NCBI GenBank assembly: GCA_001793095.1
Contig: MGHG01000009.1
Location: forward strand, 15,450-79,449
Direction of reading: 5' to 3'
Source of the DNA: Candidatus Woesebacteria bacterium RIFCSPLOWO2_01_FULL_39_23
GTDB lineage: Bacteria > Patescibacteriota > Microgenomatia > UBA8517
Length of the DNA: 64,000 nucleotides
This document shows positions 1 to 64,000 of the stretch, piece by piece (the stretch's first letter is position 1; the number at the start of each line of letters is the position of its first letter). The notes beneath the pieces are model-generated. The model was not told where the DNA came from and did no database searches. It saw only the letters and a list, made by a program, of their open reading frames with translations. The translations under genes were made by a program, and so were the position numbers.

Positions 1-2
1 AT

Positions 3-1340
3 ATGGCGACAAAAGTGTCTCCAAAGCTTAGTCCCAAAATTCCACCTCATTCGATTGAAGCGGAAGAATCGGTTATCGGTGCACTTCTGATGGACCGCGA
101 CGCTATTGTGGCGATTGCAGAATTTTTAAGTCCGACGGATTTTTATGACCGACGGCACCAAGATATTTATATGTGTGTTCTGGCTTTATATGAAGAGCGG
201 GCACCGGTTGATATTCTTACGGTTTCAGAAAAATTAAAAAAGGCTAAATATTTGAAAGGGGTTGGTGGAACAACATATCTGGCCGAACTTGCCAATCGGG
301 TTCCGACCTCCGCGCACGTTGAACATTACGGAAAAATTGTTAAGGACGCAGCAACCAAAAGGTCGTTACTTTCGGCGGCGGGGAATATCGTCGAGTTGTC
401 GTTTGACGACGGTTTATCATCAGGTGATCTTCTGGACAAGGCAGAAGCTTCGATATTTGCTTTAACTCAAAAACACTTGGCCCAATCATTTACTTCAGTC
501 CGCAGTGCACTTGCAGAGAGTTTTGACAGGCTGGATGAGTTACACAAACGAGCTGATGGGTTAAGGGGAATACCAACGGGTTTTAAAGATATCGACGATA
601 CACTTGCTGGTCTTCAGGCTTCTAATTTGATTATTTTAGCAAGTCGCCCTGGAGTGGGGAAAACGTCACTCTCTCTCAATATCGCGCAAAACGTCGCCGT
701 AAAGTATAAAAGACCGGTCGGTTTCTTCTCGCTCGAAATGAGCAAAGAGGAGCTTGTCGACAGACTTTTGGTTGCACAAGCCGATATTGATGCTTGGAAA
801 TTAAAAACAGGAAAGCTCTCAGAAGATGATTTTACGTCACTGTCAAACGCGATGGGGGAATTGGCCGAAGCACCTCTCTATATCGATGATACACCTGCTT
901 TATCGATACTTGAGATGCGGACAAAAGCCAGAAGACTTCAAGTAGAAACGGGACTTGATCTTTTGGTAGTTGATTATCTGCAGCTTGCCCGTTCCCGACA
1001 ACTCGAAAACCGCGTTCAGGAGGTTTCTGAGATTTCTCAGGGGTTAAAAAACTTAGCCCGTGAACTTAAAATTCCTGTTCTTGCATTGTCTCAACTTTCG
1101 CGTGCGGTCGAGCAAAGGGGAGGTCCGAAAAGACCACAACTCGCCGATCTGAGGGAATCCGGCGGCATCGAACAGGATGCTGATGTTGTTATGTTTATAT
1201 GGCGCGAGGATGAGGATAATACTGAAAATATTGCGCTTGACGTCGCAAAACACAGAAACGGTCCACTAGCTTCTTTGAAACTGCGCTTCAGGGGAGAGCG
1301 AATCAAGTTCTACGGTCGCGAAGTGAAGCGCAGCAAGTAA
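3..1340 (+). CDS. dnaB: Replicative DNA helicase DnaB
   Basis: 445 aa. N-terminal PPHSIEAEESVIGALLMD is DnaB-like. Walker A GVGKTS. RecA-like C-domain motifs are present. Confidence 0.9.
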   Translation: MATKVSPKLSPKIPPHSIEAEESVIGALLMDRDAIVAIAEFLSPTDFYDRRHQDIYMCVLALYEERAPVDILTVSEKLKKAKYLKGVGGTTYLAELANRVPTSAHVEHYGKIVKDAATKRSLLSAAGNIVELSFDDGLSSGDLLDKAEASIFALTQKHLAQSFTSVRSALAESFDRLDELHKRADGLRGIPTGFKDIDDTLAGLQASNLIILASRPGVGKTSLSLNIAQNVAVKYKRPVGFFSLEMSKEELVDRLLVAQADIDAWKLKTGKLSEDDFTSLSNAMGELAEAPLYIDDTPALSILEMRTKARRLQVETGLDLLVVDYLQLARSRQLENRVQEVSEISQGLKNLARELKIPVLALSQLSRAVEQRGGPKRPQLADLRESGGIEQDADVVMFIWREDEDNTENIALDVAKHRNGPLASLKLRFRGERIKFYGREVKRSK

Positions 1341-1432
1341 GCAGCCACAAGGTTTTGTGCAAAAACCATTTGACTTCAATCAAACTTAAATTTGAAGTGG
1401 AAATCTGGTAAAATACACTCAGGTTGCGATGC

Positions 1433-1517
1433 GCCGAGGTGGCGGAATGGCAGACGCGCAGGTCTCAAAAACCTGTGAGGCTCACACCTCGTGGAGGTTC
1501 GACTCCTCTCCTCGGCA
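1433..1517 (+). tRNA. tRNA-Leu, anticodon CAA
   Basis: Hand-folded cloverleaf. Acceptor GCCGAGG/CCTCGGC. Anticodon stem CAGGT/ACCTG with loop CTCAAAA (U33, A37). Long variable arm GAGG-CTCACA-CCTC. T-loop TTCGACT. Discriminator A as in Leu tRNAs. Confidence 0.8.
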
Positions 1518-1581
1518 CTTACTCTCTATGTGCTTTATTATCTTGTAAAACATAACTTAGAAGAAGTAAAATACCCCTGTT

Positions 1582-2667
1582 ATGAGTTTAGTTGACCCCA
1601 GAGTTAAAAAACAGGCTGAGATATTGATTGACCACTCGCTAAAGGTTAAAAAGGGTGAAAAAGTTGTCGTGATAGGCAATTTTCAGGCAAAAGATTTGAT
1701 GCTTGAGATATATAGACTTTTGGTTAAAAGTGGGGTAGTGGATGTTATTAATAAATTTGACACATATGATTTTGCCGAAACGTTTTTCAAAGAAGCTAGT
1801 ACTGATCAGATTAATTATTTTCCCAAGTTTGACATGGAGGAGGTAAAGTATGCGGATTGCTATCTTCGTATAGCTGCTCCCATAAATACCCGAGGTTTAT
1901 CCGGAGTTGACCCTGATAAGATATCTCAAAGATCGAAAGTCTTAAAACCAATTACTGATTATCGGGTTGAGAAAACAAGATGGGTTATTACGCGATTTCC
2001 GACTGAATCTCAGGCTCAGGAGGCAGATATGTCGCTATCGGACTACGCGGATTTTGTTTTCAGTGCGATTAACAACGTCGATTGGAAAAAGCAGTTTAAA
2101 GAACAGGAGAAGCTGCGAATGAGAGTCGATACGACACAGACTGTTCGGATAATAGGCAGTGGCACTGATTTGAAATTAGGCATTAAAGGCAGAAAAGCAG
2201 TAAATGCCGCAGGTGAATTTAATATGCCGGACGGTGAGGTATTTACATCAGTTGTGGAGAACGAAGCAAATGGTTATATAACTTACTCATTCCCGGCTTT
2301 ATATCTCGGTAGGGAATTTAATGATGTTAGGTTGGAGTTTAAGAACGGAAAAGTTATCAGTGCCACAGCATCGAAGAATGAGGAAGCATTAAATAAAATA
2401 TTAGATATGGATGCCGGATCACGCTACATCGGGGAGTTGGGGATCGGAAATAATTTTAATATTAAGAAATTTACAAAAGATATTTTGTTTGATGAAAAAA
2501 TCGGAGGAAGTATTCATATAGCATTAGGAAAAGGTTACAAGGAGACAAAAAGTAACAATGTGTCCGCGTTACATTGGGATATGATAAAGGATTTGAGGGG
2601 CGAAGGAAAATTGTGGTTCGATAATAAACTGGTTCAGAAGAACGGTAAATGGCTTATAAATATTTAA
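1582..2667 (+). CDS. Aminopeptidase, M29 (AmpS/PepS/aminopeptidase T) family-like
   Basis: 361 aa. Overall resemblance to thermophilic-metalloprotease M29 aminopeptidases. Assignment by memory of family features, not a search. Confidence 0.55.
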   Translation: MSLVDPRVKKQAEILIDHSLKVKKGEKVVVIGNFQAKDLMLEIYRLLVKSGVVDVINKFDTYDFAETFFKEASTDQINYFPKFDMEEVKYADCYLRIAAPINTRGLSGVDPDKISQRSKVLKPITDYRVEKTRWVITRFPTESQAQEADMSLSDYADFVFSAINNVDWKKQFKEQEKLRMRVDTTQTVRIIGSGTDLKLGIKGRKAVNAAGEFNMPDGEVFTSVVENEANGYITYSFPALYLGREFNDVRLEFKNGKVISATASKNEEALNKILDMDAGSRYIGELGIGNNFNIKKFTKDILFDEKIGGSIHIALGKGYKETKSNNVSALHWDMIKDLRGEGKLWFDNKLVQKNGKWLINI

Positions 2668-2712
2668 TTTTCTTTGCCTGACTTTCTTTTCAAAGAAAGT
2701 CAGTGATAAGTA
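2668..2712 (+). promoter_or_regulatory. Conserved leader element: TTTTCTTTGCC + 10-bp hairpin (TGACTTTCTT/AAGAAAGTCA, loop TTCA) abutting the efp start codon
   Basis: Seen directly in the sequence. Three more copies occur in the same orientation relative to their genes (gyrA, rpsP, rpmF), and the stem arms covary. The purine-rich 3' arm is the only SD-like sequence before the ATG at 2712. Confidence 0.55.
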
Positions 2713-3272
2713 TGATTACGGTACAGGATCTAAAAAACGGCACAACATTTCAAATGGATGGAAGTCCGTATGTGGTTTTGAAATACGAACACATTAAAGT
2801 GGGTAGGGGATCGGCAACAATCAAGGTTAAAATAAGGAACCTTAAAAACGGATTAATTGCTGAAAAAAACTTCATCAACTCAGCTAAAGTCGAGGAAATT
2901 AATACCAAAAAAAGGCAGTTGCAATATCTGTATCGTGACGGTAAGGACTTATATTTTATGGATCCAAAAAACTATGACCAGATAAGTCTGAATGAAAGCA
3001 TACTGGGTAACGGAACGGCGTTTCTAAAAGACGGCATGGATGTGGATATCCTTTTTTGGGATGAAAAACCGCTGACCGTCGATCTACCTCCCAAAATGGA
3101 GCTTAAGGTAACCGAGACTGATCCGGGGGTTAAGGGAAACTCTGCCGCGAATGTCTATAAACCGGCAATTTTAGAAAATGGCTTGCAGGTTAAGGTGCCG
3201 CTTTTTATTAATAGCGGAGATAAAATTAGAGTTGATACACGAACGGGAGAGTATGTAGAGAGAGCAAAATAA
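2703..3272 (+). CDS. efp: Elongation factor P
   Basis: 189 aa. KNGTTFQMDGSPYVVLKYEHIKVGRGSATIKVKIRNLKNG is a typical EF-P KOW/OB arrangement. The true start is probably the ATG at 2712 rather than the GTG at 2703. Confidence 0.9.
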   Translation: MISMITVQDLKNGTTFQMDGSPYVVLKYEHIKVGRGSATIKVKIRNLKNGLIAEKNFINSAKVEEINTKKRQLQYLYRDGKDLYFMDPKNYDQISLNESILGNGTAFLKDGMDVDILFWDEKPLTVDLPPKMELKVTETDPGVKGNSAANVYKPAILENGLQVKVPLFINSGDKIRVDTRTGEYVERAK

Positions 3273-3319
3273 AAAAACTCCAAAAATCCAAAACTCAAAA
3301 TAGAAAAACAATAAATTTA

Positions 3320-3781
3320 TTACGCTCTTAGCCACCACAAAGCAGTTAAAATCGTAATTGTTTGCGTCAATAATCCCCAAGCTGGAGTGGTGTCCACCTG
3401 CAGGCTCTTTTGAAAGCCGATCCATTTTTTAATGAGATTATTTTTCCAATTTAAGAAAAAATATGGTGCTTCCACCAGGTCAGGTAAAACAGCGAAAAAT
3501 GATGCACCGATAATTGTAAGAGCTTGCGTAGCATTAGGGAGCGACCAGGAGGCGATAGTTAACCCGGATATTAATGCTATAAAGGAATCTAGTAAGACCA
3601 ATCTGAAAGATTGTGAGGTTACTTTACCGAATTTTACGGTTTCGACATTTAGGTGAGGGTTCCAATGGGGTACCTTTTCCAGTACGAAGTGGCTAATAAA
3701 TGCTAACGGGATTGCTAGGTAAGGATTGCCTACCTTTGAGGCGATTACAGCACCTACAATAACATGTGGCGTTTCTAACAC
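3320..3781 (-). CDS. Hypothetical membrane protein
   Basis: 153 aa hydrophobic ORF with no recognisable family motif. Confidence 0.35.
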   Translation of the reverse strand: MLETPHVIVGAVIASKVGNPYLAIPLAFISHFVLEKVPHWNPHLNVETVKFGKVTSQSFRLVLLDSFIALISGLTIASWSLPNATQALTIIGASFFAVLPDLVEAPYFFLNWKNNLIKKWIGFQKSLQVDTTPAWGLLTQTITILTALWWLRA

Positions 3782-3872
3782 AATGTATAATCATATACCT
3801 TTTCGTCAACGGTAGGCAAACCTGGTATCAGTAAAGTTTGGCCTTCTTGAATCTGGTATAATAATCCTTTGA

Positions 3873-4496
3873 TTGGGGAAACCGTTTGGCATGTTAATTA
3901 ATGTTCTTTCCATAGCTATTAATTTATTCGGGGTGGTGCTTGCCTTTTTCTTTTTTTGGAGGAGACTGAAAGAAGACTATATTCCGGATCAGATTTTTAC
4001 ACTTGCATTTTGGGTTTTATTTACTTTCCTAGCTAGTTTAGCGCTAGCTTTACTTTTTGTGCATACACTTGCATTCTGGTTACCGCTTGTTACGTCTTTA
4101 ACGGTGTTGATATATTTAAGCAAACGTTCAGGAATGCATTTTTTTGAGGTCTTGGAAGCGGGAATATTATCTTTTCTGGCTTGGTTTTTCATATTTTCCT
4201 TGAGTTTACTTATAGCTAACAGAAGTTCGCAGGTATTTAGCCTGATTGGCATTAATTTAATTTCGCTTACTCTTTTTTTTCTGGTTGACGCGCATTATAA
4301 GAAGATTACATGGTACCGATCGGGTAGGGCAGGGTTTACGGGCATGTTTGTTGTCGGTCTTTATTTTCTGGTTAGATCAGGGGTTGCACTACTTTCTCCG
4401 AATATGTTAATCTTCATGACAGAATACGATGTTTTTATTTCAGGTATAATATCGTTTACAGCTTTTTTAACAATATTTAACTTAGCAAAAGCATGA
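3873..4496 (+). CDS. Hypothetical polytopic membrane protein
   Basis: 207 aa with about six predicted TM helices by eye. No catalytic motif recognised. Confidence 0.45.
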   Translation: MGKPFGMLINVLSIAINLFGVVLAFFFFWRRLKEDYIPDQIFTLAFWVLFTFLASLALALLFVHTLAFWLPLVTSLTVLIYLSKRSGMHFFEVLEAGILSFLAWFFIFSLSLLIANRSSQVFSLIGINLISLTLFFLVDAHYKKITWYRSGRAGFTGMFVVGLYFLVRSGVALLSPNMLIFMTEYDVFISGIISFTAFLTIFNLAKA

Positions 4497-4897
4497 AAAA
4501 TAAAAAACAAAGAAATAAAACAGCTAAAGGCAGTACAATCCGTTTTCCCGGAAATGTACTTACTCCGGTGGCAAAATTTCTTAAGGCTAATTTAAAGAAA
4601 CTTGAGTTCAGGAAAAAGGAGATTACAAAAGAAGATCCGTTTAAGAACAGCGCGAGGCTTGTTGATAATGCTTCGCCGGACGCTGATGCTGAGGAGCAGT
4701 TCAGTCACGCCAGAACAACGGCCATACGGGAACAGATAGACAGGAAAATTATTCAAACAAGAAAAGCGCTGACTCGAATAAAGATAGGGAAATATGGTAT
4801 TTGCGAGGATTGCGGAAAAATGATAGACACGGATAGGTTAATGGCTTATCCGGAAGCGACTCTGTGTGCTGAAGATCAGGCCAGGAGGGAGAAATAG
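4493..4897 (+). CDS. DksA/TraR-family C4 zinc-finger protein
   Basis: 134 aa. C-terminal CEDCGKMID...LCAEDQ four-Cys finger with a coiled-coil N region. Start overlaps the upstream gene by 4 nt. Confidence 0.7.
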   Translation: MKNKKQRNKTAKGSTIRFPGNVLTPVAKFLKANLKKLEFRKKEITKEDPFKNSARLVDNASPDADAEEQFSHARTTAIREQIDRKIIQTRKALTRIKIGKYGICEDCGKMIDTDRLMAYPEATLCAEDQARREK

Positions 4898-4934
4898 TTA
4901 ATTCGTTAGTTAGTTATTTTGTTCATCGTAATAT

Positions 4935-4956
4935 CCGCCCTAAGGCGGTTTTTTAG
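4935..4956 (+). terminator. Rho-independent terminator after the dksA-like gene
   Basis: CCGCC-ctaa-GGCGG hairpin followed by TTTTTT. Confidence 0.7.
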
Positions 4957-4971
4957 TGCTAGAATAATTGT

Positions 4972-5763
4972 ATGGAACCTAAAGTAATATTTGAGGATGA
5001 GTACATTCTTGTAATAGATAAACCGTCGGGGTGGGTAGTGAATGACGCAGACACCACCAAAAATATTATTACTGTTCAAGGCTGGCTAGCGAAAAATTGT
5101 AAATATGAACTAGCTCAAGACAGCGTTTATAGGAGTGGAATAGTTCATAGGTTGGATAAAGAGACGAGCGGGGTACTCATTATTGCTAAAACAAAAGACT
5201 TGTTTACTAATTTACAGGCACAATTTAAGAATAGGCAAATTAATAAAAGTTATATAGCACTTGTACACGGCATTGTTGATCCGCCTGCCGGCGGAGAAGG
5301 GGAGATAAATATAGCTGTCGGGAGATTACCTTGGAATAGACGTAGATTCGGAGTACTTCCGGGAGGTAGGGAAGCAATAACACGCTATCGCGTAAATTCC
5401 AATTACCAATTCCTCTCCGAGCCGGAGAGCTCTCTTTCCGAGTCGGAGATTCTTCCAAGTCGGAGACCGAGCCGGAGGCTAAAATCCAATGAGAAATATA
5501 CACTTCTTGAGCTTTATCCTAAAACCGGAAGAACTCACCAACTAAGAATTCATCTTAAATATCTAGGACACCCGATTGTGTCTGATGGTTTTTATGCTGG
5601 CAGAAAAACATCCAGAGAGGACCTTAAATGGTGTAACAGGATGTTTTTACATGCTCAGAAAATACAATTTTCTCATCCTATTAACGCGAAGCCAATAGAA
5701 ATCGAATCTCCGATTCCAGCCGATTTAGTAGAAGCTCTTAAACTTCTTAGTGAAATAACTTAG
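4972..5763 (+). CDS. RluA-family pseudouridine synthase carrying an in-frame repeat insertion
   Basis: 263 aa. HRLDKETSGVLIIAKT catalytic-Asp motif and GRTHQLRIH motif. About 30 extra residues (SEPESSLSESEILPSRRPSRRLKS) are encoded by a palindromic repeat array at 5413-5478. Confidence 0.85.
   Translation: MEPKVIFEDEYILVIDKPSGWVVNDADTTKNIITVQGWLAKNCKYELAQDSVYRSGIVHRLDKETSGVLIIAKTKDLFTNLQAQFKNRQINKSYIALVHGIVDPPAGGEGEINIAVGRLPWNRRRFGVLPGGREAITRYRVNSNYQFLSEPESSLSESEILPSRRPSRRLKSNEKYTLLELYPKTGRTHQLRIHLKYLGHPIVSDGFYAGRKTSREDLKWCNRMFLHAQKIQFSHPINAKPIEIESPIPADLVEALKLLSEIT
5413..5478 (+). repeat. Tandem palindromic repeat array (units around CTCCGAG[C/T]CGGAG) inserted in-frame in rluA
   Basis: ctctccgagccggag / ttccgagtcggag / ccaagtcggag / accgagccggag. 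Each unit is an interrupted palindrome CTCCG-N3-CGGAG. Related arrays occur at 27881-27951 and 36505-36545. Confidence 0.6.
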
Positions 5764-5824
5764 TATGTTTACCTGAGCTTTACAACGAACTGCTTACTCT
5801 TTAAACTGATATGAATTACTGCCC

Positions 5825-7495
5825 ATGAGTTTTACAGAAATATCGGTTATTTTTTTTACGGCTTCAATATTTGCAATATTGGCTAAAACTATTAAACAGC
5901 CCCTTTTGATTGGTTATATATTTGCTGGATTGCTTTTGGGGGCATTGGGACTTTCGGGAAACATCCACTCTTTTGAATCATTAAGTCAGCTGGGAATTGC
6001 TTTACTGCTGTTTCTTTTAGGTTTGGAAATGAATCTTTCTGAGGTCCACTTAATCGGAAAAGTTGCTTTTATTACAGGAGTAACTCAGATATTGGTTACG
6101 ACATTTTTTGGTTTTATTTTGAGTACGTTATTTGGATTTGATCGGTTGCCCTCGCTTTATATCGCGGCGGCACTTTCGTTTTCTTCGACAATTATCGTTA
6201 TAAAACTTTTGTCAGAAAAGAAGGATCTGAATAGTTTGTACGGAAAAATTTCTATCGGGTTTCTTCTGGTTCAGGACCTTTTTGCAATTCTTATCCTGAT
6301 ATTTTTGTCTGGCCTCAAGGCAGGTACAAATCCGGATTTTATGAATTTTGCCACTTTGTTTTTAAGGGCCATTGTTCTTTTGGTTTTGGTTTGGATTCTC
6401 GCCAAAAAAATTTTTCCTATTTTCATCGAAAAATATGTCGCCGGCTCAGGTGAGCTTCTGTTCGTTACTAGTATCGCCTGGGCATTGGGTTTTGCTGCTT
6501 TTGTCGCGGGTCCCATGGGATTTTCTGTCGAGATAGGAGGTTTTCTGGCAGGCCTGTCGTTATCGACTCTACCCGAACACTATCAGATAGCTTCGAAAAC
6601 AAAACCTTTGCGTGATTTTTTTCTAATAATCTTTTTCCTGCTTCTTGGATCAAAATTGGTTATATCGAGTGCATCTTTATTGTTAATGCCAACTGCTTTA
6701 GTTTTGTCGTTTTATGTTTTGGTGTCTCACACGGTAATACTGTTTGTGATATTGGGTTTTTTAGGCTTTAGAAAAAGAACTTCATTTTTGGTAGGTTTAA
6801 CGGTCGCACAGATATCGGAATTTTCGATAATATTAGTTGCTATAGGATTATCTTTGGGTCATATTACGGGACCAATAGTTTCTTTAATTACGATGGTAGG
6901 CATAATTACGATGACGATATCCACCTATCTGATATTGGGATCGGAAAATTTATACGAGAGATTTAAACATAAGTTATCTATATTTGAACGCAAGTTTCCG
7001 AAAGAGCTCTCAATTCCTATGCACTTCGAACTCGAAAATCACATAGTTCTTGTGGGCTGCGATAGGACGGGTAAATCAATATTGTCTTATCTGGTCAGAA
7101 AAAATTTAAAGATCGTTGTCATTGATTTTAACCCGAGTGTTTATTCGAAGCTTTGTGAGCAAAAAATACCGGTGATTTTGGGTGATGTTAATGATTCAGA
7201 CGTAGCAGATTTTGCATCAATTCGTGAAGCGGGATTGGTTATTTCCACAATAGGGAACTTTAATGACAATATCAGGCTTTTGGCCGAGCTTGATAGTCAA
7301 AAGCAAACGGTAGTTATTGTTGCTTCGACAAGATCTGAAGCACTGCGGTTATACGAGCGGGGAGCAAGTTATGTTATAGTACCCGAATTTTTGGCAGGGG
7401 AACATTTAAAGCATCTGTTAATTCACTTTAAAGGTTTCTATGCCAAATTTAAGAAAATAGGCCGGCGGCAACATGAGAAATTAATTAATGGATAG
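5825..7495 (+). CDS. Cation:proton antiporter (CPA/Kef-type) with C-terminal TrkA-N/RCK domain
   Basis: 556 aa. About 12 TM helices are followed by a Rossmann-like VLVGCDRTGKSI segment typical of RCK/TrkA-N. Confidence 0.75.
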   Translation: MSFTEISVIFFTASIFAILAKTIKQPLLIGYIFAGLLLGALGLSGNIHSFESLSQLGIALLLFLLGLEMNLSEVHLIGKVAFITGVTQILVTTFFGFILSTLFGFDRLPSLYIAAALSFSSTIIVIKLLSEKKDLNSLYGKISIGFLLVQDLFAILILIFLSGLKAGTNPDFMNFATLFLRAIVLLVLVWILAKKIFPIFIEKYVAGSGELLFVTSIAWALGFAAFVAGPMGFSVEIGGFLAGLSLSTLPEHYQIASKTKPLRDFFLIIFFLLLGSKLVISSASLLLMPTALVLSFYVLVSHTVILFVILGFLGFRKRTSFLVGLTVAQISEFSIILVAIGLSLGHITGPIVSLITMVGIITMTISTYLILGSENLYERFKHKLSIFERKFPKELSIPMHFELENHIVLVGCDRTGKSILSYLVRKNLKIVVIDFNPSVYSKLCEQKIPVILGDVNDSDVADFASIREAGLVISTIGNFNDNIRLLAELDSQKQTVVIVASTRSEALRLYERGASYVIVPEFLAGEHLKHLLIHFKGFYAKFKKIGRRQHEKLING

Positions 7496-7506
7496 TTAAT
7501 GAGTAT

Positions 7507-8484
7507 ATGGTAACGAGAACTAATGTTAGACACGTAAAAAAATTATTGAAGTCCAGGAATGAGCGTAAAAGGCGTGTAAGTAACAATAAGATGGGGAAGG
7601 GGAGTAGCATACTATCCAGAGCAATTTTGTTATTAGTTTTCCTCTTTGTACTAGTTCTTATTATTTTAGTGCGTGGAAAAAGGAGTTTGATCGAGGGAGT
7701 AAACAAAGTAAATATAGCTCTAAGGACGCATAACGACGATGTTGAAGTTTTAAGCTTCGATTTTAAGAGGGGTGAGATAAATGAAGTTATAATTCCGGGT
7801 GACACCGAGGTTGTTGTCGCAAGAGGTTTGGGTGAATTTAGACTGGAAAATGTATGGAGAGTTAGCGAGGACGAAGGCTTGGGCGGGGAACTCTTGGCCG
7901 AAACACTGACCAGTTATCTTAAAATTCCGGTTTATATATGGGCAGATGAAACGGCTGGGGCTTTGGCAGAAAAACATGTTATCGCATTGATCAAGGCGGT
8001 AATACTACCATACAAAACAAATTTGACGTTCTTAGACAAGGCCAAAATTGCATATTTTAATTTATCCGTGAAAAATACTAAAAGAGAAACAATAAATCTG
8101 GCTGACTATTCGTATTTAAAAAAACAGGTTTTGATTGACGGCGAGGAGGGTTTTGTACTATCGGGAAAACCTCCAAGTGAACTTTATAGTTTATATAGCG
8201 TTGAGGAAATTTCGGAAAAAGCTTTACGGGTATCTCTGGATGATGAGTCAGGAGAGGGAACGGTTTCTGAAAATCTTGCTCAGGTTATTGATGTTTTGGG
8301 TGCGAAAATCGCAGTAGTTAATACCAAAGAAGAAAAACGGGGTTTTTGTGAAGTTAAGGGGAGCAGTGATGTATTAATAAGTGAGCTTCAAAAGTTATTT
8401 AATTGTACGAGAGTTGCAGAGGTAAGTGATGATGTTTTTGATGTAAATATTAAGATCGGAAGTGATTTTTCGAAGGGATTTTAA
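7507..8484 (+). CDS. Hypothetical membrane-anchored protein (possibly LytR/CpsA/Psr-like)
   Basis: 325 aa. Basic N-terminus, a single TM helix, and an extracytoplasmic domain. The LCP assignment is weak. Confidence 0.3.
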   Translation: MVTRTNVRHVKKLLKSRNERKRRVSNNKMGKGSSILSRAILLLVFLFVLVLIILVRGKRSLIEGVNKVNIALRTHNDDVEVLSFDFKRGEINEVIIPGDTEVVVARGLGEFRLENVWRVSEDEGLGGELLAETLTSYLKIPVYIWADETAGALAEKHVIALIKAVILPYKTNLTFLDKAKIAYFNLSVKNTKRETINLADYSYLKKQVLIDGEEGFVLSGKPPSELYSLYSVEEISEKALRVSLDDESGEGTVSENLAQVIDVLGAKIAVVNTKEEKRGFCEVKGSSDVLISELQKLFNCTRVAEVSDDVFDVNIKIGSDFSKGF

Positions 8485-8486
8485 GT

Positions 8487-9188
8487 TTATTCTTCGAGAT
8501 CTTCTAAAGCAACTGTTTCGATCTCTCCGTCAGCTTTTTTGTGCACCAACTCAGGGGGAGTATACGAGATGTAGTCGATTTTCTCCGGTGGAAATGACGG
8601 AAAATCTCTGAATTTTGGCGGGCGCAACGTTTCTTTAATAAAAACCCTTACCTCGTTTTTGTTTGTTGATTTGATAAAAACTACATATTGATAACCTTGT
8701 AGAGACAACTTTTTTATTCTCGAAGACATATCATCGGAGAGTTTGCCTACATATTTAAGATCATTTGAGATTATTGAGACTCTATGGCTCCTTAGGCTCA
8801 TATTTACGACATCTCCGGCATCTAGTTTAGCCAGAATCTTGGGATCTCCAAGGTGAAGAAGTGTTACCGACTTTGTTTTCCCGGGTTCCTCGATGTAGTT
8901 TTGGGGAGTAATATTTATGGGTGCTTGCTTGTCCAACTTTTTGATATCTTTCCATTTTTCTAGAGATTTTAAAGCAATGGTATTAAAAGGGTCAATTGCA
9001 ACTACCTTTTGAGCGGTTTCTTTCGCTCTCTTGATGTCTCCGAGTTCGAAATACGCTCTTGAAAGGCGGTTAAGACAGTCGACATCTTCCGGTTCTTGTT
9101 TAATTATTTTGAGGTTTATTGTAAGGGCGTTGTCCCAATTACCTGTTAATGCTGCAGAAATGGCTTGTTGGGCAAGATCGGTATACAT
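8487..9188 (-). CDS. TPR-repeat protein
   Basis: 233 aa. The N-terminal half has TPR-like helical repeats (LNRLSRAYFELGDIKRAKETAQKVVAIDP). Confidence 0.45.
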   Translation of the reverse strand: MYTDLAQQAISAALTGNWDNALTINLKIIKQEPEDVDCLNRLSRAYFELGDIKRAKETAQKVVAIDPFNTIALKSLEKWKDIKKLDKQAPINITPQNYIEEPGKTKSVTLLHLGDPKILAKLDAGDVVNMSLRSHRVSIISNDLKYVGKLSDDMSSRIKKLSLQGYQYVVFIKSTNKNEVRVFIKETLRPPKFRDFPSFPPEKIDYISYTPPELVHKKADGEIETVALEDLEE

Positions 9189-9239
9189 TTTAGTTGGGAG
9201 TTGTTTTTTACTCTTTTGAGTATAGAAGCGTGGATTTAG

Positions 9240-9264
9240 TTGTCAAGAGGTTTTGGTGTATAAT
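9240..9264 (+). promoter_or_regulatory. Possible promoter (-10 TGTATAAT) for yebC
   Basis: gtgTATAAT at 9256-9264. The -35 is poor (ttgtca lies only 13 nt upstream). This is the divergent intergenic region. Confidence 0.3.
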
Positions 9265-9390
9265 ATCAGAGAACCTGAGACTCGGAAAACTCGGAGTACC
9301 GGAAAATCAGATAACCAGATATTCAAATCTTCTGACTTTCTGACTGTCCGATAATCTCAACTTCCGAGGATTTCGATTCTCTGTGATATT
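9263..9390. repeat. MITE-like intergenic element, about 128 bp, terminal inverted repeats ATATCAGAGAAYC
   Basis: atatcagagaacc at 9263-9275 pairs with gattctctgtgatat at 9376-9390. Internal ACTCGGA repeats. Related copies at about 20620-20730 and 23500-23597. Confidence 0.45.
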
Positions 9391-10146
9391 ATGTCAGGAC
9401 ATTCACATTATTCAACAATTAAAAGGCAAAAAGGTATAAAAGATGCTCAGAAGGGAAGAGTATTTTCTAAACTTTCAAGATTAATATCTTTAGCCGTAAA
9501 AGCGGGCGGCGGGATTACAGATCCTTCTGCTAACTATAAGCTGCGTATGGCGATTGAGTCTGCTAGGGCAGCCAATATGCCTAAGGAAAATGTAGAGCGA
9601 GCTATAAGTAGGGCGGGGGTCGAGGCGGAATCCCTTGAAGAGATGACTTATGAGGGTTACGGACCGATGGGTATAGCAGTTATTGTGGAGGTAACAACCG
9701 ATAGCAGAAACAGAACCGGACAAGAAATTAAAAACATTTTTGAAAGGGTGGGGGGGTCATTGGGTGGTCCCGGTTCAGTTTCGTTTAATTTTGATACGCA
9801 AGGATTAATTGTTATACCCAAAAGTGATAATGCTCAAACGCAAATTCTTAATCTTATTGATATGGGTGTAGAGGATTTTCAGGAAGAACAAGACTCAATC
9901 GAGATTTATACACAACAGGATAAAGTATCAGATATTAAAGAGAAATTGATAGCACAAGGTATAAACGTTGTTTCTTCGGATATTATAAAAAGACCCAAAA
10001 ATTATCAAACCCTGACAAATTCGGTTGAGGTGGAGCGGGCTTTGAATTTTTTAGAAAAAATTGAAGATCACGATGATGTACAAAAAGTGTTTACGAATAT
10101 AGATATTCCAGACGAACTTATTAATAAGCAGGAAGCTGCTTCTTAA
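9391..10146 (+). CDS. YebC/PmpR-family transcriptional regulator
   Basis: 251 aa. MSGHSHYSTIKRQKGIKDAQKGRVFSKL is the hallmark YebC N-terminus. Confidence 0.9.
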   Translation: MSGHSHYSTIKRQKGIKDAQKGRVFSKLSRLISLAVKAGGGITDPSANYKLRMAIESARAANMPKENVERAISRAGVEAESLEEMTYEGYGPMGIAVIVEVTTDSRNRTGQEIKNIFERVGGSLGGPGSVSFNFDTQGLIVIPKSDNAQTQILNLIDMGVEDFQEEQDSIEIYTQQDKVSDIKEKLIAQGINVVSSDIIKRPKNYQTLTNSVEVERALNFLEKIEDHDDVQKVFTNIDIPDELINKQEAAS

Positions 10147-10150
10147 TTTA

Positions 10151-10927
10151 ATGTCAAAAAGAAAACGTTTTGTAGTAACCTCAGTACTTCTTTCTTTGGG
10201 ATTTTTTGTAATTCAATTTATTGATATACAGACATATAAATTTATTGGTATGGGAGTGTTGTGTCTACTGACGCTTGTCTTATTTATTTGGTCGCTCAGA
10301 GAAGGGTTGGGGAAAAATCTTACATTACTTACTCTAATATTACCCGTTTCTTTTACTGCTTCGGTTGGTCTTTTTTGGTTTTTATTACCTGCAAGTTGGC
10401 TTCTTAGAATTCCTGTAATTCTTTTTTTTGCTGCCGGAACATATGCGTTGTCATTAACTTCCAATATATTTACTGTTTCAGCTATAAGAACAATAGCATT
10501 GCTTCGTGCGGCTAAAGGCGTAGGATTTTTACTCACTCTTGTTGTAATGTTCCTTATATACGACACAATATTTTCATTACGTACGGGTATGTTGATTACT
10601 AGCAGCTTGGTCTTTCTCTCGTCGCTTATACTTTTTTTACAGGGGTTTTGGACCGTGATACTAACTAATTATTTTTCAAATAAACTAGTTATGATTTCGA
10701 TAATAACATCACTTGTTGTAAGCGAGTCGGTTATAAGTATATATTTCTGGCCGGTTACAGTTGTTGTCGGTTCATTGTTTTTAACTATCGTATCTTATGT
10801 TTTATTGGGTTTAGGTCAGGCCATGCTCGAGGGGAGGCTTTTTCGCCAAACCGTCAGGGAATACCTTCTGGTGGGCACTGTTGTATTTATAGTTATGTTT
10901 CTTTCGACCCATTGGGCAGGCTCATAA
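10151..10927 (+). CDS. Hypothetical polytopic membrane protein
   Basis: 258 aa, highly hydrophobic, no motif recognised. Confidence 0.4.
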   Translation: MSKRKRFVVTSVLLSLGFFVIQFIDIQTYKFIGMGVLCLLTLVLFIWSLREGLGKNLTLLTLILPVSFTASVGLFWFLLPASWLLRIPVILFFAAGTYALSLTSNIFTVSAIRTIALLRAAKGVGFLLTLVVMFLIYDTIFSLRTGMLITSSLVFLSSLILFLQGFWTVILTNYFSNKLVMISIITSLVVSESVISIYFWPVTVVVGSLFLTIVSYVLLGLGQAMLEGRLFRQTVREYLLVGTVVFIVMFLSTHWAGS

Positions 10928-11776
10928 TATTAATATTGTAAAAATATTGACATTAGAGATTAAAATTTTGATAGGCCTAAGAAAGGGGAGTAGGGAGAGG
11001 TTAACGCCCTATAATAATTATAGGGTATACACCGGTACATTTTCACAGAAAGGTAAAAATGTTTTCACGCGCACAACAATCGACTTAAGTAGTGTCCAAA
11101 GAAATACCGAAATATTTATAGGCTTCGCGTTCGGAGTATAACGGTGATTAATGATATAGAATGATATAGTTTCTTCCTCACTTCAAGCCTAATTATGTTC
11201 TTTGTATTGTGGATAATTATTATAAAATAATTTGCATAGATTTTGATTTTGCACCCTCTCTCGATAGAGGAATATCCTTAATGTGTAAATTGTCCTTAAT
11301 AATATAATACTGGACGGTTATGAGAGAAGTGTCTGTATAGCTTCCCTTATTTCTCTTGTTCTCCGGGGACGGAGTGTGGTAAGGACTGATTTAGTAGTGA
11401 AGAAGTCAGAGAAGCGAAATTATATAATGTCGCACAATATAACTTTTACGACGTATATAAATTCAGCCAGGGGTAGAGCGTAATTAACATAGCTTTCTTA
11501 ACTCTAGCTTATACAAATATTTCTTATAATTATTTTCTAAGTTAATTTATCTTCTCCGAAATTGATGTCATTAAAATTCGTAAACCAAACATAACCCGAA
11601 GCCGAATTATATGCAATTTATACTCCCCTATTTATAATAAATTTCCGGATAATTAATAAACGCCGTATATACGGAAATATAAATACATTACTAAGACGAG
11701 CAACAGACCGTCTTTTTCTTAAAACCTACCTTAGAAACGATTTGGTGAGGCCAAATATTTCTTATTAACTGCATGT

Positions 11777-12553
11777 TTGCTAAGATACTGCATTATGCTT
11801 AAGGAACGCGAACCCATATCAAAAACTGGCAAACTTTTAGACTTAATGAGAATTTATGGTGTAAGTTTTGATCTGGACGGTGTAAAAGTATTGACATCAC
11901 CGGGAGCTATCAAAATTTACAATAAAAAGTGGGGAATTCCATATGGTTTGGTTAAATATCACGGTGATTTGTCAGATTATTTTTCAATGACCCAGTGGTT
12001 GACAGAAATTAATTCGCTCCATCGCGGTAAAATACAAGATCCGATGCATGAGGCTGTTAGTATTTGGAATAATGAAGAAAACTTAAGGACTGCACCAGTC
12101 GAATCAGGAGTAATATCGTTATTAAAATTGATGTACAACCATAAAGTAGATCCATACGATATAACCTCCAGACCGGTAAGTACAAAACAGACCACCGAAG
12201 AATGGATTAATAATAAATTGGGTGTGTTCGGAGATCTGACTAATAGACTTAATATGCAGGAAGGTGAAAATTTGAATCCTGAATTTAAAGCCGATCGCGC
12301 GGAATTATTGAAAATATTATTTCATTTTGAAGATTCGGGAAAACACGCTGAGAAAATCGCAGATAGAGGGATTGTTGTTGGACTTGTTATTAAGCCGTGG
12401 AGTGAAAATTATATTCCCCAACATCCTCTGATAATACGCCCAACACGGTATCACGGCAGACCGGAAATTGTACGGACGTTTTTGGCACTTCGCGACTTTG
12501 TTGCAACTAACCCTGAAATTATTAACTCCTTAATTGAAAAAAGATTCAAATAG
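11777..12553 (+). CDS. HAD-superfamily hydrolase, 5'(3')-deoxyribonucleotidase (NT5C)-like; real start probably the Met at 11846
   Basis: MRIYGVSFDLDGVKV gives HAD motif I (DxDGV) near the N-terminus when started at the internal Met. A later FHFEDSGK segment resembles the DD/EDS motif of NT5C-type enzymes. Confidence 0.4.
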   Translation: MLRYCIMLKEREPISKTGKLLDLMRIYGVSFDLDGVKVLTSPGAIKIYNKKWGIPYGLVKYHGDLSDYFSMTQWLTEINSLHRGKIQDPMHEAVSIWNNEENLRTAPVESGVISLLKLMYNHKVDPYDITSRPVSTKQTTEEWINNKLGVFGDLTNRLNMQEGENLNPEFKADRAELLKILFHFEDSGKHAEKIADRGIVVGLVIKPWSENYIPQHPLIIRPTRYHGRPEIVRTFLALRDFVATNPEIINSLIEKRFK

Positions 12554-12659
12554 CCAGTGTCGCACAATATTGACAGCGTGTATCAAATAGTGTAAGCTGA
12601 GTTATACTTAACAATTACCACTTGTCATTTGACATTTAGCATTTATAGTTTAATTAAGC

Positions 12660-13610
12660 ATGACTGCCCAATCATCTTCATCTGAAATAGCTAAAAAAGT
12701 TAATGATTTTTTGGAGTACCTCGAAGTTGAGAAAGGCTCCTCTCCCCTGACTATAAGGAACTATCGCCATTATTTAGGACGCTTTATGGACTTTTTGAGT
12801 AAAGAAGGTATACGGATGAATTTGGTCGATATTAACCCGGAAATAGTTCGCCAGTTCAGGGTTTATTTATCACGACTTCCCGGTTATAAACATCAAGGGA
12901 CAATTTGCAGAAAAACTCAAGGATATCACGCGATTGCGATTCGATCATTTCTCCGTTGGTTAATCAAAAACGATTTTAAAGTGATGTCTCCGGATAAAAT
13001 TGATTTACCGAAGGTCGCCGAGCGACAAGTTAAGTTTCTATCAAGTGAGGATGTCGGACGTTTGCTTAATTCCCCGTCACTTTCGACAATAAACGGGAAA
13101 AGAGATAAGGCGATTTTAGAAGTTCTTTACTCAACCGGGTTACGTGTGTCCGAACTGGTAAGACTTAATCGCGACGAAATTGATTTAGACAGGCGGGAAT
13201 TTGGGGTTGTCGGAAAAGGCGGACGAGCGCGAGTAGTATTTTTATCGAAGCGGGCTGCTGAATGGATTGATGCATATTCAAAAGTGAGAGCTGATCACTT
13301 CAAGCCTTTATTTATACGGCATAAAGGAAAAATTGATCCGGCGGTAGCGGATGAAAAAATGCGGCTTACGTCAAGATCGATTCAGAGAATGATAAAAAAG
13401 TATGTCAGGAAAATAAAGTTGACGGTGGACGCAACACCCCATGTCTTACGACATTCTTTTGCAACTGATCTTCTTATGGCGGGAGCCGATATTCGAAGTG
13501 TGCAGGAAATGCTGGGACATAAAAATATTCAAACTACTCAAATATACACCCACGTTACCCAACGCCACCTCAGGGAAATCCACGAGACGTTTCATGGAAA
13601 AGGAAATTAG
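12660..13610 (+). CDS. Tyrosine site-specific recombinase, XerC/XerD family
   Basis: 316 aa. C-terminal HVLRHSFATDLLMAGADIRSVQEMLGHKNIQTTQIYTHV holds the R-H-R-Y catalytic signature region. N-terminal SAM-like core-binding domain. Confidence 0.85.
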   Translation: MTAQSSSSEIAKKVNDFLEYLEVEKGSSPLTIRNYRHYLGRFMDFLSKEGIRMNLVDINPEIVRQFRVYLSRLPGYKHQGTICRKTQGYHAIAIRSFLRWLIKNDFKVMSPDKIDLPKVAERQVKFLSSEDVGRLLNSPSLSTINGKRDKAILEVLYSTGLRVSELVRLNRDEIDLDRREFGVVGKGGRARVVFLSKRAAEWIDAYSKVRADHFKPLFIRHKGKIDPAVADEKMRLTSRSIQRMIKKYVRKIKLTVDATPHVLRHSFATDLLMAGADIRSVQEMLGHKNIQTTQIYTHVTQRHLREIHETFHGKGN

Positions 13611-13612
13611 TA

Positions 13613-14146
13613 ATGAAAACTTTAATTTTACCCGGATATTCGGAACACAATAGAGATTGGGCTGAAGAGGTAGCTAAAAACTTAATGCCATCAGCTAAAA
13701 GTAATATAACTAAATCGGGAAAGAAAAGGAGTCAAATAATTGTACATGTATGGGATCATTGGTCAAAAGGTGGAAGCTTAAACATCAACTCAGAGGTAGA
13801 AAAGATATTAGTGGAAGTTGGGAAAGAAAAAGTAAATTTTATTGCGAAGTCAGTAGGTACGAAAGTGTTGATGTCTGTTGTTCCCCGGATTAAAGAACAA
13901 ATCAATAAGGTCATACTTTGCGGTATTCCGATTGACCCCGTCGGTTATGCGAAAGTATTAAAACAGATTGGATATGACAACCTAGTAATTTTTCAAAATT
14001 CACAAGACCCGTTTATGCCATATAAGGCAATAAAGTTATACATAAAAGCAGTCGATAAAAATATCAAAGTTATAGAAAAACCCCGATTTGACCATAGTTA
14101 TCCGTATTATTATGACTTTAAGTTATTTCTTAAAGGTAAATCCTAG
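13613..14146 (+). CDS. Small alpha/beta serine hydrolase, RBBP9/YdeN-like
   Basis: 177 aa. Starts ILPGYSEHN and has AKSVGT as a possible nucleophile-elbow variant. Weak, from memory of the family. Confidence 0.3.
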   Translation: MKTLILPGYSEHNRDWAEEVAKNLMPSAKSNITKSGKKRSQIIVHVWDHWSKGGSLNINSEVEKILVEVGKEKVNFIAKSVGTKVLMSVVPRIKEQINKVILCGIPIDPVGYAKVLKQIGYDNLVIFQNSQDPFMPYKAIKLYIKAVDKNIKVIEKPRFDHSYPYYYDFKLFLKGKS

Positions 14147-14162
14147 TTGGGGAAATAGCTAA

Positions 14163-16790
14163 CTACTTCTTTTCTTCCACTGCTTCTTCATCAGTAGTTT
14201 TTTCAAGAACGGTCATAGCGGCTACGGCATCTGTCTTATCAGTGAAACGCATGAGTATTACGCCTTGCGTCGCCCTGCCCATCTGCGGAATATTTTTTAA
14301 GGGCAGCTTGATAATTTGTCCGAATTTACTCGTTATTACTACCTGCTCGACATTTTCGGTAACCAAGGCTTCGGTTGCCAGATCGCCCGTTTTCGAATTA
14401 ACGACTGCTGCTTTTACCCCCTTCCCCGCCCTTTTCTGTTGCGGGAATAAGTGGGTTGGTGTTCTTTTACCCAACCCCTTGCCCGAAATCGTTAACATAT
14501 CTCTGAAATTTTTCCTTCTTTTATCATCACTTTTTTTATGGTCCGGCGGGAAAACTTCCATGCCTATAACAAGATCTTCTTTTTCAAGTTTAATTCCGGT
14601 TACTCCGCTTGTTGCCCGACCCATTGATCGCGCATTAGCTTCGGGAAATCTAATCGATTTACCTTTTTTTGTTAATAAAAATATATGGTCGTTTCCGGTT
14701 GTCTCGTGGACAGAAACCAGAGAATCATCCTTATCTAAACGGATTGCAATAATTCCGGAAGTCCGGATATTCGTAAATTCTTTGATCGACGTCTTTTTTA
14801 TCACACCTTTGGCTGTAGACATTATTAGGTAACTTCCTATTGTAGTCATAGGTAGAATCGACATAATACGCTCGTTTTGCTCTATGTTTAAAATGTTTAC
14901 GACAGCCTGACCCTTAGCCTGCCTTGAAGACTCCTGAATTTCCCAGGCTTTAGTTCCGTAGACCTTACCTTTATCAGTGAAGAATAAAATTGTATCGTGA
15001 GTTGTAGCGGAAATGATGTGCTCTATTTCGTCTTCTTCTTTGGTTGTCATACCCACCACCCCCTTGCCGCCGCGTCTTTGTGCTCTGTAAGTTGTTCTCG
15101 GCACCCTTTTTATATAACCGGTTTTCGTAATTGTGATCAGGGTTTCTTCTTTAGGCACAAGATCCTCTTCACTAAATTCTCCTATTTTAGCTTTATAAAT
15201 TTTAGTTTTACGTTCATCCCCAAATTTCTTTTTTGCATCCTCCAGTTCACCCATTATCATGTCTAAAACTTTATTGGGATCTCTGAGAATTGCGATTAAC
15301 CTGTCTATCAATTTCTTTATCTCATTATATTCTTCTAATATTTTTTCCCGCTCTAAAGCGGCAAGGCGCCTTAGTTGCATGTCCAATATTGCCGTAGCTT
15401 GGATGTCGCTGAGCGCAAATTTTGATATAAGATTGTTTTTGGCATCTTCCTGGGTTTTGCTTTTTCTAATTGTCGAAATTACCTCGTCTAAGTTGTCGAG
15501 CGCAATCATTAACCCTTCCAAAATATGGGCTCTTCTTTTAGCTTCCGTAAGATCGAATATTGTTCGTCGGATAATTACTTTAAGTCGGTGTTTGACATAC
15601 TCAACCACAATTTCTTTTAGACTTAAGGTGCGGGGTGTACCGTCGACCAAGGCTACGAAATTAGCAGGAAAAGAACTTTGAAGTTTGGTTAATTTATATA
15701 AATTATTTAGTACGGCTTTAGGTTTAGAATCGCGTTTTAGTTCAACTACGACCCTAAGTCCGTCTTTGTCTGATTCGTCACGCAGGTCAGATATGCCGAC
15801 TATTTTTTTCTCTCTGACTAAGTCTGCGATTTTTTTAACTAACTCTGCTTTATTGACTTGGTAAGGTATGGCACTAATAATAATAGACTCTTTACCTTTT
15901 TTACTCTCAGTTATTTCAGCAATACCACGAACCGTTATTTTGCCCCTACCAGTTGCATACACTTCTTTTATTGATGCCGCATCGTAAATAGTTGCACCGG
16001 TTGGAAAATCCGGACCGGGAATAAATTTAATCAACTCTTCCAGGGTAATTTCACTATCAAAATCAACATTATTTGCGTCGATCTCTTTATTTTCAAGTTT
16101 TTTCTCAACACCTGCTGCAACTAAGTTTATTTTTTTGATGACAAATTCAGTTTCTTCTTTCTGGTTTTCTTGATCTGTTATTACCCCACCCTTTTTTATT
16201 GCAGATACAATTCCGTCGATAACCTCTTTGAGATTGTGCGGAGGAATTTTTGTCGCCATGCCGACGGCGATGCCCTCTGACCCCATAAGCAGTAAGTTTG
16301 GCAGTAGTGCCGGAAGGTATACAGGTTCTTTTAAGGTCGCATCGAAATTATCGATCACCTCAACGGTATCTTTTTGAATATCCGTGAGGAGTAGATCTGA
16401 TATTGTTGCCAGCTTTACCTCAGTGTAGCGCATTGCTGCAGCGGAGTCTCCGTCGACCGATCCGAAATTACCCTGGCCTTTAATTAAGGGGTATCTTAAA
16501 GAAAAAGTTTGTGCCATTCTGACTAAAGAGTCATAAACGGCAACATCGCCATGGGGGTGATATTTACCCAACACTTCTCCGACAACTTTTGCCGACTTTG
16601 TGAAAGATGAACTAGGTCCGAGCCCCATTTGATACATTGCATAAAGTATTCTTCTGTGGACGGGCTTGAGCCCGTCTCTGACATCCGGAAGGGCTCGGGC
16701 TACAATAACGCTCATTGCATAATCAACGTAAGATTTAGCTAGTTCGGAGGTTATTTCGATGGGTTTAATTTTTCCAATATCCATATACAT
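14163..16790 (-). CDS. gyrA: DNA gyrase subunit A
   Basis: 875 aa. [22 protein letters not shown] with the active-site Tyr region. C-terminal beta-pinwheel repeats. Confidence 0.95.
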
Positions 16791-16830
16791 TTCGTTCTTT
16801 CTTTTCTAAAGAAAGAACGGCAAAGAAATT
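16791..16830 (-). promoter_or_regulatory. Conserved leader element (ATTTCTTTGCC + hairpin CGTTCTTTCT/AGAAAGAACG) abutting the gyrA start
   Basis: Read on the minus strand: ATTTCTTTGCC-GTTCTTTCTTT-agaaa-AGAAAGAAC-gaa-ATG. Same architecture as the efp, rpsP and rpmF copies. Confidence 0.5.
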
Positions 16831-16929
16831 TATAACGCAAATACTATTCTAAAATTCATAGTCCGTATCTTCTTTACCAAAGCGAGACAAAGAAATTAAT
16901 ACAGAAAACAAAAATGAGGCTGGATAGCC

Positions 16930-17829
16930 TTACTGTATTTTAGTCTTTTTTATACTCTGTGGCAAGGCCGAATAGGGGGTGGTCTTGACGTTAAAAAGTA
17001 CCAGTCCTGCAATCAAAAGTACGATCCCGACTATTAGCCAAAATTTAAAAATATCGGTAAGCAGAGCTGAACCGAGCGTTCCTGCAATAATGTCCCCCGC
17101 ATTTACTCTTGCGGCAATATTTTGCCCGAATATTCCGGCAGCAATCTTCATAATCCATGATAAAAACAAGATTAATATACCTGCAACTGTTATAAGTTTT
17201 GCCGGCCCGGATACACGATCGCTTTTACTTGAGGCAAGAGAATGTAATTTGACTAGTATTAAGGTAAGAATAAGCGAAAATAATAAATTCTTTCTCGCTC
17301 TTTGCCCGAGTAGAGAGAGACTTGTCAGACGATCTCTGTTGACATTAATTTCCGGATGTTCTTCGAGAACTTGTGTAACATTTATATTCTCGGTTGTTAG
17401 ATAATCAGGAAGACGCTCTATAGACTCTTTAGGTAAACCCCACTTCATGATTGGGAGATAAATTGTAAGTTCGGGAGTTTTTCCGTTAGCATAAATTAAG
17501 ATATTTTGTATATTCTTATCGGAAAAATCGCGAATATTTTCTTCACTAATTGGTGTTAAAAGTTTTTCTATCTGAGTATCGATTTCTTTCCTTTGACCCA
17601 CCGTCAGGTTGTTATAACTTTTATTCTGTTGTGCCAATTCCATTCTGAGAGAATTTCGAGCATATGCTTTTAATCCCTTTTCTAAATTCTTATATACCCC
17701 GGGTTTGGAGAAGGAGTTTTGATAGAACCTAGGATTAAGAAGAAAAAAAACTAACGTTGTGAGAATTAAGAGATAAATAATGGTAATGACTGTAAAAAAT
17801 CCAATTAGTGTTCTGACAAATGTTTTCAT
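16930..17829 (-). CDS. Hypothetical membrane protein
   Basis: 299 aa. N-terminal TM, a central soluble region, C-terminal TM helices. Confidence 0.4.
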   Translation of the reverse strand: MKTFVRTLIGFFTVITIIYLLILTTLVFFLLNPRFYQNSFSKPGVYKNLEKGLKAYARNSLRMELAQQNKSYNNLTVGQRKEIDTQIEKLLTPISEENIRDFSDKNIQNILIYANGKTPELTIYLPIMKWGLPKESIERLPDYLTTENINVTQVLEEHPEINVNRDRLTSLSLLGQRARKNLLFSLILTLILVKLHSLASSKSDRVSGPAKLITVAGILILFLSWIMKIAAGIFGQNIAARVNAGDIIAGTLGSALLTDIFKFWLIVGIVLLIAGLVLFNVKTTPYSALPQSIKKTKIQ

Positions 17830-18506
17830 GTGTGTTGCGAAGTTGACTCAGTATGATATGCGATACCGCCCTTGATTTTTAGACCAATGAACCTAATAAA
17901 TGTTGCATTTTCAGTTTCATGCATCTGTTCAGATGCATCCATTACGGTTGGGTTAAATAAACCGTTAACTTCGTTCTGTATTTCATCTAGACTGAAAAAC
18001 CGCTCAACAAGGCCTTGGGGGGTCTGATAAAAATTTTCGTGTAGCTTAAGTGACTTTAAAACTTCAGGGTCTTCTTTCGATTTAAGTAGGGTTGCGAATA
18101 TTCCACCGTCTTTTAATACGCGATGAATTTCTCTGAAAATTTGGTCTGTTATCGTATGAGAAAAATAATGCAGGACGGCGTGTGCGTAGACGACATTAAA
18201 AGCTTCGTTTTTAAAAGGCAATGGATGTCGTATATCGATATTTTGAAAATCAATTAGAAGTTTCTGTGCGTTGGCTTCCCATTTAGAAATTTCTAAGGCA
18301 GAATCAGAAAAGTCGGAACTTGTCACCTTATATCCCTGGTGTGCAAAGTAGCGGGAATCTTTACCTAAGCCCGCGCCCAGCTCCAGTATAATTCCTTCTT
18401 TCGGGAAATAACTTATCGCAAATTGTGCAAAAAGTGACGGATTATCATCCCAATCCTCTTGTTCGTATTTTTTCCACCATCCATCCCAGAAATCCTTCGT
18501 TTCCAT
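17826..18506 (-). CDS. Class I SAM-dependent methyltransferase
   Basis: ILELGAGLGKDS matches the SAM-binding motif I (GxGxG). Confidence 0.7.
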   Translation of the reverse strand: METKDFWDGWWKKYEQEDWDDNPSLFAQFAISYFPKEGIILELGAGLGKDSRYFAHQGYKVTSSDFSDSALEISKWEANAQKLLIDFQNIDIRHPLPFKNEAFNVVYAHAVLHYFSHTITDQIFREIHRVLKDGGIFATLLKSKEDPEVLKSLKLHENFYQTPQGLVERFFSLDEIQNEVNGLFNPTVMDASEQMHETENATFIRFIGLKIKGGIAYHTESTSQHT

Positions 18507-18518
18507 TCTGGTTATATA

Positions 18519-20528
18519 TTAAACCAAAAAAGGGGCAATAAGAAGAGCGACGATTTGAACAATTTTCATCATTGGGTTTAGTGCCGGGCCTGAAGTGTCT
18601 TTCAAAGGATCCCCCACTGTGTCTCCTACGACCGCTGCTTTATGTGTTTCGCTACCCTTTCCTCCGAAGTTCCCGTCCTCTATATATTTCTTGGCATTAT
18701 CCCATGCCCCGCCGCTATTGCACATAAAAAAGGCAAGCATTAGTCCTGAAGCAACTACTCCACCCAAAAACCCGCCAAGAGTTTCTGCGCCAAGCAGTCC
18801 TACAAGTACGGGTATAGTAATAACCAACGCTGCGGGTATAACGAGTTCTTTCTGTGCTGCGGCAGTAACTATTGCCACAGCGGTTGTATAATCAGGGAGT
18901 GCCTTCCCTTCCATAATGCCTTTTATTTCCCTGAATTGACGCCTCACTTCTTCAACTACCTGAAATGCAGCCCGGCCGACTGAGCCAACGAGTCTTGAGG
19001 AAAATAAAAATGGCAAAGCGGACCCTAATAGAAGTCCGATAAATACTCTTGGAATGGCGATGTCTATTGTTTTTAATCCCGTAGCTTCAAAGTATGTGGC
19101 GAATAGGCTTGAGGCGGCAACTGCAGCTGAGCCTACTGCAAAACCTTTTGTCAAAGCTTTGGTGGTATTACCAACTGCATCGAGCGCGGAAGTTACTTTT
19201 ACTGCTTTGCCTTTTAATCCGGCCATTTCAACCATACCCTGAGCATTGTCCGAGATAGGTCCGAATGTATCGAGAGACATAATAATTCCGGTTGTAGCCA
19301 GCATTCCCATGCCGGCTAATGAAATTCCATAAAATCCCAAGAATAGATATCCAAGTAAAATTGTTGCGGCGATTACAATGACTGAAACAAAAGTTGATTC
19401 CATTCCGAGAGATAAACCGCTGATCAGGTTTGTTCCGGCACCAGTTTGCGCAGCTTTCGCAGTTGCTACAACTGGTTTTTCTCCGGGACCGGTATAATAT
19501 TTAGTAATGTATAAAAGTGCCAGCATTGAAACGATCCCAGTAATAGCCGCATATCCAGCTCTCGGCTCTTTTAATAAATAGGTTGCAAGAAGCATAAATA
19601 TAACTACGGCCGATACAGCTGATATTACGAAACCGCGGATGAGAGGATTAATTGGATTTTCTTTTTCGCTTTTTGCTTTAACAAAGAAGGTTCCCAATAT
19701 TGAGGTCAGAATTGCACCTGACCTGGCTAATAATGGAAAGACTACTCCGGCTAAGCCAAATAAGTTTCCACCCAAAATCATAGCTGCGACTATCGTTAAA
19801 GCATAGCTTTCAAAGACATCCGCTGCCATTCCCGCGCAGTCACCGACGTTATCTCCTACATTGTCGGCGATTACGGCTGGATTTCTCGGATCGTCTTCCG
19901 GAATTCCTTTTTCGACTTTTCCGACCAAGTCTGCTCCGACGTCTGCGGCTTTAGTAAATATTCCTCCGCCAACTCGCATAAATAATGCAAGAAGTGCTGC
20001 ACCGAATCCGTAACCGACAAGTACATTGGTTGCATGAGCAGCTACGATATCAGGTCCGAGCGAAATGTAAGTAAAATAAGACCACATATAAATGAGTGAT
20101 ACCCCAAGAAGGCCCAAACCCACAACCAACATTCCGTTTACCGTTCCCGCACCAAACGCAATTTGCAATGCTTTATTCATACTCTGCTGCGAAGCATTTG
20201 CTGTGCGCACATTAGCCCGCACTGCTATCCACATTCCGAAGTAACCGATGATAGCGCTGAAACTAGCACCCAGGAGAAAGGTCACTGCAATTCCGAAACC
20301 CAGTCCCGCCCAAATAAGAAGAGTTAAAATCGCCATAATGGGAAAGACGACTTTAAATTGTTTTCGAAGATAACTCATTGCTCCTTCTCTCACTGCTTGT
20401 GCAATTTTTTGAAGTTTTTCTCCGCCTTCACTTTCTTTTGTAACCTGCCGGCTCAGATAGATGCCATAGAGAAGGGCAAAAAGTGATGTTGCCGGTGCGG
20501 CAAATAGGGCTATAAGTTGAATATCCAT
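18519..20528 (-). CDS. hppA: Membrane-bound proton/sodium-translocating pyrophosphatase
   Basis: 669 aa, about 16 TM. GGIFTKAADVGADLVGKVE and DNVGDNVGD are H+-PPase signatures. Confidence 0.9.
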   Translation of the reverse strand: MDIQLIALFAAPATSLFALLYGIYLSRQVTKESEGGEKLQKIAQAVREGAMSYLRKQFKVVFPIMAILTLLIWAGLGFGIAVTFLLGASFSAIIGYFGMWIAVRANVRTANASQQSMNKALQIAFGAGTVNGMLVVGLGLLGVSLIYMWSYFTYISLGPDIVAAHATNVLVGYGFGAALLALFMRVGGGIFTKAADVGADLVGKVEKGIPEDDPRNPAVIADNVGDNVGDCAGMAADVFESYALTIVAAMILGGNLFGLAGVVFPLLARSGAILTSILGTFFVKAKSEKENPINPLIRGFVISAVSAVVIFMLLATYLLKEPRAGYAAITGIVSMLALLYITKYYTGPGEKPVVATAKAAQTGAGTNLISGLSLGMESTFVSVIVIAATILLGYLFLGFYGISLAGMGMLATTGIIMSLDTFGPISDNAQGMVEMAGLKGKAVKVTSALDAVGNTTKALTKGFAVGSAAVAASSLFATYFEATGLKTIDIAIPRVFIGLLLGSALPFLFSSRLVGSVGRAAFQVVEEVRRQFREIKGIMEGKALPDYTTAVAIVTAAAQKELVIPAALVITIPVLVGLLGAETLGGFLGGVVASGLMLAFFMCNSGGAWDNAKKYIEDGNFGGKGSETHKAAVVGDTVGDPLKDTSGPALNPMMKIVQIVALLIAPFLV

Positions 20529-20541
20529 ATAAAAACAAAGC

Positions 20542-20558
20542 GACTCATAATATGAGTC
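20542..20558. promoter_or_regulatory. Perfect 17-bp palindrome GACTCATA-A-TATGAGTC 13 nt upstream of the hppA start
   Basis: Seen directly. Candidate operator or RNA hairpin. Confidence 0.3.
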
Positions 20559-20619
20559 TAAGTTGTATTGTATATTAGTAAATAATTATATGCAAACATG
20601 GTTTTATCAGCTTTAGCCA

Positions 20620-20730
20620 AAAGATCGGACAACTCGGACTACTCGGATGACGGAAGTCCGAATACTCGGACTGTCTGAAAATCGGATGGTCTGAGTTTTC
20701 AGAGTGATCTGATTCTCAGGTGAATTAGAC
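20620..20730. repeat. Degenerate copy of the ACTCGGA-containing intergenic element
   Basis: Three ACTCGGA units plus tccgaat. The end gattctcaggtg resembles the TIR of the 9263-9390 element. Confidence 0.3.
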
Positions 20731-20825
20731 GTCCAAAGTTGCAGTCTTCGCGTCCCGAATGATTTTCGCATTTGGCTTTTGAGTATTATTCATACACGCC
20801 TCATGCCAAAATCTGACGGGACAGC

Positions 20826-23470
<2,645 letters not shown>

Positions 23471-23499
23471 TACGGAAAGTATACAATATATATAGGTAC

Positions 23500-23597
23500 C
23501 CGGAGAACCTGAATACTCGGGTGACTCGGATGGTCAGAGAATCAAGTGGTCCGAAATTCCGAAGTCGGATTATTCAGAGTTTTCTGGTTCTCTGATG
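23500..23597. repeat. MITE-like intergenic element, about 100 bp, TIR (C)AGAGAACC
   Basis: ggagaacctgaatactcgggtgactcgga ... ggttctctgatg. The 5' 30 bp align with the 9263 element. Confidence 0.4.
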
Positions 23598-23673
23598 AGC
23601 GGTGCAGTTAAACAGTAATTGTTATACGCTTAAAGAGCTTGTAGTTACTGCTTCCATTGTGTAATAATGGTTT

Positions 23674-25413
23674 ATGGCTGCCCGAAATATTTTTCCGCAA
23701 GACGTAAGCTCGACAAACCAGAAAACTTTAGCAGATATTCTTGTGGCAAAAGGCGTCTTGGATAGCGAGCATGCGAGGCAAGTAAAATTCAGTGAAATTC
23801 AAACAGGTAAAAGTCAGGAAGATATTTTATCCGAGCAAAATGTTGTAAGTGAGGCAGATTTAGTCCGAGCTAAAGCCGAACTTTATAATGTAACTTATGT
23901 TGATTTGGATACGCAGCCTGCTTCACCCGAAGCTCTCTCATCCCTCCCCCAGCAGGTGGCTGAGCGATTCGGTGTTTTTCCAATTACAGTTGATCTGACC
24001 AATAAAGTAATAGTTATAGCAATGAAGGACCCCCTCGACCTGGCTGCGATCAGTTTTGTGGAACAAAAAACGGGTCTTCGGGTAGATCCGCGTGCGGCGG
24101 AACCGACGAAAATAGCTAACTATATAGCCAGCGGATATTCAACGTCGCTTGCTAAGGAGGTAACGGAGGCTCTTAAGGAAGTTGCTCCGGAAAAAAAACG
24201 TGTTCAAATACTTGATATGGGAGTCGGCGGTGTAATCAGAGAAGAAAGAGTTGCCGAGGTTGTTAATCACATCCTCTCCTTTGCCGTCAAAGCGCGTGCC
24301 AGCGATATTCATATTGAACCTCAGGAAAAGATGACGAGAGTCCGTTACAGAATTGACGGTATCTTACAAGAGAAGCTGACTACACCCAAAGAGCTGCATG
24401 AGGCTCTTATTTCGAGAATTAAGATTCTCTCGGGAATGAAAATTGACGAAAAGCGGGTTCCTCAAGACGGTAGGTTTAATTTTTCGACGGGAGACGAAGA
24501 TGTAGATCTTCGTATCTCAACTCTTCCGACGGCGTGGGGTGAAAAGGTCGTAATGCGACTTCTCAAGAAAACCGGCGGTGTACCGAGTTTGTCTGAACTT
24601 GGCCTCAGGGGTAGGGCTTTAAAAAACCTTGGAGATGCCATCCTCAGGCCTCACGGTATAATTTTGATTTGCGGACCTACCGGATCAGGTAAAACGACAA
24701 CCTTGTATTCGATAATCCAAAATATCTCAACACCTAAAGTTAATATTGTTACCTTGGAGGATCCGATCGAATATAAAATTGCCGGGGTTAATCAGGTGCA
24801 GGTAAATCCTGTTGCCGGTTTGACTTTTGCATCCGGTCTTCGAGCTTTTCTAAGACAGGATCCGAATGTCATATTGGTCGGAGAGATTCGCGACCAAGAG
24901 ACGGCTGACTTAGCAGTTCAAGCAGCACTAACGGGTCATTTAGTGTTTTCTACCTTGCATACCAATGATGCTTCCGGAGCGCTCCCGAGACTATTAGATA
25001 TGGGTGCTGAACCGTATTTACTGGCATCGTCTATGACCGCTGTCGTTGCACAAAGGGTTGTCAGGAAGATCCATGCGGATTGCAAAGAAGGCTATTCTCC
25101 CGATGCAAAGATTGTAGGAGAGATAAAAGAGGGATTGGGTCCGCTTTGGAAGCCCGAAGGCAATGTTTCCTTTTATAAAGGTAAAGGCGATCCTGAATGC
25201 GGTAATACGGGCTATTACGGTAGAGTCGGAATATTTGAGGTCTTGCCTGTTACCGAAAAAGTGAGTAGGCTTATACTAGAAAAATCACCTGCATCGGAGA
25301 TGGATGCTGTCGCGAAAGAGGAAGGCATGATTTCGATGAAGCAGGATGGGTTTCTTAAAGTAATCGAGGGCATAACAACGATCGAGGAAGTCTTAAGGGT
25401 AGCACAAGAGTGA
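23674..25413 (+). CDS. pilB: Type IV pilus assembly ATPase PilB/GspE
   Basis: 579 aa. N-terminal GSPII_E_N-like domain. Walker A GPTGSGKTTTLYS, Asp/His boxes and a tetra-Cys motif. Confidence 0.9.
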   Translation: MAARNIFPQDVSSTNQKTLADILVAKGVLDSEHARQVKFSEIQTGKSQEDILSEQNVVSEADLVRAKAELYNVTYVDLDTQPASPEALSSLPQQVAERFGVFPITVDLTNKVIVIAMKDPLDLAAISFVEQKTGLRVDPRAAEPTKIANYIASGYSTSLAKEVTEALKEVAPEKKRVQILDMGVGGVIREERVAEVVNHILSFAVKARASDIHIEPQEKMTRVRYRIDGILQEKLTTPKELHEALISRIKILSGMKIDEKRVPQDGRFNFSTGDEDVDLRISTLPTAWGEKVVMRLLKKTGGVPSLSELGLRGRALKNLGDAILRPHGIILICGPTGSGKTTTLYSIIQNISTPKVNIVTLEDPIEYKIAGVNQVQVNPVAGLTFASGLRAFLRQDPNVILVGEIRDQETADLAVQAALTGHLVFSTLHTNDASGALPRLLDMGAEPYLLASSMTAVVAQRVVRKIHADCKEGYSPDAKIVGEIKEGLGPLWKPEGNVSFYKGKGDPECGNTGYYGRVGIFEVLPVTEKVSRLILEKSPASEMDAVAKEEGMISMKQDGFLKVIEGITTIEEVLRVAQE

Positions 25414-25496
25414 TGGCAACTTAGAACTCAAATGTTAAAACTAACAACTTTTTTCTGAAATTTTAAGCTTTAAGTTATAAGTTTTGAGCTAAAAGC

Positions 25497-26558
25497 ATGG
25501 CTATTAAAGATTTATTAGAACTTACAGTCCAAAGAGGTGCATCTGATTTACATATCATTGCCGGCCTCCCGCCCTATTTACGCGTTCAAGGCAATCTTCT
25601 TGCGGTCAAAAGTGAGGCCATCATGACTCAAGATATCATTGAAAAGTACCTTAAGGAAATCTTAAACCCTGAAAACTTAGAGCGCTTTGGTGTCAACCGT
25701 GAGCTTGACTTTTCACTTTCATTCAGCGCTAAGTCAAGATTCAGGGTAAATGCTTACACCCAAAGAGGTTCTTTTGCGATATCTTTCAGAAATATCCCGA
25801 TTGAAATCCCTCCGATTGATGAACTGGGTCTTCCGAAAATACTCCATGCATTTACTACGCTCCGGCAGGGTTTTGTCTTAGTTACCGGACCAACCGGTCA
25901 TGGTAAATCAACCACAATTGCCTCAATGCTTAATGAGATAAATGAGACCCGATCCTGTCATATTATTACAATTGAAGACCCGATTGAATTTTTGTTCAAA
26001 CCCAGAAATTCAATAGTCTCGCAACGTGAGATGGGTGGTGACACTCATTCCTGGCAAATTGCCCTAAGAAGTGTGCTTAGGGAGGATCCTGATGTTGTCC
26101 TTGTCGGAGAAATGCGGGATTACGAAACAATTTCAGCTGCGCTAACGGTTGCAGAAACCGGGCATTTGGTTTTTGCAACGCTTCACACCAACTCAGCCGC
26201 GCAAACAATCGATAGAATTGTTGATGTTTTTCCCGATGAACAGCAAAAGCAGGTCAGACTCCAACTGTCAAATGTCGTTGAAGCCGTATTTTCTATGCGT
26301 TTAATTCCGACGGTATCCGGAGACCGAGCAGTTGCTTACGAAGTTATGCTGGGAACCTCGGCTATTAAGAGCTCTATTCGTGAGGGTAAAACGCACCAGA
26401 TTGACAATATTTTACAAACTTCGACAGAGGTAGGTATGAATACTATAGAGATGTCTCTAGCTTCACTTATCAAAAGCGGGAGAATTACCCTTGAAACCGC
26501 ACAGTCTTTTTCACTTCGACCGGAAGAGCTTTCAAGACTTATGCGATCAGGGAGATAA
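25497..26558 (+). CDS. pilT: Twitching-motility retraction ATPase PilT
   Basis: 353 aa. GPTGHGKSTT Walker A. PilT-like N-terminus ASDLHI. Confidence 0.9.
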   Translation: MAIKDLLELTVQRGASDLHIIAGLPPYLRVQGNLLAVKSEAIMTQDIIEKYLKEILNPENLERFGVNRELDFSLSFSAKSRFRVNAYTQRGSFAISFRNIPIEIPPIDELGLPKILHAFTTLRQGFVLVTGPTGHGKSTTIASMLNEINETRSCHIITIEDPIEFLFKPRNSIVSQREMGGDTHSWQIALRSVLREDPDVVLVGEMRDYETISAALTVAETGHLVFATLHTNSAAQTIDRIVDVFPDEQQKQVRLQLSNVVEAVFSMRLIPTVSGDRAVAYEVMLGTSAIKSSIREGKTHQIDNILQTSTEVGMNTIEMSLASLIKSGRITLETAQSFSLRPEELSRLMRSGR

Positions 26559-26588
26559 GCATGTCAATTAACGGCTCTCTCGTTTTTT

Positions 26589-27794
26589 ATGAAGCGTTTT
26601 AAGTATAAAGCCAGAAATAAGGATGGTGGTGTAGTTGTCGGAGAGGTAGAAGCGGTAAATGATATTACGGCTGCGAAGCTTCTAAGACAGAAAGGTTTAA
26701 CAATTATCTCCATTAATCCAAAGCGTGAACTTGGTTTTAATTTCCTTAAAAAATATAAAGAAAAGGTAACAAGTAATGATATTACAAACTTTACCCGGCA
26801 GTTTGCGACGATGATCAATGCCGGCCTTCCTGTAACTGAATCACTTCTGATACTGCGAAACCAATCAAAAGGCAGATTCCAGGCTATAATTGGTGAGATC
26901 CTGTCAGATGTCGAAGGGGGTCATCCCCTATCGAGTGCCCTAGCTAAGCATCCCCGCGCATTTAGTAAAACTTATATTGCCTTGGTTAAATCGGGCGAAG
27001 TTGGTGGCGTGCTGGATAGAGTTTTAGCCAGACTTGCAGATAACTTGGAAAGGCAGCAGGAATTTAAAGGTAAAGTAAAAAGCGCGATGATTTATCCGGT
27101 GATAATTGTTTTCGGGATGAGCGCAGTTGCATTTATCATGCTTACATTCGTAGTTCCGAAATTAACCGAGCTGTATGATCAGTTTGATGCTGATTTACCG
27201 ATAACTACTAAAGTGTTAATTGCACTTTCAACCGTGATGAGTAAATTCTGGCCTTTTGTACTTATTGGATTTGCAGTTCTTCTTTACCTCTTCAGGCTAT
27301 ATCACGCTACTAAAAAAGGTAAGAAGAAAATTGATCAGCTTATTTTAAAAGTTCCGCTTGTAGGGGACCTTACCAAAAAAGTAATTCTGACGGATTTAAC
27401 ACGGACATTGTCTCTGATGGTCGGCTCCGGTGTTTCGATTCTTGAAAGTTTAAGCATATCAAGCGAAGTTGTAGGAAACACGGTTATGTCGGAATCCCTG
27501 GATGATATATCGACGATGGTTGAAAAGGGTTTTCCTGTCGCCTACTCTTTTGCAAAACACACTGAAGCTTTTCCTCCTATTTTAGCCCAAATGATTTCTG
27601 TGGGCGAGGAAACGGGTAAAGTTGACGAAGTTTTGGAAAAAGTAAGCCACGTTTTCGAAGTTGAAAGTGATGCTAAACTTAAAGCCATTACAGCGGCTAT
27701 TGAACCGCTTATACTAATAGTGCTTGGGGTTGGAGTAGCCTTTTTGGTGATATCAATAATCATGCCTATTTATAATCTGACAACACAACTTTAG
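26589..27794 (+). CDS. pilC: Type IV pilus platform protein PilC/GspF
   Basis: 401 aa. Two GspF repeats, three TM helices, conserved ALVKSGEVGG-type segments. Confidence 0.9.
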   Translation: MKRFKYKARNKDGGVVVGEVEAVNDITAAKLLRQKGLTIISINPKRELGFNFLKKYKEKVTSNDITNFTRQFATMINAGLPVTESLLILRNQSKGRFQAIIGEILSDVEGGHPLSSALAKHPRAFSKTYIALVKSGEVGGVLDRVLARLADNLERQQEFKGKVKSAMIYPVIIVFGMSAVAFIMLTFVVPKLTELYDQFDADLPITTKVLIALSTVMSKFWPFVLIGFAVLLYLFRLYHATKKGKKKIDQLILKVPLVGDLTKKVILTDLTRTLSLMVGSGVSILESLSISSEVVGNTVMSESLDDISTMVEKGFPVAYSFAKHTEAFPPILAQMISVGEETGKVDEVLEKVSHVFEVESDAKLKAITAAIEPLILIVLGVGVAFLVISIIMPIYNLTTQL

Positions 27795-27880
27795 GTAGGT
27801 ATGCTACTTGACATCAAGCCCAAATTTATAACATACTGGATATAGAAATAAATTTCTAAGCGCAAAAAACTTAGAAGAAT

Positions 27881-27951
27881 GGAGGCCTCCGGCCTTTGAG
27901 GGCCTCTCCCCGAGCTGGAGAGCTCTCTGAGCTGGAAGCTGGCCCGGAGGG
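27881..27951. repeat. Palindromic repeat array (GGAGGCCTCC; GGCC-tttgag-GGCC; CCGAGCTGGAG x2) in the pilC-pilA spacer
   Basis: Same CCGAG-N-GGAG family as 5413-5478 and 36505-36545. It lies immediately 5' of the pilA RBS. Confidence 0.5.
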
Positions 27952-27969
27952 AGGTGAAACTTAAAATAA

Positions 27970-28527
27970 ATGACTGCCTATTTTAAAAAGTTTATGGATG
28001 ATAGTCGTAGAGGTTTCACTCTTATTGAGCTTCTTATAGTTATGGCAATTCTTGGAGTGTTAGCTGTTGTTGTTCTTGTGGCTATTAACCCTATTCAACA
28101 GCTGGCAAGAACCCGAGATACAGGTAGGAAATCAGGTGTAACTCAGTTAGGCCATGCCTTGGATGCGTACTACACAGCCAGAAATGGAGAATATGTGGCG
28201 GAAGGTACTACGTGGATCACTGCGCTGTCAACGTCCGGTGAACTGTCTACAATTCCAAGTTTAATTCAGTACGGAATTTCCGGTATAAGTGGTTGTTCTA
28301 ACGCCGGAGCCAATCCGCATAATAGCTGGTGTTATGATTTGGATACAACCGGGGGAACAAACGGACCGGCTGTGGTATATGCTGAACTCGAATCGAACGT
28401 TGAGAGGTCGAAATGCGGAAGTGGTGTGAGGGCGTGGTTTGTATACTCTTCTGCTGATGGTAGGGGCGGATTAATGTGTGATGCAGTACCGACACCTGGT
28501 ACTCAAAACTGGAATACTACACAATAA
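27970..28527 (+). CDS. pilA: Major type IV pilin (prepilin, class III signal)
   Basis: RG|FTLIELLIVMAILGVLAVVV has the N-methylation/cleavage motif with Glu+5. Two C-terminal Cys residues could form a disulfide loop. Confidence 0.8.
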   Translation: MTAYFKKFMDDSRRGFTLIELLIVMAILGVLAVVVLVAINPIQQLARTRDTGRKSGVTQLGHALDAYYTARNGEYVAEGTTWITALSTSGELSTIPSLIQYGISGISGCSNAGANPHNSWCYDLDTTGGTNGPAVVYAELESNVERSKCGSGVRAWFVYSSADGRGGLMCDAVPTPGTQNWNTTQ

Positions 28528-28714
28528 TATTAGTGTGTATTTAGCCTTAAGAAGAGCTCTTTTTTAATACGAAGAGCTCTTTCTTAAGGTGAGTTAAGTA
28601 TTACAGATTTTTAAACTACTAATGTAGCAAGCCTTCAAATTTCCCTCTATCTTAAAGCGACTCTGGGTTTTGATGCAAATGAGGCAACTCGTATTTTATA
28701 GCAAATCCAGAAAA

Positions 28715-28811
28715 CCGCAAGCGTAAGCTTGCGGATGAATGGATTAAAAACCATAACCAATCTGTAGGATTTGGTATGAAGCTAGAAGATACCACGAGCG
28801 TAAGCTCGTGG
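28715..28811. ncRNA. Tandem pair of GNRA-tetraloop hairpins with compensatory stem changes (strand undetermined)
   Basis: CCGCAAGC-GTAA-GCTTGCGG at 28715-28734 and CCACGAGC-GTAA-GCTCGTGG at 28792-28811. Pairing is kept through two compensatory changes. Neither strand has a U-tract. Confidence 0.35.
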
Positions 28812-28815
28812 AGCT

Positions 28816-30693
28816 TCATTCTATGAATAAAGTGTCTATTTCTTTCGCTTTTTGAAAGTAAAGCACAGACTTATTTTCGTCCTTGTATCGATCGAAAATA
28901 TATTTTGAGGTAGTGATGTAACTTCTTACATAAAATCTTCTGATATGTTCGAATACCAAATTTTCCGATATTAAATTATCATTGTTTTTTATCTCCTCGA
29001 GATGATACTTCGAGAATATATCATCAGCTCGGTTAAGGTATTCATCTTCGCTTACGGATTTTTCTTTATCTTCCAGTACCATTTGATAAATCATGCCGTA
29101 GGGAATTGTTACAATTTTTCCATATTTTTCATCTTCTATTGTAAAACCGGTGTCCGTAAAAACCTCTTTACCTTGAGCCAATAGAGGTGCTATGGAAGAA
29201 TAAACGATATTTTTATCAATTTTATTATGTCTTTCAATAAGAATTTTATTTATCTCACTTTCGCTTAGGCCATATATGGCCATTAATTGTTCTGTTCCGC
29301 CATGATTACCCGGGATTGAAATATCCGGTCTCGTTCCTTGTACGAGCTGAGTACTTAAGGTATTAAAAGCCAGGGAGTCGTCAACGACCAATAAAAGTGC
29401 ATTTTGTGGCAATGTAGTCAGGATATCTACGCCAAGGTTCTCGCCTATATGGACATTACTAAGATTAGTTTTTCGATAGTTTGTAATTAAGATTGAAAGA
29501 GGAACGACTAAAAAGCTGATATATACTGTTTTGGTAACTAAATTTATTAACTTTTTATTTTTTAGAATTTTCCAAACTGTTTCTAAAAACAATAGAACCC
29601 CAAACGGAAAGATTAGATCGAGGACTATTATTGATGATAAATAAAATCGTTCAAGTATTGCTATTGTTCCGTAGTTAGTCAAATCAAGCCCTGCTATTAG
29701 TATAAAAATAGGACCCAGGAATAAATAACAACCTAAGAACAATATAAATGTTGTTAGTTTCCTTTTTCTGTCACCGTTTCTTAAAAGAAGATAAACAAAG
29801 CCCAATAAAGCAAATAAAACCGGGATAATCGTTGCATAATTTTTCAGGTATATTAGGTATGCGTCGGCATTTGTTAAAACGATATTTTGCTTATAACCTG
29901 TGAGCACGTTGTTCCAGCCGTAATCTTTACGGGTAATTATTGCTATTAGATTTTGAATGTTGACTACTCTGCCCCAGTTAAGAGGTGGGTTTTTTGACGC
30001 GGCGATTGGGATATATAAGTAAGGAAGTAATCCAAGTATAACAACAAATAGTGATTTTAGGAGAAGTTTAAAGTTTATTACTAATCTCCAATCAGTGACT
30101 AATATGACAAGACCAATTACCGGAAAAATTAAGACTATTGATAAATTGTTGGTTAAGGATAAGCCTATGAAAAAAGCAGTAGCAAGAATATATTTTTCTT
30201 GCTTATCGTAGATATATAATAGTGTTGAATAAATGATAGCAAGTATGAAAAAATTGTGTAGCGAAAATACTTCGACCACTTCAGCGTATATCCAGAAAGG
30301 GTAAGTAAAGGCAACAGTAAGAGCAGATATCGCGGATATTATTTTGTTTTTACTGATTTTATTAACTATTAGATATACAAGAACCACAGATAGTGTGGAA
30401 GAAAGACTAGACACTAGGCCAACTCTCCACGCTGGTGGTTTATTTATTGGCAGAAGGAGCGATAATATTCCTAAGATTGTGTAAAGTGGATAACCTGAAG
30501 GATGGGCGATGCCTTTAACGTAAGCCGCTGATAAAAAATCACCGGAATCTCCGCCAAAAACTGAAGGAGATAGGTTGTGGATATAGACTAGAAAAGTAAA
30601 GATAAATATTGACCCTTCAACTTTATGAATTTTTTGTATCTTAAGTTTTAGAATTCTTTTTAATGCATCAATCATATTTCTAGTTAATTCCAA
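28816..30693 (-). CDS. DUF2723/TMEM260-like GT-C-fold membrane glycosyltransferase
   Basis: 625 aa, polytopic. N-terminal GGDSGDFLSAAYVKGIAHPSGYPLYTILG matches the DSGxF...HPPGYPLY hallmark of the DUF2723/PMT-like family (from memory). Confidence 0.5.
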   Translation of the reverse strand: MELTRNMIDALKRILKLKIQKIHKVEGSIFIFTFLVYIHNLSPSVFGGDSGDFLSAAYVKGIAHPSGYPLYTILGILSLLLPINKPPAWRVGLVSSLSSTLSVVLVYLIVNKISKNKIISAISALTVAFTYPFWIYAEVVEVFSLHNFFILAIIYSTLLYIYDKQEKYILATAFFIGLSLTNNLSIVLIFPVIGLVILVTDWRLVINFKLLLKSLFVVILGLLPYLYIPIAASKNPPLNWGRVVNIQNLIAIITRKDYGWNNVLTGYKQNIVLTNADAYLIYLKNYATIIPVLFALLGFVYLLLRNGDRKRKLTTFILFLGCYLFLGPIFILIAGLDLTNYGTIAILERFYLSSIIVLDLIFPFGVLLFLETVWKILKNKKLINLVTKTVYISFLVVPLSILITNYRKTNLSNVHIGENLGVDILTTLPQNALLLVVDDSLAFNTLSTQLVQGTRPDISIPGNHGGTEQLMAIYGLSESEINKILIERHNKIDKNIVYSSIAPLLAQGKEVFTDTGFTIEDEKYGKIVTIPYGMIYQMVLEDKEKSVSEDEYLNRADDIFSKYHLEEIKNNDNLISENLVFEHIRRFYVRSYITTSKYIFDRYKDENKSVLYFQKAKEIDTLFIE

Positions 30694-32716
30694 TTATTTT
30701 TTCTAGGTCATCAGTTATCTTATCATCCCAAAAAGACTTTGCGGTATCAAAACCATTTTTTATTAACCTTTTAGTTTTGTTTGTATTTCTAATGGTTTTT
30801 CTGATTAAGTCTTTTTCCCAAAGATCTTCTAAATTATTTACTATAATAGCATTATGATTATTCTTGGCATATTCAAGAACTCCACCATTATTTGTTGAAA
30901 CAACTAAGCAACCCGATGCCATAGCTTCCAATCCAGGTATTGGCATTCCCTCTGTTCGACTTGTCGAAAGTAGTACGTCGTGTTTTCGATAAAGTTTAAT
31001 AATTTCTTCTTTCGGGGGATCAGAAATAAACTTGTCGAACAGCTTAGAATAAGGTTTTTTTTCTCTGCTTACTAACGTAAATGAATAGTCTCCATTTTTA
31101 TTCTTTAGCATTTTTACAACTTTTGTCAAAAGGTCCGTTCCCTTAACAGTAGTGTACCAAGATATTACAGAAAGCACTTTAGTCCGTCTGTTATAAAATT
31201 TCCTATTTAAAGAATTTTGCTTTTCTTGCTGACTCATTCTGAACCTTTTATCTAAAATACAATATGTTATTTTCTGAACATTGGAATTCCCGATTTCCTT
31301 AACTTTAGATTCCATAAATTTACTATGAACAATATTTTTAGTGGGTAGTTTGTAAGCATATTCCGCTAGTTTTTTAAAACCGATGAAATTGTGCATGCTC
31401 GGTCCCCAATCTTGTGAAAAAAAGAACTTCTTCTTTGCACGCATAAAATATAAAATATATGCTGTTGGCCAAAAAGTTGCGATGAGGACATCGGGTGCTT
31501 TCTTGAAACACGCCAAGATGAAATTATCGCAGTCGGCTTGTAATTTAAACCAATTTTGTTTTCTTCCCAGCAAAAAGAAGATATTTACGTGATAGCCTTT
31601 GTCTATAAAATTATTTGCTTGTTTAAACACGATTTCACTTCCAGTATTTTTAGAAGTATTAAATACTAAATAGCTGATATTTCCCTTTGAGGACCACTCG
31701 AGTGTGCTAAAAGTCTTTTTCTTTTTGAGGTAGTGATCAAAAATAATGCTTCCTGGGTAAATTGGAAGTTTGTCATTATTTAACCCCCGTTTTCTGAAAA
31801 GCCTGATGTAAAAACCGTGTTTAATAAAATCTAGATGCGCAAAAAACAAAGATTTTAAGTAAGGTCTTTGTCTACTGACGAAGTAATAGACATATGCAAC
31901 AATTTCTTGACCTATTCTGGCAGGAAGAATCTTAATGAGAGCTCGCCTATCAAGATTCCTGATAAGTATGTAAAGGTTATTACGATGTTCCCAATACCTT
32001 TTTAAAACAACATTTTTACTGGCTGATGCAGCAACCTTGTGATAAACAGTTGAATCTGAGGTGAATACAACTTTATAACCTGCACGCCATACGCGCCAAC
32101 AAAAATCAATTTCTTCCATATAATTAAAAAGGTCTTCATTAAATAAGCCACCGACCTTGTCAATAATGGACTTTCTGATTATGCAGGCTGAACCACTCGC
32201 CCAAAATATTGGCCAAGTGCCATCGTATTGTCCCGTATCTACTTCTTGGGTATTAAATATTCTCCCTCGTGTAAAAGGAAAACCGTATTTATCGATAAAG
32301 CCTCCTGCAGCGCCGGCATAGTCAAAGTAATTTTTTCTCTGTATCATTTTGATTTTCGGTTGAACAACTGCTATTTGTTTATCGTTTTCTATCAATAAGA
32401 CCAACGAATTTAACCAATTTGGGGTAACCTTGGTATCATTATTCAGAAGTACAATATATTTACCTGTTGTTTTTTTCAGTGCCCAATTATTACCTCCGGT
32501 AAAACCAAGATTTTTTTTAAACCGATATGTTTTAACAAAATCTTTAAATCTATTTTCCAAAATTACTGCCTCATTAATTTTTGAACCGTTATCGATTAAA
32601 ATTATTTCAAAGTTTGGATATTTTGTTTTTATTAAAGAGTTAAGACATTTAACTGTATCTTGTAAGCCATTAAAATTGAGAATTACTACTGATACTTTCG
32701 GAATATTTTTTTTCAT
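30680..32716 (-). CDS. Bifunctional glycosyltransferase: N-terminal GT2 domain fused to C-terminal GT1/GT4 domain
   Basis: VSVVILNFNG...IILIDNGS (GT2 DxD region) at the N-terminus. EGMPIPGLEAMASGCLVVSTNNGG (GT4 E-x7-E region) at the C-terminus. Confidence 0.7.
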   Translation of the reverse strand: MKKNIPKVSVVILNFNGLQDTVKCLNSLIKTKYPNFEIILIDNGSKINEAVILENRFKDFVKTYRFKKNLGFTGGNNWALKKTTGKYIVLLNNDTKVTPNWLNSLVLLIENDKQIAVVQPKIKMIQRKNYFDYAGAAGGFIDKYGFPFTRGRIFNTQEVDTGQYDGTWPIFWASGSACIIRKSIIDKVGGLFNEDLFNYMEEIDFCWRVWRAGYKVVFTSDSTVYHKVAASASKNVVLKRYWEHRNNLYILIRNLDRRALIKILPARIGQEIVAYVYYFVSRQRPYLKSLFFAHLDFIKHGFYIRLFRKRGLNNDKLPIYPGSIIFDHYLKKKKTFSTLEWSSKGNISYLVFNTSKNTGSEIVFKQANNFIDKGYHVNIFFLLGRKQNWFKLQADCDNFILACFKKAPDVLIATFWPTAYILYFMRAKKKFFFSQDWGPSMHNFIGFKKLAEYAYKLPTKNIVHSKFMESKVKEIGNSNVQKITYCILDKRFRMSQQEKQNSLNRKFYNRRTKVLSVISWYTTVKGTDLLTKVVKMLKNKNGDYSFTLVSREKKPYSKLFDKFISDPPKEEIIKLYRKHDVLLSTSRTEGMPIPGLEAMASGCLVVSTNNGGVLEYAKNNHNAIIVNNLEDLWEKDLIRKTIRNTNKTKRLIKNGFDTAKSFWDDKITDDLEKIIGIN

Positions 32717-33648
32717 ACTATGGACACCCTTTCTTTTTGAAGTATTAGATAAAGCTTGTAGAAGATATTTAAAATAATATTTTTAGGGAAAAAGGATTGT
32801 AAATAGAAAATATAGCTTTTAATGAATAGAGGCCGTTCTTTAATCAGTTTTAGAAAAGTCTTCCTTGAACTACTGCTATTACCTTCATAATAATTTTGTA
32901 TTGCATGGTAATAATAAGTGAGAAATTTAAAATCACATTGGAGCCTTTTTTGTATGGGTTGTGAATATGTGATCAAATGAGAGTATCGAATCCGGCTGTT
33001 GTTGTATATAACCTTATGTATGTTTTTAGTTAAGTTGGCACCATGCACGTTATAGGAATATGAGGGGTGATTTAGATAACCAAAGGGATATTTTTTTGCA
33101 AGCCTAAGCCATAATTCGAAATCTTCCACGGGTTCATATTTTTTTTGAAATAATTTAATTCCGACGAGAGCCTGTTTACGAACCATAACTGAGGGACAAA
33201 TAAGATAATTTTTTTTTAGCAATAGTGAAAGATAGGTATTTTCCGGCACATGATTAATGTATAAGAATTGTTTATTGTGTAAATAAAAATATGCATTTGT
33301 ATAACAGAACACACACCTGCTATTTAATTTTAAAAACTTAACTTGTTTATTGATTTTATCAGGTTTAATAGTATCGTCGTCGTCAAGAAAACAGATATAT
33401 TTGCCTTTAGCTTTTTTAAGGCCGTAGTTTCTGGAATCTGCAGGCCCACTGTTTTTTTTACGATAATACTTAATTCGCTTGTCGTTATCTCTTTTAACTA
33501 CTTGTTCAGTGTTGTCATTCGATCCGTCATCAACAACTATTATTTCAAGATTGGTATAGTCCTGTTTGGTTACGCTGTCCAGAGCTCTTTGTAACATTAC
33601 TACCCTATTGTAAGTAGGTATGATCACACTTACGAGACAGTCATTCAT
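32713..33648 (-). CDS. Family 2 glycosyltransferase
   Basis: VSVIIPTYNRVVMLQRALDSV...LEIIVVDDGSNDNT is a classic GT2 N-terminus. Confidence 0.75.
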   Translation of the reverse strand: MNDCLVSVIIPTYNRVVMLQRALDSVTKQDYTNLEIIVVDDGSNDNTEQVVKRDNDKRIKYYRKKNSGPADSRNYGLKKAKGKYICFLDDDDTIKPDKINKQVKFLKLNSRCVFCYTNAYFYLHNKQFLYINHVPENTYLSLLLKKNYLICPSVMVRKQALVGIKLFQKKYEPVEDFELWLRLAKKYPFGYLNHPSYSYNVHGANLTKNIHKVIYNNSRIRYSHLITYSQPIQKRLQCDFKFLTYYYHAIQNYYEGNSSSSRKTFLKLIKERPLFIKSYIFYLQSFFPKNIILNIFYKLYLILQKERVSIV

Positions 33649-33760
33649 GATCTGAGAATAATATATAGTTGGTTAAATTACCATGATTGAATTATGATTT
33701 ATTTATTAGTTTTTAATATGAGTACATCAAGTTTATATTTCCGGTTGAAATTAGTTCCAA

Positions 33761-33790
33761 TTGACATACTAAATAAAGTACAGATAGAAT
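33761..33790 (+). promoter_or_regulatory. Sigma70-like promoter for the second pilin gene
   Basis: TTGACA, a 17-18-bp spacer, then ATAGAAT. Confidence 0.4.
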
Positions 33791-33843
33791 GAAATAATTA
33801 GAATAAGCGAGGGGGTGAAAAAAATTTAATACTTACTGCCTAT

Positions 33844-34449
33844 ATGAAGAAGATAAAAAATATTAAGTTATATGGCTTCACCCTTATAGAACTTCTAATT
33901 GTACTTGCAATTTTGGGGGTTTTAGCCGTTGTAGTACTCATCGCCATTAATCCAACCCAACAGTTGGCCAAAGGCAGAGATACTGGTAGAAAGTCATCAG
34001 TTACACAATTGGGGCGGGAGTTAGCTTCTTATTTTACTGCCCGTGCAATTTTTCCAAGAAACAACAATTGCACTAATATGACTAGTAACTGGATGGATTG
34101 TTTAGTTGCGGCGGGATCTTTAAGAGAAATTGTCGGTCCGATAAACTATAGTGCTAACGCAAGATGTAAAACCGCTGGAGGCGGTGGATCGTCGCTTTGT
34201 CCTTGTACAACAGGTACGGGTGCAGGTTTACAGTGGGGAGTGCAAAATGACTGGTGTTATGTAGTGCAATCGGCGTTAGGTGATGCTGCGGTTGTATACG
34301 CACCTTTAGAATCAGATACCCTTACAAGATCATGTCCTGCCGGACAATGGGCTTATTTTATTTGGTCTAGTGCTGATGCGCGCGCAGGAACAATCTGCAC
34401 GGCTGCAGGTTCGAGACCGGCTCCCGGAACACATACATTTATAGATTAA
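33844..34449 (+). CDS. Major type IV pilin paralog
   Basis: YG|FTLIELLIVLAILGVLAVVVLIAINPTQQLAKGRDTGRKS. About 60 N-terminal residues are nearly identical to the 27970 pilin. The C-terminal region differs. Confidence 0.8.
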   Translation: MKKIKNIKLYGFTLIELLIVLAILGVLAVVVLIAINPTQQLAKGRDTGRKSSVTQLGRELASYFTARAIFPRNNNCTNMTSNWMDCLVAAGSLREIVGPINYSANARCKTAGGGGSSLCPCTTGTGAGLQWGVQNDWCYVVQSALGDAAVVYAPLESDTLTRSCPAGQWAYFIWSSADARAGTICTAAGSRPAPGTHTFID

Positions 34450-34479
34450 GAAAGGGGAATATTTTCTGTCCAACCGTAT

Positions 34480-35289
34480 TTGGTGTTAATAATCATTTTA
34501 TATTTACTGGTTTCTGTACTGGGCTTGGTAGCGGGTTCTTTTATTAGTGCTTTGTCTTATCGTCTGCCTCTTGGAATAAAAATTACTAAGGGGAGGTCGT
34601 TTTGTGATAATTGTGGGACGAAAATTGCCTGGTATGATAATATACCTGTCTTTTCTTACTTTTTATTAGATGGGAAGTGTCGATGTTGTAAAAAAGAGAT
34701 TTCACTACGCTACAGTTTAATTGAATTTTCTACACTTCTCGTCTTTTTATCCATTGCCTATTTCTATGTGAGTTGTGTTTCTACTCTTGGTAGTGCGGTT
34801 TGCCAGTGGCGAAATCTTTTGGGATCCGGAGCACTCCCCTACCTTCTAATGCTAGCGGCGGGTTTTGTAACACTTGCAGTCATTGATTTGGAACATCAGA
34901 TGATTCCGGATAAAATCACGCTATCTTTATTTGCGATAACGTCATTGATCCTTATTTTTTTAAACCCCGATTATGCTTATCAAAGTTTTCTGGCAGGATT
35001 CCTAGCAGCACTTTTTCTTCTTCTAATCCATCTTGCAACCAAAGGTAAAGGTATGGGGCTGGGAGACGTTAAACTGGCGCTATTGGGCGGTGTGATATTG
35101 GGGTGGAGATCGACAGTCCCCTGGTTAATGCTTAGTTTTATCATAGGTGCGGTAGTAGGATTAATTTTGATTTTATTTGGGAAAGCAAAGTTTGGTAAAC
35201 ACATTCCGTTCGGACCGTTTTTGGTTGTATCTTTTTTTCTGGCATTGGTATTTGGAGACAGAATGTTTAGTAGCATCCTTCGATTATGA
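34480..35289 (+). CDS. pilD: Prepilin peptidase / N-methyltransferase PilD (A24 family)
   Basis: N-terminal CxxC...CxxC zinc region (CDNCGTKI...CRCCKKEI), the two catalytic Asp segments, and polytopic topology. Confidence 0.85.
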   Translation: MVLIIILYLLVSVLGLVAGSFISALSYRLPLGIKITKGRSFCDNCGTKIAWYDNIPVFSYFLLDGKCRCCKKEISLRYSLIEFSTLLVFLSIAYFYVSCVSTLGSAVCQWRNLLGSGALPYLLMLAAGFVTLAVIDLEHQMIPDKITLSLFAITSLILIFLNPDYAYQSFLAGFLAALFLLLIHLATKGKGMGLGDVKLALLGGVILGWRSTVPWLMLSFIIGAVVGLILILFGKAKFGKHIPFGPFLVVSFFLALVFGDRMFSSILRL

Positions 35290-35885
35290 AGCCTTTTACC
35301 AAAAGTGAAATTAAAGGTGTATCGATCATCTTACTGGTTATATTCAGCGTTACTGCTATTAACCTAAAAGTGGCTCTTAGGCGTGCGCGGGATGCACAAA
35401 GGAGAGATGATGTGGGTGCGCTGGATTCGGCGTTAAATAAGTATCAGGTTGATTTTGGTTTTTTCCCCCCTTCGACAACAGATGGTAAAATTCTAGCCTG
35501 TAAAGGCCCGAATTATTCGCCCTTGCCGGAAAATATGGAAAAAGAAGAAAGGATGAAAGCCTTTTTAGCGATGCTTAAGGGTTGCGTTTGGGGTAAAGAT
35601 GCTTTTAGGGATGTAAACGACGACTCCTATCCCCCGTATATAAAAATACTGCCGGCTGATCCGAAATCAGATGAAGGTATAAGCTATTTTTATATTTCGA
35701 ACGGCAACCGTTTTCAGATATATACTTATTTGGAGGGAGGAGATGGCGAAATCGGCTTTCGACAGGGAATTGTAGACCGTCAACTCCCCTGCGGTAACCA
35801 GATTTGCAACTTTGGACGATCCTATGGCGCGACCCCACTTGAAAAATCCATCGAAGAGTACGAGAATGATATATTGGGGAAATAA
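35286..35885 (+). CDS. Atypical GspG-like pseudopilin lacking a canonical G|FTLxE cleavage motif
   Basis: Hydrophobic N-helix followed by RRARDAQRRDD (pseudopilin-like). ILPADPKSDEGISYFY resembles the GspG ADPWG region. No Glu+5. Confidence 0.45.
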   Translation: MKPFTKSEIKGVSIILLVIFSVTAINLKVALRRARDAQRRDDVGALDSALNKYQVDFGFFPPSTTDGKILACKGPNYSPLPENMEKEERMKAFLAMLKGCVWGKDAFRDVNDDSYPPYIKILPADPKSDEGISYFYISNGNRFQIYTYLEGGDGEIGFRQGIVDRQLPCGNQICNFGRSYGATPLEKSIEEYENDILGK

Positions 35886-35924
35886 GCCTTTAACTTATAA
35901 CTAACTACTTATAACTTAATAAAC

Positions 35925-36482
35925 ATGCCTACTTTTAAAAAATCTTTAGTCATCAGTCCCAAGTCGCCAGTTAATTTGGGCTTTACACTTATCGAGATGT
36001 TGATAGTCATGGCGATGATAGCTCTTTTGGCAACATTATTTATTACAGGTTTTCCGGCTTCGCAGCGCAGGGCGCGGGATGCCCAAAGACGGAGTGATCT
36101 GAATAATTACAACGCACTTTTACGCGAATATGGAAGCCGGCACGAAGGTTTATACCCGGGTGCAAACGGCAGTGGTATTGAAATGAAATGCGGCGGAATG
36201 GGGTGTATTGGACTTTATTTATGCAACCTTTTAGGTATAAGTAGCACTGCATGTCACGTTGATCGGTATGATAGGCAGACTGAGTGTTTCAATAATGAGT
36301 TGTGCATTTATTATTATCAGGGAAGTAGTTGCGACGACGGCAGTGCGTGTGCTGAAAGTTTTGTCTTAAGAGCAAGGCTTGAGAGCGAAGCGGGGTGGGT
36401 GTACTACTGCTCAAATGGCTCAAATGGAATTGCCGCAGAGGGAACAACCTGGGATACTTTAGCCGGTTACTGTCCGATATAG
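35925..36482 (+). CDS. Prepilin-type minor pilin / pseudopilin
   Basis: LG|FTLIEMLIVMAMIALLATL plus ARDAQRRSDL. Confidence 0.75.
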   Translation: MPTFKKSLVISPKSPVNLGFTLIEMLIVMAMIALLATLFITGFPASQRRARDAQRRSDLNNYNALLREYGSRHEGLYPGANGSGIEMKCGGMGCIGLYLCNLLGISSTACHVDRYDRQTECFNNELCIYYYQGSSCDDGSACAESFVLRARLESEAGWVYYCSNGSNGIAAEGTTWDTLAGYCPI

Positions 36483-36485
36483 TGT

Positions 36486-37061
36486 ATGGTAAAAGTCATG
36501 AGTCTCAAGTCTCTCCGAGCAGGAGGTCTCTCCGAGCCGGAGGCAAAAGTCAAAAGTTATTCTGGTTTTACTTTGGTCGAGATGCTGGTGGTCCTGGCAA
36601 TAATAGTTGTCATTTTATCTATGTCGGCATTTGGTATAGGGAGTTCTATGGAGTCAGCAAGAGATTCAAGAAGAAAAAACGATTTAAGGCAATATCACGA
36701 TCTATTAAAAGAATATGCCGGCAGGCATCAGGGTTTCTATCCGCAACGTACTGCAGTTGTTGCCGCATCCGATCTTAATAACGAGACAAACGACAGTTTG
36801 TGTAACGACTTGGGGTTAGATGCTGCGGATACAACAACTGATTGTCCGGGCGATCCAAGAGATGGTTCAACCAAAACGGTCGGAGCTTATACCTATACAC
36901 TTCGATATACATACATAACAACAGGAGGAACATGTACGGGCGGATCAGCCTGTGCTAGTGCTTATGTTTTGAGGGCAGTGTTAGAATCTTCGGACGTGTC
37001 GTGGAGTATAGATCAAGACGGCATTGTCCGGGAAAGCATATTGGGAATAGCAGGCGATTAA
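36486..37061 (+). CDS. Prepilin-type minor pilin whose 26-aa leader peptide is encoded by a palindromic repeat array
   Basis: SG|FTLVEMLVVLAIIVVIL. The leader MVKVMSLKSLRAGGLSEPEAKVKSY contains the CTCTCCGAGC(A/C)GGAGG x2 repeat at 36505-36545. There is no alternative downstream start. Confidence 0.7.
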   Translation: MVKVMSLKSLRAGGLSEPEAKVKSYSGFTLVEMLVVLAIIVVILSMSAFGIGSSMESARDSRRKNDLRQYHDLLKEYAGRHQGFYPQRTAVVAASDLNNETNDSLCNDLGLDAADTTTDCPGDPRDGSTKTVGAYTYTLRYTYITTGGTCTGGSACASAYVLRAVLESSDVSWSIDQDGIVRESILGIAGD

Positions 37062-37064
37062 TAT

Positions 37065-37568
37065 ATGTTGAGTAGAAATTTAGGTTTCACATTGGTCGAG
37101 ATGCTTGTCGTTTTGGCGATTATCGCAATTATCGCTGCCGTCTCGGGAATCGGTATGCGCAATTCATTCGAATCAGCACGTGATGCCCAAAGGAAGTCTG
37201 ACTTAAGACAGTACCAGACAGCGCTTGAGCGCCAGGCAAATAATAATAACGGTTTTTATGAATCGAGAACAACCGCTGTCGACGCTCCTGGCGCAGCAGG
37301 TACTTTATGTGCTGATTTAGTCCTGACTAGCTGTCCTGTTGATCCAAGAAGATGTGCTGACACCACATGTACTGCTTTGAAAGACAATACTTGGATACAA
37401 TATACATATATTAGTGACGGCACCGGTTCCGGGAATCCGACCGGCAGGAATTATGTATTGTGGGCAAGACTTGAGAATGTTACAACGACTACCTATTGGG
37501 AAATATGCTCTAATGGAAAATCGGGTACGGTAACTACGGCTCCCACTAATTCAACCTGCGACCTTTAA
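37065..37568 (+). CDS. Prepilin-type minor pilin / pseudopilin
   Basis: LG|FTLVEMLVVLAIIAIIAAV plus ARDAQRKSDL. Confidence 0.75.
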   Translation: MLSRNLGFTLVEMLVVLAIIAIIAAVSGIGMRNSFESARDAQRKSDLRQYQTALERQANNNNGFYESRTTAVDAPGAAGTLCADLVLTSCPVDPRRCADTTCTALKDNTWIQYTYISDGTGSGNPTGRNYVLWARLENVTTTTYWEICSNGKSGTVTTAPTNSTCDL

Positions 37569-37570
37569 AT

Positions 37571-38194
37571 ATGATTAATAAACAACTCATGCCTAAGAGG
37601 CATAAGTTTTCTCGCCAAAGCTCGAAGAGTTTGTTCACTGCTTCGCTTCAGCACAGGGCTAAAAGCCCTGAGTTTTCGCGAAGTATGAATAAATTGCACC
37701 ATGCCTTTACTCTTGTTGAACTTCTTGTAGTAATAGCAATAATTGTGATGCTTTTGGCCGCTTCCCTGATTGGTATACAGGGGTCAAAAGAAACAACAAG
37801 AGATGTGAGAAGGAAGGCTGATTTGGAAGCAATAAGAGAAGCGCTTGAGCTGTATAAAGCAGATAATAACGTTTATCCTTATTCTAATCCTGAAAACGCG
37901 TGTGATTCAAGCGAGGGATCATGCGGCACTGCTTGTACATCCGGAACAAATTCCTGCGGAGGCGTTGCCTGGGCAGCACCGATGACTAACCTTCAACCCA
38001 ATTTTATTGCTGATCTACCGGAAGACTCGATTAATGATGACACACATTTTTACTACTACGAACCCGTTTGTAATCAAACTTCGACTGTATGTGGCGTTTC
38101 GAAGACTTGTACGGGAATTAATAATTGCTGTGCGTACGAGCTGGGGACGCAGCTCGAAGCCGATTCGACATGGTATCGGGTCTGCAGTCCTTAG
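37571..38194 (+). CDS. Prepilin-type minor pilin (probable start at Met 37685, MNKLHHA|FTLVELL)
   Basis: FTLVELLVVIAIIVML with Glu+5. Ala at position -1 instead of Gly. Confidence 0.7.
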   Translation: MINKQLMPKRHKFSRQSSKSLFTASLQHRAKSPEFSRSMNKLHHAFTLVELLVVIAIIVMLLAASLIGIQGSKETTRDVRRKADLEAIREALELYKADNNVYPYSNPENACDSSEGSCGTACTSGTNSCGGVAWAAPMTNLQPNFIADLPEDSINDDTHFYYYEPVCNQTSTVCGVSKTCTGINNCCAYELGTQLEADSTWYRVCSP

Positions 38195-38203
38195 TCCACA
38201 AAA

Positions 38204-38740
38204 ATGATACATTTTCTTCGCAAGGGTTATTCACTAGTCGAACTTTTGGTCGTTATTTCGATAATTATGGTCGTTTTTACGATCGTTAATGCCAATTATC
38301 GTGCTTATACACGAAAAAGGGCACTTGACGGTGTAGCTGAAGGCATAAAAGCCGATATAAGACTTGCCCAAGAATATGCTATTTCCGGCAAGAAACCTGC
38401 TGGTTCGTGCGATGCCTTGCAGGGAATTTATTTTAGAAGAATGGCAGGTTCGTATTATAGAATAGAAGCATATTGTAAAGTGGGTGGTGTAAATAGAACT
38501 TGTACTACCTCCCCCGGATATCCGGATTTATGTTATAAAGATGCAGTATATTTACCTTCTGGCTATACTATGGGAAATATCGTACCAGTCACACCTCTGA
38601 ATAATATTATATATTTCAAACTTGGCGGGAGGGGAAATTATTTAGACCCAGCAAGTTCGCCTTACTCCATTACTATTACGCAACCTTATACTTCGGCGAC
38701 CAAGGCAATCTATTTTACGGCGGGAGGAGAAGTATATTGA
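38204..38740 (+). CDS. Prepilin-type minor pilin
   Basis: KG|YSLVELLVVISIIMVVF. Confidence 0.7.
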   Translation: MIHFLRKGYSLVELLVVISIIMVVFTIVNANYRAYTRKRALDGVAEGIKADIRLAQEYAISGKKPAGSCDALQGIYFRRMAGSYYRIEAYCKVGGVNRTCTTSPGYPDLCYKDAVYLPSGYTMGNIVPVTPLNNIIYFKLGGRGNYLDPASSPYSITITQPYTSATKAIYFTAGGEVY

Positions 38741-39279
38741 TGAAAACTAATAACTTAAAACTTATAACTAATAACTTTAATTTGGGTTTACCCCGTACAA
38801 ACGCTCCCCGATACCCGATCGGGGTAAGTTCTGTGCGGGGACAGTCGATGGTTGAAGTTGTGTTTGCCATCGGAATAGCAGCCATTATATTGACTACTGT
38901 TGTTTCCGTTTCAGTATCTTCAGTTCGAAATTCGACTTTTTCAAAATTAAACTCTCAGGCCAATAGATATGCTCAGGATCTGAGCGAATGGTTACGCCGC
39001 CAAAGAGATCTTGATTGGGCGACGTTTAAAGCTAAAGCGAATACAACGGGCATTACCTACTGTTTTAAAACACCAAACCCGACTGCCTGGCCGGCTTCGG
39101 GAGTTTGCGGTAGTTCAGATTTTATGACAGGGACGAAGTTTATAAGACAAGCAAAGTTAAGTCTACCAAGCACAGATCCGTTGGTATTATCCGAAGTAAC
39201 TGTATCCTGGACTGACAGTCAAGGAACACATTCCGTAGTTTCAATAACGAAATTGGTGGACTGGAGGGCGCAACCGTGA
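38737..39279 (+). CDS. Prepilin-type minor pilin with a long leader (PilV/PilW-like)
   Basis: RG|QSMVEVVFAIGIAAIILTT with Glu+5. 35-aa leader. Confidence 0.55.
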   Translation: MMKTNNLKLITNNFNLGLPRTNAPRYPIGVSSVRGQSMVEVVFAIGIAAIILTTVVSVSVSSVRNSTFSKLNSQANRYAQDLSEWLRRQRDLDWATFKAKANTTGITYCFKTPNPTAWPASGVCGSSDFMTGTKFIRQAKLSLPSTDPLVLSEVTVSWTDSQGTHSVVSITKLVDWRAQP

Positions 39280-39797
39280 GGCAGAAGGCATATTCGTTAG
39301 TTGAAATATTAATTGTGATAGCAGTTTTTGCGGTTTTATCTATCGTAAGTACAATGGTCATTCAAACTGTATTGAAAAATGCAAACAAAACTCAATCTCA
39401 AATTAATGTTCGGGAAAACCTTGGCTATGTCATGTCTGTAATTGAACGGCAATTACAGTTATCCAAAGGTATAACGGTATGCCCAATTATCGACCCTTAT
39501 AAAGTAGATTTTACTTCAGAAACGGGAGTTGCAGCTTCATTTGTTTGTGAAAATATAGGGCTAACCGATCCGCAGGTTGCATCATATTCGGGTGTAACTA
39601 CCCCCGCTACTAAATATCGACTTACATCCAGTAGCGTGATTATTGATTACTGTAATTTTAGCTGCACTCACACGTTAGGGCAAAGAGATCTTGTTAAATT
39701 TTCAATTTCCGGCCACCAATTAAATAATTTTGAAGCTGAAGGTGCAACAGTTGTCATGCAAACCGAAATTCTTCTCCGCAACTATTCGAAGTATTAA
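39276..39797 (+). CDS. Prepilin-type minor pilin
   Basis: KA|YSLVEILIVIAVFAVLSIV. Confidence 0.65.
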   Translation: MRQKAYSLVEILIVIAVFAVLSIVSTMVIQTVLKNANKTQSQINVRENLGYVMSVIERQLQLSKGITVCPIIDPYKVDFTSETGVAASFVCENIGLTDPQVASYSGVTTPATKYRLTSSSVIIDYCNFSCTHTLGQRDLVKFSISGHQLNNFEAEGATVVMQTEILLRNYSKY

Positions 39798-39936
39798 TGT
39801 AATCTTTTTACCGACCTCATAATTATTTTTTGATTTTATACGGTTTGATATGGTATAATATGCACACAAATGTATATTAATTGTTTTAGAATTTTGTTAT
39901 TTGATTTATTCGAGTTTAACTCGAGGTGATTTATAA

Positions 39937-39960
39937 CCCTCCTTAAAGGAGGGTTTTTTA
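39937..39960 (+). terminator. Rho-independent terminator after the minor-pilin operon
   Basis: CCCTCC-ttaaa-GGAGGG followed by TTTTTT. Confidence 0.7.
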
Positions 39961-39970
39961 AAGGTAAAGT

Positions 39971-41128
39971 ATGTCGACACGCGAGCATAATTTGGGAAAG
40001 TTAAAAGAACCCATTAAGCGACCAATGACAAGAAGAGAATTTATTCGTGCAGCGTTTGGAGTAGCAGGTGGATTGGTGGCCGCAAAGACAGGTGCAGATC
40101 TATTGATTAATTATGTTGTAAAAAAGGATGAAGTCGTAGCAACCGGTGAAGGACAAAATAGTGATGTATCAGGAGGAGAAAACATGCCTTCTTCAACCGA
40201 TGTTTTACAAGGTAATCCGGCGAATACTCCGATCGGTCCTTCGGATAAGTTACCTTTAGGTACGCAAGTAGTAACCGATGTACCACCATCACTTACTCCG
40301 ACAACGCAGCCCTCACCTGCTCAAACTGAAGCCCCCGTTCCGACTGATTATTCACCCATACCGGAGGTTCTTAATGATAAAGTACAAGATAAAGTTATTG
40401 AGTTAAAGAAAAAGGGTGTAGATATCCACATTAAGGTGGATGACGTAGGAGATGCTCATATGTCGATAAATATGGGTAAAAATAATAGGTTAGAATGGGG
40501 TTTGATTAAAGTAGATACTACACCTGAGAAAGAAAACAATGTATTTATAACAACTGCGAAGAATGAACCTGTCTCATTCAATTTTGAAAGTTTCGGTGTA
40601 GATAATGGTGATCTAGTTATTAAGGATAAAGAGGGTTTATATGGAGCGAAGGGGAAAGTACTGTTAAAGTTTCATGAAGGAAATTGGGTTGCTGATAGAC
40701 TACTATTCTTGGCTGCCGGCCCAAAGCCGAGAATTTGTGATAATGGTTTACCAACCGGCGGAGCCGATAATCTGTTAACGGGTGTATTGATTTCCTCAAC
40801 AGCGGTAGGTTTTTATGATAAGGGCGGATATCTACACAATGTTAATCATTTGGGAATTGAGGATAAATTTGGAGTTGTCGGTCTATGTAAGAAAGAAGCA
40901 TCTGGTGGCGGAAAATGTAGAATTGTAAAACCAGAAGTAGCTCAAGCAGCATTGGTTGAATGGGATCGTAATAAGATTGGTCGACAAATAGGTCTGGATG
41001 TCTTTGTTAATAGAAATGAAGAAACAAAAGAGCTAGCGGATGCTATTAAAAGCGGTGAAAACTTTCCGGAGTTAAGTCCTGACTACTCCCTACCGATAAA
41101 CACATTATACGAATGGAGTCCACAATAA
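39971..41128 (+). CDS. Hypothetical secreted protein with Tat-like signal (TRREFIRAAFGVAGGLVA)
   Basis: 385 aa. An S/T-R-R-x-F-I/L motif followed by a hydrophobic stretch. Pro/Thr-rich linker, then a globular domain with conserved Cys and His. Confidence 0.4.
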   Translation: MSTREHNLGKLKEPIKRPMTRREFIRAAFGVAGGLVAAKTGADLLINYVVKKDEVVATGEGQNSDVSGGENMPSSTDVLQGNPANTPIGPSDKLPLGTQVVTDVPPSLTPTTQPSPAQTEAPVPTDYSPIPEVLNDKVQDKVIELKKKGVDIHIKVDDVGDAHMSINMGKNNRLEWGLIKVDTTPEKENNVFITTAKNEPVSFNFESFGVDNGDLVIKDKEGLYGAKGKVLLKFHEGNWVADRLLFLAAGPKPRICDNGLPTGGADNLLTGVLISSTAVGFYDKGGYLHNVNHLGIEDKFGVVGLCKKEASGGGKCRIVKPEVAQAALVEWDRNKIGRQIGLDVFVNRNEETKELADAIKSGENFPELSPDYSLPINTLYEWSPQ

Positions 41129-41140
41129 TAGTGCAATTAA

Positions 41141-42112
41141 ATGTCAACCGATAGATTACGTACTTCAGGACTTTCTACTAGAGATTTTCTTAAGATCTCG
41201 GCAGCTGCTTCATTAGCTGCAACGGGTTTATATTTATCTAATGAAAATAATAAAATAGGCTTTAATAAAATATTTGATTTTATTGTTAAACTAAGCCACG
41301 ATAGCAATGCGATTGAATTACAAAGATCAGACTATCTTAAAATTTATTATCCGCTATCGCGTGAACTTCCAATTAAACAGGATGGCGTTATCGACTCGGG
41401 TATATCGGATACAGATTGGTTTAACTATACAAATTTAAGGATTAATTCCGTAAGTTTTCAAAAGTTAATACAATTTTATGAAAAATTAGCCGTTGATGGT
41501 AAGCAATACGAATACAACTTTAATAATGGCGCGGTTGATTTAAGTCATAAATTTCGAATAGGCTTAAAAAGCGAGCGTAAACACACATGCGTTATTACCT
41601 CAGATATTAATCCTACGCCCGATTGGACAATGGGTTTGAAAACAGCAACTGTAAATATGCTACTTAAAAGTAAGGAGAATGAAGATATTATTCCTGGAAG
41701 AACTATGACGATAGTTAGCGTTCCTTCCAACATTGAAAATTATCCCAAAGTTGAAGTGAATAAAAACCTTAAATCAATAGTGAGTACGTCAATGGCGACC
41801 GAGGCATTTAATATGACCTCGTACGTTAACTCGGATTTACAAGAAAATTACACCGGAAAGACCGAAGCTGGATATCAAGGTGATTTTGCAGGAGAAATTA
41901 CAGCTAACTCTATTGGTTTAATGTTTGTTGCGAAACAATTAGGTTTAAATTATAAACAATTTGAGGATAGTATAATTGAAAAGGATGGAAATATTAGGTA
42001 TATCAAATTGGGATTTAGTTATATCATAAACGGTAAGAGAATACTGGCAACACCTTTTATGGATAAAGATATGTACAACAAAATTCCTAATATTGGCTTA
42101 CCCATATCATAG
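41141..42112 (+). CDS. Hypothetical secreted protein (signal STRDFLKISAAASLAATG, Tat-like but R-D rather than R-R)
   Basis: 323 aa, no family recognised. Confidence 0.35.
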   Translation: MSTDRLRTSGLSTRDFLKISAAASLAATGLYLSNENNKIGFNKIFDFIVKLSHDSNAIELQRSDYLKIYYPLSRELPIKQDGVIDSGISDTDWFNYTNLRINSVSFQKLIQFYEKLAVDGKQYEYNFNNGAVDLSHKFRIGLKSERKHTCVITSDINPTPDWTMGLKTATVNMLLKSKENEDIIPGRTMTIVSVPSNIENYPKVEVNKNLKSIVSTSMATEAFNMTSYVNSDLQENYTGKTEAGYQGDFAGEITANSIGLMFVAKQLGLNYKQFEDSIIEKDGNIRYIKLGFSYIINGKRILATPFMDKDMYNKIPNIGLPIS

Positions 42113-42183
42113 TTCTTCCCTACTTTAGTTGTGTTATTGAATAAATGGTGGTAAATCTGCTAAATTGGTATGAGATTCATTAA

Positions 42184-42783
42184 ATGGAAGAAGCGGCTAA
42201 TTTAATAAACACTCAAAGAAAGAATAAATTTCCGATATTTATTTATCTGATATTTTTGATATTATTTATAGCTGTAGTTGTATTAGCTTCTGTTTTGATA
42301 ATTTCCAAGCTTCCGTGTAGAGGCTACCTTGGAAAACCACAGTTTACGGGAGTAGTAGACCAAGAAAAAAACCTAGTCAGGGGTGATGATAATTTTTCAT
42401 CTATTAAGGTTAAGTCGTGCATTTTATCGCTGCAAAAAACAGATGAAAATGAGGTTGTATATAAGGTTGGTATATTTCGTGATTATTTTAGAATGGAAAA
42501 GTTCGATATTAGAATTGGAGGAAAATATCCCAAGGTTGCTGTATGTAATATTGATAAAGATGGTAAGTGCAAAGTTATAAACGCTCAAGATATAACACTA
42601 AACCTAAAACTGAAAAATATTTATAGTTTTTATTTTGTAGTTGTAGACAAAAAGTCGCAGTTAATTGAAACAAACTCTGAATATGAGAAATTTATGGATA
42701 GCTTAACAAAATTCTTGATAAACGAGTCTACTTATCAATCTAGCGGTGAAGTTGTTCAAATATCGCAAATAGATTTTGATTAA
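42184..42783 (+). CDS. Hypothetical N-terminally membrane-anchored protein
   Basis: 199 aa with a single TM helix near the N-terminus. Confidence 0.35.
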   Translation: MEEAANLINTQRKNKFPIFIYLIFLILFIAVVVLASVLIISKLPCRGYLGKPQFTGVVDQEKNLVRGDDNFSSIKVKSCILSLQKTDENEVVYKVGIFRDYFRMEKFDIRIGGKYPKVAVCNIDKDGKCKVINAQDITLNLKLKNIYSFYFVVVDKKSQLIETNSEYEKFMDSLTKFLINESTYQSSGEVVQISQIDFD

Positions 42784-45323
42784 TGATTATGAAAAGAATA
42801 TTATTTATTTTGTTTGGATTTACATCATTTATAATATTTTTTGGAGTTAGTAGAAGTATTGTAAATGCACAATGCGGGGACGGTCAATTTTGCGGTCTTG
42901 ACCAGGGTTACGATGCTACAGTAAGCCAAAATGTCAAGTATTGTTTTAGGAATGGTACAACATGGGAGTGTTCAAATACCCCGGCAAATGACTTCTGGTT
43001 ATGCGATGGTAGCTTTCCCTGCAGTGTTGCGGGAGGTGGCGGCGGTCCGGGGGGAAATTGTTCATACGTTGGTGATGTCCCATCTTGTTCACTTAATGTG
43101 ACTGCGGGTGGTTGCCCTGCTGATCCTACCGCGTGTAATGGTTGTGACATTGATCTGGTTGCTGATTCCTGCGACCCCATAAGTGTTCCAGTTTATACAG
43201 GTTGCTGTGTGGGTGCAGGGGGAGAATGTTCTTCCGAGTCTGAAGCGGGTTGTAATAGCGGTCAAAATGTGGGAGATTCGTGTGGCGGTGGTAGCATATG
43301 TATTGACTCGGGTAGCGAGGGAGGGGATGGTAAACCGATTTGTAATTGTGGTGGCGGAGGGAATGAAATTAATTGGTTACGGGCGAGAATAATGCTCGAT
43401 GCTAATGAAAATAATTTATTTGACGAGGGTGATGAATATTATGTCCAGGACAATAATATATTGAGCTGTTCGAATCTAGCGAATAATTATGTTACATTTA
43501 CAAACCTTTCTCCCTTAAAAATTTCCCCGGTTGGTTTTACTACGATAGACGTTCCAACAATTTGCCATTTAAGTGGTGAAAACGACAACAATCACCCCAA
43601 ATTTCCTTGGGCTATTGAACAACTTAATACAGATACGAGCTTTACTTTCAATTTTACCCTCCCCGCTAGTTACGAATTAGTTAATGTCGACAGGGGGAGT
43701 TGCAGTGTTTCGTCCCCTACGCAAGTAACATGTTCCGGTTGGGGCGGTGGTATTCAGGAAGTAACATTTTTAATCAGGTATAAAAGGAATACCTGTACGG
43801 TATCGGTCAGTCCTGCAACCGATAACAGTGTTCCCGGAAGTACGACAGTCACTTTAAGTGGAACGAATTATGACACTAATCCCGCTGACACCGTAAACCT
43901 AAATGTAATACGAAACGATTTTAAACAAGTTCCGAATTGGCAGACATCAATTACTCCCAACTCCCCTGCCGTTACAGAGACATTATCTAACGGTGTATAT
44001 TATTATAAAATTCCGGCTGCGGGATGTACGTCGTCTAATGGAACAGCATGCAGCAAAACAACTACCGTTAATCTTCCGGCGGCTGATTATACTTTTTTCT
44101 GTGATGTCCCCTACGCTCCATTTCAATGTTCTGGAAATCCCAATTGTACATATGAAGGAGGTACAATGGACTGCTCTGGTGGTGGTTGGGTTTCCTGTTC
44201 AGAGAGCGATCACACGCCATTTAGTGTCTATTTACAATGTCCATCCAATAGAACCAGTGTCTGTGACGGTACAGGAACTTCAGTTACTACGAGTTGGACC
44301 AATTTTTCGACGAATGATGCTGACAGCTATTACCATGAATTGGACGATAATCCAAATTCTTCACCGTATGTCGTAACAAATTCCGCGACGTCACCTTTAA
44401 CTCAATCTGTGATTGCCGGTACGCCATACAGATGGGAAATTCGAGGAAATCGGACTAATGACGATACTGAACCTCTTCCTGTCGGACCAACGGGCGGATG
44501 TTGGATCAGCTTTACGTGTAATCCGCCAGCCGCTCTTCCCTGGTGGCGGGTAACGGGATCAGGTATAACTGCTAACGGATTTATTCAATCAACCATACCT
44601 GCTGCCGGAATGTATTTAATTAACGATCCACCCGGTGTATTACAATACAATAATGACAATCCGCCAAGTCTGGGTTTGGGAAGTATTTCGAGTACGGGTT
44701 GGAACGTGAATTTAGCATCAGCCCATACCTATACGTATGATTTCTTCAGAAATAAGCTTCCCTCTTCAGTTACACCCACTCAACTAACAAACTGCACAAT
44801 CGCAGCAGCTAACCTAACTATCGGTGGTATGGAGTGGCCTGCCGGTTCAAACTACTTTTGGTATGAAACAACCTGTGCCAATAGTAGTATAACCATAGGG
44901 AGCTTAACCGATATCTCGATTAATTTGTTAGATAGAAAAGTAATATTATTTGCAAAGGACAAAGTGGTCAATATCACTAAACCAATCTTCTTAAATAATG
45001 GCAAAGGGTTTTTCGGCCTGTTTACAAGCAACGATATCTCCGTCGCTTCCTCAGTCGGCGGCTTAGCTGATACGTCACCGGATCTTGAGGGCATATTTTT
45101 TACTGAGGGTGATTTCAAATCGGGGGTTGGCAACTATGGCGAGGAACAGCTGCATGTGCGAGGCTCAGTTGCCGCAAATACTTTTACACTGGCGGGTCAG
45201 AGGAATTTACCTGATGATTCGGCAGATCCGGCTGAGCACTTTGAATTTGCACCCGATCTCATCTTTAATTTTCCTAAAGTACTCTCTCCAAGACTGATTA
45301 ACTGGAAAGAAGTTGCTCCCTAG
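42783..45323 (+). CDS. Large secreted Cys/Gly-rich protein (candidate pilus-associated adhesin, PilY1-position analog)
   Basis: 846 aa. Signal peptide. The N-terminal 200 residues contain more than 30 Cys, with G-runs. The C-terminal domains are Thr/Ser/Asn-rich. Sits between the minor pilins and pilX. Confidence 0.45.
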   Translation: MIMKRILFILFGFTSFIIFFGVSRSIVNAQCGDGQFCGLDQGYDATVSQNVKYCFRNGTTWECSNTPANDFWLCDGSFPCSVAGGGGGPGGNCSYVGDVPSCSLNVTAGGCPADPTACNGCDIDLVADSCDPISVPVYTGCCVGAGGECSSESEAGCNSGQNVGDSCGGGSICIDSGSEGGDGKPICNCGGGGNEINWLRARIMLDANENNLFDEGDEYYVQDNNILSCSNLANNYVTFTNLSPLKISPVGFTTIDVPTICHLSGENDNNHPKFPWAIEQLNTDTSFTFNFTLPASYELVNVDRGSCSVSSPTQVTCSGWGGGIQEVTFLIRYKRNTCTVSVSPATDNSVPGSTTVTLSGTNYDTNPADTVNLNVIRNDFKQVPNWQTSITPNSPAVTETLSNGVYYYKIPAAGCTSSNGTACSKTTTVNLPAADYTFFCDVPYAPFQCSGNPNCTYEGGTMDCSGGGWVSCSESDHTPFSVYLQCPSNRTSVCDGTGTSVTTSWTNFSTNDADSYYHELDDNPNSSPYVVTNSATSPLTQSVIAGTPYRWEIRGNRTNDDTEPLPVGPTGGCWISFTCNPPAALPWWRVTGSGITANGFIQSTIPAAGMYLINDPPGVLQYNNDNPPSLGLGSISSTGWNVNLASAHTYTYDFFRNKLPSSVTPTQLTNCTIAAANLTIGGMEWPAGSNYFWYETTCANSSITIGSLTDISINLLDRKVILFAKDKVVNITKPIFLNNGKGFFGLFTSNDISVASSVGGLADTSPDLEGIFFTEGDFKSGVGNYGEEQLHVRGSVAANTFTLAGQRNLPDDSADPAEHFEFAPDLIFNFPKVLSPRLINWKEVAP

Positions 45324-45380
45324 ATGTTTATATTCCTCTTTGTTAATTGACCGGTAAGTTACTGATTGCTAAACTGAGAT

Positions 45381-46331
45381 ATGGTTAATCTGCCTGGTGA
45401 GAGGTATCGGGAGAAAGGTCAAGCACTTCTTATCGTCTTACTTGTTATGAGCGTTGCTATTACTATTGTCCTTTCCGTTGTGGCACGCTCAATCAGCGAC
45501 GTTTCGGTTACGACGCACGAAGAAGAATCTGTACGCGCATTCAGCGCCGCTGAAGCCGGAATTGAAGAGGCTCTATTATCCGGGTTATCTGTCGGTCAAA
45601 CTACGCTTTCTAATAACGCAAGTTATGAGGCTAATGTATTTGAAACAAGTCCATCGGGAAGGTTTTTTATATATCCCGGCACATTATTAACGGGTGATTC
45701 GGCGACGGTTTGGTTTGTTTCCCATGACTCGGATGGGAATTTATCCTGTTCTCCCTACTGTACGGCTCCGACAAGAATTGATGTTTGTTGGGGGAAAAAG
45801 GGTACTCTCGATAATGATCCTGAAACTCCTGCTATAGAGGTGACAATTGTTTATGATTATGATCCTATCACTTCTACCACGGGTTACGCAACCGGAGTAA
45901 ATCACAATTACCAATATTTGAGAGTCGTAAGAGCTACTTTTGACCCAAATGTTAGTCGTTCAGCGGATAATAAATTTAACTCGACAAATTTGGGTACCGA
46001 TTGTACGGGTCTTGATCAGGTCTATGAATTTCAAAAAGCTAATTTATTATTGAACAATGCCGCAGAAAGATTGTACCTTGACTGCTGGATTACTCCCGGG
46101 TGCGCAATTGCTATGAAAATAAGATTCTTTTATAACACAACTACCGCTCAACCCCTTGCAATAAACGATCTTTTGCCTGTTAGTACTAATTTTCCCCCAC
46201 AAGGCAAACTTATAGAGTCGGTAGGGACTTCCACGGATATATCGAGAAAAATAAGCGTGTTCCAAGGTTATCCCGAAGTTCCGGTTATTTTTGAGACTGC
46301 TGTTACCAGTAGTTCGGATATTCAGAAATAG
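45381..46331 (+). CDS. PilX-N-domain-like minor pilus assembly protein
   Basis: EKGQALLIVLLVMSVAITIVLSVVARS resembles the PilX_N consensus (QRGAALIVVLLLL...). Confidence 0.5.
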   Translation: MVNLPGERYREKGQALLIVLLVMSVAITIVLSVVARSISDVSVTTHEEESVRAFSAAEAGIEEALLSGLSVGQTTLSNNASYEANVFETSPSGRFFIYPGTLLTGDSATVWFVSHDSDGNLSCSPYCTAPTRIDVCWGKKGTLDNDPETPAIEVTIVYDYDPITSTTGYATGVNHNYQYLRVVRATFDPNVSRSADNKFNSTNLGTDCTGLDQVYEFQKANLLLNNAAERLYLDCWITPGCAIAMKIRFFYNTTTAQPLAINDLLPVSTNFPPQGKLIESVGTSTDISRKISVFQGYPEVPVIFETAVTSSSDIQK

Positions 46332-46335
46332 TTGT

Positions 46336-47343
46336 ATGATTGGGCTAGATATCGGGTCAAAAACAATAAAAATTGCTGAGCTTGAACGCTCCGGTCAGAC
46401 TTTTCGGCTTCGCGCCTCGGGCGTCGTTGGTTATAAAAGTACAAGCCCCGAGAAAATGAATGATGACAAAGAGCTTGTTATCATGAGCGATGTTATAAGA
46501 AAATTATGTAAAGAAGCGAGAATCGGAACTAAAGAGGTTGTAGTATCTCTTCCCGAAACTCAGGTTTTCACTCGGTTGGTCAAGTTCCCGCTATTAACTG
46601 ATTCGGAAATAGCATCGGCCGTTAAGTGGGAAGCCGAACAATATATTCCCTTTCCGGTTGATGAAGCGGTAATTGAACATCAAATTTTGGACCGTAAACC
46701 CAACTCCACTCCCCCGCAGGTTTTTGTCCTATTAATTGCAGCACCGAAATTATTGGTTGAAAAATACATTAGGCTTGCTGAAATGGCTAAGTTGGAGACG
46801 GTGGCTGTTGAAACTGAGCTTATTGCACTTGCCCGGTCAATTTGTCCCCCGGATCAAACGGTTATGGTAGCCGATTTTGGCGCACGAGCCACAAATATTG
46901 CAATTGTCCGGAATGGGAATCTTATGATGGCACGATCAATTCCTACCGCCGGGGATGCGCTGACGCGGGCTGTGTCCCAGGGCCTTGGAGTAGAAACATT
47001 TCAGGCAGAGGAATATAAAAAAGTCTATGGCTTATCTTCGAGTCAGCTTGAAGGAAAAATAAAGGGAGTTTTAAACCCGGTGCTCGCCATGGTAACGGAT
47101 GAAATGAAAAAGGCAATTCATTATTATAGTGCTGAAGGAGAAGGCGATCCTCCAAGAACTTTAGTACTTTCAGGTGGGACGTCGAGTATGCCTAATGTTA
47201 TTGCGGTGATGACTGAGCTGACGGGCATGGAGGTGGTTATCGGTAATCCTTTCGCTCGTATTCAGGTTGATCCTGAAGCAGCAAAAACACTTATGAGCTA
47301 TGCGCCGGTTTATTCGATAGCGGTAGGACTTGCTATGCGTTAA
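46336..47343 (+). CDS. pilM: Type IV pilus assembly protein PilM (actin-like ATPase fold)
   Basis: MIGLDIGSKTIKIAEL start and FtsA/PilM-like fold motifs. The ORF-track start at 46291 overlaps the previous gene; the ATG at 46336 is preferred. Confidence 0.85.
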   Translation: MIGLDIGSKTIKIAELERSGQTFRLRASGVVGYKSTSPEKMNDDKELVIMSDVIRKLCKEARIGTKEVVVSLPETQVFTRLVKFPLLTDSEIASAVKWEAEQYIPFPVDEAVIEHQILDRKPNSTPPQVFVLLIAAPKLLVEKYIRLAEMAKLETVAVETELIALARSICPPDQTVMVADFGARATNIAIVRNGNLMMARSIPTAGDALTRAVSQGLGVETFQAEEYKKVYGLSSSQLEGKIKGVLNPVLAMVTDEMKKAIHYYSAEGEGDPPRTLVLSGGTSSMPNVIAVMTELTGMEVVIGNPFARIQVDPEAAKTLMSYAPVYSIAVGLAMR

Positions 47344-47344
47344 T

Positions 47345-47875
47345 ATGGCCAGAAATATAAATTTATTACCTCTTGAGTTTGTACCGAATAAAAAACTGGT
47401 TCGTATGGGGGCTGCGCTAAAAAAGTTAGCGATAATAAGTTATATTTTCTTTTTCTTGGCTGCAGGATCAATTGCTTATGCTCTTTATCGCTACGACAAG
47501 CACATAAAAGAGTTACGCAATAATAGAAATACATTAGAAGCTGAACTTGATAACCTAAAAAAAACCGAGACTAAAATTGTTTATTTAAAAGATAGGGCGG
47601 ACAAAGCTCAAAAGGTAATTGATGCAAATACCACGCGAAGTTCTATTGTCACGTTTTCTGAATTTGATAACCACATACCGCCTGGCATATTAATATCAGA
47701 TATGGCATTTAGAGGAAGTAGGGCTACTTTTAAGGTAGCGGCAGAGAATTCTGGCAGTTTGAGCCAGATGGTGCAATACGTTATTGGTACGACCGTTTTT
47801 AAAGCAATAATATTAGGCGATATAAAATTAGGGGAAAACGGTAAGTATACGACTACTATTACGGTTGAAATTTAA
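47345..47875 (+). CDS. pilN: PilN-like pilus assembly protein
   Basis: MARNINLLPLEF (the INLLP motif), a single TM helix and a coiled coil. Confidence 0.6.
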   Translation: MARNINLLPLEFVPNKKLVRMGAALKKLAIISYIFFFLAAGSIAYALYRYDKHIKELRNNRNTLEAELDNLKKTETKIVYLKDRADKAQKVIDANTTRSSIVTFSEFDNHIPPGILISDMAFRGSRATFKVAAENSGSLSQMVQYVIGTTVFKAIILGDIKLGENGKYTTTITVEI

Positions 47876-47877
47876 AT

Positions 47878-48582
47878 ATGGTTAATTTAGGGTTTGGTGA
47901 AAACGTAAAACTTAGAAGCTATAAAATAGTTTTAATTCCATTTTTTGCTTTAATTGTATTAATAATATTATTTATTTATGCCGCTACAACTGGTTATGGA
48001 AAGTTGAGAAGTCAAAAACAGATTATTGATGAATTGGAAAGAGATGACACAACGTTGGAAGCAAAAATAAATAATCTCAAAAACCTAGAAGCTCAAACTT
48101 ATCCTGACTCCACTGAGATGTTAATACGGTTTCCGAACGACAACCCCTCACTTTGGATGTTGGGACAGCTCATAAGAAAAGGTGAAGAAAGTGCCGTTAC
48201 ATTATTTGAACAAACTTTACTTTTCGATGAGGCCAGTCTGGAAAATATTACCGTTTCAACTATCAATTTCCAGGTTACCGGAAATAAAGAGAAAATTTTT
48301 GATTATTTGTTAAGTATCGACAACATATCCCCTATTTCGACTTTTGATTCTGTTGATTTCTCTGAAAGTGAGACTGCCCAGCAGGGTGCTCTTGTTAGTT
48401 TAAAGGTTTATTTTTCTCCTCTTCCAGAGGTACTTACTAATTTAAACGAAGTCGTTAATGAATTGACGCCTCTCGAGGTAACTACGCTAAATAAGCTTTC
48501 TGAGATGGAATTACCGGAATTTTCGACTCTCATGCCGAGCGCTAATTATGAACTGAAGGACCCCTTTAACTCTTTTCAGTAA
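47878..48582 (+). CDS. PilO-like pilus assembly protein
   Basis: Single TM helix, then a coiled-coil (LEAKINNLKNLEAQ) and a periplasmic-type domain. Follows pilMN. Confidence 0.4.
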   Translation: MVNLGFGENVKLRSYKIVLIPFFALIVLIILFIYAATTGYGKLRSQKQIIDELERDDTTLEAKINNLKNLEAQTYPDSTEMLIRFPNDNPSLWMLGQLIRKGEESAVTLFEQTLLFDEASLENITVSTINFQVTGNKEKIFDYLLSIDNISPISTFDSVDFSESETAQQGALVSLKVYFSPLPEVLTNLNEVVNELTPLEVTTLNKLSEMELPEFSTLMPSANYELKDPFNSFQ

Positions 48583-48802
48583 CTGACAGTGTAAATGCGG
48601 AATGCTCGAGCGTAGCTTTTACTCTTAATAATGCCCTAATTGCCTTTATGACCTTGCCTTCTTTTCCGATGACTATGCCCATGTTTTTCGGATCAATTAT
48701 TGCTGTGAGCTCGCTAAAACCGTTTTCCTGAATATGTTCTTCGATCTCGAAGCTATCCTTGTCGATTAAATTTTCTAATATGAATTGTAGTAAATTTTTC
48801 AT
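48566..48802 (-). CDS. KH-domain RNA-binding protein (UPF0109/YlqC-like)
   Basis: IIDPKNMGIVIGKEGKVIKAIRALL has the GxxG KH motif. Located downstream of rpsP, as in many bacteria. Confidence 0.8.
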   Translation of the reverse strand: MKNLLQFILENLIDKDSFEIEEHIQENGFSELTAIIDPKNMGIVIGKEGKVIKAIRALLRVKATLEHSAFTLSVTEKS

Positions 48803-48805
48803 AAG

Positions 48806-49027
48806 TTAATCTCCTATGAGTTTTTTTACTGCAGGGCTCAAAATGGCTCCTTTTTTTATCCAGGCATCGATTTTTGTTTTGTCGAAAATTTTGGTATTCT
48901 TTTTAGGGTTCCACGTACCCAATAAATCAATAGCACTGCCGCGCACTTTTTTCCGTTCGTCAATGGCAACTATTCTAAAAAAAGGTTTATTTTTGGTTCC
49001 TCCTCGTGCAAGTCTGATTTTAATCAT
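48806..49027 (-). CDS. rpsP: 30S ribosomal protein S16
   Basis: MIKIRLARGGTKNKPFFRIVAIDERKKVRG. Confidence 0.9.
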   Translation of the reverse strand: MIKIRLARGGTKNKPFFRIVAIDERKKVRGSAIDLLGTWNPKKNTKIFDKTKIDAWIKKGAILSPAVKKLIGD

Positions 49028-49073
49028 AAACTTAATCAGACTTTCTTTCAGAAAGAAAGTCTGGCAAAGAAAA
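49028..49073 (-). promoter_or_regulatory. Conserved leader element (TTTTCTTTGCC + hairpin AGACTTTCTTT/AAAGAAAGTCT) before the rpsP start
   Basis: Minus strand: TTTTCTTTGCC-AGACTTTCTTT-ctg-AAAGAAAGTCT-gattaagttt-ATG. Near-identical to the efp copy, with a compensatory T/A change in the stem. Confidence 0.55.
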
Positions 49074-49099
49074 TAACATAAAAATACTGAGTCATTGGA

Positions 49100-49128
49100 A
49101 TTGTAATGGAAAAACGATTTTTTTACAA
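49100..49128 (-). promoter_or_regulatory. Sigma70-like promoter of the rpsP operon (-35 TTGTAA, 17 bp, -10 TACAAT)
   Basis: The minus strand reads TTGTAAaaaaatcgtttttccatTACAAT. The -10 context tttccatTACAATtcca is shared with the rpmF promoter. Confidence 0.55.
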
Positions 49129-49797
49129 TTACAGGAATTTTTCCAGTGCGCTGGCTGCTGCGCTCTGTGCAGCCTCGCTCTTATTTTTACCTGCTCCTGT
49201 ACCTAAAGACTGTCCGTCGACAACAATTTCTATCGTAAATACTTTCGCATGATCCGGTCCCTCTTCGGATAGAACTCTATATTTCGGAGTTCCGAAACCT
49301 TTCGACTGCACAATTTCCTGTATGAGACTTTTAGGATCTTTTAGTTCTTTTTTAGCTTTAGCTTCGAGATCAACTAAGATATTATCTTTTATAAATGTTT
49401 CGGCCCCTGAGGTACCCTTATCCAAAAATAAAGCCCCGATTATGGCTTCTGTAGTATTGGCGAGAATTGAAGGATTTTCCCTACCCCCTCCGTCTTCCTC
49501 CCCCTTTGAAAGATAAATATATTTGCCTAAATCCATGTTTATTGCAACCTGCGAAAGGCTTATGGTGTTGACAAGTTGTGCTCTTAAGGCGGTTAAAAAT
49601 CCTTCCTCCTTTAGTGGAAATTTTTGGTATAAAGCGTTTGAAACAATAAATTCCAATACAGCATCGCCTAAAAATTCCAAACGTTCATTTGACCGTCTTT
49701 TACCCGGATTTTCGTTTACCCACGATCTATGAGTAAGAGCTAAATCCATTAAACCTTTATCGCCAAAAGTATTTTTAAGCTCAATGTATGTTTTCAT
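49129..49797 (-). CDS. rnc: Ribonuclease III
   Basis: ERLEFLGDAVLEFIVSNALY signature and a C-terminal dsRBD. Confidence 0.9.
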   Translation of the reverse strand: MKTYIELKNTFGDKGLMDLALTHRSWVNENPGKRRSNERLEFLGDAVLEFIVSNALYQKFPLKEEGFLTALRAQLVNTISLSQVAINMDLGKYIYLSKGEEDGGGRENPSILANTTEAIIGALFLDKGTSGAETFIKDNILVDLEAKAKKELKDPKSLIQEIVQSKGFGTPKYRVLSEEGPDHAKVFTIEIVVDGQSLGTGAGKNKSEAAQSAAASALEKFL

Positions 49798-49812
49798 GAT
49801 TAGAATAAGGTA

Positions 49813-50061
49813 TTAGATTTCATCTTGGGTGATGCTTTCGATAAGCTCACCCACTGTTTCGATGTTTATGAAATCGATTAAGGTTGTATCGAATTTATTT
49901 TCGGACAACAATTCGCTAAAATCAGTTAGATCCGTCGAACTCATATGCAGATCGTCTCTGAGGGAATCGTCCTCGTGGATATCTTCCTGCCCCAATCCAA
50001 GCTGTTCAGCGAGAAGTGTTTTTATTTTGAGTTGTTTATTTTCCATATTATTTTTCGTCAC
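49813..50061 (-). CDS. Acyl carrier protein-like
   Basis: 82 aa, acidic, four-helix pattern. DSL at the expected phosphopantetheine-Ser position (EDDSLRDDL). Confidence 0.5.
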
Positions 50062-50428
50062 TATGTCCGAATATTGTACCTAATACGCCATTGATAAAGG
50101 AAGGCGATGCTTCCCCGCCAAACTCCTTCGCAATTTCAACTGCCTCGTCTATTATAACCTTCGGAGGGTTTTTTTTAAGTTCCAATTCATAAATTGCCAA
50201 TCGGAGAATTGCTAAATCAATTTTATTTAGCTTATCAATCGGCCATATTGTAGCGGCTTTGGCTATAACTTCATCAATGTCTTTTTCTTTATCGAGAATG
50301 TCTTTTAAGCTGATCGGTAAGTTTGGTTGATGTGTAAAACTTTCGGCAAATAAGGCCTTGACGATATTGATGCGGTCAATATGGCGTGGATCTTTAGCTG
50401 TTTTCATATTTGAAGTTATGTCCCACAA
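50048..50428 (-). CDS. nusB: Transcription antitermination factor NusB
   Basis: 126 aa. [17 protein letters not shown] and [13 protein letters not shown] are NusB-like. Confidence 0.8.
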
Positions 50429-50443
50429 TCAGATTACAGGTGT

Positions 50444-50605
50444 CTAGCTGCGGTAGTATCCGCAATGCGGACAAGCTTTATGTGACTCCTTGAGTTTTTT
50501 ACAATTAGGACAGCGACTCAGGTTAGGCATGTTTGTTTTAAAATTTGCAAAACGCCTTTTGTTACTTCTTGACCTGGTATGCTTTTTCTTAGGTAAGGGT
50601 GTCAT
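50444..50605 (-). CDS. rpmF: 50S ribosomal protein L32 (53 aa; below the ORF-track cutoff)
   Basis: Hand translation of the minus strand: MTPLPKKKHTRSRSNKRRFANFKTNMPNLSRCPNCKKLKESHKACPHCGYYRS. Basic N-terminus plus a CxxC...CxxC zinc ribbon typical of L32. Confidence 0.8.
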   Translation of the reverse strand: MTPLPKKKHTRSRSNKRRFANFKTNMPNLSRCPNCKKLKESHKACPHCGYYRS

Positions 50606-50650
50606 AAACATTTCTCACCTTCTTTTAAAAGAAGGTGAGTCAAAGAAATG
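50606..50650 (-). promoter_or_regulatory. Conserved leader element (ATTTCTTTGAC + hairpin CTCACCTTCTT/AAGAAGGTGAG) before the rpmF start
   Basis: The minus strand reads ATTTCTTTGA-CTCACCTTCTT-ttaa-AAGAAGGTGAG-aaatgttt-ATG. The SD GAAGGTGAG lies entirely inside the 3' arm. Confidence 0.55.
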
Positions 50651-50673
50651 AAAACAAAGACAATACTCTTGGA

Positions 50674-50702
50674 ATTGTAATGGAAATATACTGTTCATGC
50701 AA
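50674..50702 (-). promoter_or_regulatory. Sigma70-like promoter of rpmF (-35 TTGCAT, 17 bp, -10 TACAAT)
   Basis: The minus strand reads TTGCATgaacagtatatttccatTACAATtccaag. The block tttccatTACAATtcca is identical to the rpsP promoter. Confidence 0.55.
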
Positions 50703-50860
50703 GACATAATCAGCTCTCTACGAATAAGGATGTTTAAGGTTCTAAATACCTACCTGTGTATTAATTGATATGTATATTAAAAACGCACTAGTTATATATA
50801 CTATATTTAGTGTTTTTTTTGCATTAATATCTTTTAAATCTTTTATCCAAGAAAATAAAT

Positions 50861-50888
50861 TCTACATCACTATGTTGAGATGTAGAAT
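50861..50888. promoter_or_regulatory. Inverted-repeat operator-like site TCTACATC-N10-GATGTAGA, 30 nt upstream of the TrpR-like gene
   Basis: tctacatcactatgttgagatgtaga. A second copy (acatcacaacgttgagatgtaga) overlaps the stop codon of the same gene at 51472-51499. Confidence 0.45.
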
Positions 50889-50918
50889 ATTTAACTCGAT
50901 CGTGATAGCATTATTTAA

Positions 50919-51491
50919 GTGAATTCAACAACATTTTACGATAAAGAAAAAAGATTAGACAAATTATCCAAATCAGAGCAGGAAGATTTATTATTTGATC
51001 TGATAAACGCATTTGCTGTAGTAAAAAATTCGGAAGATTCTGCTTTGCTTTTACACGACCTTTTAACTAAAAGAGAAGTTCAGAACTTATCAAAAAGACT
51101 TAGAATTGCAAAATTACTTTTAGCGGACGTATTACAGGAGGATATTACAAATAAACTTCATTGTAGTTATGCTACTATTACCAAAGTAAAAGTATGGCTG
51201 GATGAAGGTGGTGACGGTTTAAGAAAGGTAATCAGTAAATTACCAGAAAGAAAGTTAAAACCTAAATATGAAAAATCTTTAGTAAAACCGGACCTACCAA
51301 AAATATTAATAGCTTTAGCGCGAGAATATGGTTTTACTAAGGAAAAACATAAACTTGATAATTTTTTAAACGACCTTGAAGGCAAACATTTAATTGATAA
51401 ACAAATTAGACAAGTTTTTAACGATGAATTCAGGTCGCTTCATAGTGATAAAGTTAAAAAAGACTTTATTAAAACTACATCACAACGTTGA
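50919..51491 (+). CDS. TrpR-like (YerC/YecD family) HTH regulator with C-terminal extension; GTG start
   Basis: LSKRLRIAKLLLADVLQEDITNKLHCSYATITKV matches the YerC/YecD TrpR-like pattern (from memory). Confidence 0.45.
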   Translation: MNSTTFYDKEKRLDKLSKSEQEDLLFDLINAFAVVKNSEDSALLLHDLLTKREVQNLSKRLRIAKLLLADVLQEDITNKLHCSYATITKVKVWLDEGGDGLRKVISKLPERKLKPKYEKSLVKPDLPKILIALAREYGFTKEKHKLDNFLNDLEGKHLIDKQIRQVFNDEFRSLHSDKVKKDFIKTTSQR

Positions 51492-51499
51492 GATGTAGA
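51472..51499. promoter_or_regulatory. Second copy of the inverted-repeat site (CTACATC-N10-GATGTAG) overlapping the stop codon of the TrpR-like gene
   Basis: A direct repeat of the upstream site (ACATCAC-N3-GTTGAGATGTAGA shared). Confidence 0.4.
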
Positions 51500-51627
51500 T
51501 ATCCACAAAGTTAGACCATTATGTAGTATGTTGGTCAATTTTAATATGTTGCTAAATTTTGAAGTATTGGTATATTTTGTGATTATATTCTAAACGTAAC
51601 CGGAATATAACCGTAATTGTGGTTGTT

Positions 51628-53664
51628 TCAATTCGGGACGATGTTTTTTGATTTTATTTGAGCAATAAGTTGCCGGTAGTCATTGGGGTTTGAGATAACC
51701 TCTTTTGCAATCTCTTTGGCTTTTTTTATCAAATAGATATCCTGCCAGTTCGCAATTTTCAGATTATGAAAACCATGCTGACGGGTGCCGAAAATTTCAC
51801 CTGGGCCTCTTAATTTCAAATCTAGCTCAGCAAGTTCGAAGCCGGATTTATTTTCTTTCAATGCTTTTAGGCGTGCTCTTACTAGCCTTGAGGTATTTTC
51901 GGTAAACAGTAGACAGTACGACTTTTTTTCTCCTCTGCCGATTCTGCCTCGCAATTGGTGAAGTTGTGCTAAACCGAAACGTTCAGATGCCTCGATTATC
52001 ATAATTGTTGCATTTGGTATATCAATACCGACTTCAACTACGGGCGTAGATACAAGAATTTCTATATCTCCTTTACTGAATTTGTCTAACATTAAGTTCT
52101 TGTCTTTGGCTTTTTGTTTTCCGTGCAGAAGTCCTACGTGGTAGTCTTTAAAAATCTTTGTTAACTTTTCGTATTCCCGAGTCGCGGCTTTAATTTGTTT
52201 CATAGTTTCGATTTGTGGCTCTTCAATCAATGGACAAATCACGAAAGCTTGAGTTTTAAATTCTTTAATTTGTTTTTTGATCCAGTCATAAGCGGAGTTG
52301 CGTTTGAATTGAGGTACAATCCAGGTTGTTATTGGCCTTCTACCTCCTGGAAGCTCATCCAGCGTTGATAAATCAAGATCTCCGTAGAAAGTTAATGCTA
52401 CAGTACGGGGTATGGGTGTTGCAGTAAGTGTTAATACATGGGGCGAAGTTCTTCTGTCTCCGGCTTTTTTGATTAAATGTGCACGCTGTTCTACTCCGAA
52501 TCGGTGTTGTTCGTCTATTACTACTAATGCAACTTTGTCAAATTTGACCTTTTTGTGAATCAAAGCGTGTGTTCCGACAATAATGTCGCTTTTACCTAAG
52601 TCGGCTTTTACCCCCTCTGACGTGATTAAGCTTATTCTGACCTTAAAAGCAGCAAATATCGTATTGAGAGTGTTGAAGTGCTGGTTTGCGAGTATTTGAG
52701 TAGGAGCCATAAATACGCTTTGATAGCCTTCGGTAAACGCTGCAAATGCGGCAGCTGCCGCTACCGCAGTTTTGCCGCTTCCTACATCGCCCTCCAAAAG
52801 CCTATTCATAGGATAACTTTTACTTAAATCAGAAAAAATTTCTTTAACTGCATGCTTTTGGGAATCTGTTAAAGAAAAAGGGAGCGAGGCTAAGAACATG
52901 TCAAAGGTGTCGTTATCTATGTTTAAACTTTTTGCAACTTTAACTTTTTGCCAATCATTTTTTTTGTCGAGGCTTGAGACCTGGTGGTATAAAAGTTCGT
53001 CGAAAGCCAGTCTTTTTTTACCGATTTCAGCTTGTTCTAAGTTATCTGGGAAATGACTATGAAGTAGTGATGAGTAAAGATCGGGTAATTTTAGTTTTTT
53101 CAGGAGCTTATCCGGTAAAGGATCGGAAATCTCAGACTTATGAAGGTTTATAATAGTAAATATTTTTCCGCGGAGCCACTTTGAAGAGACCCTCGCCGTT
53201 TCCGGATAAATAGGCACAAGTCTTCCGGTATGTAAATTGTTTGATCCAATTTCCACGCTTTCATACTCAGGACTCATGAGCGTAATTTTTCTGTTGAAGA
53301 GAGTGGCTTTCCCGGAAAAAGAATATAATCCTCCTTTGGAGATATTTTTAATGAGATACGGTTGGTTAAACCAGACGACTTGCATTAATCCGCTTTTATC
53401 TTCTACTTCCCCGATTTGTATTTTTTTACCGTATCGGGTGTAAATATTTTTAATTGAGAGAATGGTACCTTTTATGGTAACTGTTTCTTCCGGTTGGACT
53501 TCCCGTATCGGTGACAGTGTTCGGAAATCGTTATACCGGTGAGGAACGTGGTAAAGCAGGTCACCAAGAGTAGTTATATCAAGTTTATTGAGCCTTTTAG
53601 CATACGCCGGACCAATCGTCGGAAGCTTACTCACGGGTAAATCCAAGTTCATACTTAAGATCAT
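51628..53664 (-). CDS. recG: ATP-dependent DNA helicase RecG
   Basis: 678 aa. N-terminal wedge/OB domain. Helicase motifs GDVGSGKT, DEQHRFG and QLRGRIGRG. Confidence 0.9.
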   Translation of the reverse strand: MILSMNLDLPVSKLPTIGPAYAKRLNKLDITTLGDLLYHVPHRYNDFRTLSPIREVQPEETVTIKGTILSIKNIYTRYGKKIQIGEVEDKSGLMQVVWFNQPYLIKNISKGGLYSFSGKATLFNRKITLMSPEYESVEIGSNNLHTGRLVPIYPETARVSSKWLRGKIFTIINLHKSEISDPLPDKLLKKLKLPDLYSSLLHSHFPDNLEQAEIGKKRLAFDELLYHQVSSLDKKNDWQKVKVAKSLNIDNDTFDMFLASLPFSLTDSQKHAVKEIFSDLSKSYPMNRLLEGDVGSGKTAVAAAAAFAAFTEGYQSVFMAPTQILANQHFNTLNTIFAAFKVRISLITSEGVKADLGKSDIIVGTHALIHKKVKFDKVALVVIDEQHRFGVEQRAHLIKKAGDRRTSPHVLTLTATPIPRTVALTFYGDLDLSTLDELPGGRRPITTWIVPQFKRNSAYDWIKKQIKEFKTQAFVICPLIEEPQIETMKQIKAATREYEKLTKIFKDYHVGLLHGKQKAKDKNLMLDKFSKGDIEILVSTPVVEVGIDIPNATIMIIEASERFGLAQLHQLRGRIGRGEKKSYCLLFTENTSRLVRARLKALKENKSGFELAELDLKLRGPGEIFGTRQHGFHNLKIANWQDIYLIKKAKEIAKEVISNPNDYRQLIAQIKSKNIVPN

Positions 53665-53783
53665 ACCACCTGCTAAAAAATATAAAAAAGAATGGGAAGA
53701 AACGTTGTTAGTAGAAGTGCAATAGTTGCAATCATTACGAGTACTTTTACAAACTTTTGTTGTTTTTTACTTCTTAGCATGTG

Positions 53784-54938
53784 TTATTTCACTTTGATAA
53801 ATCTTTTTTTACCTATTCTGATAATATCTCCTTTGGCTAAGTTAATAATACTATTGGGTATTAAAACTTTCTGGTCGTTAAGCTCGACTGCACCCTCTAA
53901 AACCAATTTTTTAGCGTGGACCGTACTCCCCGTGGCATTGGAAAGAATAGGTAGCATTCTGGCTTGATATTGCCCAGGTTTAATGAAAATTTCGATTTGC
54001 GCCTCGTTATATTTGTGCTCTTTATGTACTTGGTCAAATTTTAACTCGGCTTGGTTAGCTGAAGATTTGCCGAAATAATTTGACGTAATTTCTTTAGCTA
54101 GGTTTCTCTTGAGAAGATATGGATTTCGATCATTAGGTTTATTCTCTATTATGACGTTGGTACATAATTCGTAATACTCAGGAATCAAATCGTCTGATAT
54201 TGACATTACCTTTCCATATATATCGAAAGCATTTGTATTTATTGGAATGTAATTTCCTGCGGATTTACTCATCTTAGAGCCGTCAGTTCCTAATAAAAGT
54301 TTCATTATTACCACGTCTTGTTCTTTCTGTCCGTAGCGCTTTTGCATCTGTCTGCCCATAAGAAGGTTAAATTTCTGATCAGTCCCTCCCAACTCTACGT
54401 CGGCTCTCAGCCGTACTGAGTCATACCCCTGCATTAGTGGGTATAGAGTTTCAAGATAGGATACATCGTCACCCTCCTCAACTCTTTGACGGAAGTCTTT
54501 TCTCTCAAAAATTTGAGCGAGAGTTGCTTTTGATGCAAGTTCAAATATTTTATATAAATCCATTTTTGCTAACCAGGTACTGTTATACTCAAATTTTACT
54601 TTTTTTAAATCTAATATTTTCCCCGCCTGTTCCTTGTAAGACGTCATATTTTTTTCTATTTCTTCTTTTGTTAAAACTTTCCTTGAGACATTCCTTCCGC
54701 TAGGATCACCTATACTCGCGGTAAAATCTCCAATGACAAGAACTGCCTGATGTCCTAAATCTTGGAATTGGCGTAGTTTTCTTAGAACTACCGCATGACC
54801 CAAATGAAGATCTGTTCCCGTAGGATCAATTCCAAGTTTAACGATCAGTTTTTCACTGGATCTAAGCTTGTTAATGAGAGATTCTCTGACTATTATCTCA
54901 TCAACGCTGCTCGTCAAAACTTCATCGATTTTATCCAT
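53784..54938 (-). CDS. tyrS: Tyrosine--tRNA ligase
   Basis: HLGH (DLHLGHAV) and KMSKS motifs. C-terminal S4-like domain. Confidence 0.9.
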   Translation of the reverse strand: MDKIDEVLTSSVDEIIVRESLINKLRSSEKLIVKLGIDPTGTDLHLGHAVVLRKLRQFQDLGHQAVLVIGDFTASIGDPSGRNVSRKVLTKEEIEKNMTSYKEQAGKILDLKKVKFEYNSTWLAKMDLYKIFELASKATLAQIFERKDFRQRVEEGDDVSYLETLYPLMQGYDSVRLRADVELGGTDQKFNLLMGRQMQKRYGQKEQDVVIMKLLLGTDGSKMSKSAGNYIPINTNAFDIYGKVMSISDDLIPEYYELCTNVIIENKPNDRNPYLLKRNLAKEITSNYFGKSSANQAELKFDQVHKEHKYNEAQIEIFIKPGQYQARMLPILSNATGSTVHAKKLVLEGAVELNDQKVLIPNSIINLAKGDIIRIGKKRFIKVK

Positions 54939-55001
54939 AATAAATGCATTTTAATCCTAAATACTTGGTGCGTCAAAGCCCATTGGGTGTATCATTAATA
55001 G

Positions 55002-57686
55002 GTGGGAAAGTTTATGGATGAATTTAGGCATTTTAAGGGTGATTTGATACAATTTGTAGAGTCTAGAAAATTCATGGCTGTTTGGAAACAAAGATTACAA
55101 AAAAGAAATAGTTTTTATAGTACTAGGCAACGCAAAATCTCAGGAAATTCACTGAAAAGAAAACTTTATTTTCTGACAAAGTTTTCTTTTCTAGGTATTA
55201 TATTTTTATTTTTGAGCTCATTTATAGTATTTCCCCTTGTAGCCTACGATCTCCCCTCGCCGGAGAAAGTAGTAAGACACGAAGGATTCTCGACAAAGAT
55301 TTTGGACAGGAACGGCGAAGTTCTGTACGATATTTATGCCAACGAGAGGAGATCTCCTGCTAAATTTGAGGACATCCCAGATTATTTAAAGGAGGCAACA
55401 ATAGCAATAGAAGATAAGAATTTTTATAAACATAAGGGTTTTGACCCAACGGGAATATTAAGGGGTTTATCAAAGATTTTTACAACTGGAAGAGCTCAGG
55501 GAGGATCGACACTTACTCAGCAACTTGTTAAGAATGTTTTGGTGGGAAACGAGAGATCAATTTTCAGAAAAATTAAGGAATTTATTTTAGCTGTCCAAAT
55601 TGAGAAAAAGTACACTAAGGATGAAATATTGCAGATGTATTTGAACGAAGCCCCATACGGCGGAACTGCTTGGGGAGTTGAAGCCGCTTCCGAGATTTAT
55701 TTTGGTAAAAACGTAAAAGATTTAGATTTGGTAGAATCGGCGATTTTAGCGGGTCTTCCACAACGCCCTTCTTATTACTCACCTTATTCGACACATCCGG
55801 ATGCCTATGTAGACAGAACAAAAGGGGTCTTAAGGCGAATGCGAGAGGATGGGTATATTACCGAAGAACAAGAGAATGAGGTTGTCGACATGTTACCTGA
55901 TGTAAATTTTATCGGCAAAGGGGGAAATTTTAAGGCACCGCACTTCGTACAATATGTTCAAAGTGTTCTCGAGGATAGATACGGTGATACTATTATTGAG
56001 CAGGGAGGATTGAAAGTGACAACCACTCTTGATTGGAAACTTCAGGAGACCGCTCAGGAAATTGTGGCCGAAGAAATAGAAAAAGTGGCGAAGTTGAAGA
56101 TCGGTAACGGGGCAGCTGTAGTATTAAATCCTGAAACAGGTGAAATTCTTGCCATGGTAGGATCGAAGGACTTTAATGCACCTGATTATGATGGTCAATT
56201 CAATGTTACGACAGCCCCCCGCCAACCCGGATCCGCTATAAAACCCATTACTTATGCCACTGCTTTGAAAAAAGGTTATACACCTTCAACTTTGATCATG
56301 GACGTTCCGACAAAATTCCCGGGAGGTATCGGCCAGCCTGTTTATGAACCTGTAAATTACGATGGAAAATATCGCGGTCCGATTCAACTTCGCTATGCAT
56401 TGGCTAACTCAATTAACATTCCGGCCGTAAAAATGCTGGCGAGAGTCGGTATTAAAGACGTCCTTGAAACTGCCTATGATCTTGGTATATCGACCCTGCC
56501 GCCTACACAGGATACTTTAGACCGGGTTGGGTTATCTCTTACATTGGGCGGTGGTGAAGTCAGATTACTGGAGCTAACAGGCGCATATTCGGCTCTTATG
56601 AATAAGGGCTATAAAGTCGAACCGGTTTCAATATTAAAGATCGAGGACGCAAATGGGAAGATCATGGAAGAAAATAAACCCGAAAAGGGAAAACATGTAT
56701 TAAGTGACGAAGAAGCATATTTAATAGCCAATATTCTTTCAGATAACGATGCCAGATCCCAAGTCTTTGGGACGAATTCGCTCTTAAATATACCCGGAAA
56801 AACCGTAGCCGTTAAAACCGGAACAACAAATGACAAGAAAGATAATTGGACAATCGGCGGTAATACACAAGCTTTGGTCGGGGTATGGGTGGGAAATAAC
56901 GACAACACGTCTATGCTGCAAGTCGCCTCGGGGGTGACAGGGGCTTCTCCGATTTGGAGAAAGATTTTATTGGAAGCACTGCAAGATAAACCCAATGTTC
57001 GTTTTGACGTGCCTGCCGGTATTGTAACTGCTGCAGTTGATACAGTTTCGGGTTTCGCTACCCATGATGGCTATCCGTCGAGGATTGAATTGTTTGTGAA
57101 AGGAACTGAACCGGGAGAGGATCCTATTCATGTTAAATTAAAAGTTTGTAAGTCTGACGGAAAATTGGCAACGCCTTCGGATATTGCAGCCGGGAATTAC
57201 GATGAAAAAGAATATTTTGTATTCAAAGAGGAAGATGCAACCGGTGGAATTGAAGGAGAAAATATGTGGCAAAAAGGTATTTTGGATTGGATGGCGACAC
57301 AGGCTGATTCTAAATATCATCCCCCGACTGATTATTGCGGAACGCAAAATCCGGTTAATGTGGAATTTGTATCACCTCACGACCATGATTCCAATTTACC
57401 CAATAAGTTTAATATGGAGGTACGAGCCGATTCGACGGCAGATATAATCGAAGTGACATTTGAGATTGATGGGATGAAACTTCGCTCATTTACAGCTCCT
57501 CCCTATAAAGACGATGTTGAGCTTACGGACGGTATCCACGAACTGCGTGCAATAGCCCGCGATTCCAATGGCAAGGAATCGGATAGACGGATAAAAATAG
57601 GTGTACACGTTCCCTGGGACTACTCCCCTTCCCCGACACCAACGGTTACTCCCATTCCTTCGCCCGTAATTACGCTCACATTGTAA
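55002..57686 (+). CDS. Class A penicillin-binding protein (PBP1A-type transglycosylase/transpeptidase) with C-terminal Ig-like extension
   Basis: GT51 motifs (EDKNFYKHKGFD, RAQGGSTLTQQL). Transpeptidase motifs SAIKP, SxN and KTGT. Pro/Thr-rich C-terminal tail. Confidence 0.85.
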   Translation: MGKFMDEFRHFKGDLIQFVESRKFMAVWKQRLQKRNSFYSTRQRKISGNSLKRKLYFLTKFSFLGIIFLFLSSFIVFPLVAYDLPSPEKVVRHEGFSTKILDRNGEVLYDIYANERRSPAKFEDIPDYLKEATIAIEDKNFYKHKGFDPTGILRGLSKIFTTGRAQGGSTLTQQLVKNVLVGNERSIFRKIKEFILAVQIEKKYTKDEILQMYLNEAPYGGTAWGVEAASEIYFGKNVKDLDLVESAILAGLPQRPSYYSPYSTHPDAYVDRTKGVLRRMREDGYITEEQENEVVDMLPDVNFIGKGGNFKAPHFVQYVQSVLEDRYGDTIIEQGGLKVTTTLDWKLQETAQEIVAEEIEKVAKLKIGNGAAVVLNPETGEILAMVGSKDFNAPDYDGQFNVTTAPRQPGSAIKPITYATALKKGYTPSTLIMDVPTKFPGGIGQPVYEPVNYDGKYRGPIQLRYALANSINIPAVKMLARVGIKDVLETAYDLGISTLPPTQDTLDRVGLSLTLGGGEVRLLELTGAYSALMNKGYKVEPVSILKIEDANGKIMEENKPEKGKHVLSDEEAYLIANILSDNDARSQVFGTNSLLNIPGKTVAVKTGTTNDKKDNWTIGGNTQALVGVWVGNNDNTSMLQVASGVTGASPIWRKILLEALQDKPNVRFDVPAGIVTAAVDTVSGFATHDGYPSRIELFVKGTEPGEDPIHVKLKVCKSDGKLATPSDIAAGNYDEKEYFVFKEEDATGGIEGENMWQKGILDWMATQADSKYHPPTDYCGTQNPVNVEFVSPHDHDSNLPNKFNMEVRADSTADIIEVTFEIDGMKLRSFTAPPYKDDVELTDGIHELRAIARDSNGKESDRRIKIGVHVPWDYSPSPTPTVTPIPSPVITLTL

Positions 57687-57722
57687 ATTTGTCTTCTGTG
57701 ATATAATACTTTACGAATTAAT

Positions 57723-58082
57723 ATGTCACCCGAACAGCATACAGATAACCATACTTTCGAGGTTTTAATTGATGATCAGAAAGTAATTATTAATCCTAAT
57801 AAAAAAGACGAATTATCCAATTTGGTCTTGGATACAATAGGACAGGCACATGCTGACTTAAGATCTATGGAAAGAAGCGTACACTTTAAACCGAGTGGAA
57901 GACGTCGTACAAAACACGAATCCTCACAAGTTAGGAAAGAAGTCCAACCCAAAATTGAAGAACTCAGAAGGCAGTTAAAAGTGCTCCATGGAGAAAAATC
58001 CTTACCTGCAATACATACTGTAAAAGATAAAGATGGTAATGTGGTAGGTTTGGGTTTTAAAAACTCGTTAGTCTCAAGTTAG
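57723..58082 (+). CDS. Hypothetical protein
   Basis: 119 aa, basic middle region, no motif recognised. Confidence 0.3.
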   Translation: MSPEQHTDNHTFEVLIDDQKVIINPNKKDELSNLVLDTIGQAHADLRSMERSVHFKPSGRRRTKHESSQVRKEVQPKIEELRRQLKVLHGEKSLPAIHTVKDKDGNVVGLGFKNSLVSS

Positions 58083-60097
58083 TTTTCCTTGATAGTCACT
58101 CCATACTTCGTTCTTAATATTCTGAATATTTCCTTCCTAATTTTATCCACCTCTGAGTCTGTTAGTGTTCTATTTGGAGACTGGTAAGAAATCCTAAAGG
58201 TGTATGAATCACCGAAAATATCCATTAGTCTAACTTCTGTTAATTGGTCATGTGTTGATTGAATAGCGGCTATTACTTTACCTATTTCGGTTTTGGTAGG
58301 GATGATAAGTGTCAAATCTTCAATTTGAGGAGGGAAATTTGGCCATAACGCTACGGGTATCACTGCGGCGTTATCAAGCAATTTATCAAGATAAATTTCG
58401 GTAAAATAAGTATCTTGTAGCATGCCCCCGATCCCTATAACCGCCTTTTTAACACGTATGTTAAAAGATTTAGCAAGGCCAGAATTATCGGCTGACGAGT
58501 ACTGCATCTCCGTAATTTGCATGAGTTTCAGAAACGCCTCTAGATAGCCTTTGAATTTTCTAAAATCGTTATTTTTTTTATTCCAATATGCAATTCCTAG
58601 AGCTCGATTTTCAATGTATTTTGAATTTTTTTGATAATAGATTTTTCCTACTTCAAAAATTCTGGCGCTTTCGCCTCGTTCATTTTTTATTTTAGTAACA
58701 TAACTAATGAGACTCGGTAAAATTGTCATTCTCATCTCCTCGATTTCGGGTGATGGGCGATTTTCAATTGTTATCGGTGATGCCTTATCGCTTAATAAGA
58801 GGTTGTATTTTTGCAATTCAGGATTAACAAACGGCAGGCTTATGATCTCATCAAAACCAAGAGAGGTTAGCGAATTCTTGATGTCATTTTCTTGCTTGAT
58901 AAAATCCGGTGTAATATTTTCGGGTATTTCGAGCGCTAAAGTCTTGGTTGAAATTTCGTCGTAACTTAAAATTCTAAGGATTTCTTCGATTACATCTTCC
59001 TGACCTTCAACATCGGTTCTGAAAGTTGGAATTTGTACTTCGATTTCATTATCATTAACGGAAATTATATTAAAGTAAAGTCTTTTTAGAATTTTTAATA
59101 CAGCATCCTTCTCTATTATTAATCCCGATAAAGAAGTAAGATAATTAAAGTTCAGTATTAGTGTTCGAGGTTTTACGGGTTTGGGATAGTAATCAAATAT
59201 CCCGCCGTCAATGCTTCCCCAATTATATTTTTTAAGAAGATATAAAAACCTTTTAATGCCTTCTTCAACAAGATTGGAGTCCAGCTCTTTCTCGTGCCTA
59301 ATCCCCGCGTCGGTCAGAAGATAATGTCGATGAACGGTTCTCCGAATATTGGCTTGGTTATAGCTTGCGGCTTCGAGTAAGACGTGGGTAGTCATATCGC
59401 TAATCGAATGATACTTACCGCCAACTGCTCCAGCTACTGAAAGAACTGATTTTTCGTCAGCCCATACGAGGTCGTCCGATATCAATTTAATGTTCATATC
59501 CTGAAATGTTGTTATTTCCTCGCCAACTTTAGCAAGTCGGACTTTTAAGAATTTCCCCAGTTTTTCCGAATCAAAAGCATGCATCGGTTGACCGGTTTCG
59601 AGCATTACATAGTTAGTAAGATCAACAATATTATTGAGGGCGGGTATTCCGTACTCTTCCAATCTTCGGCGAATCTCCGGAGGAGAGGGAGTAATTTTGA
59701 CGTCTTTTATTCTTATTGCCATGACACGCTTAACGAATTGTGATTCAGCGTTTATTGTGAAGTCTTTCAATGCGTGTGTGAGTTTGGTATCTTGATATAA
59801 AGGAAGTTCTTTGAGTTGTTTATCAAAAATGGCTGAAATTTCCCTAGCGATACCCCGAATTGAATAGCAGTCGGCTCTGTTACCTCGTAGTTCCAGGTCA
59901 AGTATGCGATTTTCATTAACTTCGTCAATTTTATCCAGCATATGTCCAGCCATCGTAAGACGGTCAGTTAGTACGGATAATTTATCGGGTAAGCTGACGT
60001 ACTCTTTGAGCCAATTAATTGGGAATCGCATATTAGTACTTAATGTCTCCGTTATATAAACTTCGGATATCGGATATTCCGAATCTGTCCATGACAA
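58079..60097 (-). CDS. pheT: Phenylalanine--tRNA ligase beta subunit
   Basis: 672 aa. MRFPINWLKEYV N-terminus, with B3/B4, B5 and FDX-ACB-like regions. Confidence 0.9.
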   Translation of the reverse strand: MSWTDSEYPISEVYITETLSTNMRFPINWLKEYVSLPDKLSVLTDRLTMAGHMLDKIDEVNENRILDLELRGNRADCYSIRGIAREISAIFDKQLKELPLYQDTKLTHALKDFTINAESQFVKRVMAIRIKDVKITPSPPEIRRRLEEYGIPALNNIVDLTNYVMLETGQPMHAFDSEKLGKFLKVRLAKVGEEITTFQDMNIKLISDDLVWADEKSVLSVAGAVGGKYHSISDMTTHVLLEAASYNQANIRRTVHRHYLLTDAGIRHEKELDSNLVEEGIKRFLYLLKKYNWGSIDGGIFDYYPKPVKPRTLILNFNYLTSLSGLIIEKDAVLKILKRLYFNIISVNDNEIEVQIPTFRTDVEGQEDVIEEILRILSYDEISTKTLALEIPENITPDFIKQENDIKNSLTSLGFDEIISLPFVNPELQKYNLLLSDKASPITIENRPSPEIEEMRMTILPSLISYVTKIKNERGESARIFEVGKIYYQKNSKYIENRALGIAYWNKKNNDFRKFKGYLEAFLKLMQITEMQYSSADNSGLAKSFNIRVKKAVIGIGGMLQDTYFTEIYLDKLLDNAAVIPVALWPNFPPQIEDLTLIIPTKTEIGKVIAAIQSTHDQLTEVRLMDIFGDSYTFRISYQSPNRTLTDSEVDKIRKEIFRILRTKYGVTIKEN

Positions 60098-61034
60098 TCC
60101 GGTCTAATCCCATCCCGAAAGCGAAACCGCTAATTTCTCTCGGGTTATAACCGGCATTTTTTAAAATAATGGGGTGGATCATACCAGATCCGAGCATTTC
60201 TATCCAACCTCTTCCTTTGCATACACTACAACCTTTCATCTTGCAGAATTGGCAATCCAAATCCAATCCTGCTCCCGGTTCAACTTCTGGGTAATATTTA
60301 CACCTGAACCTGATATGGCGTTTTTCCCCAAAGAATTTCTTAACAAAGTAAAATAGAGTGCCTTTAAGATCGGCCATTGAAAGACCCTGCTGTAAAGCGA
60401 AACCTTGGAATTGATAAAACATAGCATTATTACTGGCGTTAGCCTTTTCCTCGCGATAGCATTTACCCGCAACGACGATTCTAAAGGGTGGTTTTATATC
60501 AGATAATGCTCTTGCTTCAACGGAAGAAGTATGTGTCCTAAGGACATAATCCGGCTCCTGAATGTAGAGAGCATCCTGCAGGCTTCTTGCTGGGTGATCT
60601 TTGGGCAAATTAAGTTTTCCGAAGTTAAATTCATCTGTTTCAATCTCGGGACCCTCATACATAGAAAATCCTAGATGATGAAAGATTTTAAACATGTCAT
60701 TAATCACAATTGATGTCGGGTGCAAGTGTCCGATTTTATATTCAATTCCGGGAACTGAGGCATCAAACCATGTTTTTTTTAATGACTCTCGGTTAATAAT
60801 TTCATTCTTCTTTTGGTTTAAAGCACTTTCAATAGCATGTTTAGCTTCATTTATGGAAATTCCTACTTCTCCTCGCTCCTCGGTTTTTAAGTTCTTTAAC
60901 TCTTTTGTCAAGCTGTTTACTTTTCCGTTTCTGCCTAGATAAGAAATTTTCAATTCATCTATTTCAGCCAATAAAATGACGTCCATAATTCGTGCAATGG
61001 CTTCGTTTTTTAGGTTTAAAATATCTTCACGCAT
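60033..61034 (-). CDS. pheS: Phenylalanine--tRNA ligase alpha subunit
   Basis: Class II motifs (FRxE, GxGxGxxR-type). KDHPARSLQDALYI. Confidence 0.9.
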   Translation of the reverse strand: MREDILNLKNEAIARIMDVILLAEIDELKISYLGRNGKVNSLTKELKNLKTEERGEVGISINEAKHAIESALNQKKNEIINRESLKKTWFDASVPGIEYKIGHLHPTSIVINDMFKIFHHLGFSMYEGPEIETDEFNFGKLNLPKDHPARSLQDALYIQEPDYVLRTHTSSVEARALSDIKPPFRIVVAGKCYREEKANASNNAMFYQFQGFALQQGLSMADLKGTLFYFVKKFFGEKRHIRFRCKYYPEVEPGAGLDLDCQFCKMKGCSVCKGRGWIEMLGSGMIHPIILKNAGYNPREISGFAFGMGLDRIVMDRFGISDIRSLYNGDIKY

Positions 61035-61169
61035 GTTTAGATAGTAGTTGATAGTTTATGGTTGATGGAAAAATGCCATGAACTCAATACTAACTAACTA
61101 CTAAACTTATTTATATGTATTTTAGACGATTTTACTTGGTAATTGTAAATGTGTTTGCATCAGAACTCT

Positions 61170-61430
61170 TCAGATAGCATTCTTATTGGGGTCTGAACCC
61201 CAAGATATTTTATTTCTCATCTGTTCTTCGGTTTCACCAAGCTTTTTTAGTAATTCCTCAGTTTCTCTATCTTGCTTTCTTTTACTCACAGTAATTTGTA
61301 TCAACCTTCTATTCTCACGCGAATTACCGTATGTTCGATTAAGCCAGCCGGCAATCCGTGTAGCTCCTCTATTAGATTTAGATTCTTTTACCTTTTGTAA
61401 ACCATCTTCCAGGCTTTCAATATTTGTCAT
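61170..61430 (-). CDS. Small hypothetical protein (87 aa from the Met with a strong SD AAAGAGGTGA), possibly ribbon-helix-helix-like
   Basis: Minus strand: aaagaggtgacaaatATG. It lies between rplT and pheS, where E. coli has the pheM leader. A strand-helix-helix pattern (RLIQITVSK, then two helices) is only suggestive. Confidence 0.35.
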   Translation of the reverse strand: MTNIESLEDGLQKVKESKSNRGATRIAGWLNRTYGNSRENRRLIQITVSKRKQDRETEELLKKLGETEEQMRNKISWGSDPNKNAI

Positions 61431-61570
61431 ATTTGTCACCTCTTTTTTTACGATTAATAACTTAATGACATACCCTACGCAACTTAGCTTTTGCCTTTTT
61501 AATACTGTTCGTATACGGCTCAAGCTGCGTTTACTGTAGGGTCGTTTTATTTTTAGTAAATTAAAGCTGT

Positions 61571-61597
61571 AAAACGAAAAAACCCCGCCGGTGCGGG
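61571..61597 (-). terminator. Rho-independent terminator after rplT
   Basis: The minus strand reads CCCCGC-accg-GCGGGG followed by TTTTTTcgTTTT. Confidence 0.75.
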
Positions 61598-61684
61598 GTT
61601 AATCCACAACAAGCTCTAACCCCGCGTTAGGTGAGGTTAAAGCTAAAATATTTAACTACTAAATTTCTCATATTGAAAAGTATT

Positions 61685-62032
61685 TTAATTCTTTTCCTTA
61701 ACACTGTCAACAATTTTAGTAAAAGTTGTCGGATCGGTTGCAGCAATATCTGATAATATTTTCCTATCGAGCTCAATCTTTTTATTTTTTAATGCTGCAA
61801 TAAATTTGCTGTAACTTAAGCCTTCCTGTTTGACTGCAGCACTCAACCTCGTAATCCACAGCCTGCGTAAGGTTCGTTTTTTGTTTTTTCTACCGGCAAA
61901 AGCATATTGGCCAGCATGTAATAACGCCTCTTTACCTGCTTTGATACGCCTCTGTCGGGCATGTCTGAATCCACGCGTAGCAAGCCGGACTTTTCTGTGG
62001 CGCCTTGCTGTGATTGATTTTACTCTTGTCAT
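61685..62032 (-). CDS. rplT: 50S ribosomal protein L20
   Basis: MTRVKSITARRHRKVRLATRGFRHARQRRIKAGKEALLHAG. Confidence 0.9.
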   Translation of the reverse strand: MTRVKSITARRHRKVRLATRGFRHARQRRIKAGKEALLHAGQYAFAGRKNKKRTLRRLWITRLSAAVKQEGLSYSKFIAALKNKKIELDRKILSDIAATDPTTFTKIVDSVKEKN

Positions 62033-62048
62033 AAATTTAGTAATTAGG

Positions 62049-62249
62049 TTATTTGGCGATTTTTATGATTTCATAATCTCCCGGATTATTACCAAGCAAA
62101 AGAGTTCTATCTTCGACATCTTGTCTTTTTGATGCAATTGCTATTAATCCTTCGCTTGTAAAACTGGCATGTTTGCCGGGATGAAGCTTTTTAAGCGTTT
62201 CAGTTAAATTGTTTATATGGTAACCAATAGTACGTTCGTTATTATTCAT
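62049..62249 (-). CDS. Small hypothetical protein (66 aa) wedged between rpmI and rplT
   Basis: Start 5 nt after the rpmI stop, with an AGGAAG SD 9 nt upstream. Stop 16 nt before the rplT start. Same strand, no homology recognised. Confidence 0.4.
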   Translation of the reverse strand: MNNNERTIGYHINNLTETLKKLHPGKHASFTSEGLIAIASKRQDVEDRTLLLGNNPGDYEIIKIAK

Positions 62250-62254
62250 GACTA

Positions 62255-62449
62255 TTATCTTCCTAATGCTTTTTTAATTTTCTTTGCGTAATAACCCGTT
62301 AACTCGATTTGCTTTTTCAACGCTCTTTTTCTTTTACTGCTTTTTTTTGCGTTAAGATGTCGCCTAAAACCTTGGTGTCTTAGTAATTTCCCCTTTTTTG
62401 TTACGCGTATTCTTTTTGTTATAATCTTTTTTGTTTTTTGTTTTCCCAT
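62255..62449 (-). CDS. rpmI: 50S ribosomal protein L35
   Basis: MGKQKTKKIITKRIRVTKKGKLLRHQGFRRH. Confidence 0.9.
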   Translation of the reverse strand: MGKQKTKKIITKRIRVTKKGKLLRHQGFRRHLNAKKSSKRKRALKKQIELTGYYAKKIKKALGR

Positions 62450-62524
62450 AGTTTCGCTTCTTGAGCGCTCAATGATATATCATAACTCCCTCCTTGTGCA
62501 ACTTCAATTATAAAAATAGATAAT

Positions 62525-63082
62525 TTATTTTTGGTCATTTTCCGTTTCTGTTTGGAGTTTGGGTTTGTTGACCGGTGAAATAGTCATAGCTAAATGCCGG
62601 CCGAAAAATTTCGGTTCTGAATCTATTGTAATTGAACCACCGAGTTCATTGGTTGTTTTTGTTAAGAGGTCATATCCGAATTCTTTTCTACCCATTTGTC
62701 TTCCCTTGAAAACTACCACCAATCTGACTTTATTTTTATCAGCTAAAAACTCTTTCACTCTTTCTAGTCGGGTTGTGTAGTCATGATCACCGATGAAGGG
62801 GGAGAACCTGATTTCTTTCAATCCTCCACTTTTTGAACCTTTTTTTTCGCGCCGCAATTTTTTCTCTTCCTGATATCTAAATTTTCCAAGTTCTACAATT
62901 TTTGTTACGGGGGGTTTTGCGTTGGGGGCTATCTCGACTAAATCAAGCCCTGCCTTTCGTGCTTCATCGAGGGCTTGTGATAATTTCAATACTCCGATCT
63001 GTTTCCCGTCAGCACCGACTACCCGAACTTCCGGTGCATGTATCTGTTGATTAATTCTCCAATAAAGATTAGCTGTTTTCAA
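62525..63082 (-). CDS. infC: Translation initiation factor IF-3 (non-ATG start, TTG in the ORF track)
   Basis: INQQIHAPEVRVVGADGKQIGVLKLSQALDEARKAGLDLVEIAPNAKPPV. An unusual start codon is the norm for infC. Confidence 0.85.
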   Translation of the reverse strand: MKTANLYWRINQQIHAPEVRVVGADGKQIGVLKLSQALDEARKAGLDLVEIAPNAKPPVTKIVELGKFRYQEEKKLRREKKGSKSGGLKEIRFSPFIGDHDYTTRLERVKEFLADKNKVRLVVVFKGRQMGRKEFGYDLLTKTTNELGGSITIDSEPKFFGRHLAMTISPVNKPKLQTETENDQK

Positions 63083-63143
63083 TTTCCTTTAAGTTACATG
63101 AAGTTTACTGTATCTATGTTTTTCAATCAAGTATTTCTTTATT

Positions 63144-63164
63144 TGACAAGGTCCGACCTTGTCA
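63144..63164 (-). promoter_or_regulatory. Perfect 10-bp-stem palindrome TGACAAGGTC-c-GACCTTGTCA overlapping the thrS stop codon, upstream of infC
   Basis: Seen directly. No U-tract follows on the minus strand. Confidence 0.4.
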
Positions 63165-63998
63165 GAACGATTTTTGATCGGATTTCCAGATAGCCTTATC
63201 ACCTATTTCATTTTTAATATTTTTTATAAAAATATCTAAGCTGAAAGGTCCGTCTGATTCGCCACTTCTTGCGCGTTGCATGACTGTATTTGTTTTCATC
63301 TCTCTGTCTCCGACTATTAACATATAATTTACTTTTTCATTTTGTGCATCACGTATTTTACCAGGCAGAGTTGCATTACGATCATCTAGTTCAGCTCTAA
63401 TATCGTTTTCGCGTAAAGTATTGCTAATTTTATTTGCATAATCCATGTGACGGGTTGAAATAGGCAAGACTTTTACCTGTACAGGAGAAAGCCAGGTTGG
63501 AAAATTGCCTCCGTAGTGCTCAATCAAAAAACCTATAAACCGCTCATGTGATCCGAGGGGGGCGCGATGGATTACAACCGCCAATTGTTTATTGCCTTTT
63601 GCGTCCGTATATTCAAGGTTAAATCTCGTAGGCATGTATAAATCGAGTTGGTTTGTGGAAATACCAAATTCCCTTCCAACAGATGAAGTTATATTAAAGT
63701 CTACTTTAGGTCCATAAAAAGCTGCTCCGCCAACATCATCAATATGTTTGATGGCTGATTTATCAATAGCATTGCGCATCATTTTTTCCGCTTTGTCCCA
63801 GAGAGCTTTGTCACCATGATATTTATCCCTTTTCTTCTCATCAGGTAAACCGATGACGATGTGATAGTCTTTTTTAGTTAAGCCAAGAGTGTTGTAATAG
63901 TATTCGTGTAACTTTAGAACGTCCAAAAACTCCTTTTCCGCCTGATCTTCAGTGCAGTAAATGTGTGCATCGTTTTGTTGAATGAATCTAACTCGCAT
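63162..63998 (-). CDS. thrS: Threonine--tRNA ligase, C-terminal part (5' end beyond the window edge)
   Basis: Class II catalytic core and anticodon-binding domain motifs (RxE region, GGAAFYGPKVDF). The ORF is open to the window end. Confidence 0.85.
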   Translation of the reverse strand: MRVRFIQQNDAHIYCTEDQAEKEFLDVLKLHEYYYNTLGLTKKDYHIVIGLPDEKKRDKYHGDKALWDKAEKMMRNAIDKSAIKHIDDVGGAAFYGPKVDFNITSSVGREFGISTNQLDLYMPTRFNLEYTDAKGNKQLAVVIHRAPLGSHERFIGFLIEHYGGNFPTWLSPVQVKVLPISTRHMDYANKISNTLRENDIRAELDDRNATLPGKIRDAQNEKVNYMLIVGDREMKTNTVMQRARSGESDGPFSLDIFIKNIKNEIGDKAIWKSDQKSF

Positions 63999-64000
63999 TA

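Follow-up and report, generated by a model that had tools for sequence, protein, structure and literature searches.

A four-gene surface-protein cassette, encoding a candidate adhesin, among the minor-pilin genes of a Woesebacteria type IV pilus locus

Four genes between minor pilins

The window analysed here, a 64-kb stretch of DNA from a very small, uncultivated Woesebacteria-like member of the CPR, contains a complete type IV pilus locus in which four co-directional ORFs on the + strand, of 385, 323, 199 and 846 aa, are flanked by minor-pilin genes, one GspJ-like and one GspK/PilX-like. ORF translation confirmed the coordinates and the placement given in an initial annotation of this DNA. 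In a genome of ~38% GC, ORFs of such lengths do not arise by chance; gene calling on 18 public metagenome contigs of this organism gives the same four. Within the block, intergenic gaps of 12 nt and 71 nt are followed by a 1-base overlap, the stop of the 199-aa gene and the start of the 846-aa gene sharing one base (TAATG). The block, the K gene and PilMNO all run in one direction with short gaps, one gene pair overlapping, an arrangement that speaks for their co-expression in the window. The GC content of the block (37-44%) is the same as that of its surroundings, no integrase or repeat flanks it in the ORF list of the window, and there are no phage genes nearby.

Upstream on the + strand lie a GspH/FimU-like gene (38,204-38,740; N_methyl, 6.7e-6; TIGR01708 gspH, 8.1e-6, below cut-off), whose homologues adjoin I and J in the loci of 24 relatives; a PilV/GspI-like gene (38,737-39,279; TIGR02523 PilV, 3.3e-6, below cut-off), which belongs to cluster 2, present in 24 loci and always with J adjacent; and the GspJ/PilW-like gene (39,276-39,797; TIGR01711 gspJ, 3.8e-6, below cut-off; N_methyl, 1.1e-5), the last before the block and, counting from PilD, indeed the eighth pilin as annotated. 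Downstream, also on the + strand, the GspK/PilX-like gene (45,381-46,331) encodes a protein with a GQAL N-terminus lacking Glu5 (PilX_N, E 0.008; NF037980 GspK, 1.5e-4; both below cut-off). It belongs to cluster 4 (mean column identity 54%), found in 18 loci with PilM always next downstream, and PilX_N is matched by 5 of 10 cluster members. Assembly genes follow on the same strand (46,291-48,582): PilM (PilM_2, 3.1e-50) and PilN-like and PilO-like genes recognised from their position and size and from conservation among loci. The HMM matches of H, I, J and K all fall under the curated cut-offs; they agree with each other and with the gene order. The initial annotation had equated the position of the block with that of PilY1; this does not hold, given that the block lies between the GspJ-like and GspK-like genes, whereas Pseudomonas PilY1 is encoded after PilX.

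The best-scoring models for these minor pilins are T2SS pseudopilins (GspH/I/J/K), and T2SS-like gene sets have been noted in CPR (PMC9166423). With its gene between J and K, the large protein could on these grounds be the cargo of a type II-like secretion piston, released rather than borne at a tip. We consider this improbable: no secretin is present in the locus and CPR are believed to lack an outer membrane (PMC9166423), so that there would be nothing to cross; PilT, PilM, PilN, PilO and the many pilins of the locus are typical of a true pilus; and the strictly C-terminal placement of the conserved domain described below, with its invariant terminal motif, would fit docking better than a secretion signal.

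The spacer that precedes the block contains a promoter-like site on the + strand (39,830-39,859; TTGATT-18-TATAAT with TG; 10 of 12 matches in a consensus scan), such sites being no commoner in the region than expected from shuffled sequence. It is followed by two hairpins (39,909-39,960, +), of which the consensus/hairpin scan listed the first only. The second (39,936-39,960), AACCCTCC-ttaaa-GGAGGGTT followed by TTTT, is terminator-like, with an 8-bp stem plus a T-run; it lies 3' of the promoter-like site, ends 10 nt 5' of the first ATG of the block and corresponds to the terminator proposed initially. The fold of 39,798-39,975 has a free energy of -37.5 kcal/mol (z = -2.8).

Three proteins are encoded ahead of the large one. 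From its translation, the 385-aa protein (39,971-41,128, +) has a Tat-type n-region, a hydrophobic segment, a Pro/Thr/Ser linker and an extracytoplasmic domain of ~250 aa. Tat-like signals had been read in this protein and in the 323-aa protein (41,141-42,112, +), a reading that is plausible for the first, where TRREFIR fits S/T-R-R-x-F-L-K (Tat-signal HMM, E 0.17, below the curated cut-off), and less so for the second, where STRDFLK is off-motif with a single Arg (Pfam TAT_signal, E 0.02, below cut-off). Such signals are also less surprising in CPR than had been supposed: TatA/TatC have been reported for Microgenomatia (PMC9166423), and canonical SRRDFLK occurs in equivalent proteins of relatives, those of L017, L047 and L059 carrying T/SRRDFLK and the L047 protein scoring above the Pfam cut-off. 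TatC is absent among the ~55 ORFs scanned in the window. The 199-aa protein (42,184-42,783, +), encoded by the gene that overlaps the 846-aa gene, is membrane-anchored as annotated, by one N-terminal hydrophobic transmembrane helix (~16-40); its AlphaFold model (mean pLDDT 60.7) places a beta-rich domain after this helix and has no fold match.

The 385-aa protein matches nothing in Pfam, NCBIfam or the PDB and has a single homologue, in L038 (28% identity over 315 aa, E 4e-20), where the 385-like gene lies upstream of a 199-like gene and of a gene of the 846-aa family, in the same order as in the window. Within L038, the C-terminal part of the 385-like protein matches the 199-aa-type protein (E 2e-6). 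Homologues of the 199-aa protein occupy the equivalent position in L033 and L038 (28-30% identity), and these contigs, the sole source of homologues for the 385-aa and 199-aa proteins, have no visible pilus genes. The 323-aa protein is an orphan, with no homologue across 56 related loci, in the PDB or outside its species. Among relatives, the position of the accessory proteins is conserved and their sequences are extremely divergent (26 small upstream proteins form 17 unrelated groups), several having Tat-type signals. A large tethered protein, then a small anchored protein, then the family gene is the order in most loci, and a membrane-anchored protein of ~170-235 aa is encoded directly upstream of the family gene, often overlapping it, in roughly two-thirds of loci, pilus-associated or not.

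The four block proteins were also considered as type IV pilins, which we reject: none has a class III signal peptide (G followed by F-x-x-x-E, plus helix) on reading of the N-termini, and N_methyl and TIGR02532, which match the flanking pilins, match none of the four. The unrelated enzyme families that the initial annotation had weighed did not appear either, none of the four being assigned to any enzyme family in Pfam, NCBIfam or the PDB.

The large secreted protein and its family

The last gene of the block (42,783-45,323, +) encodes the 846-aa protein, a large secreted family member. It starts with a Sec-type signal peptide read from the translation (residues 1-30; 42,783-42,872, +; MIMKRILFILFGFTSFIIFFGVSRSIVNA followed by Q), an architecture common to most members of the family. 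A Cys/Gly-rich region follows (residues 31-190; 42,873-43,352, +; 20 Cys, 18.5% Gly), then a variable middle, Thr/Ser/Asn-rich in composition (residues 191-579; 43,353-44,519, +), with 16 further Cys and only partial alignment to P0002-P0005. Of 38 Cys in total, 20 lie between residues 31 and 189 and 34 within the first 500, so that the N-terminal region of more than 30 Cys described initially exists only if taken to span 60% of the chain from its N-terminus. Runs of Gly do occur, and the composition of residues 200-580 (12.9% Thr, 10.8% Ser, 10% Asn) bears out a Thr/Ser/Asn-rich remainder.

What defines the family is the conserved C-terminal domain (residues ~580-846; 44,520-45,320, +), with a beta core at ~649-804 (nt 44,727-45,194). 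AlphaFold predicts this core confidently (pLDDT 85-96) as stacked short beta-strands, which in the model look like a beta-solenoid, and gives no confidence to the first ~90 residues of the domain. The structure prediction suggested by the initial annotation thus yielded a confident core and no propeller; no significant match was found in Pfam, the PDB or by Foldseek. ComZ of Thermus thermophilus (PDB 6qvi) is among the top Foldseek matches, none of them significant (E 1.7-3.0; TM-score 0.18-0.19, which is chance level). ComZ is a pilus-tip-associated protein carrying a beta-solenoid; it is however a true pilin, starting with the pilin helix, whereas the 846-aa protein begins with a Sec signal and lacks a pilin N-terminus.

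On sequence comparison the 846-aa protein is no orphan but a member of a large unnamed family: the ~265-residue domain occurs in 798 representative protein clusters (E ≤ 1e-3), almost wholly from Woesebacteria/Microgenomates, and the match always reaches the protein end. Family members have a signal peptide, highly variable and often Cys-rich parts, and the conserved domain always at the C-terminus, with invariant or near-invariant motifs (PWWQ, RKVILFV, QLHxRGS, PAExFEFAPD and a C-terminal WxEVxP); some relatives also carry TSP1 (TSP_1) or Ig-like (Big_2) domains. The two ends evolve differently. In close pairs of relatives the middle part diverges much more than the C-terminal domain, identities in the domain versus the rest being 93.5% vs 43.5% (L016/L019), 75% vs 38% (L017/L020) and 58% vs 22% (L014/L015). 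A comparison of the domain with the K, I and J families by hhalign was negative. Pfam DUF7305 (PF23981) weakly matches the beta-strand core in 12 of 33 family C-terminal domains (best E 2.5e-4), all under the gathering score of 27 bits, and the window protein does not match it; this domain has no known function and nothing was found on it in the searchable literature.

Neighbourhoods of the relatives

We counted neighbours for 34 family genes, each having 5 kb or more of flanking DNA, taking 10 kb as the limit of proximity. J or K lies within this limit in 17 of the 34, and 12 sit exactly between J and K, numbers to be read knowing that all relatives belong to one clade, so that the loci are not independent observations. 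This recurrence supports the placement of the block among minor-pilin genes. The pilus locus makes up an estimated few percent of a genome of ~1 Mb, and adjacency to J/K is far above what random location would give. The claim that the block is inserted in the operon is true of the window, where the block, K and PilMNO are co-directional; in 24 of 27 pilus-adjacent copies the strand is opposite to that of the pilus genes. Those copies are therefore not co-transcribed with the pilus genes, and insertion in the operon is a peculiarity of this genome and a few others.

The initial annotation had held that occurrence of the same block away from pilus genes would count against a pilus connection, and this is partly what we see: in roughly half of the family, pilus genes are missing from the 10 kb on either side, as in P0002, located between dnaK and dnaJ, in L011, and in L033 and L038. 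Several of the non-pilus loci have an mreB-like/WecG/MerR neighbourhood in common, and in a rough NJ tree the pilus-locus copies are mostly together while the window copy groups with non-pilus copies. Given that paralogues are common, a module away from pilus genes weakens the pilus link and does not kill it. The main rival reading builds on these loci: the 846-aa protein could work independently of the pilus, as an adhesin on the cell surface or as part of a surface layer, its C-terminal domain fixing it to the envelope through either a polymer of the wall or a protein tethered in the membrane. History or shared regulation, and not physical attachment, would then account for the location of its gene in the pilus locus. 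The mostly antisense orientation of pilus-adjacent copies, the small anchored protein so often encoded directly upstream and the unrelated cargo found in the J-K gap (see below) are all in keeping with it. However, the small upstream proteins differ too much from one another to serve as a common ligand, the J/K enrichment is hard to square with random location, and Pfam/NCBIfam detected none of the known domains for wall binding or anchoring, such as SLH, LysM or LPXTG. We regard this reading as possible, though rather unlikely.

The J-K gap of relatives also holds unrelated cargo, including a RelA/SpoT-like HD-domain gene, suggesting that it may simply be a permissive, vertically inherited insertion site. 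AbiE-like toxin-antitoxin pairs were also seen there, by reading cluster 19/27 sequences. Could the four genes themselves be such cargo, enzymes for example, or a mobile insertion? Besides these other occupants of the gap, the species-restricted 323-aa protein and the promoter-like site and terminator-like hairpin that separate the block from the pilin genes point that way. The repeated order of 385-like, 199-like and family genes in L038, the tethered-anchored-family order of most loci, the failure to place any of the four in an enzyme family, the unremarkable GC content and the absence of integrase or repeat flanks argue against it, and we give this explanation little credence.

A candidate surface-adhesin cassette

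The best-supported reading, which we advance tentatively, is that of a lineage-specific (Woesebacteria/Microgenomates) surface-adhesin cassette set among core minor-pilin genes and docking on the pilus tip. Such a cassette would be modular and PilY1-like in layout, while unrelated to PilY1. Similar to PilY1/PilC, the 846-aa protein has a Sec (type I) signal rather than a prepilin signal, with no N_methyl match, and its family joins a variable N-terminal part to a conserved C-terminal part, as described for PilY1, including the signal (PMC7541494). PilY1 is encoded with core minor pilins, and several paralogues per genome are possible (PMC7541494); the 846-aa family shares this company in the window and in half of the relatives counted, whereas the other half lie elsewhere and the family gene, when pilus-adjacent, is usually antisense. 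The conserved domain differs as well: ~265 aa of stacked short beta-strands here, a modified beta-propeller of ~500 aa in PilY1, and no calcium-binding or vWA features were seen in the 846-aa protein. Homology to PilY1 was tried and rejected, with no PilY1/PilC (PF05567) Pfam match at E ≤ 1 and no PilY1 among the Foldseek PDB matches. The tip-adhesin candidacy proposed initially survives through the recurrent placement among minor-pilin genes, the Sec signal, the contrast between the two ends and the TSP1 or Ig-like domains of relatives, and not through kinship with PilY1.

There is a precedent among CPR: in Nanosynbacter lyticus TM7x (Saccharibacteria), large T4P-locus proteins without a PilD-type signal, PilX1 and PilX2, have been proposed as such, and PilX2 is required for efficient host binding (PMC11623550). 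The 846-aa protein resembles them in size, locus and lack of a PilD-type signal, whereas the conserved domain of its family differs from the beta-jelly-roll or seven-bladed beta-propeller described for them. A functional analogy may also be drawn with phage receptor-binding fibres and their chaperones, which similarly combine a conserved docking end, a hypervariable binding end and small co-varying accessory genes nearby; in the 846-aa family, however, the conserved end is C-terminal, and neither fold nor sequence resembles those of viral proteins.

We hypothesize that the 846-aa protein, exported by Sec, would ride out on the pilus tip, the conserved beta-strand-rich C-terminal domain acting as the docking module and the hypervariable Cys-rich and Thr/Ser/Asn-rich N-terminal two-thirds as the binding end. 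Because the upstream proteins fall into unrelated groups while the C-terminal domain is conserved throughout, the target of that domain is probably a conserved component, the minor pilins for example, rather than an accessory protein; the GspH/I/J/K-like tip complex would be the most likely docking site. The 385-, 323- and 199-aa proteins, membrane-tethered, extracytoplasmic and varying with the cassette, would probably fold the variable part, hold it or pass it on, comparable to phage tail-fibre assembly proteins. The 846-aa protein would then fill the role of PilY1, and it is a reasonable candidate for the molecule with which these bacteria grip their host.

A four-gene block within a type IV pilus locus

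The block consists of four ORFs on the plus strand, at the very positions given by the initial annotation, and encodes proteins of 385 aa (39971-41128), 323 aa (41141-42112), 199 aa (42184-42783) and 846 aa (42783-45323). Identical gene calls are obtained in 18 metagenome contigs of the same organism, and the intergenic spacings are 12 nt and 71 nt, while the 199-aa and 846-aa genes share one base (TAATG). The surrounding locus is a complete type IV pilus locus: PilB (starting at 23674), PilT (25497), PilC (26589), a pilin (27970), another pilin (33844), the PilD prepilin peptidase (34480) and five pilin-like genes (35286-38194) are followed, directly before the block, by GspH-like, PilV/GspI-like and GspJ-like genes (38204-39797; here H, I and J), and the block is followed by a PilX_N/GspK-like gene (45381-46331; K), then PilM, PilN-like and PilO-like genes. 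These four minor-pilin labels come from HMM matches under curated cut-offs; they are mutually consistent and also fit the gene order and the conservation among relatives.

Several features of this region deserve mention in their own right. The first gene past PilD (35286-35885, 199 aa) gives a faint T2SSG match with N_methyl absent; its pilin identity is doubtful because the N-terminus (KGVSIILLVIF) lacks the usual G-F-T-L-I-E motif, and its product may be an atypical pilin-like protein or no pilin. Between two pilin genes, the locus is interrupted by three glycosylation genes on the minus strand (28816-33648), opposite to the pilus genes: a TMEM260/PMT-like protein O-mannosyltransferase (625 aa), a GT2+GT1 fusion (678 aa) and a GT2 (311 aa). 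GC content drops there to 32-33%, against 40-45% in the surroundings, which suggests that these genes were acquired; the pilins or the Thr/Ser-rich candidate adhesin could be their substrates. A tyrosine recombinase (Phage_integrase with a SAM-like N-terminal domain; 12660-13610), probably of the XerC/D type, adjoins gyrA and is not close to the block, and the gene for a membrane H+-translocating pyrophosphatase (18519-20528, minus strand; Pfam H_PPase, E 2e-253) is flanked by gyrB and a methyltransferase gene.

The spacer between J and the block (39798-39970) contains a promoter-like site (39830-39859) followed by two hairpins, the second of which is terminator-like (39936-39960) and ends 10 nt ahead of the first ATG of the block. 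The spacer folds more stably than shuffled sequence (z = -2.8) and the 3' arm of the second hairpin, GGAGGG, resembles a sequestered ribosome-binding site. The spacer matched no Rfam family; judged from these elements, it could act as a leader or attenuator, holding expression of the block low.

A conserved C-terminal domain behind variable N-terminal regions

None of the four proteins matches a Pfam or NCBIfam family with a meaningful score, and searches of PDB sequences with the 846-, 385- and 323-aa proteins found no relative. In the 385-aa protein, a Tat-type motif (TRREFIR) and a hydrophobic stretch are followed by a Pro/Thr/Ser linker and a domain of ~250 residues; the N-terminus of the 323-aa protein is similar, with a single arginine (STRDFLK). 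The 199-aa protein has one N-terminal membrane helix, and its AlphaFold model is of low confidence (pLDDT 60.7), with fold matches at the level of noise. The 846-aa protein starts with a Sec-type signal peptide and contains 38 cysteines, 20 of them in residues 31-189 together with glycine runs, followed by a Thr/Ser/Asn-rich middle.

With the full 846-aa query, a word-indexed homology search returned only the protein itself and one distant relative, probably because it was swamped by N-terminal low-complexity words. An exhaustive HMMER search, in contrast, recovers 798 representative clusters at E<=1e-3 (604 at E<=1e-10), and in nearly every case the match spans query residues ~580-846 and ends at the last residue of the hit. 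These residues define a family with near-invariant motifs (PWWQ, RKVILFV, QLHxRGS, PAExFEFAPD and a terminal WxEVxP), whose proteins vary, upstream of the domain, in both length (about 300 to 1300 aa) and sequence. Most members have a signal peptide with a Cys-rich stretch immediately after it, and some contain thrombospondin type 1 or bacterial Ig-like domains. Among 33 family C-terminal domains, Pfam DUF7305 gives weak matches in 12, every one under threshold, and NCBIfam gives none; the domain profile matches no PDB sequence. The literature searches found no paper on DUF7305 and nothing relevant on Woesebacteria, pili and cysteine-rich proteins. Neither Pfam, NCBIfam and PDB nor the searchable literature yielded an earlier description of the family, of its C-terminal domain or of the cassette.

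The structure of residues 560-846 was predicted from an alignment only 15 sequences deep, since the word-index profile search gave just 13 members. The AlphaFold model has a core (~649-804) at pLDDT 85-96 with many short beta-strands and no confidence in its first ~90 residues; from the strand pattern alone, the domain looks like a beta-solenoid. It is no PilY1 propeller. Foldseek comparison of the model with PDB and with the viral models of BFVD gave nothing significant, the top matches, all at chance level, being beta-helical ice-binding proteins and the Thermus pilin ComZ. The idea that the domain is a degenerate pilin was dropped because hhalign gave no match to the minor-pilin families K, I and J.

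The family evolves as a mosaic, close pairs being far more alike in the C-terminal domain than elsewhere: identity is 93.5% in the domain against 43.5% in the remainder (with 243 gapped columns) for L016 and L019, 75% against 38% for L017 and L020, and 58% against 22% for L014 and L015, all loci of relatives. Receptor-binding proteins typically have one constant end and one that changes rapidly or is exchanged. Most simply, the conserved domain would serve for docking and the variable part for binding; a secretion-cargo role for the large protein is less likely and, in our judgement, improbable. The proteins were also considered as polymorphic toxins, an idea dropped because the variable end is N-terminal, with no toxin domain and no immunity-like gene downstream.

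Placement of relatives and their accessory genes

Related loci were collected with a pattern scan, one genome per species, which yielded 49 loci, nearly all from Candidatus Woesebacteria, Microgenomates or unclassified Patescibacteria. The scan was built on 8 closer sequences, so that the sample is skewed to members with PWWQV and FEYAPDQ (the broader alignment has no conserved 7-mer), and genes of relatives are simple longest-ORF calls labelled with the window's own pilus proteins. Among the loci with the domain, L028, L051 and L057 come from records labelled Chloroflexi, Chloroflexia or Pelolinea, which could be mis-binned CPR contigs or reflect true transfer beyond Patescibacteria. Some genomes hold two family genes, in tandem or a few kb apart (L055, 2-4216; L011, 10001-11437 and 19396-20994), consistent with frequent duplication of the cassette.

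The initial annotation placed the block at the PilY1 position of a minor-pilin operon, and this holds in part. Of the 34 family genes flanked on each side by at least 5 kb, 17 lie no more than 10 kb from a GspJ-like or GspK-like gene, and 12 occupy the exact slot between J and K, as in the window. However, 24 of 27 pilus-adjacent copies lie on the opposite strand, often tail to tail with J with touching stop codons, and the co-directional layout of the window is common only to L045 and L048. For the remaining half of the family no pilus gene is within reach, so that occurrence away from pilus genes, which had been named as evidence against a pilus role, is seen as well: P0002, a 1308-aa relative, lies between dnaK and dnaJ, and several other non-pilus copies share a neighbourhood of mreB-like, WecG and MerR-type genes. 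In a rough neighbour-joining tree (no support values), most pilus-locus copies cluster, as expected of orthologues, and the window's copy clusters with non-pilus copies. The main rival explanation, a surface adhesin that never contacts the pilus, draws on these observations: most relatives' copies are antisense to the pilus genes, many are far from them, and all loci come from a single clade, so that the shared gene order may have been inherited rather than selected. Set against the repeated placement between J and K, we regard it as rather unlikely.

The J-K gap itself behaves like a hotspot for inserted genes. In the relatives L012-L058, J and K are usually 3-10 kb apart in Woesebacteria, and the gap holds a RelA/SpoT-like HD-domain gene (613-620 aa; cluster 26) and gene pairs (clusters 19 and 27) that, by their sequences, are read as AbiE-like toxin-antitoxin modules. 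The block was also considered as a mobile element, and this was dropped because neither an integrase nor a flanking repeat nor a change in GC content is seen there.

The accessory proteins recur in kind rather than in sequence. In most loci a membrane-tethered protein of ~400-700 aa precedes the family gene, with a lipobox or Tat-type signal and then a Pro/Thr linker, and in roughly two-thirds a protein of 170-235 aa with an N-terminal membrane helix is encoded by a gene that abuts or overlaps the family gene. True homologues of the 385-aa and 199-aa proteins are found, in the same order, in L038, where the 385-type protein is similar in its C-terminal part to the 199-type protein (E 2e-6), and L033 also has a 199-aa homologue; the 323-aa protein has no relative in any of the related loci sequences retrieved. 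Outside small groups the accessory proteins are unrelated by sequence, the 26 small partners falling into 17 groups. One conserved partner family had been considered and was abandoned because hhalign found no match between the two largest groups, the 199-aa family and the commonest small-partner family. Nor did BLAST detect similarity between the window's accessory proteins and those encoded at the P0002 locus (L005). It is improbable, in our view, that the four genes are unrelated cargo with no common function.

At L005 (6529-9309), two adjacent lipoproteins of 536 and 324 aa lie upstream of the 1308-aa relative; their C-terminal ~230 residues are nearly identical, which indicates that the accessory gene was recently duplicated in tandem, and the 324-aa copy is absent from L004, another contig of the same organism. 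The upstream proteins of L017, L047 and L059 carry canonical Tat motifs (S/TRRDFLK), and that of L047 clears the Pfam Tat-signal threshold, so that Tat-like signals such as those of the window appear to recur at this place in the gene order. Microgenomatia are reported to possess Tat components (PMC9166423); no TatC was found among the ORFs scanned within the 64-kb window.

A candidate dock for the pilus tip

We hypothesize that the 846-aa protein docks on the type IV pilus tip complex, a proposal to which we give slightly less than an even chance. Its C-terminal domain would be the dock and its variable N-terminal part the binding end. The target of such a dock should be something conserved, since the dock stays constant across cassettes that differ in their accessory proteins, and the GspH/I/J/K-like tip complex would be the best candidate given the strong enrichment of the dock's gene next to J and K. 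The fuller version, in which the domain is an unrecognised pilus-tip docking module and the cassette combines a swappable host-recognition head, cassette-specific membrane-tethered helpers (some of them Tat-exported) and a constant dock on the GspH/I/J/K-like tip, is put forward more tentatively. The ~800-cluster family would then be the Microgenomates counterpart of PilY1, in which a type I signal and a variable N-terminus are combined with a conserved C-terminal domain for binding minor pilins (PMC7541494). The layout of the 846-aa protein follows the same logic, although its conserved domain is unrelated to that of PilY1, and tip docking parallels the proposal made for PilX1 and PilX2 of Saccharibacteria (PMC11623550). 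The cassette is a form of an established idea, the non-pilin pilus-associated adhesin, rather than categorically new, and its link to the pilus is putative.

With its fast-evolving head, its constant tail and its repeated placement between J and K, the family is the most concrete candidate found here for a host-recognition molecule. Woesebacteria, like other Microgenomates, are abundant and uncultivated, and they are presumed to be attached to other cells. Even without docking, the family would still be a major unannotated class of CPR surface proteins, whose C-terminal domain merits a Pfam entry. If the tail does dock on the tip complex, Microgenomates would have a second and independent answer to the problem solved by PilY1 in Proteobacteria, hosts could be predicted from the variable heads or fished for with them, and the family would offer direct molecular access to how uncultivated CPR bacteria choose and grip their hosts.
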